Origin: Marinobacter sp. NP-4(2019)
Lineage (GTDB): Bacteria; Pseudomonadota; Gammaproteobacteria; Pseudomonadales; Oleiphilaceae
Length of the DNA stretch: 24,000 bases
Direction of reading: 5' to 3'
NCBI RefSeq assembly: GCF_003994855.1
Contig: NZ_CP034142.1
Coordinates: 2,703,278 to 2,727,277 of the forward strand
Under the pieces are notes generated by a model. That model made no database searches. It saw nothing but the letters and a program-made list of their open reading frames with translations, and was not told the origin of the DNA. Shown piece by piece: positions 1 through 24,000 of the stretch; the stretch's first letter is position 1, and each line of letters starts with the position of its first letter. The translations under genes and the position numbers were made by a program.

Positions 1-1
1 T

Positions 2-898
2 TATTTCGGAACGCTGACCTACTCCAACGCCACCACCGGCAAAGACGGCCACTCCCACATGTTCAGAGAGCCCTATAACGCCTGGATGAGCGCCAAAGCG
101 TTGAGCAAATACCTCACGACCAATCATGGAAATGATGAATATTTCTATATCACCGCCGATTACACCTGGGGCTGGTCTGTCGAGAAGTCCGTCAGGCAGT
201 TCACCGGCACGGAAGACAGCAATCGACACGCCGGCGTAAAAACCCCCTTCCCTCGCGCCCTGATCAGTGACTTCCGCGAAGCCCTCGAACAGGCTGAAGA
301 AAGTAACGCCAAGGTACTGATGATGGTACTGTTTGGTGACGATATGGTACGTGCCATTAACGTTGCCTACGAAATGGGACTGACCGAAAAAATGCAGGTC
401 GTCGTTCCGAACCTCACCCTGGGCATGGCCCGCCAGGTAGGCCCGACCATTATGGAAGGTATCGTAGGTGGAGTGCCTTGGGTATGGAATGCGCCTTACG
501 AATTCAATTATCCCCGTGGACAACAATTTGTAGAAGCCTTCTCGGCCCGTTACGAAATGCGCCCCTCCACGGCGGCAGCTTCCGCGTACAGCATTGTCTA
601 TCAATACAAGGACGCTGTAGAACGTGCCGGGACAACCAACACGGCATCAGTGATCCGGGCTCTGGAAGGCCACCGGTACAGTTTCCTCAAGGATGAGCAG
701 GTCTGGCGTGAATTTGATCACCAGAATGTGCAAACCGTGTATGTAGTCAAAATCCGCCCGCGCAACGATATTATCGCCGACGAATACAGCAGCGATTATT
801 TCGAGATCATCGATACCATGCCCGGCGATGAAGCAGCCCAGACCCGTGCTGAATGGGAGGCCCGTCGCAGGGAGGCCGGCAAGCCCCTGTCTCTTTGA
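2..898 (+). CDS. ABC transporter substrate-binding protein (type-I periplasmic binding fold, Leu/Ile/Val/amide-binding-like); 5'-truncated by the window edge
   Basis: The frame is open from nt 2 (YFGTLTYSNATTGKDGHSHM...), so the ATG at 59 is internal. The stop TGA is at 896-898. Overall sequence character matches Peripla_BP_6-type binding proteins. The family call is from recollection, not a search. Confidence 0.75.
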   Translation, partial: YFGTLTYSNATTGKDGHSHMFREPYNAWMSAKALSKYLTTNHGNDEYFYITADYTWGWSVEKSVRQFTGTEDSNRHAGVKTPFPRALISDFREALEQAEESNAKVLMMVLFGDDMVRAINVAYEMGLTEKMQVVVPNLTLGMARQVGPTIMEGIVGGVPWVWNAPYEFNYPRGQQFVEAFSARYEMRPSTAAASAYSIVYQYKDAVERAGTTNTASVIRALEGHRYSFLKDEQVWREFDHQNVQTVYVVKIRPRNDIIADEYSSDYFEIIDTMPGDEAAQTRAEWEARRREAGKPLSL

Positions 899-979
899 AC
901 CTGCCTGGTCGTTACCTTTAGCTAACGGCGTTATACTCGGATAAATGAACGGGTATACGCGCCAGGGAACGACCAGCTA

Positions 980-2506
980 ATGAAAGCACTACAGACAGAT
1001 TACGATGTCGTCGTTGTGGGCGGCGGCGTTAATGGCACGGGCATTGCCATGGACGCTGCCGGCAGGGGCTTGAGAGTCTTGCTGTGCGAGATGAACGATC
1101 TTGCGTCGGCAACTTCCTCCAGCAGCAGCAAACTCATTCACGGAGGGCTGCGCTATCTGGAGCATTACGAATTCAGACTGGTACGGGAAGCTTTGGCCGA
1201 ACGTGAAGCACTGCTGAAGAACTCACCACATATCATGTGGCCCATGCGCTTTCGCCTGCCCTACCGGGAACACCTGCGCCCAGCCTGGATGATACGCACC
1301 GGCCTTTTCCTGTATGACCACCTGGCCAAACGCGAACTCCTGCCAGGATCCCGCTCAATCCGATTCAATGACAGTGATCCATTGAAACCTGAAATCACGC
1401 GGGGGTTCGAGTACTCGGACGGATGGGTGGATGACGCCCGCCTGGTGATTCTGACCGCCCTTAAAGCCCAGGAGTGCGGGGCTACCGTCCTGACACGGAC
1501 CAAGTGTATCCGTGCAGAACGGGGTAAACAGCAGTGGCGCGTTACGCTGGAAAATACCATCGACGGCACGACCCGGACCGTCTCTGCGCAGGCCATGGTC
1601 AATGCCTCTGGCCCCTGGGTCAGCCGTTTGTTCAGCGATGCCTTATCCATGCCTGCCCCCAGGATGATCCGCATGGTCAAAGGCAGCCATATTGTGGTGC
1701 CACGTCTGAACAAGGATACCGAAGCCTACATCCTGCAGAATGAAGATGACCGTATCGTCTTCGTAATTCCCTACGAAGACCGATTTTCGCTGATCGGCAC
1801 CACGGATGTGGAATATGAGGGAGACCCGCGCGAGGCAACGATTTCAGAAGAAGAAACCCACTACCTTCTGGACATCGTGAACGCCCACTTCAAACATCAG
1901 TTAACGACAAGGGACGTGGTCTGGTCCTACTCCGGCGTTCGACCGTTAATGGACGACGAACAACAACCGGCCCAGAAGGCAAGCCGTGACTACTCCTTCG
2001 AAGTCGACGCCTCTGTTGAAGGGGCGCCGGTTATATCCGTGTTCGGGGGCAAGATCACCACTTACCGCAAACTGGCCGAAGCCGCCACCGATAAACTGTG
2101 CCAGTTCTTTCCGGAAACCGGTCAGGCCTGGACCCGGAACGCAGTATTACCCGGTGGTGACTTTACCAATCAGGCCACCCTGTACGCTCAATTGAAATCC
2201 CGTTGGCCATGGCTGCCTGAAGATCTGCTTGGTCGTTATGTGAGAACCTACGGCACCCGCTCACTCCAGGTTATGGACGGAATCAATGATCTGGAAGCCA
2301 TGGGAAGGCGATTTACCGGCAATCTGTACCAGAACGAAGTGGATTACCTGATGTCAGAGGAGTGGGCAATGACAGCGGAGGATATCCTGTGGCGGCGCAC
2401 CAAACAGGGCCTGTATGCGACAGCGAAGGACGTCGGGGAACTGGCCGCCTACCTGAAACTCAGGGCCGGAGAATCTCGCGTACCCGTAACTGAAGCTCCG
2501 GAATAA
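980..2506 (+). CDS. glpD: FAD-dependent aerobic glycerol-3-phosphate dehydrogenase
   Basis: 508 aa. The N-terminal dinucleotide-binding motif is DVVVVGGGVNGTGIAMDAAGRG, followed by SSKLIHGGLRYLEHYEFRLVREAL, which is typical of GlpD. Confidence 0.93.
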   Translation: MKALQTDYDVVVVGGGVNGTGIAMDAAGRGLRVLLCEMNDLASATSSSSSKLIHGGLRYLEHYEFRLVREALAEREALLKNSPHIMWPMRFRLPYREHLRPAWMIRTGLFLYDHLAKRELLPGSRSIRFNDSDPLKPEITRGFEYSDGWVDDARLVILTALKAQECGATVLTRTKCIRAERGKQQWRVTLENTIDGTTRTVSAQAMVNASGPWVSRLFSDALSMPAPRMIRMVKGSHIVVPRLNKDTEAYILQNEDDRIVFVIPYEDRFSLIGTTDVEYEGDPREATISEEETHYLLDIVNAHFKHQLTTRDVVWSYSGVRPLMDDEQQPAQKASRDYSFEVDASVEGAPVISVFGGKITTYRKLAEAATDKLCQFFPETGQAWTRNAVLPGGDFTNQATLYAQLKSRWPWLPEDLLGRYVRTYGTRSLQVMDGINDLEAMGRRFTGNLYQNEVDYLMSEEWAMTAEDILWRRTKQGLYATAKDVGELAAYLKLRAGESRVPVTEAPE

Positions 2507-3059
2507 CGTCCTGTTCAAACCAGGGATTACGCCGTAGCCACATATTGTTTCGCGGGCTGGGATGGGGCAACGGCAATACCTTTGGCCAGTCTTTTCTCCA
2601 GTCCTTAACATTATCGGTCACCGATTTTTTCGGATCCGACAAATGCCAGGCATGGGCATACTGTCCGATCACCAGCGTCAACTCTATGTGTTTCAGCCTG
2701 GCCAGCAACGCTTCCCGCCAGGCTGGCGCGCATTCGGGACGCGGTGGGAGATCACCGGACTTGCCGGTACCCGGGTAACAGAATCCCATGGGCAATATCG
2801 CCAGCTTGCTCTCATCGTAGAAGACGTCACGACTAACCCCCATCCAGTCTCGCAGCCGGTCGCCACTGGGATCATTGAACGGCAACCCGGTTTCATGAAC
2901 CCGCCGGCCCGGCGCCTGCCCGACCACCAGTATTCTGGAGGACTCGCTGAGCTGAATCACTGGCCTGGGTCCCAGCGGCAAATGCTCCGCGCACAAGGTG
3001 CAGCGGCGTACTCTGGTCACCAGTTCATCGAACGACAGTGAAGAATAGAGTTCTGTCAT
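2460..3059 (-). CDS. uracil-DNA glycosylase family protein (family 4/5-like)
   Basis: 199 aa. The CxxC-containing N-terminus (RRCTLCAEHLP) and the motifs VVGQAPG and GFCYPG recall UDG-superfamily proteins. The 3' end overlaps glpD convergently. Confidence 0.75.
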   Translation of the reverse strand: MTELYSSLSFDELVTRVRRCTLCAEHLPLGPRPVIQLSESSRILVVGQAPGRRVHETGLPFNDPSGDRLRDWMGVSRDVFYDESKLAILPMGFCYPGTGKSGDLPPRPECAPAWREALLARLKHIELTLVIGQYAHAWHLSDPKKSVTDNVKDWRKDWPKVLPLPHPSPRNNMWLRRNPWFEQDVIPELQLRVREILRP

Positions 3060-3104
3060 ATCGCCTTCCCCAAGCTTGCCAGTGTGCTCCAGAGCTGCCG
3101 AGGT

Positions 3105-4070
3105 TCAGACCTCCGGGTTTGCCAGCGCCTCCGCCGCTCCTAACAATCCAGTATAGGGCTCTGTCACCACATACACAGGAGTGGATTCCAGTAACGGACG
3201 CATACGGCCTTTGTCCTCAAAACCGCTACGAAACGAACTTTCCAGAAAGAAATCGAGAAAGCGCGGCAATACACCGCCACATAGGTATACACCTCCTGTA
3301 CTCCCCAGCGTCAGCACCCCGTTGCCGGCAACCCTGCCCAGCAGTTCGCAGAAATGGTGGAGGGTGTGGCGAGCAAGCCCGTCATTTTGTTCCAGCGCTG
3401 CTGCCGTGACTTTTTCCGGCGCGTCCAAAGGCGCCGGTACACCCTGTATCTCGGCGTGCGCCTGGTAGAGATTCAACAACCCCTGCCCGCACAGCAGCCG
3501 CTCCACAGACACCCGGCCAAACCTTGCTTTCAGAATTCGCAGTATGGCCATTTCGGTTTCATCGGTTGGTGCGAAGTCGACATGACCACCCTCGGTCATC
3601 AGCGGTACCCAGCCGTCACTGATAGGTACAAGGCCGGATACGCCAAGCCCGGTTCCCGGCCCCATCACCAGCCTTGCACGACGGTTGTCACCAGGCCCAC
3701 CACAGACATGTACAAGATGCTCTTGCGAAACGTGAAGAACACCCAGAGCCATCGCGGTGAAATCATTGATCACCTTGAAGGCCCGCCAACCGAACTGTTG
3801 GCGAATCTCCTCGATATCAAAGCGCCAATGATTGTTGGTCATACGGATCTGGCCTCCCGAAACCGGCGACGCCACGGCAAAGCAGGCCTCACCGACCTCG
3901 GCAACCCCCACCCTGGCGAGATAATCCACCACCGCGTTGTCCAGATTGTCGTATTCACCACAGGTCAGGATCTCGATCGCCCGGGGCTCGACACTGCCAC
4001 GTTCCACCAGCGCAAAGCGCGCGTTGGTGCCACCGATATCACCCACCAGGGAATAGTGTGTTGCTGTCAT
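3105..4070 (-). CDS. glk: glucokinase
   Basis: 321 aa. The N-terminal ATP-binding motif is [15 protein letters not shown]. The start ATG overlaps the edd stop (ATGA at 4067-4070). Confidence 0.93.
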
Positions 4071-5887
4071 GCCTCATGATTCCAGAAAAAGCTGGCACCT
4101 TCCTCGGGATTGCTGGCCGCACGGCGCATCCAGCCAAACAGCTCCCGACCGTAACCGTGATGATACCCGGTCAGATCCGCTTTTACAGATTCACGGGCCG
4201 CAAATTCCTGTTGGTCCACCTCAATAGACAGCCTGCCTCTCTCGGCATCCAGGCAGACCAGATCACCGTTCTTGACCCTGGACAGCGGACCACCATCCAG
4301 CGCTTCTGGATATACATGAATGGCCGCAGGCACTTTACCGGAGGCGCCGGACATGCGGCCGTCGGTCACCAGGCCAACCTTGAACCCCCGATCCTGCAGC
4401 ACCCCCAGGTATGGCGTCAGTTTGTGTAGCTCGGGCATACCGTTGGATTTCGGTCCCTGGAAGCGGACAACCACCACGCAGTCCTTATCCAGATCGCCGG
4501 CCTCAAACGCCGCTTTCAGTTCGTTCTGATCATTGAACACAACGGCCGGCGCTTCCACGGTTCGATGTTCCCTGGCAACGGCGGACACCTTGATCACGCC
4601 CCGGCCCAGATTGCCGTCCAGGACCCTCAGCCCGCCATCCGGCGCAAACGGTTCCGTCGCGGAGCTGAGCACATCGGGCAGCAGACTTTTCTCAGGGGCT
4701 GGCCGCCAGACCAGTTTATCGCCTTCAAGATCCGGCATTTGGGTGTAACGCTCAAGACCGTGCCCAACAACCGTTTCCACGTCGTTGTGGAGGTAACCGG
4801 CGTCGAGCAATTCACGAATCAGGAACGGCGTGCCGCCGGCCTCATGGAACGCGTTTACGTCTTCCTGGCCGTTGGGGTATATACGGGTCATCGATGGAAC
4901 AACGGAGGACAACTCCGCGTAATCATTCCAGTCAATGATGATGCCCGCTGCCCGGGCAATGGCGATCCAATGGATGGTGTGGTTGGTGGAGCCACCGGTC
5001 ACCAGCAGGGCAACGATTGCATTCACTATGCTCTTCTCGTCAACCATGTCGCCCAGGCCAAGCTCACCACCGTGGGGCTTGGACAGCTTGATGACCTGCT
5101 CCGTAGCGGCACGGGTAAGCTGGTCACGCAACGGTGTATTCGGATTAACAAAAGCCGCTCCTGGCAAATGCAGCCCCATCACTTCCACCAGAAGCTGATT
5201 GCTGTTGGCGGTTCCGTAAAAAGTGCAGGTTCCCGGGCTGTGATAGGACTTGCTCTCGGCTTCCAGCAGCTCGTCCTTACCCACCTTGCCTTCCGCGTAC
5301 AGCTGGCGAATCCGCTGCTTCTCCTTGTTGGGTAGCCCCGAAGGCATCGGACCGGCAGGCACCAGAATGGTCGGCAGGTAGCCAAAGCTCAGGGAGCCGA
5401 TCAGCAGCCCCGGCACAATCTTGTCACAAATACCCAACAACAACGTGGCATCAAACATATTGTGGCTCAGGGCCACCGCTGTACTCATCGCGATGGTGTC
5501 CCGGGAGAAGAGACTCAACTCCATACCCGGCTGCCCCTGGGTCACCCCGTCACACATGGCGGGAGTCCCGCCGGCAACCTGGGCAACCGACCCCATCCCT
5601 CGAGCCGCTTCACGAATCGCATCCGGGAACTTTTCATAGGGTTGATGGGCCGAAAGCATATCGTTGTAGGCGGAAACGATTGCCACATTCGCCTTGTTCA
5701 TGAACTTCAGGGTGTCCTTGTCCCCCTGATTACACGCGGCGAAACCGTGGGCCAGGTTACCGCAGGAGAGTGAGCTCCGGTGTGGCGACTGGGCTTTGAG
5801 TTCGTTCATGCGGCTGAGGTAGTCCTGCCGGCTGGCACGGCTGCGCTCAATGATTCTCTGTGTCACCTTGTCAACGGTCGGATGCAT
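4067..5887 (-). CDS. edd: phosphogluconate dehydratase (Entner-Doudoroff)
   Basis: IlvD/Edd-family sequence throughout ([20 protein letters not shown]). I place the start at ATG 5887 ([16 protein letters not shown]...) because GGAG lies 6 nt upstream and this matches the usual Edd N-terminus. The ORF track's 5923 start has no SD. Confidence 0.9.
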
Positions 5888-5990
5888 GGCGGGCTCCATA
5901 GCAAATATTATTAATGACGTCATTTTTAGACGTAATTTTACTTTCTTTTTTTGGTGATTTCACCCATTAATCGTTCATTTCTTCTCTTTT

Positions 5991-6009
5991 TGTTGTTATA
6001 TTTACTACA
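5991..6009. promoter_or_regulatory. candidate HexR-type operator in the edd/gap divergent region
   Basis: TGTTGT-TATATTT-ACTACA is an imperfect dyad with one mismatch between half-sites. It resembles the TTGT-N7/8-ACAA architecture reported for HexR operators at ED/gap promoters. No hexR gene is present in the window. Confidence 0.3.
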
Positions 6010-6056
6010 TCGGAATCGTAAATTGGTCGAAAAACAACCACAAGAGGAGTCAGAAA

Positions 6057-7061
6057 ATGACTATTCGCATAGCGATCAACGGTTTTGGCCGCATAGGACG
6101 CAATGTCCTTCGCGCCCTTTATGAAAACAACTACCGGAATCAGATTCAGGTCGTCGCCATTAACGATCTTGGCGATGCTGAAACCAATGCCCATCTGCTC
6201 AAGTATGACAGCGTTCATGGTCGTTTTGATGGCGTGGTTAACCACGATGCAGAGTCGCTGACTGTTAACGGCGACCGCATTGCTATTACCGCCATCCGCA
6301 ACCCCGAAGAATTGCCGTGGAAAGATTTTCATATCGATGTGGTCTTCGAGTGCACCGGGCTCTTCACCAAACGTGCCCAGGCTCAGTCTCACCTGACGGC
6401 TGGCGCCCGCAAGGTGATCATTTCCGCGCCCTCACCCGACGCCGACGCCACTGTGGTGTACGGCGTTAATCACGACAGCCTGACCGCGAGCGACGACATC
6501 ATTTCCAACGCGTCCTGCACCACCAATTGCCTGGCGCCGGTGGCGGAAGCACTCCACAAGGCCGTCGGTATTGAAAGCGGCCTGATGACCACCATCCACT
6601 CCTACACCAATGACCAGAAACTGAGCGACGTATACCACTCGGACCTGTACCGGGCCCGCTCGGCAACCCAGTCGATGATTCCCACCAAAACCGGCGCGGC
6701 CGCCGCCATCGGCAAGGTCATTCCCGAGCTTAACGGAAAGTTGGACGGATTGGCGGTAAGAGTGCCCACCATCAACGTATCGCTGGTTGATTTCGGCTTT
6801 ATTGCCAGCCGGGAAACCTCCGTGGAAGAAATTAATGAGGCGGTCAGGGTGGCAGCAGAGGACAACCCTGTATTGGGTTACAACACCGAAAAGCTGGTGA
6901 GCGTGGACTTCAACCATAACGCGCTTTCCAGTGTTTTTGATGCCAACCACACACGGGTACTCGGCCGTCATGTAAAAGTCATGGCCTGGTACGACAATGA
7001 GTGGGGTTTTTCGAACAGAATGCTGGATAATGCCATCGCCCTGATCAAAGCCGGCCAGTAA
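6057..7061 (+). CDS. gap: type I glyceraldehyde-3-phosphate dehydrogenase
   Basis: 334 aa. Motifs are INGFGRIGR (NAD-binding) and [12 protein letters not shown] (catalytic Cys). The RBS AGAGGAG lies upstream of the ATG. Confidence 0.95.
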
Positions 7062-7128
7062 ACCTGGTCGGCTGGCGCATATCCACTACCCTGTCGGAAG
7101 GCCTCCCATTAAACAAAGGACACCAAAC

Positions 7129-8577
7129 ATGCTCAGGCGTACCAAAATTGTCGCCACCCTCGGACCCGCAACCGATTCCCCGGAAGCCCTCGCCGCCATT
7201 ATTGAAGCAGGCGTTGACGTAACCCGACTGAACTTTTCCCATGGCAGCGCCGAGGAGCACATCGACCGTGCTCGCCGCGTCCGCGAAACAGCCGCCAGCC
7301 AGAACCGTTTCGTTGCACTTCTGGCGGATCTTCAGGGCCCTAAACTCCGTATTGCCCGCTTTACGGACAACAAAGTCACTCTGAAGGCAGGTCAGACGTT
7401 CATCCTGGACGCCGGGATGGATAAAGAAGCCGGCACCGAAGAGCGCGTGGGTATCGATTACGAGCAACTCATTCAGGACGTGGAGCCCGGCGACATCCTG
7501 GTTCTGGATGACGGTCGCATCGAAATGGAGGTGACCTCGGTCGACGCCACCAGTATTACCTCCACGGTCCTTATCGGCGGCCCCCTGTCCAACAACAAGG
7601 GGCTGAACAAGCGCGGTGGTGGCCTGTCCGCCGATGCCCTGACCGAAAAGGACAAACAGGACATCGTGACGGCGGCCCGCCTCGGTGCGGACTACGTGGC
7701 GGTGTCATTCGTTCGAACCGCAGAAGACATGCATACCGCACGCCGACTGTTGACGGAAGCCGGCTCCGATGCAGGACTGGTCGCCAAGATCGAACGCGCG
7801 GAACTCGCCCATGACGTGGACGCCCTGGACGCTGTGATCGAAGCTTCGGATGCCGTGATGGTTGCCCGTGGCGACCTGGCAGTGGAGATTGGCGATGCCG
7901 AACTGGTCGGTGTGCAAAAGCACATTATCTCCCGCGCCCGCGTGCTGAACCGCGCCGTCATCACCGCCACCCAGATGATGGAGTCAATGATTACCAGCCC
8001 CATGCCCACACGGGCCGAAGTTTCCGACGTGGCCAATGCGGTCATGGATTACACCGATGCGGTGATGTTGTCTGCGGAAACCGCCGTTGGTGACTACCCG
8101 ACAGAAGCGGTGGAAGCCATGGTGCGCATCTGTCTGGGCGCCGAAAAGCAGCCTTCCATGCATCAGTCGAAGCACCGCATTCACGAGAGCATGGAGAAGG
8201 TGGACGAAGCCATTGCGTTGTCTGCCATGTATGCCGCCAACCACCTGGAAGGCGTGTCTGCGATCATCTGCATGACCGAAACCGGCGCCACGCCACGACT
8301 GATGTCCCGCATCAAGTCGAGCCTGCCGATTTTCGCCTTTTCCCGCCACCACTCCACCCAGCACCGGGTTGCGTTGCTCCGCGGCGTTCAGACCGTTCCG
8401 TTTGATTCGGCGAAGATTCCAAACGAGCGCACCAACGCGTTGGCGGTCTCCGAACTGATCAATCGACAGGTAGTCAAGGACGGAGACCTGGTGGTGATGA
8501 CCAAGGGCGACTACGTGAATGCCCAGGGTGGGACCAACACCATGAAAATCGTTCGGGTCGGGCAGGATATTCGCTGA
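7129..8577 (+). CDS. pyk: pyruvate kinase
   Basis: 482 aa. Motifs include [17 protein letters not shown] and [12 protein letters not shown]. The RBS is AAGGA. Confidence 0.95.
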
Positions 8578-8601
8578 TAGCTTTTTGGCAACTCTTCATA
8601 T

Positions 8602-9549
8602 TCATGTTGTGAAGAACTCCAGGAAGTAACTGTACAACCCGATACCAATCAACACGTTGAATGGAAAGGTAACGCCGAGAGAGGCCAGCATCGCCAGGCC
8701 AATATCGGCGTCGGGAATGGCATGCCTTACCGCTACGGGCGCCGCAATATAAGAGGCGCTCGCGGTAAGGGTGCCCAGGACCACAACTGTTCCGGGCTCC
8801 AACCCCAGCCAATGACCGGTTATCAGCCCGGGCAGGGAGAGAAGCGGCGGCATACACAGCGCAAATGCGATCAACCGCCAGTGTCGGAGCTGCACTTTTC
8901 GCAGGGTTTCTGCCGCTACGAGGCCCATTTCAAGAAGGAACAGGGACAGCACCAGAGAAAAAGCGCCCGTCAGGGGTGCTGTAACACCATCTCCCTTGTC
9001 GGGTCCGTAAAGGATTCCGATAACCACGCCGCCGACCAACAAGACCACGCTTCGATTGGTCAGGGTTTCCTGCCAAAGTGGTGTTCCCGCACTGGTGGAC
9101 TGGGCAGCCTCCTGAGTACAACGACGGTACAACCAAAGGCCGGTCAGGATCGCAGGCAACTCCAGCAACACCAGATAGAGGGTAACCTGCCCTCCGGTTG
9201 CCAATCCCCGGGCCTCAACCCAGGCCAACGCAACTGCAAAGGTACCCGCACTTACGGATCCGTAGTGAGCGCAAAAGCTGGCAGCATCCGCCACATTCAA
9301 ACGAACCAGATGCCGTAGCATCGGAAACAGCGCAAGGGGAATAGCAAAACCCAGCGCCATGATTGCCAACACTTCAGTCACCAGTCCCCAATGCAGGTTA
9401 CCGTGCAGGGCCATGCCACCTTTGAGGCCGATGGTCAGCATCAGCAGCAGACTGAGAACATCGTACGCTGCCTTGGGAATCGTCAGGTCCGAACGTAAGG
9501 TTCCGGCAATCACGCCGAGCAGGAAGAACATCACGATGATGTCAGGCAT
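8602..9549 (-). CDS. sodium-dependent bicarbonate transport (Sbt_1/DUF897) family permease
   Basis: Polytopic membrane protein whose N-terminus is PDIIVMFFLLGVIAGTLRSDLTIPKAAYDVLSLLLMLTIGLKGG, typical of this family. I prefer ATG 9549 over the track's TTG 9558, because GGAG sits 10 nt upstream of the ATG. Confidence 0.8.
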   Translation of the reverse strand: MPDIIVMFFLLGVIAGTLRSDLTIPKAAYDVLSLLLMLTIGLKGGMALHGNLHWGLVTEVLAIMALGFAIPLALFPMLRHLVRLNVADAASFCAHYGSVSAGTFAVALAWVEARGLATGGQVTLYLVLLELPAILTGLWLYRRCTQEAAQSTSAGTPLWQETLTNRSVVLLVGGVVIGILYGPDKGDGVTAPLTGAFSLVLSLFLLEMGLVAAETLRKVQLRHWRLIAFALCMPPLLSLPGLITGHWLGLEPGTVVVLGTLTASASYIAAPVAVRHAIPDADIGLAMLASLGVTFPFNVLIGIGLYSYFLEFFTT

Positions 9550-9566
9550 TTCTATCAAACTCCGCT

Positions 9567-9590
9567 AAAACAAAGGGCCCCGCAGGGCCC
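9567..9590 (-). terminator. Rho-independent terminator
   Basis: On the minus strand the stem is GGGCCC-TGCG-GGGCCC (9590-9575), followed by TTTGTTTT (9574-9567). It sits directly after the stop of the 9610-9972 gene and before the permease start. Confidence 0.7.
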
Positions 9591-9609
9591 TCTTTAAAAT
9601 CAGAATAAT

Positions 9610-9972
9610 CTACGCAGATCCCGCCTGATGATAGGCTGGCCGGAACAGCACAGGACTTACCTGAGACTTCGTCACAGGATCTGAATCGGTTGTGGCCTCG
9701 GCCACCTCAAAAACATGGTAGGCCTCGGGGCCAAACGGATCGAGTGCGGTATCCAGGTACTGGTAACTGGCCGGTACCGGATCGCCCGAATACACCACCA
9801 GAAATTGCCGCTCTACCACCGGTATATCGACGTTCAAGGGCTGTTCCACCCAAAGGTAAACACCTTTCTGAGGTACCACGTACTCGCAGCGAACCACACG
9901 ATACCCCTTTCGGAGCTTCAGAGTATTGGGTTCTTTTCCGCTCTCAAGACGAAACTTGTGAATCGTTTTCAT
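9610..9972 (-). CDS. hypothetical small protein (120 aa), probably beta-rich; family uncertain
   Basis: The start is set at ATG 9972 (MKTIHKFRLE...), which has AAGGAGAA 6 nt upstream. The track's 10014 start adds an unsupported extension. The pattern resembles small phage-associated DUF proteins (MxIxKYxL...YLW...) from memory only. Confidence 0.6.
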   Translation of the reverse strand: MKTIHKFRLESGKEPNTLKLRKGYRVVRCEYVVPQKGVYLWVEQPLNVDIPVVERQFLVVYSGDPVPASYQYLDTALDPFGPEAYHVFEVAEATTDSDPVTKSQVSPVLFRPAYHQAGSA

Positions 9973-10051
9973 GGCCGGTTCTCCTTCTGTGGAACACAAT
10001 GCCATCATCCACAATCAATAAATCGAAAGGAACATAGTTTTTTCTGGTTTT

Positions 10052-10975
10052 TTATTCGGTTTTTTCGATCTTATCGTCCAGCTCCGGTCGTTCTCTCAGC
10101 AATTCCGCCACAGCCGCGTTGTGGCTACCCCGGGCACGTGTGACTGCATACAGGTTATCCCTCACCTCCTGGATACTGGCGACGTGAACCACCCGGTACT
10201 GCCGACATACTTCTTCACTGATGGCGGTGGGTGCCGCGAAATAACCCAGCCCCTCCCGGCCAAAGACCTTAATCAATGCACTATCATCCACCTCCGCCAC
10301 CACTTTCACCCGAATGTTCTGGCTGGAAAACCAATTCATCAGAGCGCTGATATAGGGTGCATCGAGGGATGTCGCCAGAAACGGTTGCCGGTCAAGGCTG
10401 GCGGGGAAATCCGCCGACAGACTGGCGGCCAGATCCGGGGCCGCGAATAGCGACATGGAAGAACTCGCCAAACGATGGCTGCGAAAATGGCCCGCCTCCG
10501 CAGATGCCGGCTGCCGGTCAGTCAGTACGATGTCCAGCTCCCGCTGGCCAAGACGCTTCAACAGTTCCGTGGTATCTCCGCTTCGGCAGCTCAGACGCAC
10601 CTCTCGGGAAAGAGAAAGAGCGGGCTCGGTCAAGTGGTAGGCAATCAACTTATGGATAGATGCGGCAATGCCAACGGACAGGCTCAGGGGCCTGTTCTCC
10701 GGTGGCTGCCGAAGCACATCCGTCAGCGCCTGTGCAGTCTGGAACATATCGTCCGCGTAACTGAACACGGTTTGCCCGAATTCGGTCAGCTGCAGCGATC
10801 GATTGGCTCGACGAAAAAGGGCATTGCCCAAAGCAGATTCAAATGTAGCCAACTGACCGCTAAGGGTCTGGGGGGTCAGCTCAAGATTCTCAGCTGCACG
10901 AACAATAGAGCCATTGCGGGCAATCACCCAGAAATAGTAGAGGTGGCGAAAGTTCAGGTTATCCATCTCCAACAT
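10052..10975 (-). CDS. LysR-family transcriptional regulator, NhaR-like
   Basis: The N-terminal wHTH is NFRHLYYFWVIARNGSIVRAAENLELTPQTLSGQL, very similar to the NhaR subgroup (HLYYFW...). The start could instead be ATG 10966. Confidence 0.88.
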   Translation of the reverse strand: MLEMDNLNFRHLYYFWVIARNGSIVRAAENLELTPQTLSGQLATFESALGNALFRRANRSLQLTEFGQTVFSYADDMFQTAQALTDVLRQPPENRPLSLSVGIAASIHKLIAYHLTEPALSLSREVRLSCRSGDTTELLKRLGQRELDIVLTDRQPASAEAGHFRSHRLASSSMSLFAAPDLAASLSADFPASLDRQPFLATSLDAPYISALMNWFSSQNIRVKVVAEVDDSALIKVFGREGLGYFAAPTAISEEVCRQYRVVHVASIQEVRDNLYAVTRARGSHNAAVAELLRERPELDDKIEKTE

Positions 10976-11112
10976 TACTCACGTTATGAGAAGCAATGCC
11001 TATCCTGCCTGAAAAACCTGAACTTACGCTACTGGCCGTAACGAATCACCGTTCGCAAATCACATCATTTATGGCAAACGGTACAGCCAAGAGCGACCGT
11101 TAGCTCATGCTC

Positions 11113-11838
11113 TTACCGGGCACCCCACTCATGTTGAATCAAAGCACGCTCGGCATCAGGTCCGATCGGAACGTCCGCCATCATCCGGTCCAGCGTCTGG
11201 TCAAGTGCGCTTCCGCCACTGGCCGTCTGATAGGTATCGGGTGCGGCGGCGGGTTCGGCTTCCACCTGCGCCACACGTTCCCAGGTGCCCCCATCACTGC
11301 GACAGGCAATCTGCTCCGACGCAGAGGCCTCCATGTCCAGACGGAACTGGCGGCACCATTCGCCGGCCTGGCTCCGGAACGTCAGCCTCGGTGTCAGTGT
11401 TGTCTCACTATCAAGATGATAGACCTCGCCGCTGGGTTGATGATTCAGAATGTCCACTATCGCGGGCCACGCCGGCTCCCCGTCGGATGGCTGGGTCAGC
11501 CATTGGGTCATCACCACCCCTGCGATCACCGCAGCAGCAATCGCCTTACCGGTGTGCCCCTTGACCCTGCGCCACCACGGAAACACAACTACATGATCCT
11601 GCGCGGGCGCGGCATTTTCAGGAGACTCCGCTTCGAGCATTCGGATTATCGAAGCCGGCACTGGGCGATCGTCAATCGAACCATAATGCGCCTGCAGCTC
11701 GGCATCCACCGATGCCAGTTCCGCCAGACGGTCTGCCAGTGTCGGATTCTCCGCCAGATGGTCCCGGACCACCTCCATCTCTGCGTCGTTCAGCTCGTTG
11801 TCGAGGAAAGCCGACAGGGTTTCGTCAGTTATGTTCAT
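11113..11838 (-). CDS. anti-sigma factor (single-pass membrane)
   Basis: The N-terminus LSAFLDNELNDAEMEVVRDHLAENPTLADRL is typical of an anti-sigma N-terminal domain. It has one TM segment (AIAAAVIAGVVMTQWL). Its ATG overlaps the sigma gene stop (ATGA at 11835-11838). Confidence 0.85.
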   Translation of the reverse strand: MNITDETLSAFLDNELNDAEMEVVRDHLAENPTLADRLAELASVDAELQAHYGSIDDRPVPASIIRMLEAESPENAAPAQDHVVVFPWWRRVKGHTGKAIAAAVIAGVVMTQWLTQPSDGEPAWPAIVDILNHQPSGEVYHLDSETTLTPRLTFRSQAGEWCRQFRLDMEASASEQIACRSDGGTWERVAQVEAEPAAAPDTYQTASGGSALDQTLDRMMADVPIGPDAERALIQHEWGAR

Positions 11839-12326
11839 GAATCGGTCCTCATGGTTGCAGGCGACAATGCCTCACTCAGTGCCGCCCGGGCACGGGCCAG
11901 CCGGCTCATTACCGTGCCACTGGGTACCTCCAGGATTTCAGCCACAATCTTGTAGGGCATTCCCTGGATCGCCACCAGGGAAATGATCTGGCGCTGATCC
12001 TCCGGCAGCCGGGCCATGGCTGCATCCACCCGGTTCCATTCAATCGATTTGGTGGTCTGATGCTCGCCATTCACCACCTGACCATCACTCAGCTCCGGGT
12101 GCTCTGCCGCTTCCCGGCGAACCTTTCTGGCCCTACATTCGTCTATCCAGACATTACGGCAAACCCTGAATGCCCACTTGGTGAGATCGGCGTCGTCCGG
12201 GGTACCCCGGGTCAGCAAACGCTCAACCGTATTCTGCAGAAGGTCATCGGCATCGGCCATGGAGCCTGTCAGCGAATAGGCAAATCGTCGGAGCCTGGGT
12301 AGAAGTTCAGTGATTTCCTGTTGCAT
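11835..12326 (-). CDS. RNA polymerase ECF sigma factor
   Basis: Regions 2 and 4 are recognisable (LLPRLRRFAYSLTGS...DLLQNTVERLL; PEDQRQIISLVAIQGMPYKIVAEILEVPSGTVMSRLARAR). I prefer ATG 12326 to the track's TTG 12341. Confidence 0.9.
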   Translation of the reverse strand: MQQEITELLPRLRRFAYSLTGSMADADDLLQNTVERLLTRGTPDDADLTKWAFRVCRNVWIDECRARKVRREAAEHPELSDGQVVNGEHQTTKSIEWNRVDAAMARLPEDQRQIISLVAIQGMPYKIVAEILEVPSGTVMSRLARARAALSEALSPATMRTDS

Positions 12327-12356
12327 AGCCTTCTTTTTCAATGGGTGTTATCTGTA

Positions 12357-12382
12357 AAACGGATTGGCAACGGGTTTATTCC
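12357..12382 (-). promoter_or_regulatory. ECF-type promoter of the sigma/anti-sigma operon (autoregulatory)
   Basis: The minus strand reads GGAATAAACCCGTTGCCAATCCGTTT, i.e. GGAAT-N16-CGTTT, about 30 nt upstream of ATG 12326. Confidence 0.55.
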
Positions 12383-12391
12383 ATCAACCAG

Positions 12392-12417
12392 GGAATTTTT
12401 TCCGCACCGGGCCGTTG
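12392..12417 (+). promoter_or_regulatory. ECF-type promoter of the S8 peptidase gene
   Basis: The plus strand reads GGAATTTTTTCCGCACCGGGCCGTTG, i.e. GGAAT-N16-CGTTG. It is divergent from and adjacent to the sigma promoter. Confidence 0.5.
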
Positions 12418-12423
12418 TAACCT

Positions 12424-13788
12424 ATGAAACACACGCAAATCCGGACTGGCACGATGAAAGCTCACTTAATGACACGCTTGCTCCCTGTTATTGCTCTCTA
12501 TTCGCTTGCCGCACCAGCTCTGGCATTGGGTGGAGGCAGTCTCCCGGATACCCAGGCAACCCAGATCACCCGGCAGGTGGAACAGAAAGCGGGACGGGTG
12601 GTAGAGCGGGCCATGGACAGACGCCTTGAGAAACGCGCTGAGGCAAAAGCCAACCGCGTCAGGGAGCGGCTTGCCGAATTGCCCCGGGCACTTTCAATAA
12701 ACACGACCACAGGACAAAAAGCGTTCAATGATGTAGTGCTGGACGATGGTTTCCGGGCCGTTGAACGTCAGTGGCTGGTCACAGGCACGGCCTCGGACAT
12801 TGACAGTCTCAGCCAGCCGGGGATCACTCTTCTGGAACGCCGCGAGCTGTCCGGGCTGGGGATGACCGTAGCCCGCTTTCAGGTCAGACCTGAACTGGAT
12901 TCCCGTGCCGCCCTGGAAGACGCTTTACCGGAACTGGCCGACCGGCTGGACCGGAACCATATTTTTGAACCTCAGGCCGGGTCAGAAGCAGCCAGACCCG
13001 ATGCCGACATTCCGCAGTGGAAAAGCCTTTGTTCTACGCCCGCTCGCGTCGGAATGGTGGATACCGCCATTGCCACCGACCACCCGGTATTCAGAAACGC
13101 ACAGATCGTGCAGCAACGCTTTCTGGCTTTGGCCGATGTGAACGGTGAACTTCGGGAACCCAGGGACCATGGCACCGCCGTCGCCAGCCTGATGGTGGGT
13201 AGCCGCGAGGACCAGTGGCCTGCCCGGCTGCCGGAGGCCACTGTGTTCAACGCATCGGTATTCTATGACCGGGAACGCAGCCTGTCCGGGGCTACCCTCG
13301 GGCATCTGCTGGAAGGACTGAACTGGCTGGCCAATCAGGATCTGTCTGTCATCAACATCAGCCTGACAGGCCCGGATAACCGACTGCTCGCCGCTGCGGT
13401 GGAGGCCCTCCGGGCACAGGGCGTCTTGCTGGTGGCGGCCGTCGGTAATCAGGGGCCTGCTGCCCCGCCGTTGTATCCGGCGGCCTATCAGACGGTGGTG
13501 GGTGTGACGGCAGTGGACGCCTCAGGCGAGCTCTACCGATGGGCTAACAGGGGGGAGCAGGTGCTGTTCGCCGGCCCCGGGGTGTCCGTTGCCGTGGCGC
13601 ACCCCGATGGCGGTATGGTCGTCGACAGCGGCACCTCGCTGGCGGCACCGGTGGTCGCCGCTGCCCTCGCCTGCCGCCGAGGCGATCAGTCGGGAGAACA
13701 GGCCATCAATGCCCTGACTGAAGAAGCCAGGGATCTGGGCGAGCGAGGCCGTGACACCAGCTTCGGTCACGGCTTCCTCGACCTGTGA
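12424..13788 (+). CDS. S8 family (subtilisin-like) serine peptidase, secreted
   Basis: The Asp-His-Ser triad motifs are present: GMVDTAIATDHP, DHGTAVASLMVG and GTSLAAPVVAAAL. A signal peptide starts at the internal Met (MKAHLMTRLLPVIALYSLAAPALALG). The true start is probably 12454, because the predicted -10 lies at 12413-12417. Confidence 0.88.
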   Translation: MKHTQIRTGTMKAHLMTRLLPVIALYSLAAPALALGGGSLPDTQATQITRQVEQKAGRVVERAMDRRLEKRAEAKANRVRERLAELPRALSINTTTGQKAFNDVVLDDGFRAVERQWLVTGTASDIDSLSQPGITLLERRELSGLGMTVARFQVRPELDSRAALEDALPELADRLDRNHIFEPQAGSEAARPDADIPQWKSLCSTPARVGMVDTAIATDHPVFRNAQIVQQRFLALADVNGELREPRDHGTAVASLMVGSREDQWPARLPEATVFNASVFYDRERSLSGATLGHLLEGLNWLANQDLSVINISLTGPDNRLLAAAVEALRAQGVLLVAAVGNQGPAAPPLYPAAYQTVVGVTAVDASGELYRWANRGEQVLFAGPGVSVAVAHPDGGMVVDSGTSLAAPVVAAALACRRGDQSGEQAINALTEEARDLGERGRDTSFGHGFLDL

Positions 13789-13798
13789 CAAGGACCGG

Positions 13799-14767
13799 TC
13801 AGAAACCGGCCCTGAGCGTAACTCCCGCTACAGTCTTGTCGTAGTCAGCGGAGTCCACATTGGAGGTGTAATCACCCCATGAAATGCTGGGCTCCAGGCT
13901 GAACACCTCATTAAGACCAATCCGCCAGCTCGCCTCCAGAATACGCGCCCGGTCCGCCCGTCTGCTTGTCGAACGCTCCGTCAGGTCACCGGTCAGAGGG
14001 TCGTTCAGCAACGGATCCGAGCTGGTTACGGTGACCTCGTCGTACTTGCGGTCCTCGTAGCGCCAGCCAAGGCGCAGCCTGTTTTCCTCACCACCCAGAG
14101 TGAATTTATGTACCAGTGCCACCCGGACCCGCAGCAGGTCATTGTTATAGGCGTCCGCCTCGGCATCCTCGCGGTCACCATCGAGACCGAGCACCAGGTG
14201 ACTCCTGGCCTGATTGAAGAAGAAAAACGAGTCCAGGCTGACACCGCGAATGTCCGCATCCCGGGCATCGCTGTCGTCAAAGTCCTTGCTCTTGTCCTGC
14301 AGGCTGGCCAGCAGATACACGTCTTCCCCGATAAGGCGCCCCAGGTAGATGCTGGCCCGCCGGAAATCCAGAAACGGGTCCGACCCCAGGGTCGCGTGGG
14401 AATAGTGATAGCTGGTGCCAACGGTTACCGGGTCAAAGTCGTAACTGATATCAGCCGACAGCAAGTGAATATCCTGATCGAACTGGTCCAGGCTCTGGTA
14501 TCGCCTGCCTGCCACTGAATAACCGAGGGTCACGTTCAGCGGCTTGGCGGGTTTCAGCACTCCCTCAAGGCCGGCATCAAACACCCAGGCTTCATCGCTT
14601 TGATCGGAAGAGGTGTTGAGTTCATCCACGGTCACATTGCTGTCATATTCGAAACCGCCCTCAAGGTGACCGTTCAACCGGGCATGTTCCTCAGCCTGAG
14701 CCACCAGCGACGGCACAGCGATGCCAAATGCCAGGGGAAAAATCAAAATGCGTGGAATCGATTGCAT
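13799..14767 (-). CDS. outer-membrane beta-barrel protein (unknown family)
   Basis: It has a signal peptide (MQSIPRILIFPLAFGIAVPSLVAQA/EE), alternating amphipathic beta-strand pattern, many Y/D/G turns and a C-terminal ...TLRAGF with terminal Phe. The RBS is AAGGAG. Confidence 0.75.
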   Translation of the reverse strand: MQSIPRILIFPLAFGIAVPSLVAQAEEHARLNGHLEGGFEYDSNVTVDELNTSSDQSDEAWVFDAGLEGVLKPAKPLNVTLGYSVAGRRYQSLDQFDQDIHLLSADISYDFDPVTVGTSYHYSHATLGSDPFLDFRRASIYLGRLIGEDVYLLASLQDKSKDFDDSDARDADIRGVSLDSFFFFNQARSHLVLGLDGDREDAEADAYNNDLLRVRVALVHKFTLGGEENRLRLGWRYEDRKYDEVTVTSSDPLLNDPLTGDLTERSTSRRADRARILEASWRIGLNEVFSLEPSISWGDYTSNVDSADYDKTVAGVTLRAGF

Positions 14768-14785
14768 GTCTGCTCCTTGTTGGCA

Positions 14786-14817
14786 GCTGAAAGAAGGCCG
14801 GGCACGGTGGCCCGGCC
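14786..14817 (-). terminator. Rho-independent terminator or attenuator between the secreted-protein gene and the OMP gene
   Basis: On the minus strand the stem is GGCCGGGC-CACCGT-GCCCGGCC (14817-14796), followed by TTCTTTCAG. Confidence 0.6.
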
Positions 14818-14833
14818 GATCGGGAGTGAATCG

Positions 14834-15346
14834 TTACAGTGCGCCGCCGCTACTGGAACCTCTTACGGTTCCCTTGACGGTGTTCTGTACTTCACTCCTG
14901 ACACTTTCAGACACAGACGTGCCAATTTGCTGATGGGTTTCAGCCCGAATCTCGGCATTTCGCGCCTCGTTCATGCGCTCCTGCGCCTGCTGGCGTATTT
15001 CACCGGCCTTATCGGCGGCCGCATCCGCAGAGGCAGTGGCGGTGCTGCGAGCCTTCTGGCCGGTTTCAACGCCAGCGTCTACTGCCTGATTGGCGCTCTG
15101 GCGGGCCTGGCTACTGACTGCCTCGCTGCGCTCGGAGGCGTCATCACGAGCCACTTCGCCGTCAGCATTGCCTTCCGCATTGGCCGACGCACCACCGTTG
15201 GTGGAAGCGCCATTGCGGGTGCTGGCTTCGGCGCTCATGTTGGCCTCGGCCTCCGCGCTGGCATTAGCCGCGCCGGAGCCTTCAGCAGCCAGAGCGCTGG
15301 TGGAGAGAATGGAACAGATTGCGATAGTCAGTAGATGTTTTTTCAT
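14834..15346 (-). CDS. secreted low-complexity Ala/Ser/Glu/Asn-rich protein (170 aa), unknown function
   Basis: The start is set at ATG 15346 (MKKHLLTIAICSILSTSALAAEG...), with AGGAGG 7 nt upstream and a Sec signal peptide. The track's 15505 start is an artefactual extension. Confidence 0.75.
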   Translation of the reverse strand: MKKHLLTIAICSILSTSALAAEGSGAANASAEAEANMSAEASTRNGASTNGGASANAEGNADGEVARDDASERSEAVSSQARQSANQAVDAGVETGQKARSTATASADAAADKAGEIRQQAQERMNEARNAEIRAETHQQIGTSVSESVRSEVQNTVKGTVRGSSSGGAL

Positions 15347-15392
15347 GGTTACGTCCTCCTGATTTACCCTTATCGGGTGGCTTTCATCAGGA

Positions 15393-15418
15393 GGACGGTT
15401 GGGGAGAAGGTTTATTCC
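15393..15418 (-). promoter_or_regulatory. ECF-type promoter upstream of the secreted-protein/OMP genes
   Basis: The minus strand reads GGAATAAACCTTCTCCCCAACCGTCC, i.e. GGAAT-N16-CGTCC. Its -35 region GGAATAAACC is identical to that of the sigma promoter. Confidence 0.55.
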
Positions 15419-15440
15419 ATAAAAATAGCAGAGCCCCCTA

Positions 15441-16109
15441 CTACCCCTCTCGCTGCATCTTCTCACGCCGCGCGACTTCCGCCGGGGTCGGAGGGTCCAT
15501 GGCAAAGTCGCCTGTTTTCACGGCACCGTCGCGCACATACTGCCCGATCACAATTCCGTTAGGAGAAACGCTATGGGCGGTCAGTTTGAAAGCCGCCGCC
15601 TTCGCACCGTCGTCAAACAGCTGCTTACCGCCCCCAAGCACGATCGGGAATGTGAACATATTGATTTCGTCGACAAGGTCATTCGCAAGCAGCGTCCGGA
15701 TCAGATCGGTGCTGCCTTGTGTGATCAGCGCTGGCCCGTCTTCCTGCTTCAGCCTGGCGACATCGGCCGCCGCATCATGGAGGGCCACCGAGCCCTTCCA
15801 GGTCAGATCCAGGCCCTTTCGGGTCGCAACATACTTGGTGATCGAATTGAAGGTTCTGGCGATGGAATCATCAGGCCCCTCCTCGGCATACGGCCAGTGC
15901 GCAGCGAAGATCTCATAAGTCTTCCGTCCGAGCAGCAGGTCGAAGGGTTGACTGAACATCTTGCCAACTTCTTCGCCGAACACCTCGTCCGCCAGCGGTG
16001 CAACCCAGCCACCATAGCTGAATCCGCCGGTCGGATCTTCGTGGGGCCCGCCGGGTGCCTGCATAACGCCGTCCAGTGAAACGAAAGCGCCGACAATCAC
16101 TTTCCGCAT
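15441..16109 (-). CDS. dihydrofolate reductase family protein (RibD C-terminal domain type)
   Basis: MRKVIVGAFVSLDGVMQAPGGP...LLLGRKTYEIFAAHWP... is typical of the RibD_C/YwjB-like family. The start is set at ATG 16109, with AGGAGG upstream. Confidence 0.85.
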   Translation of the reverse strand: MRKVIVGAFVSLDGVMQAPGGPHEDPTGGFSYGGWVAPLADEVFGEEVGKMFSQPFDLLLGRKTYEIFAAHWPYAEEGPDDSIARTFNSITKYVATRKGLDLTWKGSVALHDAAADVARLKQEDGPALITQGSTDLIRTLLANDLVDEINMFTFPIVLGGGKQLFDDGAKAAAFKLTAHSVSPNGIVIGQYVRDGAVKTGDFAMDPPTPAEVARREKMQREG

Positions 16110-16171
16110 GGCTTCATCCTCCTGTTTTGTCTTCTCGTATCCGGTAGTCGAACGAGGCGCCACGTAATCGA

Positions 16172-17263
16172 CTAACGTCCCGGATAAACTTCCTTGATCT
16201 CAGGATCGGGCTCCATCCCCACGGCGTTCCAGCTCGGTAGCTCGTCCACCGCTCGTAGCGCTTGTGGCAGCGGCGAGCGAACGCTTTCCTCGACCCAGCG
16301 TTTACGCTCGATGTCGCCCTGTTTCAGTGCCATCATCATTCGGCGCCGCTCGGCGTCCGGCAGGTGGTCCGGCGGAATATGGCCAAGACACGGGTTGGCG
16401 TGATTGAGGGCGACACCATTAACCAGCCCACGTTGAACCTGCAGGGAGTAGTCCAGGGCGCGCATCGGCGGCGATGCCACCGGCGGAGCTTCCGGTTCGC
16501 AATAACCCGGTGGCTCGGTCATCTGGCCAAACGGCTCGCTGCCGGCGATATTGCGGAACCAGTATTGCCGTTCGGTGGCGCTGCAACTGTTGTCCGGCAC
16601 CATCCTCGCGGCGGTGTAAGCGCCCACGCTGGTCTGGCCCTCCCTAACCTGGGCCGTGGAATGGCAACTCATGCAGGCGGACTGGGGATTGTCCACCGGA
16701 CCGTTCAGGCGGCCATGCAAGCCAACGTGACCGTCGAACGGAGCCGGTACCGCCGGGTTGATCCAGGTCTCATCGAGATCGGGGTCGCCATCGAAGGTGA
16801 CGTCCGGGTCGTTCCCCCAAGCCAGCCCCACCGGAGTCAGGTTATACCAGCGCTGTTGCGGTGTTGCTGCAGGCAGTGATTCGTCGTACACGTAAGTGGC
16901 GAACACCCAACCGGTGTCGGTGGAACGCGGGTCTTTCACCGCGATATCCATCTGGATCAGTCGTACCTCGAAGGTGGCGTTCGACGCCGAGAACGGGTCC
17001 TGAATCTGCCAGGCAGGCGCATTGGCCAACGGATCGGGGCCAACAATGGCGGCGGGATCGTACTCGGCGAACAACACCTTGACCACCAATGTGCCGTCAA
17101 TGAACTGCGACTCGCCGGCATCGGCATTGCTCGGCTCCGGGTCGTGAAACACCTGCCCGATGGTGTAGCCGCCGTGCCAGTTGTACATTCCAATACCAAA
17201 GGCCCCCACATCAGAGGACAGCCACGACTGCTCGGATGCCCGCAGCCCGCGTTCGCGGGTCAA
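16172..17263 (-). CDS. C-terminal part of a split gene: CxxCH (heme c motif)-containing protein
   Basis: Contains ACMSCHS (CxxCH). The only start is a TTG with no SD that overlaps the upstream stop. The reading frame stays open upstream to 17356 (..REPRHGLTRERGL..), which suggests a frameshifted continuation of 17260-17754. Confidence 0.6.
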   Translation of the reverse strand: MTRERGLRASEQSWLSSDVGAFGIGMYNWHGGYTIGQVFHDPEPSNADAGESQFIDGTLVVKVLFAEYDPAAIVGPDPLANAPAWQIQDPFSASNATFEVRLIQMDIAVKDPRSTDTGWVFATYVYDESLPAATPQQRWYNLTPVGLAWGNDPDVTFDGDPDLDETWINPAVPAPFDGHVGLHGRLNGPVDNPQSACMSCHSTAQVREGQTSVGAYTAARMVPDNSCSATERQYWFRNIAGSEPFGQMTEPPGYCEPEAPPVASPPMRALDYSLQVQRGLVNGVALNHANPCLGHIPPDHLPDAERRRMMMALKQGDIERKRWVEESVRSPLPQALRAVDELPSWNAVGMEPDPEIKEVYPGR

Positions 17264-17754
17264 CCCATGGCGGGGCTCGCGGGGAAGAAGCCGGAGGTCA
17301 TCATCGGTACGTGGTACCAGCGTTTCTTGCCCAGGGTGTGGTTTTGCGGCACGAAATCATGGGGCACCAGGTCTGATAGCGCGTAGTCCTTCAAAGCCTC
17401 AAGGTATGAAGCCCGTTCGGCCGGATCGGTGAAATCAAATGCCAGCCAGGGTGCACTGTCAAATGGGGACAGTGGATCCCAACCGGTAATCTCGCCGTCG
17501 TCGTTCACTACCGGCACGCCAAGGGGATACCCCTGAGCCAGGCGAAACGCCTCCACATCACCCGGTGGCGCGGCCCGCGCTATCCAGTCGGGGAACCAGC
17601 CGGAACACTGAACGGTGTAGTCATCCCCGGCGCCGCCACCTTCCCCTGTCGTATCCTGTATGGGCGGATCAAACGTGGGGCGGCAGCCGGAGACCATGAA
17701 CGCACTGACAATCGCCAGGTACAACAGTCTACGGATCAGTTGATGGTTATCCAT
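17260..17754 (-). CDS. N-terminal part of the split gene: lipoprotein
   Basis: It has a lipobox signal (LLYLAIVSAFMVSG/C) and GGAGGG 4-5 nt upstream of the ATG. The start overlaps the 3' end of the upstream oxidase gene by 19 nt. Confidence 0.7.
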   Translation of the reverse strand: MDNHQLIRRLLYLAIVSAFMVSGCRPTFDPPIQDTTGEGGGAGDDYTVQCSGWFPDWIARAAPPGDVEAFRLAQGYPLGVPVVNDDGEITGWDPLSPFDSAPWLAFDFTDPAERASYLEALKDYALSDLVPHDFVPQNHTLGKKRWYHVPMMTSGFFPASPAMG

Positions 17755-20753
17755 TGTCCCTCCGATGGCACGCGCTGATCGTCGATAATGAAAAGCAGAT
17801 AGGCCCCCGGCGGCGCGATATTGCCGTTTGGGGGGAGCTCCACCTGCAGGGCAGCACCGTCAAGGGTGAACGCGCACTCCACAATGCGCTGCGACATATT
17901 GAAACCATGGGTGACCGCCCCCGGGGCCAGCAGGTGGACCGTCACGATATCCGCCGCTTCCGGCGAATCCACGGTTATCGTCGCGCCGTGGGCGGCGCTG
18001 GCCGGTGCGCTGGCAATCGTCGGCCGTGGCCGCTCGAAATACCCCGGCAGATAACGCTCGAACACGTCCGAATTGGGATCGCCGCCAACCAGCACACTGC
18101 CGTCGGCCAACAGGATCGCGGCGGAGTGGTATCCGCGATGGTGGGTCATCACCGGCCCCAGCGTGAAACCGCTGGCTACATCGTCGGCATCGAGCAGCTC
18201 CACCGCGCCTCCCCCGGCTACTGCATTGGCACCGCCAACCACCAGCACGTGCCCATCTGGCAGCAATACGGAGTTCACCTGCTCCGCCCGCTCCAGGTTC
18301 AGATCCGGAAGGCTTTGCCAAGCCGGCATCGCCTCCGAGAGGTCGATCAGCTCGGCGGTTTTTCGAGCGGGGGCAGTATTACCACCGATGACGACCACAC
18401 GGGGTGCGTAATCCGGTGGCCGCAACGGTAACAGCACCGAGGTGCCCTTCTCTCCCCCGGTGCTCCGGTTGCCGGCAATCGTGGCATAGGTTTCCAGGCC
18501 GCCGATGGGCTCGATGGTAAAGCGGTGGGTCGGATCGTGGGGGCCGGCGATGAACAGCCGGCCGTCCGGCAGCAGATAGGTCCATGGGTAATACTGGTGG
18601 TGGTCCATCGCCGCCGGGAAATCAACCGGCGCGCTCCAGGTGCCACTGGCGGAATCCCAGATCTCCAGGGATTTCGAGGCGGAGCCGTAAATTGTGGCAA
18701 TGCGACCGTCGGCCAGGGTCAGGGTAGTGGCGTAAAACCGTGGCTCGGCGGTGGACCCGGTCTGCGACCATTGTTCCGTGGCCGGGTCGAAGACAAAGGC
18801 ATTCACATAGTTGCCGCCGGGGCCGGCAAAGCCGCCGTGTCCCAGCACGCGACCGTCGGGAATAAAGGCGTGGGCCGCCGACCACAGGTCGGACAGGTCG
18901 CTGTCCATGCCCGGCAACGCCGCCGGCTGCGGCGAGGGCTCGGCAACCGTTGGCCCCGGCGGATCATAGAGGCGGGACTGGTCAGCCCGGGTATAGCCCC
19001 AATACAGCACCTTGTTGGTATCGGGCAGCAGGCAGGCGTGCATGAAGGTGACTTCCGGATCGACCTCCAGCTCCTCCCAGGTTCCGGGGCTGAGCTTGTC
19101 GCAGTATCCCATCTCAGCCATCGGTATGGGGTTGCTATCATCGAATAGCTGAATACGCCCTTCCGCCAGCAAGGTCTCCTTCATGGATTCGGTAAGCCAC
19201 ACATCCTTGTAGGATCGCACAACCGCGATCATGCCATTCATCATGTGGTGGTGGACGTGGCAATGCACCAGGAAGTCCCCCATCAACCGCACTTTCTCGG
19301 CGTCGGGTGGGCGGTCGTCGGCGTCCTGGATTGCCGCAACCTCCTCCGGCAGGATCAGCGCCGGTGGCGCCACCGTGTCGACAGTGAACGACTCCGCCGG
19401 CCCAACGGAGCGCACATCGTGATTCTCACCGGCCAGTTCCCAGCGGATGTTGTGGGGATGGAAATTGTGCCATTCGTGGCCAAAATCGAGGTTGAACACG
19501 TACCAGCGAATCTTCTGCCCGGCACGCGCAATGATGGTGGGCGTATTGCCCACAAACCCACGGCCATTGATGCAGTGGGTGACCAGCGCCGCCCCGTCCC
19601 TCGATGTCACGGTGTGGTGCTGCATGCTCAGGTTGTTCCAGGTAACCGTGCCGCCAGGCGCGACATCAATGGAGTCCGGATAGAAGCCCATTGCCGGCGC
19701 ATCGAGGATGTTGACCGTGGCAGTGGCCGGCGCACCGGAGACGACATTCACAGTACCGGTCATTGCCGGGTGGTAGGCACAGAAATACTCGTAGCTGCCG
19801 GCATCGTCGAAGGTGTGGTCAAAGGTGCCGGCGCCGTTTTCCTCCATATCGCCGCTGTCGAATGCGGGTTTGGCCTGGTCGCTGACCATCTGGTGCAGGA
19901 AAAACGGCACGTGCAGCGTATTCCAGTCTGGTCGTGGCCAGAACCGGAGGCGCAGGTCGCGCATCAGCCATTCCCGCAAGTCCTCGTACTGGTTCTGCAG
20001 CAGCAGTTCCTGCCTCCGTGTCAAACGGGCCCGCAGGGGTGTGCGGGGGTCCCTCCTGGCCGGTTTCGCCTGCTTCTTGGCGGGCGCACACAACGGCAAC
20101 TTGAGTCCCTTGTACACCATGTCGGGGAAACGTTCCGGCAGCGGGAGCGGAATGGGCCAGCGAAACGGGCGCTTGCGAATGATGATCCCGCCAAACAACC
20201 CCAGCTTGGAGCTGCCATGGGAGGCGTGTGAGGAATGATCGTGAAACGGCCAGGCACCGATCATGTTTTCCCGCACCTGATAGATATACGTCCAGGACTT
20301 TCCCGGGCAGATCTCATCGGATCGGCGACCATCCGCCGCCTGGGTCCCCATCGGCCAGGCGCCATCGGAATCGATGCCATATTCGATACCATGGATATGA
20401 AACGAATGGGGGCGATTGTCGGCATTATGCACGTGGATGCGAACGTTATCGCCAACGTAGGCATAGAGCACGCAACCGGGCACCCGATGATTCCACACCG
20501 GTTCATTAATGTCCGCATGGACCAGTTTGCTGGTGCGAGGAATCAGGTAATCGGCATCCTGATACTCACGGAAGGTCACCGCGCGCAGTGCGCGGGCATC
20601 ACGCTCGGCATCCGGGATCACCCCCATGGGGTGCCCCATGTAGTGCATGCCGTCGCGTTTGTACTGAATGGGGGGAATGGCAAAGGGGTCCGGCTCAACC
20701 GGGCTGTAATCCTCCATTGCCTCGATACGCAGGTAGAAATCCCTGTCCGCCAT
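17736..20753 (-). CDS. fusion protein: multicopper oxidase plus cupredoxin (N-terminal about 520 aa) joined to a galactose/glyoxal-oxidase-like kelch propeller with DUF1929-type E-set tail (C-terminal about 450 aa)
   Basis: All four MCO copper motifs are present: HSFHIHG, WPFHDHS, HNFHPHN and HCHVHHHMMNGM. A type-1 site is YFCAYHPAM. Radical-copper-oxidase-like motifs are HACLLPD, PRFYATTLTLADGR, GYHSAAILLADGSVLVGG and AVTHGFNMSQR. The RBS GGAG lies 7 nt upstream of ATG 20753. Confidence 0.85.
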   Translation of the reverse strand: MADRDFYLRIEAMEDYSPVEPDPFAIPPIQYKRDGMHYMGHPMGVIPDAERDARALRAVTFREYQDADYLIPRTSKLVHADINEPVWNHRVPGCVLYAYVGDNVRIHVHNADNRPHSFHIHGIEYGIDSDGAWPMGTQAADGRRSDEICPGKSWTYIYQVRENMIGAWPFHDHSSHASHGSSKLGLFGGIIIRKRPFRWPIPLPLPERFPDMVYKGLKLPLCAPAKKQAKPARRDPRTPLRARLTRRQELLLQNQYEDLREWLMRDLRLRFWPRPDWNTLHVPFFLHQMVSDQAKPAFDSGDMEENGAGTFDHTFDDAGSYEYFCAYHPAMTGTVNVVSGAPATATVNILDAPAMGFYPDSIDVAPGGTVTWNNLSMQHHTVTSRDGAALVTHCINGRGFVGNTPTIIARAGQKIRWYVFNLDFGHEWHNFHPHNIRWELAGENHDVRSVGPAESFTVDTVAPPALILPEEVAAIQDADDRPPDAEKVRLMGDFLVHCHVHHHMMNGMIAVVRSYKDVWLTESMKETLLAEGRIQLFDDSNPIPMAEMGYCDKLSPGTWEELEVDPEVTFMHACLLPDTNKVLYWGYTRADQSRLYDPPGPTVAEPSPQPAALPGMDSDLSDLWSAAHAFIPDGRVLGHGGFAGPGGNYVNAFVFDPATEQWSQTGSTAEPRFYATTLTLADGRIATIYGSASKSLEIWDSASGTWSAPVDFPAAMDHHQYYPWTYLLPDGRLFIAGPHDPTHRFTIEPIGGLETYATIAGNRSTGGEKGTSVLLPLRPPDYAPRVVVIGGNTAPARKTAELIDLSEAMPAWQSLPDLNLERAEQVNSVLLPDGHVLVVGGANAVAGGGAVELLDADDVASGFTLGPVMTHHRGYHSAAILLADGSVLVGGDPNSDVFERYLPGYFERPRPTIASAPASAAHGATITVDSPEAADIVTVHLLAPGAVTHGFNMSQRIVECAFTLDGAALQVELPPNGNIAPPGAYLLFIIDDQRVPSEGQWITIN

Positions 20754-20803
20754 AATATGCCTCCATGCAGATGATTCGCGTCCTGGAACGTTGCCCGACA
20801 GCG

Positions 20804-20829
20804 ACGCATAGATGCGTATTTAATGCGTA
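20804..20829 (-). promoter_or_regulatory. repeat cluster upstream of the oxidase gene (candidate response-regulator box)
   Basis: The minus strand reads TACGCAT-TAAA-TACGCAT-CT-ATGCGT. Two 7-mers are in direct repeat at 11-bp periodicity, with a third inverted copy. The cluster lies about 50-75 nt upstream of the ATG. Confidence 0.4.
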
Positions 20830-20895
20830 CTTACAACAGAGTAGCCCTCCTCGAACATTCAACAAGATCGAAATGTTCTTTAAAATTCCTGCATA

Positions 20896-20952
20896 GAAGA
20901 ACGGCTTACATGCTCCTGTTACCCTTGAAAGGGCCAACATGACCCGTTTCCT
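20896..20952 (-). repeat. attC-like element E (after the DinB-family gene)
   Basis: The plus strand reads GAAGAACGGCTTACATGCTCC...CATGACCCGTTTCCT. The AACGG/CCGTT and CATG arms pair, and there is a central CCCTT-TC-AAGGG hairpin. The element begins 3 nt after the stop codon. Confidence 0.4.
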
Positions 20953-20955
20953 CAC

Positions 20956-21507
20956 CTACTTGCCCACTTGAGCCAGGGTCTCCTGAATCCGATCCAAGAG
21001 GTCGGTAACCCCGATATCCACACCCATCTGTGACAGTAAAGTAGAAACTTGCCCCCGATGGTGAGTCTGATGGTTAAAGAAATGCAGAACCAGGCTCGAA
21101 TATCGTTTATTGGCAGGAATCCCTTCGATGTTGTGGTAGCCGAGAACGAAATCCAGATCGCCTTCGGACAGCTCGGCTATCCAGTTGATAATCTGACGAT
21201 CCAACCAGATCCGCTGCTCAGACAAGCTACCAAGATCGTTAAAGAGTATCTGATCCAGCCTGGTCGGATTTTGAAGATCAGCCACTTCCCGCAACGAGTT
21301 CAGGCAGGACGGATGGGTGGCAAATCGTTTGAGCCAGATAATGTCACCAACGAGGATGTGATTCAGGGTGCCCAGGATGGAGCCGAAAAAGGCCCCCCGA
21401 TCTTTGGCCAAATCTGTTGCAGAGAGATGTCCCGCAGCCTCATAGACCTTCGAGTTCATCCACTGATTGTAGGCGGCCAGCAATTCAAAGTGATTTTTCA
21501 AGCTCAT
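20956..21507 (-). CDS. DinB-family (DinB_2/YfiT-like) protein
   Basis: 183 aa starting MSLKNHFELLAAYNQWMN..., with His-rich motifs LNHILVGDIIW and HFFNHQTHHRGQ. The start is set at ATG 21507. The track's 275-aa ORF runs back through the higA remnant. Confidence 0.85.
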   Translation of the reverse strand: MSLKNHFELLAAYNQWMNSKVYEAAGHLSATDLAKDRGAFFGSILGTLNHILVGDIIWLKRFATHPSCLNSLREVADLQNPTRLDQILFNDLGSLSEQRIWLDRQIINWIAELSEGDLDFVLGYHNIEGIPANKRYSSLVLHFFNHQTHHRGQVSTLLSQMGVDIGVTDLLDRIQETLAQVGK

Positions 21508-21517
21508 CAGAGTTCCT

Positions 21518-21815
21518 TCATTTCCATATCGGAGGCTCTCGTTGGTCCAGAGGGTGAATGTCATCCAGGTTGGCCGTGTTGCGGGCCACCCAAAGATCGT
21601 ACATATCCTGCATCGCGAGCCAACTTTCAGGAGTACGCCCAAGAACCTTCGATAACCGCAGAGACATTTCCAGACTGATACCGCTATCCCCTTTGAGCAG
21701 CCGAGACAAGGTGGAGGGTGCCCCCCAGACTCGAAGAAAGCTGACGAGAACTGATGCCTAAAGGCTCGAGGTACACCTACCAAATGAACTCACCAGGATG
21801 CGGCGGATTATGCAT
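21518..21815 (-). pseudogene. higA: HigA-family antitoxin (XRE HTH), inactivated by a nonsense codon and a frameshift
   Basis: The ATG at 21815 overlaps the yoeB stop (TAATG). The product reads MHNPPHPGEFIW, then TAG (21779-21777), then VYLEPLGISSRQLSSSLG. A +1 frame change at the G6 run (plus-strand C6 at 21721-21726) leads to APSTLSRLLKGDSGISLEMSLRLSKVLGRTPESWLAMQ... Confidence 0.75.
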
Positions 21816-22078
21816 TATTCGTAGTGGCTCCAGAGCCTGAGAACTTTCACCACCTGCTCGTCTTCGAGCACCTGGTAAACCAGACGATGCTGAATATTGA
21901 TTCGGCGTGAATAGGCCCCCGCAAGGTCACCAATGAGCTTCTCAAACGGAGGCGGTTTGCGGTACGGATCTTCAGCTATCAGCGCTAACAGTTCCTGGGC
22001 TTTTGGTTTAAGGCCGCTGGAGGCCAACTTCTTTGCATCTTTCTGGGCTTGCTTGGTGTAAACCAACTTCCATGTCAC
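21815..22078 (-). CDS. yoeB: Txe/YoeB family type II toxin
   Basis: 87 aa. The sequence ...YSRRINIQHRLVYQVLEDEQVVKVLRLWSHYE is typical of the YoeB C-terminus. It overlaps yefM by ATGA. Confidence 0.9.
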   Translation of the reverse strand: MTWKLVYTKQAQKDAKKLASSGLKPKAQELLALIAEDPYRKPPPFEKLIGDLAGAYSRRINIQHRLVYQVLEDEQVVKVLRLWSHYE

Positions 22079-22317
22079 CAGTCCAGCTCCTCATCGCATT
22101 CATCCACTGGGGTATCCATCCCCTCGCGAATAGACTCCCGCATGCCTGGCACGGAGAGCAGGTAAAGTGTTTCCTGAATAGCCGACCAGTCTTCTTCGGA
22201 TACCAAGACGGCCTTGTTCCGCTTACCCATAATGACGATTGGTTGGTGTGACTCGGCTGTTTCATCAATCAACCGATAAAGGTTGCTGCGCGCCTCAGTT
22301 GCTGTAATTCCTGTCAT
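22075..22317 (-). CDS. yefM: Phd/YefM family type II antitoxin
   Basis: 80 aa. The sequence ITATEARSNLYRLIDETAESHQPIVIMGKRNKAVLVSEEDWSAIQETLYLLS is canonical YefM. The RBS GAGGT lies 5 nt upstream. Confidence 0.9.
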   Translation of the reverse strand: MTGITATEARSNLYRLIDETAESHQPIVIMGKRNKAVLVSEEDWSAIQETLYLLSVPGMRESIREGMDTPVDECDEELDW

Positions 22318-22349
22318 GACGCACCTCTTGCGTGTTTAACTTTTAATCA

Positions 22350-22377
22350 ATTGTACGCTTTTGAGTACGTACGTCAA
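22350..22377 (-). promoter_or_regulatory. sigma70-type promoter of yefM-yoeB with GTAC operator repeats
   Basis: The minus strand reads TTGACG (22377-22372), then a 16-nt spacer, then TACAAT (22355-22350). Three GTAC cores (22353, 22365, 22369) overlap it, as in YefM-YoeB autoregulated operators. Confidence 0.6.
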
Positions 22378-22486
22378 GACGAACGCCTTGATGGATTCCA
22401 GCTTATCCCAGTATGTGATGAGGATAAGCTCAACTTTGCCTGTCATGAACTTTTTCCAATCACTCTCTTTCATGGGTAACTCGGAA

Positions 22487-22570
22487 CTCTAACGCCGCCA
22501 GCATGCGCGACTACGGAATGTAGGCGAAGCCGGACTGGAGCAAACGTCGCCGTGACTGGCCTGATTAGGT
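22487..22570 (-). repeat. attC-like element A
   Basis: The plus strand reads CTCTAACGCCGCCAGCATGCGC...GTCGCCGTGACTGGCCTGATTAGGT. The CTAA/TTAG and GCCAG/CTGGC arms pair. It abuts the stop of the 22570-22980 ORF. Confidence 0.45.
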
Positions 22571-22980
22571 TAACGATTCCAAACTCTCTCTGGTGGCTGA
22601 CCAAGCTGCCACTCTACATAATCTTCGGGTGGTGCACCGATATCAGCAATATGCTCAGCCTTGAACGGAATCTCCGCACCAAAAACTAAATACACATCGT
22701 CCTCTGGCTCAACGGTGGCAGGCTTGGAATCCAAAGTGCCAATGTAACTGTCCCCGATCACCTCCGATACGATAACCCACATTCTTTCCACTTGAATAAA
22801 TGGAGCACCGCCTTCATCCAAAAATTCAATTTGAAACAGTAACTTCTCAGCGTCACCTCTCTTTAGACTTTTCCGTGCGGCGAGTTCAGGAATCCAGAAT
22901 GTGTCTGGTGCTTTCGCGTGCGATTCCTCTGCACTTCCCAGCTCCCAGTGGTCTTGTTCAAACGATGGCATTTCTATCAT
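22570..22980 (-). CDS. DUF2314-like protein (136 aa)
   Basis: FWIPELAARKSLKRGDAEKLLFQIEF...VERMWVIVSEVIGDSYIGTLDSKPA... matches my memory of the DUF2314 (YegJ-like) pattern. There is no SD. The start is ATG 22980 or the ATG 9 nt downstream. Confidence 0.65.
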   Translation of the reverse strand: MIEMPSFEQDHWELGSAEESHAKAPDTFWIPELAARKSLKRGDAEKLLFQIEFLDEGGAPFIQVERMWVIVSEVIGDSYIGTLDSKPATVEPEDDVYLVFGAEIPFKAEHIADIGAPPEDYVEWQLGQPPERVWNR

Positions 22981-22981
22981 G

Positions 22982-23044
22982 CGAGAACGCTGCTCCTGAA
23001 CCTCACGTTGGCGCGGCCAAAAAAATGACTATTGCCTGTTGATT
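22982..23044 (-). repeat. attC-like element C
   Basis: The plus strand reads CGAGAACGCTGCTCC...GTTGGCGCGGCCAA...ATTGCCTGTTGATT. It shares AACGC and TTGGCGCGG-C-AA with element B and fills the whole gap between two ORFs. Confidence 0.35.
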
Positions 23045-23063
23045 CCGAGAAGGCTCATATGTG

Positions 23064-23537
23064 TCATAAATTCTCCCGGACGAACTGCTCCACACTGAGA
23101 TGTTGCCCCTGTTTCTGATAATGCCTGTCTATAGCGTAAGCCATTTTTTCCAGCGGAGCTTCGTCGTACCCCAAATCCTGAATCTCTCGAATGTAGCGCT
23201 CTACAAAACCTTGAGGGGTGAGTTCCCGCCATTGAATCACATGAACCAATTCATGGAAGTGAAGTCGCAACTCGTTCGCTGCACTTTTCTTCACATAATA
23301 GGTGTCATTGTACGTAATGCCTCCAACATCCATGTCGATGAAATCTCCCAAACCCGCTTCCCGTAACTCGGGAAAATCGGGCTTCGGAATTTCGTCGGTA
23401 ACAACGAAAAATGCTGTGTTGAGGAAGTCGGGCGAATAGAAGCCTTTAAAGTGTTCTTCAAAGACGGAGCAGGACTGACGTACCTCTTTGTAGGAGGAAT
23501 TAACCTGGTGTATCCATTGCTCGATCTTGTCGATCAT
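23064..23537 (-). CDS. hypothetical protein with an HExxH zincin-like motif (157 aa)
   Basis: LRLHFHELVHVIQW contains HELVH. The RBS AGGAGAGG lies 3-4 nt upstream of ATG 23537. No signal peptide is present. Confidence 0.7.
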   Translation of the reverse strand: MIDKIEQWIHQVNSSYKEVRQSCSVFEEHFKGFYSPDFLNTAFFVVTDEIPKPDFPELREAGLGDFIDMDVGGITYNDTYYVKKSAANELRLHFHELVHVIQWRELTPQGFVERYIREIQDLGYDEAPLEKMAYAIDRHYQKQGQHLSVEQFVRENL

Positions 23538-23549
23538 AACCTCTCCTAT

Positions 23550-23616
23550 TTATAACGCCCGGCACATGCGCTGGTTTGGCGCGGACAAGCGGTCGCCGTG
23601 ATGCCGCTGGTTATGT
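23550..23616 (-). repeat. attC-like element B
   Basis: The plus strand reads TTATAACGCCCGGCACATGCGC...GTCGCCGTGATGCCGCTGGTTATGT. ATAAC/GTTAT and CGGCA/TGCCG pair around a 3-nt internal mismatch, giving an R/L-box-like layout. Confidence 0.45.
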
Positions 23617-23733
23617 GGCTGAATCATCCAGTTTTTTGTCGATCGCCGACGTATCGATATATTTTTTGATGACGAGCCAGTTTTTCTCGCTGGTCTGCAT
23701 GACGGCGATACCAACTACCAGAATCCCAACCAA
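23611..23733 (-). CDS. possible 40-aa membrane micro-ORF
   Basis: AGGAGG lies 7 nt upstream of TTG 23733. The product is (M)VGILVVGIAVMQTSEKNWLVIKKYIDTSAIDKKLDDSAT. The stop TAA lies inside the CACATAAC end of element B. It is below the ORF-track size cut-off. Confidence 0.35.
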   Translation of the reverse strand: MVGILVVGIAVMQTSEKNWLVIKKYIDTSAIDKKLDDSAT

Positions 23734-23745
23734 GACTCCACCTCC

Positions 23746-23940
23746 TTACAGAATCGCTGGATGGCTTGCTGATTCATACCACCGAAAGGAAAGAAGAAGA
23801 ATAAGAACGCACGCAATCCATAGCGTCCAGTTGAACCAAGACCGCGTAATGACAGCAGGTTTATTGCTATCAACCTTTTTAAGGAGCTCTTCAAGCACCT
23901 TTCTTTCCTGTTTCTCCGTCACAACTCCTCCAATACTCAT
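23746..23940 (-). CDS. small membrane protein (64 aa), unknown function
   Basis: The start is set at ATG 23940 (MSIGGVVTEKQERK...), because the upstream 17 codons of the track ORF lie inside repeat D. There is one TM segment (WTLWIACVLILLLSF). Confidence 0.55.
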   Translation of the reverse strand: MSIGGVVTEKQERKVLEELLKKVDSNKPAVITRSWFNWTLWIACVLILLLSFRWYESASHPAIL

Positions 23941-24000
23941 AACGCAGAGCGCACCGGTGGCCTTTACAGAGCGAAGCGGCGTAAAGGACATTTGCGTGAC
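23937..24000 (-). repeat. attC-like element D (truncated by the window end)
   Basis: The plus strand reads TCATAACGCAGAGCGCACCGGTGGCC..., the same AACGC-type end as A, B and C. On the minus strand it ends GCGTTATGA, with the next ORF's ATG embedded. Confidence 0.35.

Follow-up and report, generated by a model that had tools for sequence, protein, structure and literature searches.

Three predicted promoters and five genes in a stretch of Marinobacter sp. NP-4(2019) DNA very probably form a real, autoregulated ECF sigma factor regulon. It is compact as far as the window goes, which is the whole stretch of 24,000 nucleotides that was analysed. This level of confidence applies to the best explanation as a whole: an autoregulated sigma/anti-sigma module with a three-promoter mechanism. 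The explanation is built on gene identities, motif positions, the excess of the motif in the window and its conservation together with the sigma factor gene. From these we infer that the local sigma factor, and not another ECF, uses the three sites, and we place the transcription start points and the function of the module on the same footing. The type of regulator is well known, and this locus is an uncharacterised case of it.

The regulator pair and its predicted promoters

The regulators and promoters are as follows.

11835..12326, minus strand: ECF sigma factor gene, 163 aa (Pfam Sigma70_r2 1e-11, Sigma70_r4_2 5.6e-17)
11113..11838, minus strand: anti-sigma factor gene, 241 aa (Pfam zf-HC2 24.3 bits, cutoff 22.2)
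12382-12357, minus strand: P_sig, predicted autoregulatory ECF promoter, GGAATAAACCCGTTGCCAATCCGTTT, read directly from the sequence; -35 GGAATAAA at 12382-12375, starting 56 nt upstream of the sigma ATG, and -10 CGTT at 12361-12358
12392-12417, plus strand: P_S8, predicted ECF promoter of the S8 protease gene, GGAATTTTTTCCGCACCGGGCCGTTG, divergent from P_sig; -35 GGAATTTTTT at 12392-12401 and -10 CGTT at 12413-12416
15418-15393, minus strand: P_low, predicted ECF promoter of the low-complexity protein gene (and, by read-through, of the barrel gene), GGAATAAACCTTCTCCCCAACCGTCC; -35 GGAATAAA at 15418-15411, starting 72 nt upstream of the ATG, and -10 CGTC at 15397-15394

The sigma factor carries Sigma70_r2 at residues 6-68 and Sigma70_r4_2 at residues 99-150, with no region 1 or 3, which is the architecture of an ECF (group 4) sigma factor. 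It scores 93 bits against TIGR02937 (sigma70-ECF, cutoff 43), and its nearest solved structure is M. tuberculosis SigH (E 3.8e-18). The anti-sigma gene is translationally coupled to it through a 4-nt ATGA overlap with the sigma stop codon (11835-11838), and encodes a protein with a single transmembrane helix, a class I anti-sigma domain at its N-terminus and some 125 aa of periplasmic domain. The zinc-ligand motif of ZAS proteins, H-x3-C-x2-C, is missing, and there is no cysteine in residues 1-100 of the window protein or of a 28-sequence alignment; the zf-HC2 match is due to the helical anti-sigma domain alone. Within the periplasmic domain, C162, C179 and a Y203-x-x-A-S-G-G motif are invariant among 28 aligned homologues, and T205 is nearly so. 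AlphaFold2 models the periplasmic beta domain (residues 140-194) with a pLDDT of about 92 and places the Y-x-x-A-S-G-G motif in a low-confidence loop between two confident elements. A search of the PDB with this fold returned no match with E<0.09.

Published hallmarks of ECF systems are an AAC-type -35, a CGT -10, co-transcription with an anti-sigma factor and autoregulation (PMC8103513). An adjacent anti-sigma factor is indicated by the overlapping gene and the above-threshold zf-HC2 match, and the predicted pair is kept in 69 of 79 related loci. These loci, from about 80 genomes, were recovered through the S8 protein. Autoregulation, which the initial annotation had claimed, is supported by a predicted P_sig with a -35 AA(C/T) and a -10 CGT in 68 of the 73 loci with a sigma gene, in Gamma- and Alphaproteobacteria. 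The -35 box here is AAT and not the textbook AAC, which counts against the ECF reading.

Direct reading confirmed the three GGAAT-N16-CGT(T/C) sites that had been described, each intergenic and facing the gene assigned to it. The -35 boxes of P_sig and P_S8 are separated by 9 bp. Four matches to GGAAT-N16-CGTY occur in the 24-kb window against 0.39 expected, and none of 100 shuffles reaches four. The fourth match (15647-15671, plus strand) lies antisense inside a RibD_C gene, is without the A/T extension, and stays below 8 on a position weight matrix for whose training only other Marinobacter genomes were used. A scan of the 24-kb window with this matrix found exactly P_sig (33.2), P_low (32.4) and P_S8 (29.9); the shuffle maximum was 12.9.

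The ECF -35/-10 architecture proposed for these sites also stood up to comparison. All three promoters keep their position and orientation across about 31 Marinobacter species (31-33 unique orthologous regions), with both boxes invariant and the spacers variable; the information content per column is highest in the -35 and -10 boxes and low between them. Two of the promoters had been said to share an extended -35. The 10-mer GGAATAAACC is indeed exact in the window, but across species only GGAATAAA is conserved. P_sig was found in 32/33 Marinobacter, 12/12 other gammaproteobacterial and 24/28 alphaproteobacterial loci, and P_S8 in 33/33, 9/13 and 6/33, respectively. P_low lies upstream of the low-complexity/barrel genes in 31/32 Marinobacter and 8/10 other gammaproteobacterial loci, and in distant gammaproteobacterial genera a site of its type stands in front of a gene whose product has a similar composition and which lies ahead of the barrel gene. 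The strict motif is missing upstream of most alphaproteobacterial S8 genes and of all eight alphaproteobacterial barrel genes (0/8), so the membership of those genes in the regulon depends on lineage.

The protease, the barrel and the low-complexity protein

Three genes and two RNA elements make up the rest of the module.

12454..13788, plus strand: S8 subtilase gene, 444 aa (Pfam Peptidase_S8, PF00082, 2e-25)
13799..14767, minus strand: outer-membrane (OM) 14-strand beta-barrel without TPR repeats, DUF560/SlipAM (Slam, type 11 secretion) family (PF04575 28.4 bits, cutoff 22)
14796..14817, minus strand: terminator-like GC hairpin, GGCCGGGC-loop-GCCCGGCC followed by TTCTTTC, between the low-complexity and barrel genes
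14834..15346, minus strand: low-complexity secreted protein, 170 aa with signal peptide (from translation)
15352..15397, minus strand: fold-back (anti-Shine-Dalgarno) helix, in which 12 nt from the -10 CGT onwards (CGTCCTCCTGAT) pair with the Shine-Dalgarno region (ATCAGGAGGACG)

The idea that protease, barrel and low-complexity protein belong to one module is supported by synteny: among the 79 loci, the S8 gene has the sigma gene next to it in 73, the anti-sigma gene in 69 and the barrel gene in 50.

The S8 protein has a signal peptide and a catalytic domain, with the PF00082 match at residues 209-450; about 170 aa in its N-terminal region match no family. D203, H239 and S395 are invariant in a 14-sequence alignment. 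On our own reading of the motifs these would be the Asp-His-Ser catalytic triad, with the VGMVDTAI, HGTAVAS and GTSLAAP segments consistent with the Asp, His and Ser motifs; the protein is assigned to the subtilases and its protease activity is predicted. Its start had been placed at 12424, only 7 nt after the end of the P_S8 -10. That ATG is not conserved in orthologues and the assignment has to be given up. What is conserved is the ATG at 12454; from this start the protein has the 444 aa of most database homologues, and the leader is about 30 nt long.

What had been called an OM barrel can be sharpened to a DUF560/SlipAM-type barrel. The PF04575 match covers profile positions 34-284 of 288, and homologues carry the PGAP name 'surface lipoprotein assembly modifier'. 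DUF560 membership is marginal because the score is just above the gathering cutoff and because, of 36 family members, 12 match BBP2_2 (18 match PF04575). The barrel aligns with residues 204-508 of a distant 510-aa relative that has TPR repeats (hhalign probability 98.9%). The barrel itself is missing the N-terminal periplasmic TPR domain: it has no TPR Pfam match, and in its AlphaFold2 model (pLDDT 87.4, 14 strands) strand 1 begins at residue 28, directly after the signal peptide. No solved Slam structure is among the best PDB matches listed for it.

The low-complexity gene and the barrel gene had been treated as one unit downstream of P_low. P_low does directly precede the low-complexity gene, but the barrel gene lies behind the hairpin. 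Every Marinobacter locus examined retains the stem and a T-run, and the loop varies. Barrel expression from P_low is thus not assured, and the word operon needs qualifying for these two genes because of the hairpin between them.

The mature low-complexity protein is 86% A/S/T/G/N/Q/E/D/V. It matches no Pfam or NCBIfam family, DUF883 and YtxH being sub-threshold only, and it has neither feature looked for in type 11 cargo: there is no C-terminal barrel domain (TbpBBD/lipoprotein C) and no canonical lipobox (the sequence is IAIC). Separately, its C-terminal residues 117-161 form a (V-x-x-x)n tract with V, I, L or M at every fourth residue. This periodicity was matched by 0 of 500 shuffles and recurs in proteins of similar composition from other genera.

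Upstream of the same gene, the fold-back helix has a predicted folding energy of -26.4 kcal/mol (z -6.1), and a helix of 9-12 bp is retained in 17 of 20 unique Marinobacter orthologues. The orthologues themselves contain no double changes; the L001/L002 paralogue preserves the helix through two double substitutions. With that one exception, the case for the helix is one of conservation and not of covariation.

Proposed mechanism and alternative readings

In the resting state, the class I domain of the single-pass anti-sigma factor would hold the sigma factor at the inner membrane. The conserved periplasmic domain would read a cue from the periplasm or the outer membrane, and this cue would inactivate the anti-sigma factor, most likely by regulated proteolysis. 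The freed sigma factor would bring RNA polymerase to three GGAAT(A/T)(A/T)(A/T)-N13-CGT(T/C) promoters: P_sig would drive the sigma operon itself in positive feedback, P_S8 the secreted subtilase, and P_low the abundant low-complexity secreted protein. Some P_low transcripts may read through the terminator-like hairpin into the barrel gene. For the barrel, the most plausible role would be to serve either the low-complexity protein or the protease, or the two of them, as OM partner or conduit. We infer the proteolytic activation and everything that concerns export. The parts of the earlier interpretation that can be tested on sequence all hold up.

The same sites could be real ECF-type promoters read by a different ECF, for instance an RpoE/AlgU-like or general-stress factor, since ECF consensus sequences (GGAAC/GGAAT ... 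CGT) overlap between groups (PMC8103513). This seems improbable, as the motif travels with this particular sigma gene in both proteobacterial classes (the 68 of 73 loci above), sits upstream of the sigma gene itself in the usual signature of autoregulation, and is missing from S8 homologues that have no adjacent sigma gene (L046, L067, L072). The RpoE/AlgU -10 box is of the TCTGA/TCAAA type, which differs from CGTT. Less probable still, indeed hardly credible, is that the conserved blocks are binding sites of a conventional transcription factor and not promoters. The two divergent -35 boxes do make an inverted repeat in the sigma-S8 intergenic region (TTATTCC-N9-GGAATTT), and a LysR-type gene adjoins the anti-sigma gene in the window. 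However, the third site is a single copy with no palindrome, the CGT block at its fixed 16-nt distance is as well conserved as GGAAT, and across genera the two -35 boxes may overlap or stand up to 29 bp apart. Few loci have LysR as a neighbour, namely the window, L014 and L021; in L001 an insertion of 3.7 kb lies between.

Two bolder readings keep the regulon and add to it. In one, the S8 protein would also be the site-1 protease that cuts the periplasmic part of the anti-sigma factor and so closes a proteolytic positive-feedback loop. In animals, SREBP offers an analogue: a cut by a subtilisin-family site-1 protease precedes cleavage by the site-2 protease. The link of S8 to the sigma/anti-sigma genes (69-73 of 79 loci, in two proteobacterial classes) reaches much further than that of the other partners, and the invariant Y-x-x-A-S-G-G, modelled as a low-confidence loop, may lie in a typical place for a cleavage site. 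The motif could equally bind a ligand or partner, and a sigma factor that is activated by a protease of its own regulon would need some further brake. We regard the idea as unlikely. Also unlikely when taken whole is a reading in which the sigma factor would control TPR-less, type-11-like export of an unrecognised class of surface or periplasmic proteins with C-terminal (V/I/L-x-x-x)n tracts. S8 would serve as cargo processor or as site-1 protease, and an anti-Shine-Dalgarno in the untranscribed -10-to-start region of the cargo gene's own ECF promoter would, in Marinobacter, shield that gene from read-through.

Related systems and significance

E. coli RpoE-RseA and P. aeruginosa AlgU-MucA share with the predicted organisation of this locus a two-domain sigma factor that is transcribed together with its anti-sigma factor, a single-pass protein binding sigma through its N-terminal domain. 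They also share positive autoregulation, a -35 AA(C/T) with a defined -10, and an envelope-facing sensor domain. They differ in that the -10 here is CGT(T/C), there are no RseB/MucB, DegS or RseP homologues at the locus, and the genes conserved alongside are those of an S8 protease and a DUF560 barrel. Nor is the periplasmic domain related to theirs, with a sub-threshold RseA_N match and no PDB fold match.

By promoter type the locus resembles M. tuberculosis SigH and S. coelicolor SigR (ECF12), and EcfG, with a GGAA(T/C) -35, a (C)GTT -10 and a spacer of about 16-17 nt. The SigH/SigR consensus is of the GGAA(T/C) / (C)GTT type. The alphaproteobacterial EcfG promoters are of the AAC / CGTT type (PMC8103513). 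SigH and SigR work with soluble, zinc-binding ZAS anti-sigma factors that sense thiol oxidation, whereas the anti-sigma domain here is membrane-anchored and has no cysteine/histidine ligands; the NepR and PhyR of EcfG systems are absent. The one-line table entry for ECF280 in Casas-Pastor et al. 2021 gives 100% Proteobacteria, a putative anti-sigma factor and 'broad genetic context conservation'. This description would fit the module and is a lead only. The main text of that paper mentions no S8-linked ECF group.

Slam/type 11 OM proteins resemble the barrel in passing the DUF560 threshold, in the 14 predicted strands, in the alignment with the barrel half of a TPR-plus-barrel protein, and in that the gene adjoins one for a Sec-exported protein. 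In contrast to them, the barrel here is without the periplasmic TPR domain, its neighbour is neither a lipoprotein nor a protein with a C-terminal barrel of the TbpBBD/lipoprotein-C type, and there is no TonB-dependent receptor nearby. The main text of the published type 11 neighbourhood analysis mentions neither Marinobacter nor regulators (PMC12282271).

The fold-back helix has a precedent in IS10/Tn10, for which Davis, Simons and Kleckner reportedly described 'fold-back inhibition' of externally initiated transcripts in 1985. In both cases sequence just upstream of the internal transcription start, which here is a predicted one, is complementary to the ribosome-binding site, and only transcripts from the internal promoter would have a free Shine-Dalgarno. 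The difference is that the 5' arm here is the predicted -10-to-start region of an ECF promoter, and the gene is chromosomal.

No other family of alternative sigma factors is as large as that of the ECFs, and to our knowledge most ECF groups have no known signal or output. The locus offers a small, well-defined and widely conserved regulon of three promoters and five genes, which is therefore easily tested experimentally. It places a TPR-less DUF560 barrel and a low-complexity secreted family of four-residue periodicity under dedicated envelope signalling in marine Proteobacteria. This gives a handle on the role of the non-host-associated branches of the type 11 secretion family, which published analyses left open (PMC12282271). 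If S8 is indeed an activating site-1 protease, a subtilase would join the short list of proteases that trigger anti-sigma factor degradation.

A five-gene module and its predicted promoters

The module consists of five genes, with a LysR/SbtA-type pair on one side and a gene for RibD_C on the other. The genes and the three predicted promoters are as follows:

11113-11838, minus strand: anti-sigma factor, with an ATGA overlap with the sigma factor's stop codon
11835-12326, minus strand: ECF sigma factor
12357-12382, minus strand: P_sig, predicted autoregulatory promoter
12392-12417, plus strand: P_S8, predicted promoter of the S8 subtilase
12454-13788, plus strand: S8 subtilase
13799-14767, minus strand: outer-membrane barrel
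14834-15346, minus strand: low-complexity protein of 170 aa with a signal peptide
15393-15418, minus strand: P_low, predicted promoter of the low-complexity gene

The initial annotation proposed that three GGAAT-N16-CGT(T/C) promoters join these genes into one ECF regulon. Direct reading of the sequence found the three motif sites exactly where they had been placed. All three are intergenic and face the genes assigned to them, with the start of the -35 box 56 (P_sig), 62 (P_S8) and 72 nt (P_low) upstream of the start codon. The pattern GGAAT-N16-CGTY has four matches, against 0.39 expected in 24 kb, and none of 100 shuffles reached four. A weight matrix derived from 75 sites of other Marinobacter genomes, with the window left out, scores the three sites at 30-33, the rest of the window at 8 or less, and shuffled sequence at 12.9 at most. 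The fourth match, at 15647, was dismissed as chance: it lies antisense within RibD_C, has a low matrix score and is not conserved. A sigma-70 promoter scan found none in the intergenic regions.

Two details were revised. An extended -35 was said to be shared by two of the three promoters, but across species only GGAATAAA is kept and the next CC is not. The S8 start is placed at ATG 12454, which is conserved and yields the 444 aa of most homologues; at ATG 12424 many orthologues have non-start codons. The predicted S8 leader is therefore about 30 nt rather than zero.

The best S8 protein matches are Marinobacter proteins, 91-99% identical. An Entner-Doudoroff and lower-glycolysis cluster (glucokinase, Edd, GAPDH, pyruvate kinase) occupies 3105-8577, so the module sits amid housekeeping genes and not on an obvious mobile island. 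A 1005-aa ORF at 17736-20753 on the minus strand carries multicopper-oxidase and glyoxal-oxidase / galactose-oxidase-like domains, an unusual fusion, and adjoins a cytochrome P460-like gene at 16172-17263.

Conservation across genera

Alignment of S8 homologues recovered 79 loci, one genome per species, among them loci of Marinobacter, Halopseudomonas, Marinimicrobium, Pseudomaricurvus, Alteromonas, Simiduia, Aliidiomarina, Thalassotalea and Gayadomonas, along with many alphaproteobacterial MAGs. When these were searched by tblastn with the window's proteins, the sigma factor was found beside S8 in 73/79, the anti-sigma factor in 69/79 and the barrel in 50/79. The link of S8 with the sigma/anti-sigma pair is far wider than its links with other partners.

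Over 31-33 non-identical Marinobacter regions, per-column information content at each promoter is highest over GGAATAAA (or GGAATTTTT) and over CGT(T/C), with low values in the spacer, the pattern expected from selection on promoter boxes at a fixed distance.

Loci with the strict promoter motif at the expected place
Promoter; Marinobacter; other Gammaproteobacteria; Alphaproteobacteria and others
P_sig; 32/33; 12/12; 24/28
P_S8; 33/33; 9/13; 6/33
Upstream of the low-complexity/barrel genes; 31/32; 8/10; 0/8

Where an S8 homologue lacks a sigma neighbour, as in L046, L067 and L072, there is no promoter site. In the alphaproteobacterial loci the barrel gene lies 3' of S8 on the same strand. In five of them (L051, L053, L060, L069 and L074) a GGAATTTTGTCCGCGAC block and a CAACCTAGAATTC block are conserved in the sigma-S8 interval upstream of S8, but a CGT at 15-17 nt is lacking; their S8 promoter may have a different spacing or a different regulator.

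The gap between the divergent -35 boxes ranges from overlapping to 29 bp across genera, a variation that favours two independent promoters over a single palindromic operator. A LysR-box reading of the inverted -35 repeat was rejected, in part on this variation.

The barrel and the low-complexity proteins

In Pfam the barrel exceeds the gathering threshold of DUF560/SlipAM, the family of Slam or type 11 secretion (T11SS) proteins, and its homologues carry the same annotation at NCBI. Its family profile matches the last 300 residues of a TPR-containing protein of 510 aa with 98.9% probability, and the AlphaFold2 model has 14 strands starting right after the signal peptide (pLDDT 87). A PDB sequence search with the barrel gave no significant match. 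DUF560 membership is marginal: half of the relatives match DUF560 and a third match BBP2_2, the TPR domain is missing, and the adjoining protein has none of the known cargo features. The latest T11SS survey describes a host-associated cluster 1 and a marine Rhodobacterales cluster 3, and its main text mentions neither Marinobacter nor regulators (PMC12282271).

Between the low-complexity and barrel genes lies a GC-rich hairpin followed by a T-run (14796-14817, minus strand), with a conserved stem and variable loops in every Marinobacter locus. It resembles a terminator or attenuator within the unit and suggests an excess of the low-complexity protein over the barrel, which read-through would supply; dependence of the barrel on P_low is therefore not assured. 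The sole Rfam match in 10900-15600, SorX RNA for this hairpin, was rejected as sub-threshold (18.9 vs 46.6 bits).

Low-complexity neighbours in other genera were picked out by eye; an automatic detector was too strict and missed visible cases. They have no homology to one another detectable by tblastn; they have in common a signal peptide and a content of 81-94% A/S/T/G/N/Q/E/D/V. A C-terminal tract of V/I/L/M at an exact 4-residue spacing was found in 6/7 of the other genera examined. It spans 45-69 residues in the window protein and four others, a length reached by 0/500 shuffles. In two proteins it is shorter: 21 residues in one, reached by 12/500 shuffles, and 33 in the other (6/500). We know of no fold that matches this spacing. 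The following six proteins have a tract of 33-69 residues and are encoded 3' of the third promoter:

Window, 14834-15346, minus strand: tract at residues 117-161
L035, 8404-8886: low-complexity protein of another genus
L038, 8366-9025: low-complexity protein of another genus
L040, 8303-9064: low-complexity protein of another genus
L041, 8232-9038: low-complexity protein of another genus
L044, 8049-8816: low-complexity protein of another genus

In some S8 proteins the N-terminal region is itself long and of low complexity, either acidic or rich in serine (L047 5629-7155, L052 4993-6996, L063 5329-6993, L078 5413-6993). They come from a paralogous M. confluentis system and from alphaproteobacterial loci, with the barrel gene after S8 on the same strand. 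This suggests that the low-complexity part and the protease may be functionally equivalent whether they are encoded separately or fused.

P_low has a second feature:

15352-15397, minus strand: fold-back helix, predicted fold -26.4 kcal/mol, z -6.1

The 12 nt from the C of the -10 CGT (CGTCCTCCTGAT) are a perfect complement of the Shine-Dalgarno region (ATCAGGAGGACG). A 9-12 bp helix in the same register was found in 17/20 unique Marinobacter orthologues. RNAalifold found it conserved, yet with no pair doubly changed among orthologues, where changes are one-sided and wobble-compatible only; beyond Marinobacter the helix was not significant. Two close relatives, L001 and L002, have a duplicate of the low-complexity gene with 71% identity (L001 882-1439, L002 119-673), on a 3.7-kb insertion in the LysR to anti-sigma interval that also has a 193-aa and a 756-aa ORF. 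On an ungapped comparison this copy retains a 10-bp helix by way of two compensatory double substitutions. Its own promoter is GGAAC-N17-CGTT, which suggests that C at -35 position 5 and a spacer of 17 nt are both acceptable to the sigma factor.

The RibD_C stop codon is 22 nt upstream of the P_low -35 box. At the usual start distance from the -10, the 5' arm of the helix would not be transcribed from P_low, and would be carried by transcripts reading through from RibD_C. By analogy, we hypothesize that the helix may block translation of those read-through transcripts. Fold-back inhibition in IS10 shields the transposase from outside transcription, and the P_low helix resembles that protection.

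A proposed regulatory circuit and its relatives

The closest solved relative of the sigma factor is M. tuberculosis SigH, and the promoters are of the SigH/SigR/EcfG type, GGAA(T/C) ... CGTT. The anti-sigma factor has a class I anti-sigma (zf-HC2) domain above threshold, a single transmembrane helix and, in the periplasm, a conserved domain of ~125 aa in which C162 and C179 are invariant. At the sequence level the two qualify as an ECF sigma / class I anti-sigma pair. The anti-sigma factor is without the zinc-ligand cysteines, so the module is not a ZAS system; nor is it of the RpoE/RseA/DegS or EcfG/NepR/PhyR systems. A PDB sequence search with the anti-sigma factor gave no significant match, and its periplasmic domain had no PDB fold match.

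Gene identities, motif statistics and the co-conservation of motif and sigma gene all support the ECF regulon proposed at the outset, and a standard ECF circuit is the best-supported reading. The anti-sigma factor would sequester the sigma factor until an envelope cue frees it, and the freed sigma factor would then drive three units: the sigma/anti-sigma operon, the S8 gene, and the low-complexity gene with or without the barrel. We infer that this sigma factor uses the three sites, as well as the start points and the exported products.

A variant in which the S8 protease itself cleaves the anti-sigma factor is entertained because S8 is linked with the sigma/anti-sigma pair much more widely than with other partners, and because residues 201-209 of the anti-sigma factor hold an invariant Y-x-x-A-S-G-G, with T205 nearly invariant, in a loop of low AlphaFold2 confidence, predicted to be flexible. 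That motif could be a cleavage or binding site. Cleavage by S8 nevertheless seems unlikely to us, and the standard circuit is preferred.

In a limited literature search, no ECF group was linked to S8 or DUF560, and the module was not described; ECF280 is a lead as the candidate group for the sigma factor. The locus is thus an uncharacterised ECF module, in which the original observation is confirmed and its interpretation supported. Its value is mainly that of a clean, testable small regulon that ties odd partners together.

Follow-up and report, generated by a model that had tools for sequence, protein, structure and literature searches.

Gene organization of the locus

The genes analysed here lie within a 24,000-nucleotide stretch of Marinobacter sp. 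NP-4(2019) DNA (contig NZ_CP034142.1), to which we refer as the window. Its minus strand carries the tightly packed open reading frames that a preliminary description had placed there: a gene for a copper oxidase fusion protein (named OX), a gene for a heme lipoprotein (named P460L) and a RibD_C gene (Table 1). The ATG of P460L (17752-17754), with GGAGGG 5 nt upstream, falls as described within the last 19 nt of OX, whose stop codon is found at 17736-17738; such an overlap is the layout of a predicted translational coupling. Also confirmed was the spacing of 62 nt between the stop of the CXXCH-containing frame (16172) and the RibD_C ATG (16109), which is preceded by an AGGAGG site. Because neither intergenic gap holds a terminator-like site, transcription may read through from P460L into RibD_C. 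A search of positions 15000-21200 against Rfam gave no match. The 155 nt upstream of OX, containing the repeats already pointed out in the preliminary description, are a putative promoter/operator; the sole sigma-70-like site found is on the opposite strand.

Table 1. Features of the locus and the evidence on which each is defined (positions in the window)
Feature	Position	Strand	Evidence
OX, 1005-aa fusion protein	17736..20753	(-)	Pfam, PDB/fold matches, ligand invariance
P460L, ~527-aa heme lipoprotein gene, split here	16172..17754	(-)	Full-length homologues, Pfam, hhalign
Frameshift site in P460L, C4 run (C5 in contig L132)	17281..17284	(-)	Frame analysis, alignment
Overlap of OX stop and P460L start, 19 nt	17736..17754	(-)	Sequence; GGAGGG Shine-Dalgarno inside OX
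155-nt region upstream of OX, co-travelling with the pair	20754..20908	(-)	Homology with L001
RibD_C (DHFR-fold) gene with its own 62-nt leader	15441..16171	(-)	Pfam, orthologues in other contexts

OX joins a multicopper oxidase to a galactose oxidase-like protein

The 1005 residues of OX match the Pfam domains Cu-oxidase_3, Copper-bind, Cu-oxidase_2, Glyoxal_oxid_N and GO-like_E_set, with Cu-oxidase_3 and Cu-oxidase_2 above the Pfam cut-offs, and the AF2 model has a pLDDT of 88. Along the polypeptide, a first multicopper oxidase (MCO) domain is followed by a linker with an extra plastocyanin-like type 1 (T1) domain, a second MCO domain and a galactose/glyoxal oxidase-like (GO-like) part. Cupredoxin domains 1 and 3 make up the MCO, bearing T1 and the T2/T3 cluster, and the C-terminal half (~residues 555-1005) consists of a seven-bladed propeller and a GO-like E-set domain.

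The T1, T2 and T3 copper sites proposed earlier are borne out by the Pfam matches and by their ligands. The motifs HxH, HxH, HxxHxH and HCHxxxHxxxxM are all found, and H119/H121, H171/H173, H429/H432/H434, H497-C498-H499 and H503 are invariant in 58 homologues, as is the extra T1 site (C325/H328/M331); the axial Met of the MCO T1, M508, is kept in at least 90% of them. The radical copper site that had also been proposed stood only in part. Its four copper ligands, Y674/Y875/H876/H949, align with Tyr272/Tyr495/His496/His581 and are invariant in the 58 homologues, but the cysteine of the Tyr-Cys cofactor, Cys228, is replaced by Ser625, in an equally invariant W624-S625. C551 and C149, conceivable substitutes for this cysteine, are both invariant as well. 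For the His581 equivalent, the histidine of a PTPHERY motif was considered and rejected: it is lost in the clade of the window, and in HMMER alignments with GlxA and bacterial galactose oxidase the ligand falls on H949, in the E-set hairpin. Altogether, OX carries six predicted copper sites.

The C-terminal half resembles the AA5 radical copper oxidases, namely galactose oxidase (1GOF), bacterial galactose oxidase (9G43/9G8H), glyoxal oxidase (9N3U) and Streptomyces GlxA (4UNM), with which it shares the fold, a propeller with an E-set domain (E about 1e-32 by Foldseek, 1e-27 by phmmer), and the four aligned copper ligands; in the PDB, matches by sequence and by fold to GlxA and galactose oxidase have E values of about 1e-27 to 1e-33. 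Unlike these enzymes, OX has Ser in place of the Tyr-Cys cysteine and an MCO fused on, and with the NCBIfam model of GlxA (NF052501), which covers its C-terminal part only, it reaches 153 bits where the cut-off is 800. Its cupredoxin domains match those of ceruloplasmin, factor V/VIII and the two-domain laccases (SLAC, 3CG8). As in ceruloplasmin there is more than one T1 site, whereas the inserted T1 cupredoxin and the C-terminal GO-like oxidase set OX apart from both ceruloplasmin and two-domain laccases.

No characterized fusion of this type was found in the literature searched. The family comprises more than 1,250 sequences, ammonia-oxidizing bacteria and archaea among them, with homologues in Nitrosomonas, Nitrosopumilus, Nitrososphaera and Nitrospira; none was found in a plasmid collection. 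At one locus (L085) a split MCO gene adjoins a separate GO-like gene, an arrangement which supports a joint working of both halves of OX. The most frequent neighbours among 80 OX loci encode a copper P-type ATPase (9 loci), a tyrosinase-VWA protein (6) and another MCO (5), and no widely shared neighbour that would reveal function was seen in this set.

P460L contains a predicted cytochrome P460-like domain

In the window P460L is read as two ORFs in different frames, one (17260-17754) encoding a signal peptide and the lipobox VSGC and the other (16172-17263) the CXXCH motif, here CMSCH. Homologues are single proteins of ~527 aa, such as P0121 (95% identity, 527 aa) and P0123, and the gene is intact in a Marinobacter MAG (L001) and in L132, a contig 99.87% identical to the window in which the C4 run at 17281-17284 is C5; this is the sole indel in 10.3 kb. 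The frameshift stems either from an error in sequencing the homopolymer or from inactivation of the gene in the very recent past, and because P460L is frameshifted in this assembly, the OX-P460L pair may be nonfunctional in this genome.

What had been called a heme-c lipoprotein does have the CXXCH, the signal peptide and the lipobox, but it is divided between two ORFs here and it does not look like a generic c-type cytochrome. Profile and fold comparisons indicate that P460L is a cytochrome P460-like domain within a much larger protein. Pfam Cytochrome_P460 (PF16694) matches 66 of 80 family members at E<=0.01, with scores near the cut-off of 27 (28.0 bits for the window ORF, 24.5 bits for P0121); hhalign against canonical P460 gives a probability of 88% (E 3e-6), and the top Foldseek matches are NeP460 and cytochrome c'-beta. 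No P460 match came from searches of PDB sequences, whether the query was one sequence, a sub-region or a profile of 80 sequences. The single CXXCH and K226 are present in all 80 members and D270 in 79. In the profile-profile alignment K226 falls on the conserved Lys of canonical P460 (FxDGTxxxK motif) and D270 on the Glu of its GLE motif, the latter with an alignment probability of only 88%; K226 is thus the predicted heme cross-linking Lys and D270 the predicted distal carboxylate. A Lys cross-linked to the heme (Lys70 in NeP460) is what distinguishes P460 from c'-beta, and the distal carboxylate (Glu96 in NeP460, Asp102 in McP460) is required for the oxidation of NH2OH (PMC11928373, Table 2).

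In its central beta-sheet domain P460L, which has a single CXXCH, resembles cytochromes P460 and c'-beta (NeP460, 2JE2/2JE3/8GAR; McP460; NeCP-beta, 7S5O). These proteins have ~160-200 aa, and canonical P460 is a small, soluble periplasmic homodimer of ~17-20 kDa, whereas P460L is lipid-anchored, has ~527 aa and carries additional domains, with extra N- and C-terminal parts and a stretch from the GWxF motif to CXXCH that is longer by ~50 residues. The family, lipoproteins of ~530 aa, forms ~1,200 clusters at 50% identity and is found chiefly in heterotrophs. Some relatives in other lineages are fusions with secreted nucleases, which neither a hydroxylamine nor a peroxide role explains; no nuclease genes adjoin the unfused loci. 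Synteny around P460L is found at lineage level only, with no neighbour conserved across lineages.

RibD_C is a neighbour and not a member of the unit

The reductase-like fold ascribed to the third gene was verified: its 222-aa product matches RibD_C over the full length (PF01872, E 1e-22; 81 bits, cut-off 24; positions 1-196 of the 197-position profile), scoring far below the cut-offs of true riboflavin-pathway reductases. The preliminary description had gone further, joining OX, the heme lipoprotein and RibD_C into a three-gene module that would form one self-contained oxidative or electron-transfer pathway. Such a pathway would suit the common strand, the 19-nt overlap, the 62-nt gap and the lack of a terminator-like site between the genes, and the order is identical in the near-identical contig L132. 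However, RibD_C adjoins OX in none of 80 OX loci, it is absent beside the paired genes of L001, L077, L023 and L104, and the homology between the window and L001 (94% nucleotide identity, limited to 16174-20908) ends exactly at the P460L stop codon. Moreover, orthologues of RibD_C with 81-84% identity occur in eight Marinobacter species that have no OX-P460L, where they stand in other contexts and share with the window only 15442-16150/16172. Judging from these alignments, the 62-nt "gap" (16110-16171) is the conserved leader of RibD_C itself. The products would also work apart, RibD_C being cytoplasmic and P460L exported. A synteny check of the three families, as the preliminary description had suggested, thus had two outcomes, recurrence of OX-P460L and no synteny for RibD_C; as read from these comparisons, RibD_C is independent of the pair, the unit is of two genes and not three, and a three-gene pathway is extremely improbable.

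OX and P460L form a recurrent but facultative pair

The other part of the module, the oxidase together with the heme lipoprotein, proved to be a real unit, with overlapping frames, matching base composition (GC 62.3% for OX and 62.1% for P460L) and a common 4.7-kb block. The GC content of the unit, 61.7%, compares with a genome mean of 57.3 +/- 2.8% and lies in the top 2.6% of genomic windows. The block shared with L001 has its upstream end at 20908; in L077, from Marinobacterium, homology is limited to 16345-20753, and since both of its genes are broken into several frames this locus was left out of the fine comparisons and of the tree. The module had been placed at a junction with the core chromosome, but the unit is itself accessory: among 150 congeneric species searched, none was found to carry either gene.

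Adjacency of OX and P460L was observed in the window, L001, L132, L077, L104 and L023, the last two from distant lineages. The genes stand in either of two orders, and the OX proteins belong to at least two clades. The overlap of 19 nt recurs in L001 and L132; in L104, where identity to the window proteins is 48% and 45%, the overlap is a 4-nt ATGA, and in L023 the order is reversed, with P460L 58 nt upstream of OX. Nevertheless the two genes adjoin in only 3 of 80 OX loci and 1 of 37 P460L loci, no P460L match was detected in nine of ten OX-bearing genomes searched, and P460L relatives of 73% and 59% identity stand without OX. The pairing is recurrent but facultative, both families occurring mostly alone; since it is rare and stand-alone relatives exist, OX and P460L are therefore not mutually required. 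The literature searched yielded no description of the combination.

Two independent accessory genes, with no functional link, might simply have been mobilized together in a cassette-rich accessory region. Both families have a patchy distribution and tend to be transferred horizontally, no neighbour of either is conserved across lineages, and the flanks of the region contain attC-like repeats, toxin-antitoxin genes and IS elements. The shared unit ends on either side at ...CGTT, which resembles a G/TT crossover point; no attC was recognized in the stretch that separates P460L from RibD_C in the window, and the sole integron integrase of the genome (TIGR02249, 407 bits) is 1.7 Mb away. Yet in a sample of 400 genomes from the phylum OX was absent and P460L present in six, a rarity that makes chance adjacency in at least two clades unlikely, and the adjacent pairs include two overlapping-frame arrangements and one reversed order. 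The equal base composition of the genes likewise speaks against this explanation, which we consider unlikely. Our preferred reading, to which we assign a probability of roughly 0.6, is a horizontally acquired two-gene operon, as suggested by the layout of its genes, followed by an unrelated RibD_C gene with its own leader.

Predicted compartments and possible functions of the pair

A hydrophobic N-terminus that could act as signal peptide is present in none of 120 OX homologues, and the N-terminus of OX is conserved from residue 7 on. P460L homologues have a hydrophobic N-terminus in 84 of 107 cases and a lipobox in 74. Known AA5 enzymes are secreted or anchored and characterized bacterial MCOs are exported with Tat or Sec signals, whereas OX has no such signal and no membrane anchor. 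Because of this missing export signal, OX probably stays in the cytoplasm or leaves it by an unconventional route. With P460L an exported lipoprotein, this topology renders doubtful the self-contained electron-transfer chain that had been proposed for the locus. Twin-arginine hitchhiking of OX with P460L was considered and discarded, as the RR of the signal peptide is not conserved and c-heme proteins cross the membrane unfolded.

For the two-gene operon we propose the following. OX would be a polypeptide with six predicted coppers and a GO-like mononuclear site devoid of the Tyr-Cys cysteine, and P460L, translationally coupled to it, would be exported and lipid-anchored, with a P460-type core. 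A substrate might be oxidized at the GO-like site of OX and the electrons passed to the extra T1, and from there to the MCO T1 and the trinuclear cluster, where O2 would be reduced to water; alternatively, the MCO half could hold the GO-like site in its active, oxidized state. Because the predicted compartments of the two proteins differ, an indirect link between them would be likelier than direct transfer from heme to copper; the two might be expressed in a single response to stress or a substrate, or be coupled by a diffusible compound such as H2O2, NH2OH or NO.

Two known systems offer partial parallels. In Streptomyces lividans, GlxA-DtpA, a GO-like copper oxidase is tied via H2O2 to a secreted heme peroxidase; there the heme partner belongs to the DyP peroxidases and, like the oxidase, is extracytoplasmic, whereas here the heme is P460-like and OX has no export signal. 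In the ncgABC-nirK operon of Nitrosomonas europaea, an MCO gene stands with genes for c-type cytochromes in a nitrogen-oxide context. The likeness lies in an MCO co-encoded with a c-heme protein; the type of MCO and the cytochromes are different, all are periplasmic, and there is no GO-like or P460-like domain.

A coupling like that of GlxA-DtpA, in which the GO-like site of OX would release H2O2 for the heme lipoprotein to consume in a peroxidase-like reaction or to require for formation of its Lys-heme cross-link, is quite improbable. The GO/GlxA fold and copper ligands are present in OX, and the differing compartments are immaterial in this case because H2O2 crosses the membrane; besides, maturation of the P460 cofactor is peroxide-dependent, and cross-link-deficient P460 and c'-beta have peroxidase activity (PMC11928373). 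The fused MCO, on the other hand, suggests that electrons end in water and not in H2O2, the missing cysteine of the radical cofactor makes a GO-type two-electron reduction of O2 uncertain, and the pairing is facultative.

A direct redox partnership, although slightly less so, is also distinctly unlikely. The pair would be a hydroxylamine (or other small reductant):O2 oxidoreductase, with OX reaching the periplasm by an unrecognized route, the P460-type heme oxidizing the substrate and electrons flowing through the extra T1 of OX to the MCO cluster and O2. P460L does keep the marks of an NH2OH-oxidizing P460, namely the Lys, the carboxylate and CXXCH (PMC11928373), the spare T1 of OX is a possible point of electron entry, the translational coupling is kept at 45-48% identity, and OX homologues occur in the four genera named above. 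Against it stand the export signal lacking throughout the OX homologues, the lone occurrence of most OX and most P460L, the weak P460 homology, the nuclease fusions, which point to another role, and three OX-bearing Nitrosomonas genomes in which no P460L match was found. We are similarly doubtful, more so than of direct partnership, of a hitherto undescribed copper/heme system in which P460L, its Lys and carboxylate intact, would oxidize NH2OH or a similar small nitrogen compound and OX would serve as its dedicated terminal oxidase or supply peroxide for maturation of the cofactor. In this view the OX family, independently of the pair, would be a widespread copper enzyme put together in the cytoplasm.

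Implications

These results correct the genome annotation, with a two-gene unit, a homopolymer frameshift in the heme gene and a RibD_C gene that is an unrelated neighbour. They also bring out two large uncharacterized metalloprotein families, the OX fusions and the P460L lipoproteins, whose occasional translational coupling is a concrete, testable hypothesis. Bacteria are usually thought to exclude copper enzymes from the cytoplasm, a view that OX would challenge should it really reside there. P460 cofactors, which are rare, have been linked to NH2OH oxidation and N2O release; by keeping the two residues which define a catalytically competent P460, the P460L family bears on nitrogen chemistry.

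Gene layout and a frameshift in the lipoprotein gene

The layout of the minus strand between 15441 and 20955 is largely as the preliminary description gave it. The first ORF of P460L, the cytochrome-P460-like heme lipoprotein, begins 19 nt before the stop codon of OX, the fused oxidase, with GGAGGG upstream; the 62-nt spacing ahead of the ATG of RibD_C, a DHFR-fold gene, is borne out by the sequence, and no terminator-like sites were found in either gap. In Pfam, OX matches Cu-oxidase_3, Copper-bind, Cu-oxidase_2, Glyoxal_oxid_N/Kelch and GO-like_E_set, the 363-aa ORF has a borderline Cytochrome_P460 match, and the last gene of the row matches RibD_C.

Features of the OX, P460L and RibD_C region (window coordinates unless stated)
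Feature	Position	Strand	Remarks
OX ORF	17736-20753	-	1005 aa
P460L 5' ORF	17260-17754	-	164 aa; contains lipobox VSGC
P460L 3' ORF	16172-17263	-	363 aa; contains CMSCH
Homopolymer run in P460L	17281-17284		C4; C5 in contig L132
RibD_C ORF	15441-16163	-	likely start ATG 16109
RibD_C leader	16110-16171		62 nt; kept in 8 other Marinobacter species (L135-L142)
Homology to other RibD_C loci	15442-16150/16172		gene plus 62-nt "gap"
Homology to Marinobacter MAG L001	16174-20908		94%; ends at P460L stop codon
Homology to Marinobacterium L077	16345-20753		77%
Ends of OX-P460L block	20896-20908; 16172-16176		each at ...CGTT
Corresponding stretches of L001	2990-3060; 7788-7905		L001 coordinates
Integron integrase	C1:4417395-4418321		genome coordinates

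The lipobox and the CMSCH motif of the heme lipoprotein are both present, but frame analysis places them in separate reading frames of the window, whereas each P460L homologue is one continuous protein, 500-570 aa long. One of these, P0121 (527 aa, 95% identical), runs uninterrupted across the junction. Contig L132, from an independent assembly, is 99.87% identical to the window across 10.3 kb, with its genes arranged alike (DinB, OX, P460L, RibD_C, then ECF-regulon genes); its P460L is unbroken at 527 aa, and the only indel between the two sequences in these 10.3 kb is the C run listed in the table, one C shorter in the window, which splits the gene. Since the L132 gene is intact and the difference is a single C, the split comes either from an error in sequencing the homopolymer or from a frameshift that arose very recently, and from these alignments P460L is best read as one gene carrying a frameshift.

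The oxidase

All the ligand motifs of a multicopper oxidase (MCO) are present in OX (H119/H121, H171/H173, H429/H432/H434, H497-C498-H499-H503-M508), together with a further plastocyanin-type T1 site (C325, H328, M331). Every His and Cys ligand is unchanged throughout an alignment of 58 sequences, and M508 is kept in at least 90%. The galactose-oxidase-like (GO-like) half matches GlxA, glyoxal oxidase and the galactose oxidases of bacteria and fungi, both in sequence (E 1e-27) and in fold (E about 1e-32). Residue alignments equate Tyr272, Tyr495, His496 and His581 of galactose oxidase with Y674, Y875, H876 and H949, all invariant; the position of the Tyr-Cys cofactor cysteine is occupied by Ser625, and W624-S625 is invariant in the 58 homologues. 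Thus the T1 and T2/T3 motifs that had been described are conserved, but the "radical" site is without its cofactor Cys, and OX is predicted to hold six copper sites, the "radical" one lacking a defining residue. In the AF2 model (pLDDT 88) the domains are individually confident, their arrangement (pTM 0.59) being less sure.

The architecture is common, with more than 1,250 homologues in Acidobacteriota, Pseudomonadota (including Nitrosomonas), Nitrospirota, Actinomycetota, Bacteroidota, Planctomycetota and Nitrososphaerota, and the OX tree is strongly discordant with taxonomy. We found no description of such a fusion in the literature searched. A hydrophobic N-terminal stretch was found in none of 120 homologues. 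Among the 120 listed, 87 exceed 1,080 aa (P0014-P0120 range), and the long forms that were aligned have one more domain at the N-terminus, about 110 aa in length, beta-strand-rich and without hydrophobic character; the window OX is, unlike these, a shorter form.

The genes most often found next to OX have to do with copper. A heavy-metal P-type ATPase lies there in 9 of 80 loci (L001-L080); a 1036-aa tyrosinase-VWA protein adjoins OX in six, Nitrosomonas nitrosa among them, and a conventional three-domain MCO in five. Four other Marinobacter genomes (G008, G027, G069, G143; loci L089-L092) contain giant open frames of 2,400-3,200 aa with a GO-like propeller and an E-set domain, and these domains are about 27% identical to the C-terminal half of OX by tblastn, or 32-33% in a separate comparison. 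Four genes stand in a row in the metagenomic locus L085 (2908-11012), flanked by transposase genes and none encoding a signal peptide: those for a lone MCO of 681 aa, a lone GO-like protein of 630 aa, a 299-aa tyrosinase and a 1003-aa fused OX that shares 60% identity with that of the window. Because the split MCO and the separate GO-like protein lie side by side there, this locus supports cooperation of the two halves of OX.

The heme lipoprotein

The P460L family comprises 1,185 representatives at 50% clustering. Cytochrome_P460 is matched by 66 of 80 members, with essentially no other Pfam match. Canonical P460-family genes taken from genomes of the same order were compared with P460L by profile-profile alignment, which gave a probability of 88% (E 3e-6) over residues 199-293; K226 (motif FxDGTxxxK) aligns with the conserved Lys of P460, and D270 with the Glu of the GLE motif. 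In NeP460 these two positions are the heme-cross-linking Lys70 and the distal carboxylate Glu96 (2025 review PMC11928373, Table 2), and the two jointly set NH2OH-oxidising P460s apart from inactive P460s and from c'-beta (PMC11928373). Across the 80 members K226 and CXXCH are kept in all, and D270 in 79.

In several long relatives this module is joined to a secreted nuclease (S1/P1, Endonuclease I or Exo_endo_phos); this may hint at a function outside nitrogen chemistry. These fusions (P0284, P0281, P0329 and P0374, from other organisms) retain signal peptides, CxxCH and GWxF, and P0284 and P0281 additionally match the Lys motif FxxGxxxxK.

A facultative pair with an independent neighbour

DNA homology between the window and L001 is confined to one block, which takes in OX, P460L and 155 nt of upstream sequence. 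In L077 (Marinobacterium aestuariivivens, 10001-14566) OX and the P460-like gene are both split over several overlapping frames, through numerous indel errors in the record or through decay of the pair. A search of 150 further species of the genus found neither OX nor P460L. The GC content of the unit is 61.7%, against 57.3 +/- 2.8% for the genome, with OX (62.3%) and P460L (62.1%) alike and the neighbouring DinB gene at 50.6%.

The synteny survey that had been proposed bears out part of the three-gene module: of 80 OX loci drawn from many phyla, three have P460L next to OX and not one has RibD_C there. In one (L104) of 37 metagenomic P460L loci, OX lies directly upstream, with an ATGA overlap; locus L023 has the two genes in the opposite order, 58 nt apart. 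The loci with the pair belong to at least two clades of the OX tree. Relatives of P460L with 73% and 59% identity are unpaired; of 400 genomes sampled from the phylum, six have P460L and none has OX; and nine of ten OX-bearing genomes searched gave no P460L match. OX and P460L are thus a real, recurrent and facultative pair of two uncharacterised metalloproteins, with RibD_C outside it and no three-gene pathway; the earlier interpretation was half right.

RibD_C orthologues (81-84% identity) occur in eight Marinobacter species that all lack both OX and P460L. What these loci share with the window is the gene and its leader, and the flanks differ: six of the eight have a membrane-protein gene upstream and a different small gene overlapping downstream. 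The leader contains GTCGAT...CGACTAC followed by a Shine-Dalgarno site, immediately preceded in most of the eight by a short hairpin; it has no Rfam match and probably serves RibD_C itself as promoter, operator or leader. Because gene and leader occur without OX or P460L and in differing flanks, RibD_C is, as judged from these loci, an independent neighbour. Some read-through transcription into it may occur, which would not place it in a pathway.

Mobility and possible mechanism

Rightward from 20896, and on until about 11 kb past the window, the DNA carries small ORFs on the minus strand together with attC-like repeats, toxin-antitoxin genes and IS elements. The OX-P460L block has at each end a ...CGTT sequence that resembles the integron G|TT crossover, and attC-like repeats flank it here and in L001, ending in GCGTTA with CACGGCGAC inside. 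The sole integron integrase of the genome is 1.7 Mb away. The 4.7-kb block may have moved as a cassette; that the two genes are joined by nothing other than co-mobilisation, given the recurrence of the pair in another order and in separate clades, we regard as unlikely.

The mechanism, which we infer beyond the observed anatomy, conservation and linkage pattern, may begin within OX. Its extra T1 site is a plausible relay from the GO-like Cu site to the MCO cluster, by which electrons from the substrate would reduce O2 to water, or the MCO half could instead serve the GO-like site as an internal one-electron activator. A direct heme-to-copper chain between P460L and OX is attractive on paper, but it conflicts with the compartments predicted for the two proteins in the survey of N-termini and seems quite improbable. 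An indirect link, through co-expression or a diffusible species (H2O2, NH2OH, NO), would be easier to reconcile with the data; H2O2 is required for P460 maturation (PMC11928373). To the two-gene reading as a whole we assign a probability of about 0.6.

The components belong to established types, namely MCO, GO-like oxidase and P460-type heme, and the OX and P460L families themselves are uncharacterised. The main value of the finding lies in these families, a signal-less oxidase with six predicted coppers and a large group of P460-like lipoproteins.

Follow-up and report, generated by a model that had tools for sequence, protein, structure and literature searches.

A multicopper oxidase, a permuted cupredoxin and a galactose oxidase-like propeller in one Marinobacter protein: a candidate six-copper relay oxidase

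The fusion gene and the domains of its product

The window analysed here, a stretch of 24,000 nucleotides from Marinobacter sp. NP-4(2019) (GCF_003994855.1, NZ_CP034142.1:2703278-2727277), carries a fusion gene in which a multicopper oxidase (MCO), an additional type-1 (T1) cupredoxin and a beta-propeller of the galactose oxidase (GAO)/GlxA type with its E-set tail are encoded as one chain (Table 1). The single polypeptide described in an earlier sequence-only reading of this DNA, which gave no strand, proved to be real and lies on the minus strand, where it begins with ATG and is preceded by a Shine-Dalgarno sequence. The same reading had raised possible alternative upstream starts; the ORF is already the maximal one, and its N-terminus (MADRDFYLRIE) agrees in the alignment with the starts of the short homologs. 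A scan for promoters and terminators gave no signal exceeding background. The neighbouring gene for a P460-like c-haem protein overlaps the end of the fusion ORF by 19 nt; in the window its reading frame is split, one nucleotide having been deleted from a run of C at about 17284.

Table 1. Positions of the features in the window and the evidence on which each was assigned
Feature	Position	Strand	Evidence
Shine-Dalgarno GGAGG, 6 nt 5' of the ATG at 20753	20760..20764	(-)	read directly from the sequence
Fusion ORF, complete, 1005 aa + stop (MCO / permuted cupredoxin / GAO-like propeller)	17736..20753	(-)	ORF call, Pfam, homologs, AF2
MCO domain 1, ceruloplasmin / factor VIII A-domain type, residues 1-195	20169..20753	(-)	Cu-oxidase_3; PDB ceruloplasmin, SLAC, 3gdc; invariance
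Hypervariable insert, residues 196-278	19920..20168	(-)	alignment; pLDDT and DSSP
Circularly permuted halocyanin/amicyanin-like T1 cupredoxin, residues 279-386	19596..19919	(-)	Pfam, re-ordered profile alignments
MCO domain 2 with T1 site, residues 387-520	19194..19595	(-)	Cu-oxidase_2; invariance
Linker with helix 522-530 and invariant C551, residues 521-555	19089..19193	(-)	homolog alignment; AF2 model
GAO/GlxA-type beta-propeller, residues 556-905	18039..19088	(-)	Pfam, PDB/profile alignment, fold search, conservation
GO-like E-set (DUF1929), supplying the fourth Cu ligand H949 (AVTHGF), residues 906-1005	17739..18038	(-)	Pfam, alignment, conservation
Co-transferred downstream gene, 527-aa lipoprotein-type P460-like c-haem (CMSCH) protein	16172..17754	(-)	ORF/Pfam, locus comparison

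The combination of domains was upheld by Pfam, where all five exceeded their gathering scores: Cu-oxidase_3 (residues 87-195, 7e-12), Copper-bind (306-337, 2e-7), Cu-oxidase_2 (387-515, 2e-10), Glyoxal_oxid_N (621-791, 5e-15) and GO-like_E_set (910-1004, 3.5e-24). The AF2 monomer model had a pLDDT of 91.1 and a pTM of 0.65, the latter leaving the inter-domain geometry uncertain.

The homolog search recovered the same architecture in more than 1000 protein clusters, and the one-chain arrangement is therefore not an assembly artefact. The fusion family occurs in 182 GTDB species genomes from at least 12 phyla, and its members are signal-less proteins of about 1000-1130 aa that carry no specific name. 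The sequence-only reading knew of no characterised example and had considered that the architecture might turn out to be a common, already characterised family. Common it is, but a full-text literature search found nothing on such a fusion. For a family so broadly distributed and yet unstudied, a new chemistry is probable. Tat or Sec export is typical of bacterial MCOs, although not strictly defining; as had been noticed, neither signal is present in the Marinobacter protein, whose ORF is maximal, and a hydrophobic N-terminus was found in 0 of 98 homologs.

The multicopper oxidase unit and the embedded cupredoxin

All eight trinuclear-cluster histidines are present in the MCO unit: H119 and H121 (HSFHIHG) together with H171 and H173 (WPFHDHS) in domain 1, and H432, H434, H497 and H499 in domain 2, which also holds the T1 ligands H429, C498, H503 and M508. 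The four motifs (HxH, HxH, HxxHxH and HCHxxxHxxxxM), each of which had been recognised earlier, were kept in 97-98 of the 98 aligned homologs. Foldseek matched this part to ceruloplasmin, factor V/VIII, MnxG and small laccases (E 1e-16 to 1e-13), and the N-terminal half superimposed on whole two-domain small laccases with a TM of 0.61-0.67 (normalised to the target), as against only 0.23 for a three-domain MCO. Judged from the sequence and the model, the MCO unit is thus of the two-domain ceruloplasmin/small-laccase type with T1 in the second domain (type-B-like), domain 1 being closest to ceruloplasmin domain 1. It shares the four copper motifs and the T1 site in the C-terminal domain with SLAC, 3gdc and the A-domain pairs of ceruloplasmin, factor V and factor VIII. 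Unlike these two-domain MCOs, the Marinobacter protein has about 190 extra residues between the domains (the variable insert plus a complete T1 cupredoxin), a propeller fused to its C-terminus and no Tat or Sec signal. Two-domain MCOs are described as trimeric in PMC13151041; because the fold resembles that of the two-domain small laccases, the active form is, by analogy, likely to be a homotrimer whose trinuclear clusters lie between the subunits.

The Arg/Lys/Pro-rich insertion previously reported at about residues 195-285 is real and constitutes the hypervariable part of the family, being His-rich in several homologs. In the AF2 model it has low confidence only at 226-233 and contains a long conserved helix at 246-269 (pLDDT, DSSP).

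The extra amicyanin-like T1 site (YFCAYHPAM) was also borne out, with C325, H328 and M331 each kept in 98/98 homologs. Its His ligand had been sought upstream, in the motif FDH; however, H313 is kept in only 32/98, whereas H380, downstream of the Cys, aligns instead and is invariant (98/98). H281 and H287 were the first candidates for this ligand and were replaced by H380 after the permutation had been shown. Both are near-invariant in the family. The C-terminal half of the cupredoxin, with C325, H328 and M331, precedes the N-terminal half, which bears H380. In its natural order the module matched cupredoxin profiles only as two pieces, whereas after re-ordering it matched positions 8-98 of 99 in one stretch, and re-ordering raised the score by at least 16 bits in all 98 members (canonical-repeat HMM). 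The re-ordered module aligned end-to-end with the Nitrosopumilus blue copper protein 5fc9 (E 1e-9) and amicyanin (E 1e-7), H380 falling on the canonical His ligand (amicyanin 'pHnv'). These alignments identify the extra module as a circularly permuted halocyanin-type cupredoxin, and it is because of this permutation that the true His ligand lies downstream of the Cys. The module is a pure electron-transfer unit and is invariant across the family.

The His-Cys-His-Met ligand set is common to 5fc9 and to cupredoxins of the halocyanin, amicyanin and plastocyanin types, but these have the canonical strand order, whereas the Marinobacter module is permuted with the break inside the HTVT.RDG/FDSG unit (at the slash). 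Repeats of tandem halocyanin-like arrays are 40-48% identical to it; such cupredoxins are free or arrayed, while the Marinobacter module is embedded within an MCO. Its PDB matches include the tethered-cupredoxin copper nitrite reductases 9cck and 6hbe, a precedent for a tethered electron partner, as they too have a blue-copper module fused to a multi-copper cupredoxin-domain core. They differ in reducing nitrite rather than O2, in their terminal, normal-order cupredoxin and in having no propeller. A full-text literature search found no paper describing a natural circularly permuted cupredoxin, and the module would be a structural curiosity in itself.

The copper site of the propeller

For the propeller and E-set, Foldseek gave matches to GAO, GlxA and AA5 enzymes (E 1e-36 to 1e-30) and confirmed a seven-bladed propeller with a C-terminal E-set. 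The propeller profile matched the GlxA/galactose/glyoxal oxidase group at E 1e-44; at 153 bits, the NCBIfam GlxA equivalog cut-off of 800 was not reached. The first-shell Cu ligands, the equatorial Y674 (PRFYAT), the axial Y875 with its neighbour H876 (GYHSAA), and H949, all correctly picked out in the sequence-only reading, align with GlxA Y289, Y501, H502 and H589 and are invariant in 98/98 homologs. The protein thus shares fold and ligands with Streptomyces lividans GlxA (4unm) and the galactose/glyoxal oxidases (AA5; 1gof, 9g43, 5c92, 9n3u), from which it differs in its fusion to an MCO and cupredoxin and in having neither signal peptide nor membrane anchor.

The cofactor position is different. 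GlxA and the AA5 enzymes have there a Cys (C228 in GAO, C121 in GlxA) joined to the equatorial Tyr by a thioether cross-link; in both single-sequence and profile alignments this residue ('sdlFCtgH' in GlxA, 'hdmFCpg' in GAO) corresponds to Ser625 of the Marinobacter protein ('sdlWSaeH'), which lies in DLWSAAH and is conserved in 98/98 homologs. The position of the GlxA stacking residue Trp288 is occupied by Phe673, again in 98/98, and a Trp is found at 624 instead. Among 84 genomic homologs, 81 had this combination of Ser and Phe. The Cys-Tyr cofactor pair proposed earlier had been built on C574 (HACLLPD), but this residue lies one blade before Ser625, aligns with an Ala in GlxA ('IHAALL') and is kept in only 13/98 homologs. 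With its cofactor Cys replaced by Ser625, the main clade therefore cannot form the Tyr-Cys cross-link, and on these alignments the Marinobacter propeller is not a canonical radical-copper oxidase.

A cross-linked Cys-Tyr is the defining cofactor of copper-radical oxidases (CROs), and in GlxA W288 is important and the radical moves elsewhere when the Cys is mutated (PMC13094651). Lacking both thioether and stacking Trp, the propeller site may be altogether unable to sustain a tyrosyl radical. Even so, W624, S625, H628 and F673 are invariant among 98 homologs that are only about 50% identical, and in the 84 genomic homologs the Cys-to-Ser change goes together with F624W and W673F, which points to a site remodelled under selection rather than decayed. 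The MCO, T1 and propeller Cu ligands were found in 75-84 of these 84 sequences, most shortfalls being alignment gaps in incomplete sequences, and six copper ions per chain are predicted for family members.

The canonical F-C...W-Y arrangement was kept among the 84 genomic homologs solely by two distant fused ones (L083 and L084). At a further locus (L001) the MCO with cupredoxin and the propeller are adjacent split genes, and the propeller retains both Cys and Trp. The pairing of an MCO-cupredoxin unit with a CRO-type propeller thus recurs independently, and the wiring is older than the loss of the Cys.

The sequence-only reading had seen in the chain, on paper, two mechanistically distinct copper oxidase systems, a radical-copper oxidase forming H2O2 and an MCO forming water. 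Both domain sets are indeed present with their metal ligands, and L083 and L084 retain the canonical Cys and Trp. We nevertheless consider two independent oxidases highly improbable for the Marinobacter protein: the substitutions at both hallmark positions, here and in nearly all genomic homologs, and the alignment of C574 with an Ala in GlxA and its poor conservation speak against them, and an invariant electron-transfer cupredoxin would be left without a role.

Candidate functions and gene context

The reading that we prefer, though tentatively and at slightly less than an even chance, is a tethered six-copper relay oxidase, in which the propeller would deliver electrons through the tethered T1 centre to the MCO. 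The compound oxidised at the mononuclear Cu-tyrosinate site of the propeller would be an alcohol, an aldehyde, a phenol or of tyrosyl type. Its electrons would exit singly via the fused blue-copper module, pass to T1 of the MCO and from there reach the trinuclear cluster, the site of O2 reduction to water. Classical copper-radical oxidases, by contrast, let O2 react at the copper site itself and give off H2O2. The MCO module would instead serve as terminal oxidase and as a built-in means of re-oxidising (or activating) the propeller site, which could explain why the thioether cofactor is dispensable in the main clade. According to PMC12951238 and PMC9770985, CROs need an external one-electron oxidant or a partner enzyme for activation. 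The peroxidase activation of CROs (PMC12951238) and the fungal CRO-peroxidase tandem (PMC9770985) are alike in that a CRO-type site is oxidised to its active state by a second redox enzyme; they differ in consisting of separate secreted proteins with a haem peroxidase partner, whereas in Marinobacter an MCO on the propeller's own chain is the proposed partner, and the propeller has no cofactor Cys.

The gene context was assessed by all-against-all clustering of the ORFs within 6 kb of the fusion gene at 85 loci. No general neighbour that could be a conserved operon partner or hint at the substrate emerged among them, the best being a tyrosinase (10/85) and a Cu P-type ATPase (9/85); MerR-type regulators, CopA-like Tat MCOs and RND pumps occurred at 4 loci each. 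The P460-like c-haem lipoprotein was rejected as a family-wide partner, as it adjoins the fusion gene in only 3/85 loci and its own family (841 matches) normally stands alone; it is a partner only in this lineage. A link to ammonia oxidation, prompted by matches in Nitrosomonas, Nitrospira and Nitrosopumilus and by the P460-like neighbour, was likewise dropped, most hosts being non-nitrifiers and the gene context giving no support. In Nitrosomonas sp. Nm166 a subtilase, a PatG-like protein and small Cys-rich ORFs lie downstream of the fusion gene; this context, which suggested a RiPP-tailoring role, was limited to that one species (three redundant loci), and such a role is therefore not general.

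The adjacent tyrosinase genes suggest phenolic chemistry, which an MCO could carry out unaided. The MCO could be the sole catalytic unit (a laccase, ferroxidase, cuprous oxidase or Mn oxidase), the cupredoxin widening its electron intake and the propeller/E-set acting as a scaffold for binding substrate or partner, with a structural, regulatory or vestigial Cu site. In favour of this, Kelch/propeller domains often serve in binding, no MCO ligand is missing and the set is invariant, and the propeller has neither of the two radical-chemistry hallmarks. We still regard this as rather unlikely, as the invariance of the propeller Cu ligands and of W624, S625, H628 and F673 would be hard to reconcile with a passive scaffold, and the CRO site is still fully canonical in the distant relatives, fused or split, so that the ancestral partnership would have involved an active CRO.

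The copper-related neighbours (ATPases, MerR-type regulators, CopA-like MCOs and RND pumps) are compatible with a role in copper homeostasis, the protein handling Cu(I) as a cuprous oxidase or copper sink in which the insert would resemble the Met/His-rich segment of CueO-type enzymes, and the His-rich inserts of several homologs would fit. Such neighbours, however, are found at a minority of the loci and may simply mirror the demand for copper supply, and the Marinobacter insert is not rich in His or Met. The cuprous oxidases known so far reach the periplasm by Tat export, yet signal peptides are absent throughout this family, and the conserved Tyr2His2 propeller site would be left unexplained. 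This makes a role in copper homeostasis quite improbable.

It is a doubtful, more far-reaching proposition that the family represents a new copper oxidase class, in which a Cu-tyrosinate (or tyrosyl) site descended from galactose oxidase, but without its cross-link, would be oxidised by an MCO through a tethered, circularly permuted blue-copper relay. The oxidation of the substrate would thus be coupled to the four-electron reduction of O2 to water, with no H2O2 released and possibly a cytoplasmic location; to our knowledge, copper enzymes are almost unknown in the bacterial cytoplasm. With no signal peptide anywhere in the family, one may ask at what site and by what route six copper ions would be loaded. 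If the relay model is true, one polypeptide would solve both the need of CROs for an external activator and the release of H2O2, and it would manage this lacking the very thioether cofactor by which the class is thought to be defined. Of bioinorganic interest would then be how a Tyr2His2 copper site functions without a Cys-Tyr cross-link, and biocatalysis might gain an alcohol or aldehyde oxidase that is self-activating and peroxide-free. Cultured hosts of the fusion family include Variovorax, Piscinibacter and several Nitrosomonas species, which makes it experimentally accessible.

The fusion protein and its family

The sequence-only reading placed a multicopper oxidase (MCO), a cupredoxin and a galactose/glyoxal oxidase-like propeller in a single polypeptide, and this three-part copper-oxidase fusion was confirmed as one maximal ORF, with the strand corrected to minus. 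The N-terminus of the protein coincided with those of its short homologs in the alignment. Pfam searches recovered the proposed MCO, cupredoxin, glyoxal-oxidase and DUF1929-type domains as five domains, all above their own gathering scores. The NCBIfam model of GlxA, the Streptomyces lividans enzyme (PDB 4unm), matched below threshold (153 bits, the cut-off being 800), as did the halocyanin, plastocyanin, amicyanin, CopA and laccase models. In PDB sequence and fold searches the C-terminal half matched GlxA and galactose/glyoxal oxidases, and the N-terminal half matched ceruloplasmin domain 1, factor V/VIII A domains, MnxG and two-domain small laccases. The AlphaFold2 model, built with 98 homologs as input, was of high confidence, with a mean pLDDT of 91.1 and a pTM of 0.65, with values below 50 only at residues 226-233.

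Coordinates of the features in the window, in the fusion protein and at the metagenomic locus L001
Feature	Position	Strand	Remarks
Fusion ORF, maximal	window 17736-20753	minus	1005 aa
Shine-Dalgarno GGAGG	6 nt 5' of fusion-gene ATG		
Cu-oxidase_3	residues 87-195		Pfam
Copper-bind	residues 306-337		Pfam
Cu-oxidase_2	residues 387-515		Pfam
Glyoxal_oxid_N	residues 621-791		Pfam
GO-like_E_set	residues 910-1004		Pfam
MCO motif 1	H119-x-H121		
MCO motif 2	H171-x-H173		
MCO motif 3	H429-x-x-H432-x-H434		
MCO motif 4	H497-C498-H499-x3-H503-x4-M508		
P460-like lipoprotein-type c-haem gene	window 16172-17754	minus	frameshifted
YoeB/ParE-family toxin and Phd/YefM antitoxin	window 21815-22317	minus	87 aa and 80 aa, genes overlapping
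DinB-family gene	window 20956-21783		toxin-antitoxin pair just upstream
L001 split gene 1			680-aa MCO with normal-order C-terminal cupredoxin
L001 split gene 2			629-aa propeller with canonical Cys and Trp-Tyr
L001 third gene			298-aa His-rich tyrosinase

The architecture is not peculiar to the Marinobacter genome of the window. A database search recovered these five domains in more than 1000 clusters at 48-66% identity, annotated only generically ('galactose oxidase-like domain-containing protein', 'plastocyanin', 'FtsP/CotA-like MCO'). Among GTDB contigs, sampled at one genome per species, 182 stretches encode a relative, the closest being that of a Marinobacter MAG (96% identity). The hosts include Pseudomonadota such as Variovorax, Piscinibacter and four Nitrosomonas species, members of the Acidobacteriota, Actinomycetota, Bacteroidota, Planctomycetota, Myxococcota, Gemmatimonadota, Nitrospirota, Armatimonadota and Verrucomicrobiota, and likewise Nitrosopumilus and Nitrososphaera MAGs. 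In roughly half of the family members an additional N-terminal transthyretin-like beta-sandwich brings the length to approximately 1120 aa. The reported lack of a Sec or Tat signal held throughout: a hydrophobic N-terminus was found in none of the 98 aligned members, and thus the absence of a signal peptide is a family property and not the result of a mis-called start. The fusion is therefore real and widespread, a new variant assembled from known copper modules, and we found no characterisation of it in the literature.

All four MCO copper-ligand motifs described earlier could be mapped and are conserved in 97-98 of the 98 aligned sequences; in a broader set of 84 genomic homologs, 35 have Leu in place of the axial Met of the MCO. 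The type-1 (T1) site lies in the C-terminal domain of the MCO, a placement shared with type-B two-domain MCOs. The closest counterpart of domain 1 is ceruloplasmin domain 1. We infer that the fusion protein may be a homotrimer, because the N-terminal half of the model superimposes on whole small laccases (target-normalised TM 0.61-0.67, compared with only 0.23 on a three-domain MCO) and two-domain MCOs are described as trimers with inter-subunit clusters (PMC13151041). The inter-domain insert is hypervariable (columns ~340-500 of the family alignment, residues 196-278 of the window's protein). It is Arg/Lys/Pro-rich in the window's protein; in several homologs (P0045, P0077, P0080 and P0102) it contains long His/Gly/Asp- or His/Pro-rich stretches resembling metal-binding segments.

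A circularly permuted cupredoxin

The Cys-X2-His-X2-Met site assigned to the cupredoxin stood, C325, H328 and M331 being invariant in the 98 aligned sequences, but the upstream 'FDH' histidine proposed as its partner (H313) is present in only 32. The stretch following the Cys-His-Met loop (…VNILDAPAMGFYPDSIDVAPGGTVTWNNLSMQHHTVTS…) resembles a cupredoxin's N-terminal half. Scanned in its natural order, the region matched Pfam Copper-bind as two separate pieces (40 bits), whereas re-ordering it (338-390 followed by 290-339) gave one continuous match over profile positions 8-98 of 99 (49 bits), and the NCBIfam plastocyanin, halocyanin and amicyanin models responded in the same way. The re-ordered module could be aligned over its whole length with amicyanins, plastocyanins and the blue (type 1) copper domain protein 5fc9, and in these structure alignments the invariant H380 coincided with the canonical His ligand of the N-terminal half ('pHnv'). 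Moreover, when the 98 family modules were scored with an HMM of 24 canonical repeats, every one scored higher once re-ordered, by at least 16 bits; the median rose from 35 to 66 bits, and of the 97 HMM positions 82 rather than 39 were spanned. These sequence comparisons show that the cupredoxin of the family is circularly permuted.

An exhaustive search with the natural-order module returned as best matches proteins with 5-15 matched stretches, and the two that we inspected were tandem halocyanin-like arrays. The break in the window's module lies exactly within the repeat unit of such an array ('HTVT.RDG|FDSG'), which corresponds to the classic duplication-and-truncation route to circular permutation. 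Our literature search found no description of a naturally permuted cupredoxin.

The propeller site and a possible electron relay

Four of the propeller ligands named in the sequence-only reading proved sound: Y674 (PRFYAT), Y875 and H876 (GYHSAA) and H949 (AVTHGF) align with Y289, Y501/H502 and H589 of GlxA and are invariant in the 98 sequences. The Cys-Tyr pair proposed with C574 of HACLLPD did not survive, this residue being opposite Ala in GlxA ('ntIHAALL' against 'tfMHACLL' in the 98-sequence profile) and present in only 13 of 98 homologs. The profile set 'psdlFCtgHtql' of GlxA opposite 'tsdlWSaeHall', and in a single-sequence alignment 'dmfCpgtsllpdgril' of a bacterial galactose oxidase lay opposite 'dlwSaahafipdgrvl'. 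Taken together, these alignments identify Ser625 as the position of the cofactor Cys, and it is Ser in all 98 sequences. The cross-linked Cys-Tyr radical is the defining cofactor of copper-radical oxidases (CROs), the other first-shell residues are conserved across AA5, Trp288 of GlxA is critical to cofactor formation, and removal of the Cys in GlxA shifts the radical onto Trp (PMC13094651). The position of Trp288 is occupied by Phe673 in the fusion protein.

Across the 84 genomic homologs Ser625 occurs in 81, W624 in 78 and F673 in 80, and loss of the Cys co-varies with swapped aromatics at 624 and 673. In the two most distant homologs, from Anaeromyxobacter (L083) and Nitrosomonas communis (L084), all modules are fused and the cupredoxin is likewise permuted, and the propeller retains the canonical F624-C625…W673-Y674, which implies that the fusion is older than the Cys loss. 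The coupled replacements look like remodelling under selection rather than decay, and by its residues the propeller is a relative of CROs and not a canonical member. This remodelled Cys-less site and the permuted cupredoxin both go beyond what had been noticed before. A fused homolog from Chthonomonadales (L063) carries a third second-shell variant, H624-S625…Y673-Y674, as opposed to W-S…F-Y or F-C…W-Y. In addition, many His, Cys and Met residues outside the assigned copper sites are invariant or nearly so, for example C149, C551, H281, H287, M571-H572 and H628 (in full, positions 41, 116, 149, 281, 287, 379, 393-394, 501-502, 551, 571-572 and 628), and these could belong to additional metal sites or to routes for electrons or protons.

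A single chain bears the ligands of a trinuclear cluster, of two type-1 coppers and of one Tyr2His2 copper. The propeller ligands are invariant, as is the additional type-1 domain, whose only conceivable function is electron transfer. That catalysis rests with the MCO alone and the Cys-less propeller is a binding module seems unlikely. Two independent oxidases, as originally envisaged, are highly improbable, Ser625 replacing the Cys of the canonical cofactor. The architecture itself had been recognised correctly, and the earlier interpretation is upheld in part. CROs need an oxidising partner for activation (PMC12951238 and PMC9770985), and cupredoxin-tethered nitrite reductases, among the PDB matches of the module, are a precedent for a built-in blue-copper relay. 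By analogy, we tentatively propose, as the likeliest of these readings, that the propeller site would oxidise the substrate and be re-oxidised in one-electron steps via the tethered blue copper to the MCO, which would reduce O2 to water, so that no H2O2 would be released and no external activator required.

Genomic neighbours and the two-gene cassette

An MCO plus cupredoxin is repeatedly partnered with a CRO-type propeller, in three forms: split, canonical-fused and Cys-less-fused. In L001 (2908-7947) a split pair followed by a tyrosinase gene lies just upstream of the fused gene, and none of the three proteins has a signal peptide. No conserved neighbour was shared family-wide among 85 loci. 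Tyrosinase-domain proteins were found near the fusion gene in 10 loci, mostly directly adjacent, Cu P-type ATPases in nine, and MerR regulators, CopA-like Tat MCOs and RND pumps in four each. A role of the fusion protein in copper homeostasis is improbable.

In the window, the end of the fusion gene overlaps by 19 nt the start of a gene for a P460-like, CxxCH-containing (CMSCH) c-haem lipoprotein. In the 96%-identical Marinobacter MAG its 164-aa and 363-aa ORFs form one continuous ORF of 527 aa. The frameshift is a 1-nt deletion in a C-run at ~17284 (CTTCTT-CCCCGC), and unless this is a sequencing error the window's copy is a pseudogene. The signal peptide (MDNHQLIRRLLYLAIVSAFMVSGC) contains an RR pair that might permit Tat export. 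The P460-like family is uncharacterised (841 matches, all annotated 'hypothetical'), and its members normally stand alone. Window 16174-20908 is 94% similar to 3050-7788 of L005, the second Marinobacter locus, and the similarity is limited to the two genes and ~150 bp upstream, beyond which the flanks differ. Thus, the fusion and P460-like genes behave as a mobile cassette of two genes, which in the window adjoins a toxin-antitoxin pair; the flanks also include the DinB-family gene and a RibD_C gene.

A 575-aa protein (P0122) from a 5347-bp Logan contig is a deletion chimera, in which a 94%-identical MCO half up to about residue 452 continues into the middle of the P460-like protein, without the remainder of MCO domain 2 and the entire propeller. 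In Nitrosomonas sp. Nm166 (L002/L049; ~11500-14300 in L002) genes for a subtilase and a PatG_D/PatG_C-domain protein lie directly 3' of the fused gene, together with several small Cys-rich ORFs sharing a leader-like motif (FTAE.SFY..RRY). The arrangement resembles a RiPP cluster and was found only in Nm166.

Follow-up and report, generated by a model that had tools for sequence, protein, structure and literature searches.

The window, by which we mean the whole 24-kb stretch of DNA that was analyzed, encodes proteins that are exact matches to those of Marinobacter sp. NP-4(2019), from AZT84252 to AZT84272, with the numbering following the order in the window. Near 20.5-21 kb its GC content drops from 0.60-0.66 to 0.48-0.52, and all ORFs between 20956 and 23991 lie on the minus strand. 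An earlier sequence-only reading had described the last part of the window as an integron-type cassette array with five attC elements, A to E; the left ends that it quoted were all found in place (A 22487, B 23550, C 22982, D 23937, and E 20896), and the AT-richer DNA that it saw starting at E was verified as a drop in GC at ~20.8 kb. Next to D lies a cassette ORF of unassigned function (23611..23991, minus strand), which carries a stop codon at 23746-23748 and has an intact 126-aa copy in metagenome L003 (381 nt aligned, 4 mismatches, no indel). The cassette between B and A holds two orphan ORFs on the minus strand, namely a 157-aa ORF as its first gene (23064..23537; AZT84272.1, EHN06_12385), for which a Pfam search gave no match, and a 136-aa ORF as its second (22570..22980; AZT85867.1, EHN06_12380). 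A 100-nt filler (22386..22485, minus strand) separates A from the core of a yefM-yoeB toxin-antitoxin cassette (21800..22385, minus strand; yefM 22075-22317, yoeB 21815-22078; YefM and YoeB/ParE by Pfam), which has a sigma-70-like promoter, TTGACG-16-TACAAT, upstream of yefM (22377-22350, minus strand). Further on lie a higA-like antitoxin pseudogene (21518..21812, minus strand), whose frame, in three-frame translation, is interrupted by a TAG and shifted at a G6 run, and a 183-aa dinB-family gene (20956..21507, minus strand; AZT84269.1; Pfam E=1.4e-25). This content agrees with the typical cargo that had been proposed, comprising orphan ORFs, DinB, and a toxin-antitoxin module driven by a promoter of its own. 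The locus carries no resistance genes.

Three of the five elements are supported as attC sites. The best is B (23549..23617, minus strand; 67-69 nt), with R'' = ACATAAC and R' = GTTATAA; its R'' includes the TAA stop of the upstream ORF. Element A (22486..22571, minus strand; 84-86 nt) has R'' = CCTAATC and R' = GTTAGAG, the AAC of R'' being mutated to AAT, which may impair the site. Of D, the window end leaves the 3' two thirds (23936..24000, minus strand), with R' = GTTATGA and R'' = GCATAAC, the latter complete in L003; the ATG inside this R' may start the next ORF. All three have core sites of the RYYYAAC/GTTRRRY type, each departing from the consensus at one or two positions, their lengths fall in the range of 57-141 bp, and they lie 3' of a co-oriented ORF with stop codons in or at most 7 nt from R''. 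The folds of B and D are attC-like, with R and L boxes and an unpaired central spacer; in the bottom-strand fold of D, a 4-nt spacer separates a 7-bp R box from an L box whose 3' arm carries a single bulge. A, B, and D all possess R/L boxes, the unpaired spacer, and, on the correct arm, extrahelical bases that include a conserved bottom-strand T, while the first extrahelical base on the bottom strand is A or C rather than the usual G. A profile HMM built from seven attC sites of other genomes and searched with nhmmer matched B (E=1.5e-6), A (0.024), and D as cut by the window end (0.074). Over ~80 nt A is also 80-85% identical to attC sites of arrays that adjoin an IntI (L027 3423-3508 and L031 6956-7037). 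A search with Rfam 15 returned no attC match.

The sequence-only reading had proposed a covariance-model check with published tools, and the model R1 was used in their place. R1 was derived from 19 attC sites, all from arrays of other genomes, and searched against the window with filters off. It recovered B (45.2 bits, E=2.7e-12), A (28.8 bits, E=7.5e-7), and the 5'-truncated D (19.6 bits, E=0.017), and every other match in the 24-kb window had E>3, so that C and E found no support; the complete 80-nt copy of D (L001:965-1044, L003:700-779) scored 46.5 bits (E=2e-11). The R1 structure consists of a 5-bp R box, a 4-nt spacer, and an L stem. In its 19-site alignment 88% of cells are paired, vs. 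34-40% in slid controls, and 14 of the 26 pairs show compensatory change, with none of 500 shuffles as good. Across 474 kb R1 gave 77 matches, all but one on the cassette strand of array-bearing loci, and ~250 kb of unrelated control loci contributed a single match (E=0.35). When the 75 distinct matches are aligned by a fit to R1 itself, pairing holds in 87.6% of cells and compensatory change is seen at 24 of 26 pairs. The unpaired top-strand columns are 17, 21, and 25, the first and last extrahelical bases being separated by 6 bp, and column 25 is an invariant A (a bottom-strand T) in sets of 28 and 19 foreign sites as well as in A and B. Three extrahelical bases including a conserved bottom-strand T, with 6-bp spacing, are features described for attC (PMC5027507).

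Could the elements be generic intergenic palindromes, REP/BIME-like or terminators, that happen to follow ORFs? This is how C and E do look, as mere hairpin-like spacers, and for the set at large it would fit with folding energies of single elements that are no better than those of shuffled sequence (the minimum-free-energy z-scores were not significant) and with a simple arm-complementarity scan that fails to separate arrays from controls. Support for the attC sites comes from covariation and comparative data and not from folding energy, and these make the palindrome explanation very improbable: the paired columns of the family covary, the family is strictly strand-biased, confined to arrays, and physically linked to IntI in L027 and L031, and homology between genomes breaks exactly at GTT. 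The hairpins also lack a following T run, terminator-like sites do not coincide with A, B, or D, and R1 has no match in the window's 20.8 kb of core DNA. Dispersal of the REP/BIME kind was likewise not seen, with no R1 match at E<=3 in 1-20,800 and the matches confined to the cassette strand of arrays. We conclude that 20.9-24.0 kb is, on sequence evidence, a genuine chromosomal integron gene-cassette array, the type of locus first proposed for it being backed by attC models built independently, by covariation, and by the points at which cassettes end in other genomes.

Two of the five claimed attC elements, C and E, had no profile or model match, while A, B, and D were retained. Element C (22981..23063) fills the intergenic space from the 157-aa ORF to the 136-aa ORF. 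As an attC candidate it gave no HMM or R1 match with filters off and no attC-like fold; an AAC...GTT pair and a small central hairpin can be seen in it, but the L arms do not complement each other, and it lacks the core-site feature. It is also unlike the attC found after the homologous gene in L046, where the 157-aa gene is the sole ORF of a cassette that has a canonical attC of its own (AACTAAC...GTTAGGT). C is evidently a spacer inside a two-gene cassette. At the array edge, element E (20896..20955) forms an atypical hairpin pairing AACGG/CCGTT and CATG/CATG, with its extra bases on the wrong arm; it is not supported as an attC, having no profile or R1 match and lacking the core-site feature, and it is not the native attC of dinB.

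Comparison with other genomes places the cassette boundaries and reveals what has been lost. The yefM-yoeB, dinB, and 157-aa cassettes recur in other Marinobacter arrays, two of which adjoin a bona fide IntI, and against other genomes the homology of all three breaks at GTT or GTTA; that of the 157-aa cassette to L046 begins exactly at the G of GTTATAA, position 23556. The yefM-yoeB core is 88-93% identical to cassettes in ten genomes, and the identical YefM protein and its cassette are present in many genomes, with the cassette in M. zhejiangensis (L031) and in L027 belonging to arrays headed by integron integrases. In those ten genomes an 80-nt attC follows the yefM-yoeB stop codon, with divergence after GTTA, and a canonical attC ending GCGTTATGC lies directly upstream of the toxin-antitoxin cassette. 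In the window the first ~13 nt of the downstream attC alone survive (21800-21814), and the normal R' junction (GTTATGCAGAC) is missing in the filler 22386..22485, where a 45-aa ORF (22336-22473) is unlikely to be a genuine gene. The higA pseudogene has no higB and no attC on either side. In L043, L044, and L045, GTTATACATGA precedes the start of an 84%-identical 180-aa dinB, an A-type attC comes after the gene, and the sequences diverge past GTTA; the 183-aa gene of the window departs from this mobile cassette in its last residues and at both junctions. The stretch from A to E had been read as intact cassettes; it appears decayed instead, the last 1.6 kb (yefM-yoeB, the higA pseudogene, and dinB) evidently being former cassettes whose attC sites were lost by deletion. 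These three would now form a fixed tail ending at ~20908, beside a copper-oxidase operon.

This edge is also visible in a sister metagenome-assembled genome, L007, which shares core genes at 94% identity up to 20908 and has wholly different cassettes beyond. The identity starts at 20908 (TAAGCCGTTCTTC...), inside element E, and the only segment common to the window and L007 is a 4.7-kb operon (16174-20908) encoding a 1005-aa multicopper-oxidase/galactose-oxidase fusion and a cytochrome-P460-like protein. In L007 the operon sits inside an array and is flanked on either side by attC-bearing cassettes. At the left edge the shared identity stops 7 nt upstream of a GTT; at the right edge it stops just after a GTT, in the TAG/TGA stop codon of the P460-like gene. 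That the operon is itself cargo of the cassette array is an unlikely reading, although if true it would mean that arrays can move or trap multi-kilobase metabolic operons, beyond small promoterless ORFs.

The integrase had been expected just beyond nt 24000, and the sequence covered here extends to 24,980 in window coordinates, the distance to intI beyond that point being inferred from accession order. The additional 980 nt (L001) did supply two more cassettes and, by eye, at least three more attC sites, D's missing 5' part alone being R1-scored, but no intI; no tyrosine recombinase occurs in the window or in L001-L007. The next GenBank protein past the window belongs to a SagB/nitroreductase cassette (AZT84273.1). 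The IntI of NP-4(2019) is AZT85670.1/WP_127334244.1, which scores 406.6 bits on the integron integrase model TIGR02249 (cut-off 265 bits), comparable figures being 408 and 413 bits for the proteins heading the L031 and L027 arrays. It is adjoined by a SUKH cassette (AZT85669.1/WP_127334243.1) as its first cassette, and on contig L051 the SUKH cassette and its attC are found together with intI, a LexA box, and attI (GTTAGGC). The window cassettes are numbered AZT84269-84273/WP_127332868-69, placing them ~1,400 accessions from IntI in both the GenBank and RefSeq series. One GenBank number, AZT85867 for the 136-aa ORF, is out of order; the RefSeq series agrees with the GenBank series.

An IntI that appears to lie some 1,400 genes from the array is the ground for reading the locus as a CALIN, which in IntegronFinder denotes clustered attC sites without an integron integrase (PMC4889954), and the array is most likely a CALIN served in trans by this distant IntI. 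The alternative, that the window holds the distal part of a complete sedentary chromosomal integron with intI (or a pseudogene of it) and attI beyond nt 24000, is considerably less probable but has several points in its favor. The cassettes point away from higher coordinates, as they would in a complete integron, and the array runs on for at least two cassettes and three attC sites beyond the window. Truncated intI remnants, which may have no protein accession, adjoin small arrays in relatives (98 aa in L026 and 137 aa in L052), and it is possible that an unannotated intI pseudogene without a protein accession lies at the proximal end of this array. Judging from negative plus-strand GC skew, the attC bottom strands are apparently on the leading-strand template, an arrangement found in 25 of 30 sedentary chromosomal integrons (PMC5371416). 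However, two independent accession series put IntI ~1,400 proteins away, beside its own first cassette, a distance that exceeds any known array length; the largest array in PMC5371416 has 203 cassettes. The arrangement of a complete integron, with an adjacent, divergent intI and attI in between, was absent from the window and the 980-nt extension, which contain no intI, and from the accession order beyond. Overall, 20.9-24.0 kb is probably the distal end of an array, most likely a CALIN detached from intI and mobilizable only in trans.

As a CALIN of this kind, the locus may function in the manner of known integrons. The cassettes are read on the minus strand, with the window plus strand as the recombinogenic attC bottom strand, and D, B, and A would bound two excisable units, the 126-aa ORF and the pair of 157-aa and 136-aa ORFs. 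By analogy, SOS induction would lead IntI to bind the folded attC bottom strands, recombination between two attC sites would release a circular cassette, and IntI could then reinsert this at attI. The toxin-antitoxin module may counter loss of the region. We regard the locus as an ordinary example of a known element, with no new mechanism indicated. Integron integrases are already widely annotated in Marinobacter, and the locus gives this genus a further chromosomal cassette array, as well as an example of an attC cluster that apparently does not adjoin an integrase. It is also a worked example of distal array decay, with three cassettes fixed through attC loss, and of the same toxin-antitoxin, dinB, and orphan cassettes circulating among Marinobacter, Halomonas, and related genera.

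Like a CALIN, the array has at least two same-strand attC sites bounding promoterless cassettes, its cargo is mostly of unknown function, and the sequence read contains no intI, although for the CALIN criterion of no intI within 4 kb of the last attC, 0.98 kb was read and accession numbers cover the rest. NP-4(2019) encodes an IntI elsewhere, as do the genomes of about half of the CALINs studied (PMC4889954). Unlike a CALIN, the distal third of the array is without its attC sites. Mobile-integron attC sites (59-base elements, aadA1/aadA7) share the R''-L''...L'-R' logic, the GTT crossover, the length range of 57-141 nt, and extrahelical bases that face the bottom-strand AAC. The sites described here are longer (67-86 nt) and have three extrahelical bases instead of two, and the array is chromosomal rather than transposon-borne, without resistance genes. 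The remaining comparison is with sedentary chromosomal integrons, the set being marine Gammaproteobacteria of the Vibrio-superintegron type and the annotated integrons of M. zhejiangensis, M. subterrani, and Marinobacter sp. KM021. The array departs from these in the first bottom-strand extrahelical base (A or C, not G) and in lying apparently off the intI/attI platform, and for the latter reason its cassettes would be without a Pc promoter. What it shares with them is a chromosomal location, a genus-specific attC family that is fairly homogeneous and has three extrahelical bases, toxin-antitoxin cassettes that bring their own promoters (PMC13108822), a cassette content that varies among close relatives, and a LexA-controlled intI in the same strain (L051).

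The right-hand end of the window is correctly read as an integron cassette array, and the left ends of the five attC-like repeats proposed by the sequence-only reading do lie at 22487 (A), 23550 (B), 22982 (C), 23937 (D) and 20896 (E). Every plausible gene in 20956-23991 is carried on the minus strand: a dinB family gene (20956-21507; 183 aa; AZT84269; Pfam E=1.4e-25), a higA-like remnant (21518-21812), a yoeB/parE-type toxin gene (21815-22078; YoeB, AZT84270), a yefM/phd antitoxin gene (22075-22317; YefM, AZT84271), a 136-aa orphan (22570-22980; AZT85867), a 157-aa orphan (23064-23537; EHN06_12385, AZT84272) and a 126-aa cassette ORF (23611-23991). The last of these is broken by a nonsense codon at 23746-23748 and is intact in two metagenome contigs (L003, L005). 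The first 9 kb of the window (1-9 kb) hold core metabolism genes (glucokinase, Edd, GAPDH, pyruvate kinase), and GC content falls from 0.60-0.66 to 0.48-0.52 at ~20.5-21 kb. The top-scoring sigma-70-like site of the region, TTGACG-16-TACAAT, is found upstream of yefM.

All five repeats had been proposed as attC sites, a proposal that is supported for A, B and D, which are matched by both a profile HMM and a covariance model, and not for C and E, which are matched by neither. These models were built solely from sites outside the window, drawn from dozens of repeats in the arrays around an identical YefM in many complete genomes. The profile HMM, made from seven foreign sites, recovered B (E=1.5e-6), A (0.024) and the cut D (0.074), with no further match anywhere in the window. 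For the covariance model (R1), nineteen foreign sites of the 80-nt type were aligned and assigned a structure with a 5-bp R box, a 4-nt spacer and a stem in which one base is left unpaired at each of columns 17, 21 and 25; only this type was used because a MAFFT alignment of mixed attC types, which was abandoned, misaligned the arms. In the nineteen-site alignment 88% of cells assigned as paired do pair, vs 34-40% with slid partners, two-sided changes occur in 14 of the 26 pairs, and none of 500 shuffles reached these values. With filters off, R1 matched B (45.2 bits, E=2.7e-12) and A (28.8 bits, E=7.5e-7) at full length on the minus strand; D, cut by the window end, scored 19.6 bits and its complete copies 46.5 bits, and the remaining matches in the 24-kb window all had E>3. 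Across 474 kb of fetched loci R1 gave 77 matches, all but one on the cassette strand of array-bearing loci, and on thirteen unrelated control loci (~250 kb) it gave one match (E=0.35). Among 75 distinct matches the paired share of cells is 87.6%, with compensatory change in 24 of the 26 pairs, figures that are somewhat inflated since the alignment was fitted to the model.

The anatomy of these sites can be read directly from B, which on the minus strand (the top strand in gene direction) runs ACATAAC-CAGC-GGCA-T-CAC-G-GCG-A-C...GCGCATG-TGCC-GGGC-GTTATAA. A shares this design, with GCCAG/CTGGC where B has GGCA/TGCC, a compensatory change, and is 80-85% identical to attC sites of two IntI-headed arrays (L027 and L031, the latter from M. 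zhejiangensis); its AAC-to-AAT change may lower activity. The integrases heading these two arrays score 413 bits (L027) and 408 bits (L031) on TIGR02249 (integron integrase; cut-off 265) and are 49% identical to IntI1, whose sequence served only as the tblastn probe; the matches to it were confirmed independently with TIGR02249. The repeat family is associated with IntI in relatives. Rfam at the gathering threshold returned no match, with no hint in its output of an attC family in Rfam, and single-sequence folding of the elements gave z-scores of -2.5 to +0.6, which do not discriminate. Home-made structural scanners, based on R/L box rules or arm complementarity, were dropped because neither kind told array loci apart from controls.

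Element C retains AAC, GTT and a small central hairpin, with arms that lack complementarity. In another organism (L046) a homologue of the 157-aa gene (86% identical) shows where the cassette boundaries lie: homology sets in precisely at the G in B's GTTATAA and ends at the stop codon, after which L046 has a canonical 60-nt attC (AACTAAC...GTTAGGT). In the window C has taken the place of that attC, and so the 157-aa and 136-aa ORFs now make up a single unit between B and A. Element E pairs AACGG with CCGTT and CATG with CATG, with the extra bases placed on the wrong arm. The possibility that E is the native attC of dinB is ruled out by three other Marinobacter arrays (L043-L045), in which an 84%-identical, 180-aa dinB has GTTATACATGA before its start and an A-type attC behind it, the sequences diverging past GTTA. 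The dinB gene of the window differs at its C-terminus (183 aa) and lacks both junctions of that cassette.

The region from yefM-yoeB to dinB is a decayed array tail. In ten other genomes the yefM-yoeB cassette starts just past a canonical R' (GCGTTATGC...) and ends with its own 80-nt attC, downstream of which the genomes diverge directly past GTTA. In the window ~13 nt of this attC are left, fused to the higA-like gene, which is disrupted by an in-frame TAG and, at a G6 run, by a frameshift. The ATG of the higA-like gene overlaps the yoeB stop codon and the opening 13 nt of this gene look like the start of the attC normally found after yoeB, which suggests a deletion through microhomology. An origin of this gene by such a deletion from a yefM-yoeB/higBA arrangement like that of Marinobacter sp. 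Arc7-DN-1 (PMC9948230) is unproven because the two higA genes are unrelated at the DNA level. No attC lies between the higA-like gene and dinB, and the upstream junction of yefM-yoeB is replaced by 100 nt of filler. Given the attC loss, the fusion and the filler, 20.9-22.4 kb holds three former cassettes, none of which can now be excised on its own. The yefM-yoeB cassette itself is widespread, with an identical YefM in >1,281 blocks of the assembly collection and with Marinobacter, Halomonas and Pseudomonas entries in its protein clusters. Two comparison loci (L025, L026) carry yefM-yoeB beside a 98-aa intI remnant adjoining nrdAB, plus a second, inverted yefM-yoeB pair.

The array end varies among relatives. 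In a sister MAG (L007, Marinobacter sp.) the oxidase gene region is 94% identical up to window position 20908, past which the cassettes of L007 (BrnT/A, ParE/RHH, orphans) are wholly different, and several of them bear attC-like ends, e.g., GCCTAAC...GTTAGCA. A shared integron locus for L007 and L025 could not be inferred because their molybdopterin oxidoreductases are not orthologous (27% identity). The only segment common to the window and L007 is an oxidase and P460-like operon (window 16174-20908); on its far side the array carries on in L007 (L007 3050-9110 taking in both operon and far side), and the window has ordinary genes. Within L007 there is a degenerate attC arm at 7860-7880, an attC-like site after a 176-aa orphan at 8429-8495 (R1 18.9 bits) and a weak attC-like site after a cupin ORF at 9034-9107. 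On the minus strand of the window the operon encodes a 1005-aa fusion of multicopper-oxidase, cupredoxin and galactose-oxidase/kelch domains (17736-20753) and a 527-aa protein with a weak cytochrome P460 match (16171-17754). Few Marinobacter have this pair: the next best match in the protein database is 66% identical (76% in a Marinobacterium genome), and relatives at 50-55% occur in Nitrosomonas, Nitrosopumilus, Acidobacteriota and others. At ~17260-17285 a C4-versus-C5 homopolymer difference from an otherwise identical contig (L021) divides the P460-like gene into two ORFs, which could reflect either a genuine frameshift or an error of assembly. Three metagenome contigs (L001, L002, L003; 99% identical) leave the window at 22639, inside the 136-aa ORF, and continue (L001 2342-2480) with an IS66-like N-terminal peptide and then a convergent membrane-protein gene or VIT1, which points to a further rearranged form of this array end within the population.

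An integrase had been expected beyond nt 24000, where it is probably absent. The contigs L001 and L003, which match the window at 99% identity, lengthen it by 715-980 nt and add two more cassettes, SagB/nitroreductase (AZT84273.1) and glyoxalase, whose ends are attC-like by eye, and neither the window nor the 980-nt extension contains intI. Contigs with the window's cassettes are <=3 kb and broken inside attC repeats; a genome scan found solely a MAG whose contig likewise ends inside the array. A metagenome scan with the glyoxalase cassette found arrays with no intI within 10 kb, and the nitroreductase cassette lies 4 kb from a truncated intI in a 74-kb contig of a different organism. The NP-4(2019) genome does encode an IntI (AZT85670.1/WP_127334244.1; 321 aa; 406.6 bits on TIGR02249). 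A metagenome contig with the identical IntI (L051) shows the full platform of intI, LexA box, attI and first cassette: intI and attI flank a perfect LexA box, CTGTATATATGTACAG (L051 547-765), the attI crossover is GTTAGGC, and the first cassette, a SUKH/SMI1 immunity-type protein (AZT85669.1/WP_127334243.1), is followed by a canonical attC. By exact protein matches, GenBank numbers increase along the window from AZT84252 (GlpD) through AZT84257 (pyruvate kinase), AZT84262 (S8 peptidase) and AZT84268 (oxidase) to AZT84272. With the window cassettes at AZT84269-84273 and WP_127332868-69, IntI is ~1,400 proteins away by accession order in the GenBank and RefSeq series alike. One GenBank number is out of order, that of the 136-aa ORF (AZT85867), which fits a small tail block past the ~3,950 in-order proteins expected for the genome; IntI does not fit inside that block. 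A 1,400-cassette array is not credible; the largest in PMC5371416 has 203. Hence, judged by accession order, the locus is quite probably a CALIN (in the sense of PMC4889954), a cluster of attC sites lacking an integron integrase, in a genome with a complete integron elsewhere. The proximal end of the array may instead carry a silent intI pseudogene, remnants of this kind being present in related genomes.

The established integron pathway predicts that IntI would bind D, B and perhaps A as folded bottom strands (the window's plus strand), that the 126-aa unit and the 157/136-aa unit would be excised as circles, and that these could be reinserted at the distant attI. Without Pc, only the toxin-antitoxin module would be reliably transcribed, and it may stabilise the region (PMC13108822). 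Overall, the locus belongs to a well-known kind of element. Column 25 of the top strand is an invariant A, i.e., a conserved bottom-strand T, there are 6 bp between the first and last unpaired base, and the unpaired bases sit on the arm that faces the bottom-strand AAC, all of which have been described for attC sites (PMC5027507). The first extrahelical base of attC sites is usually G on the bottom strand, whereas here it is A or C. Plus-strand GC skew is negative throughout 1-24000 (cumulative -2.16), which would place the attC bottom strands on the leading-strand template; sedentary integrons typically have this low-excision orientation (PMC5371416).
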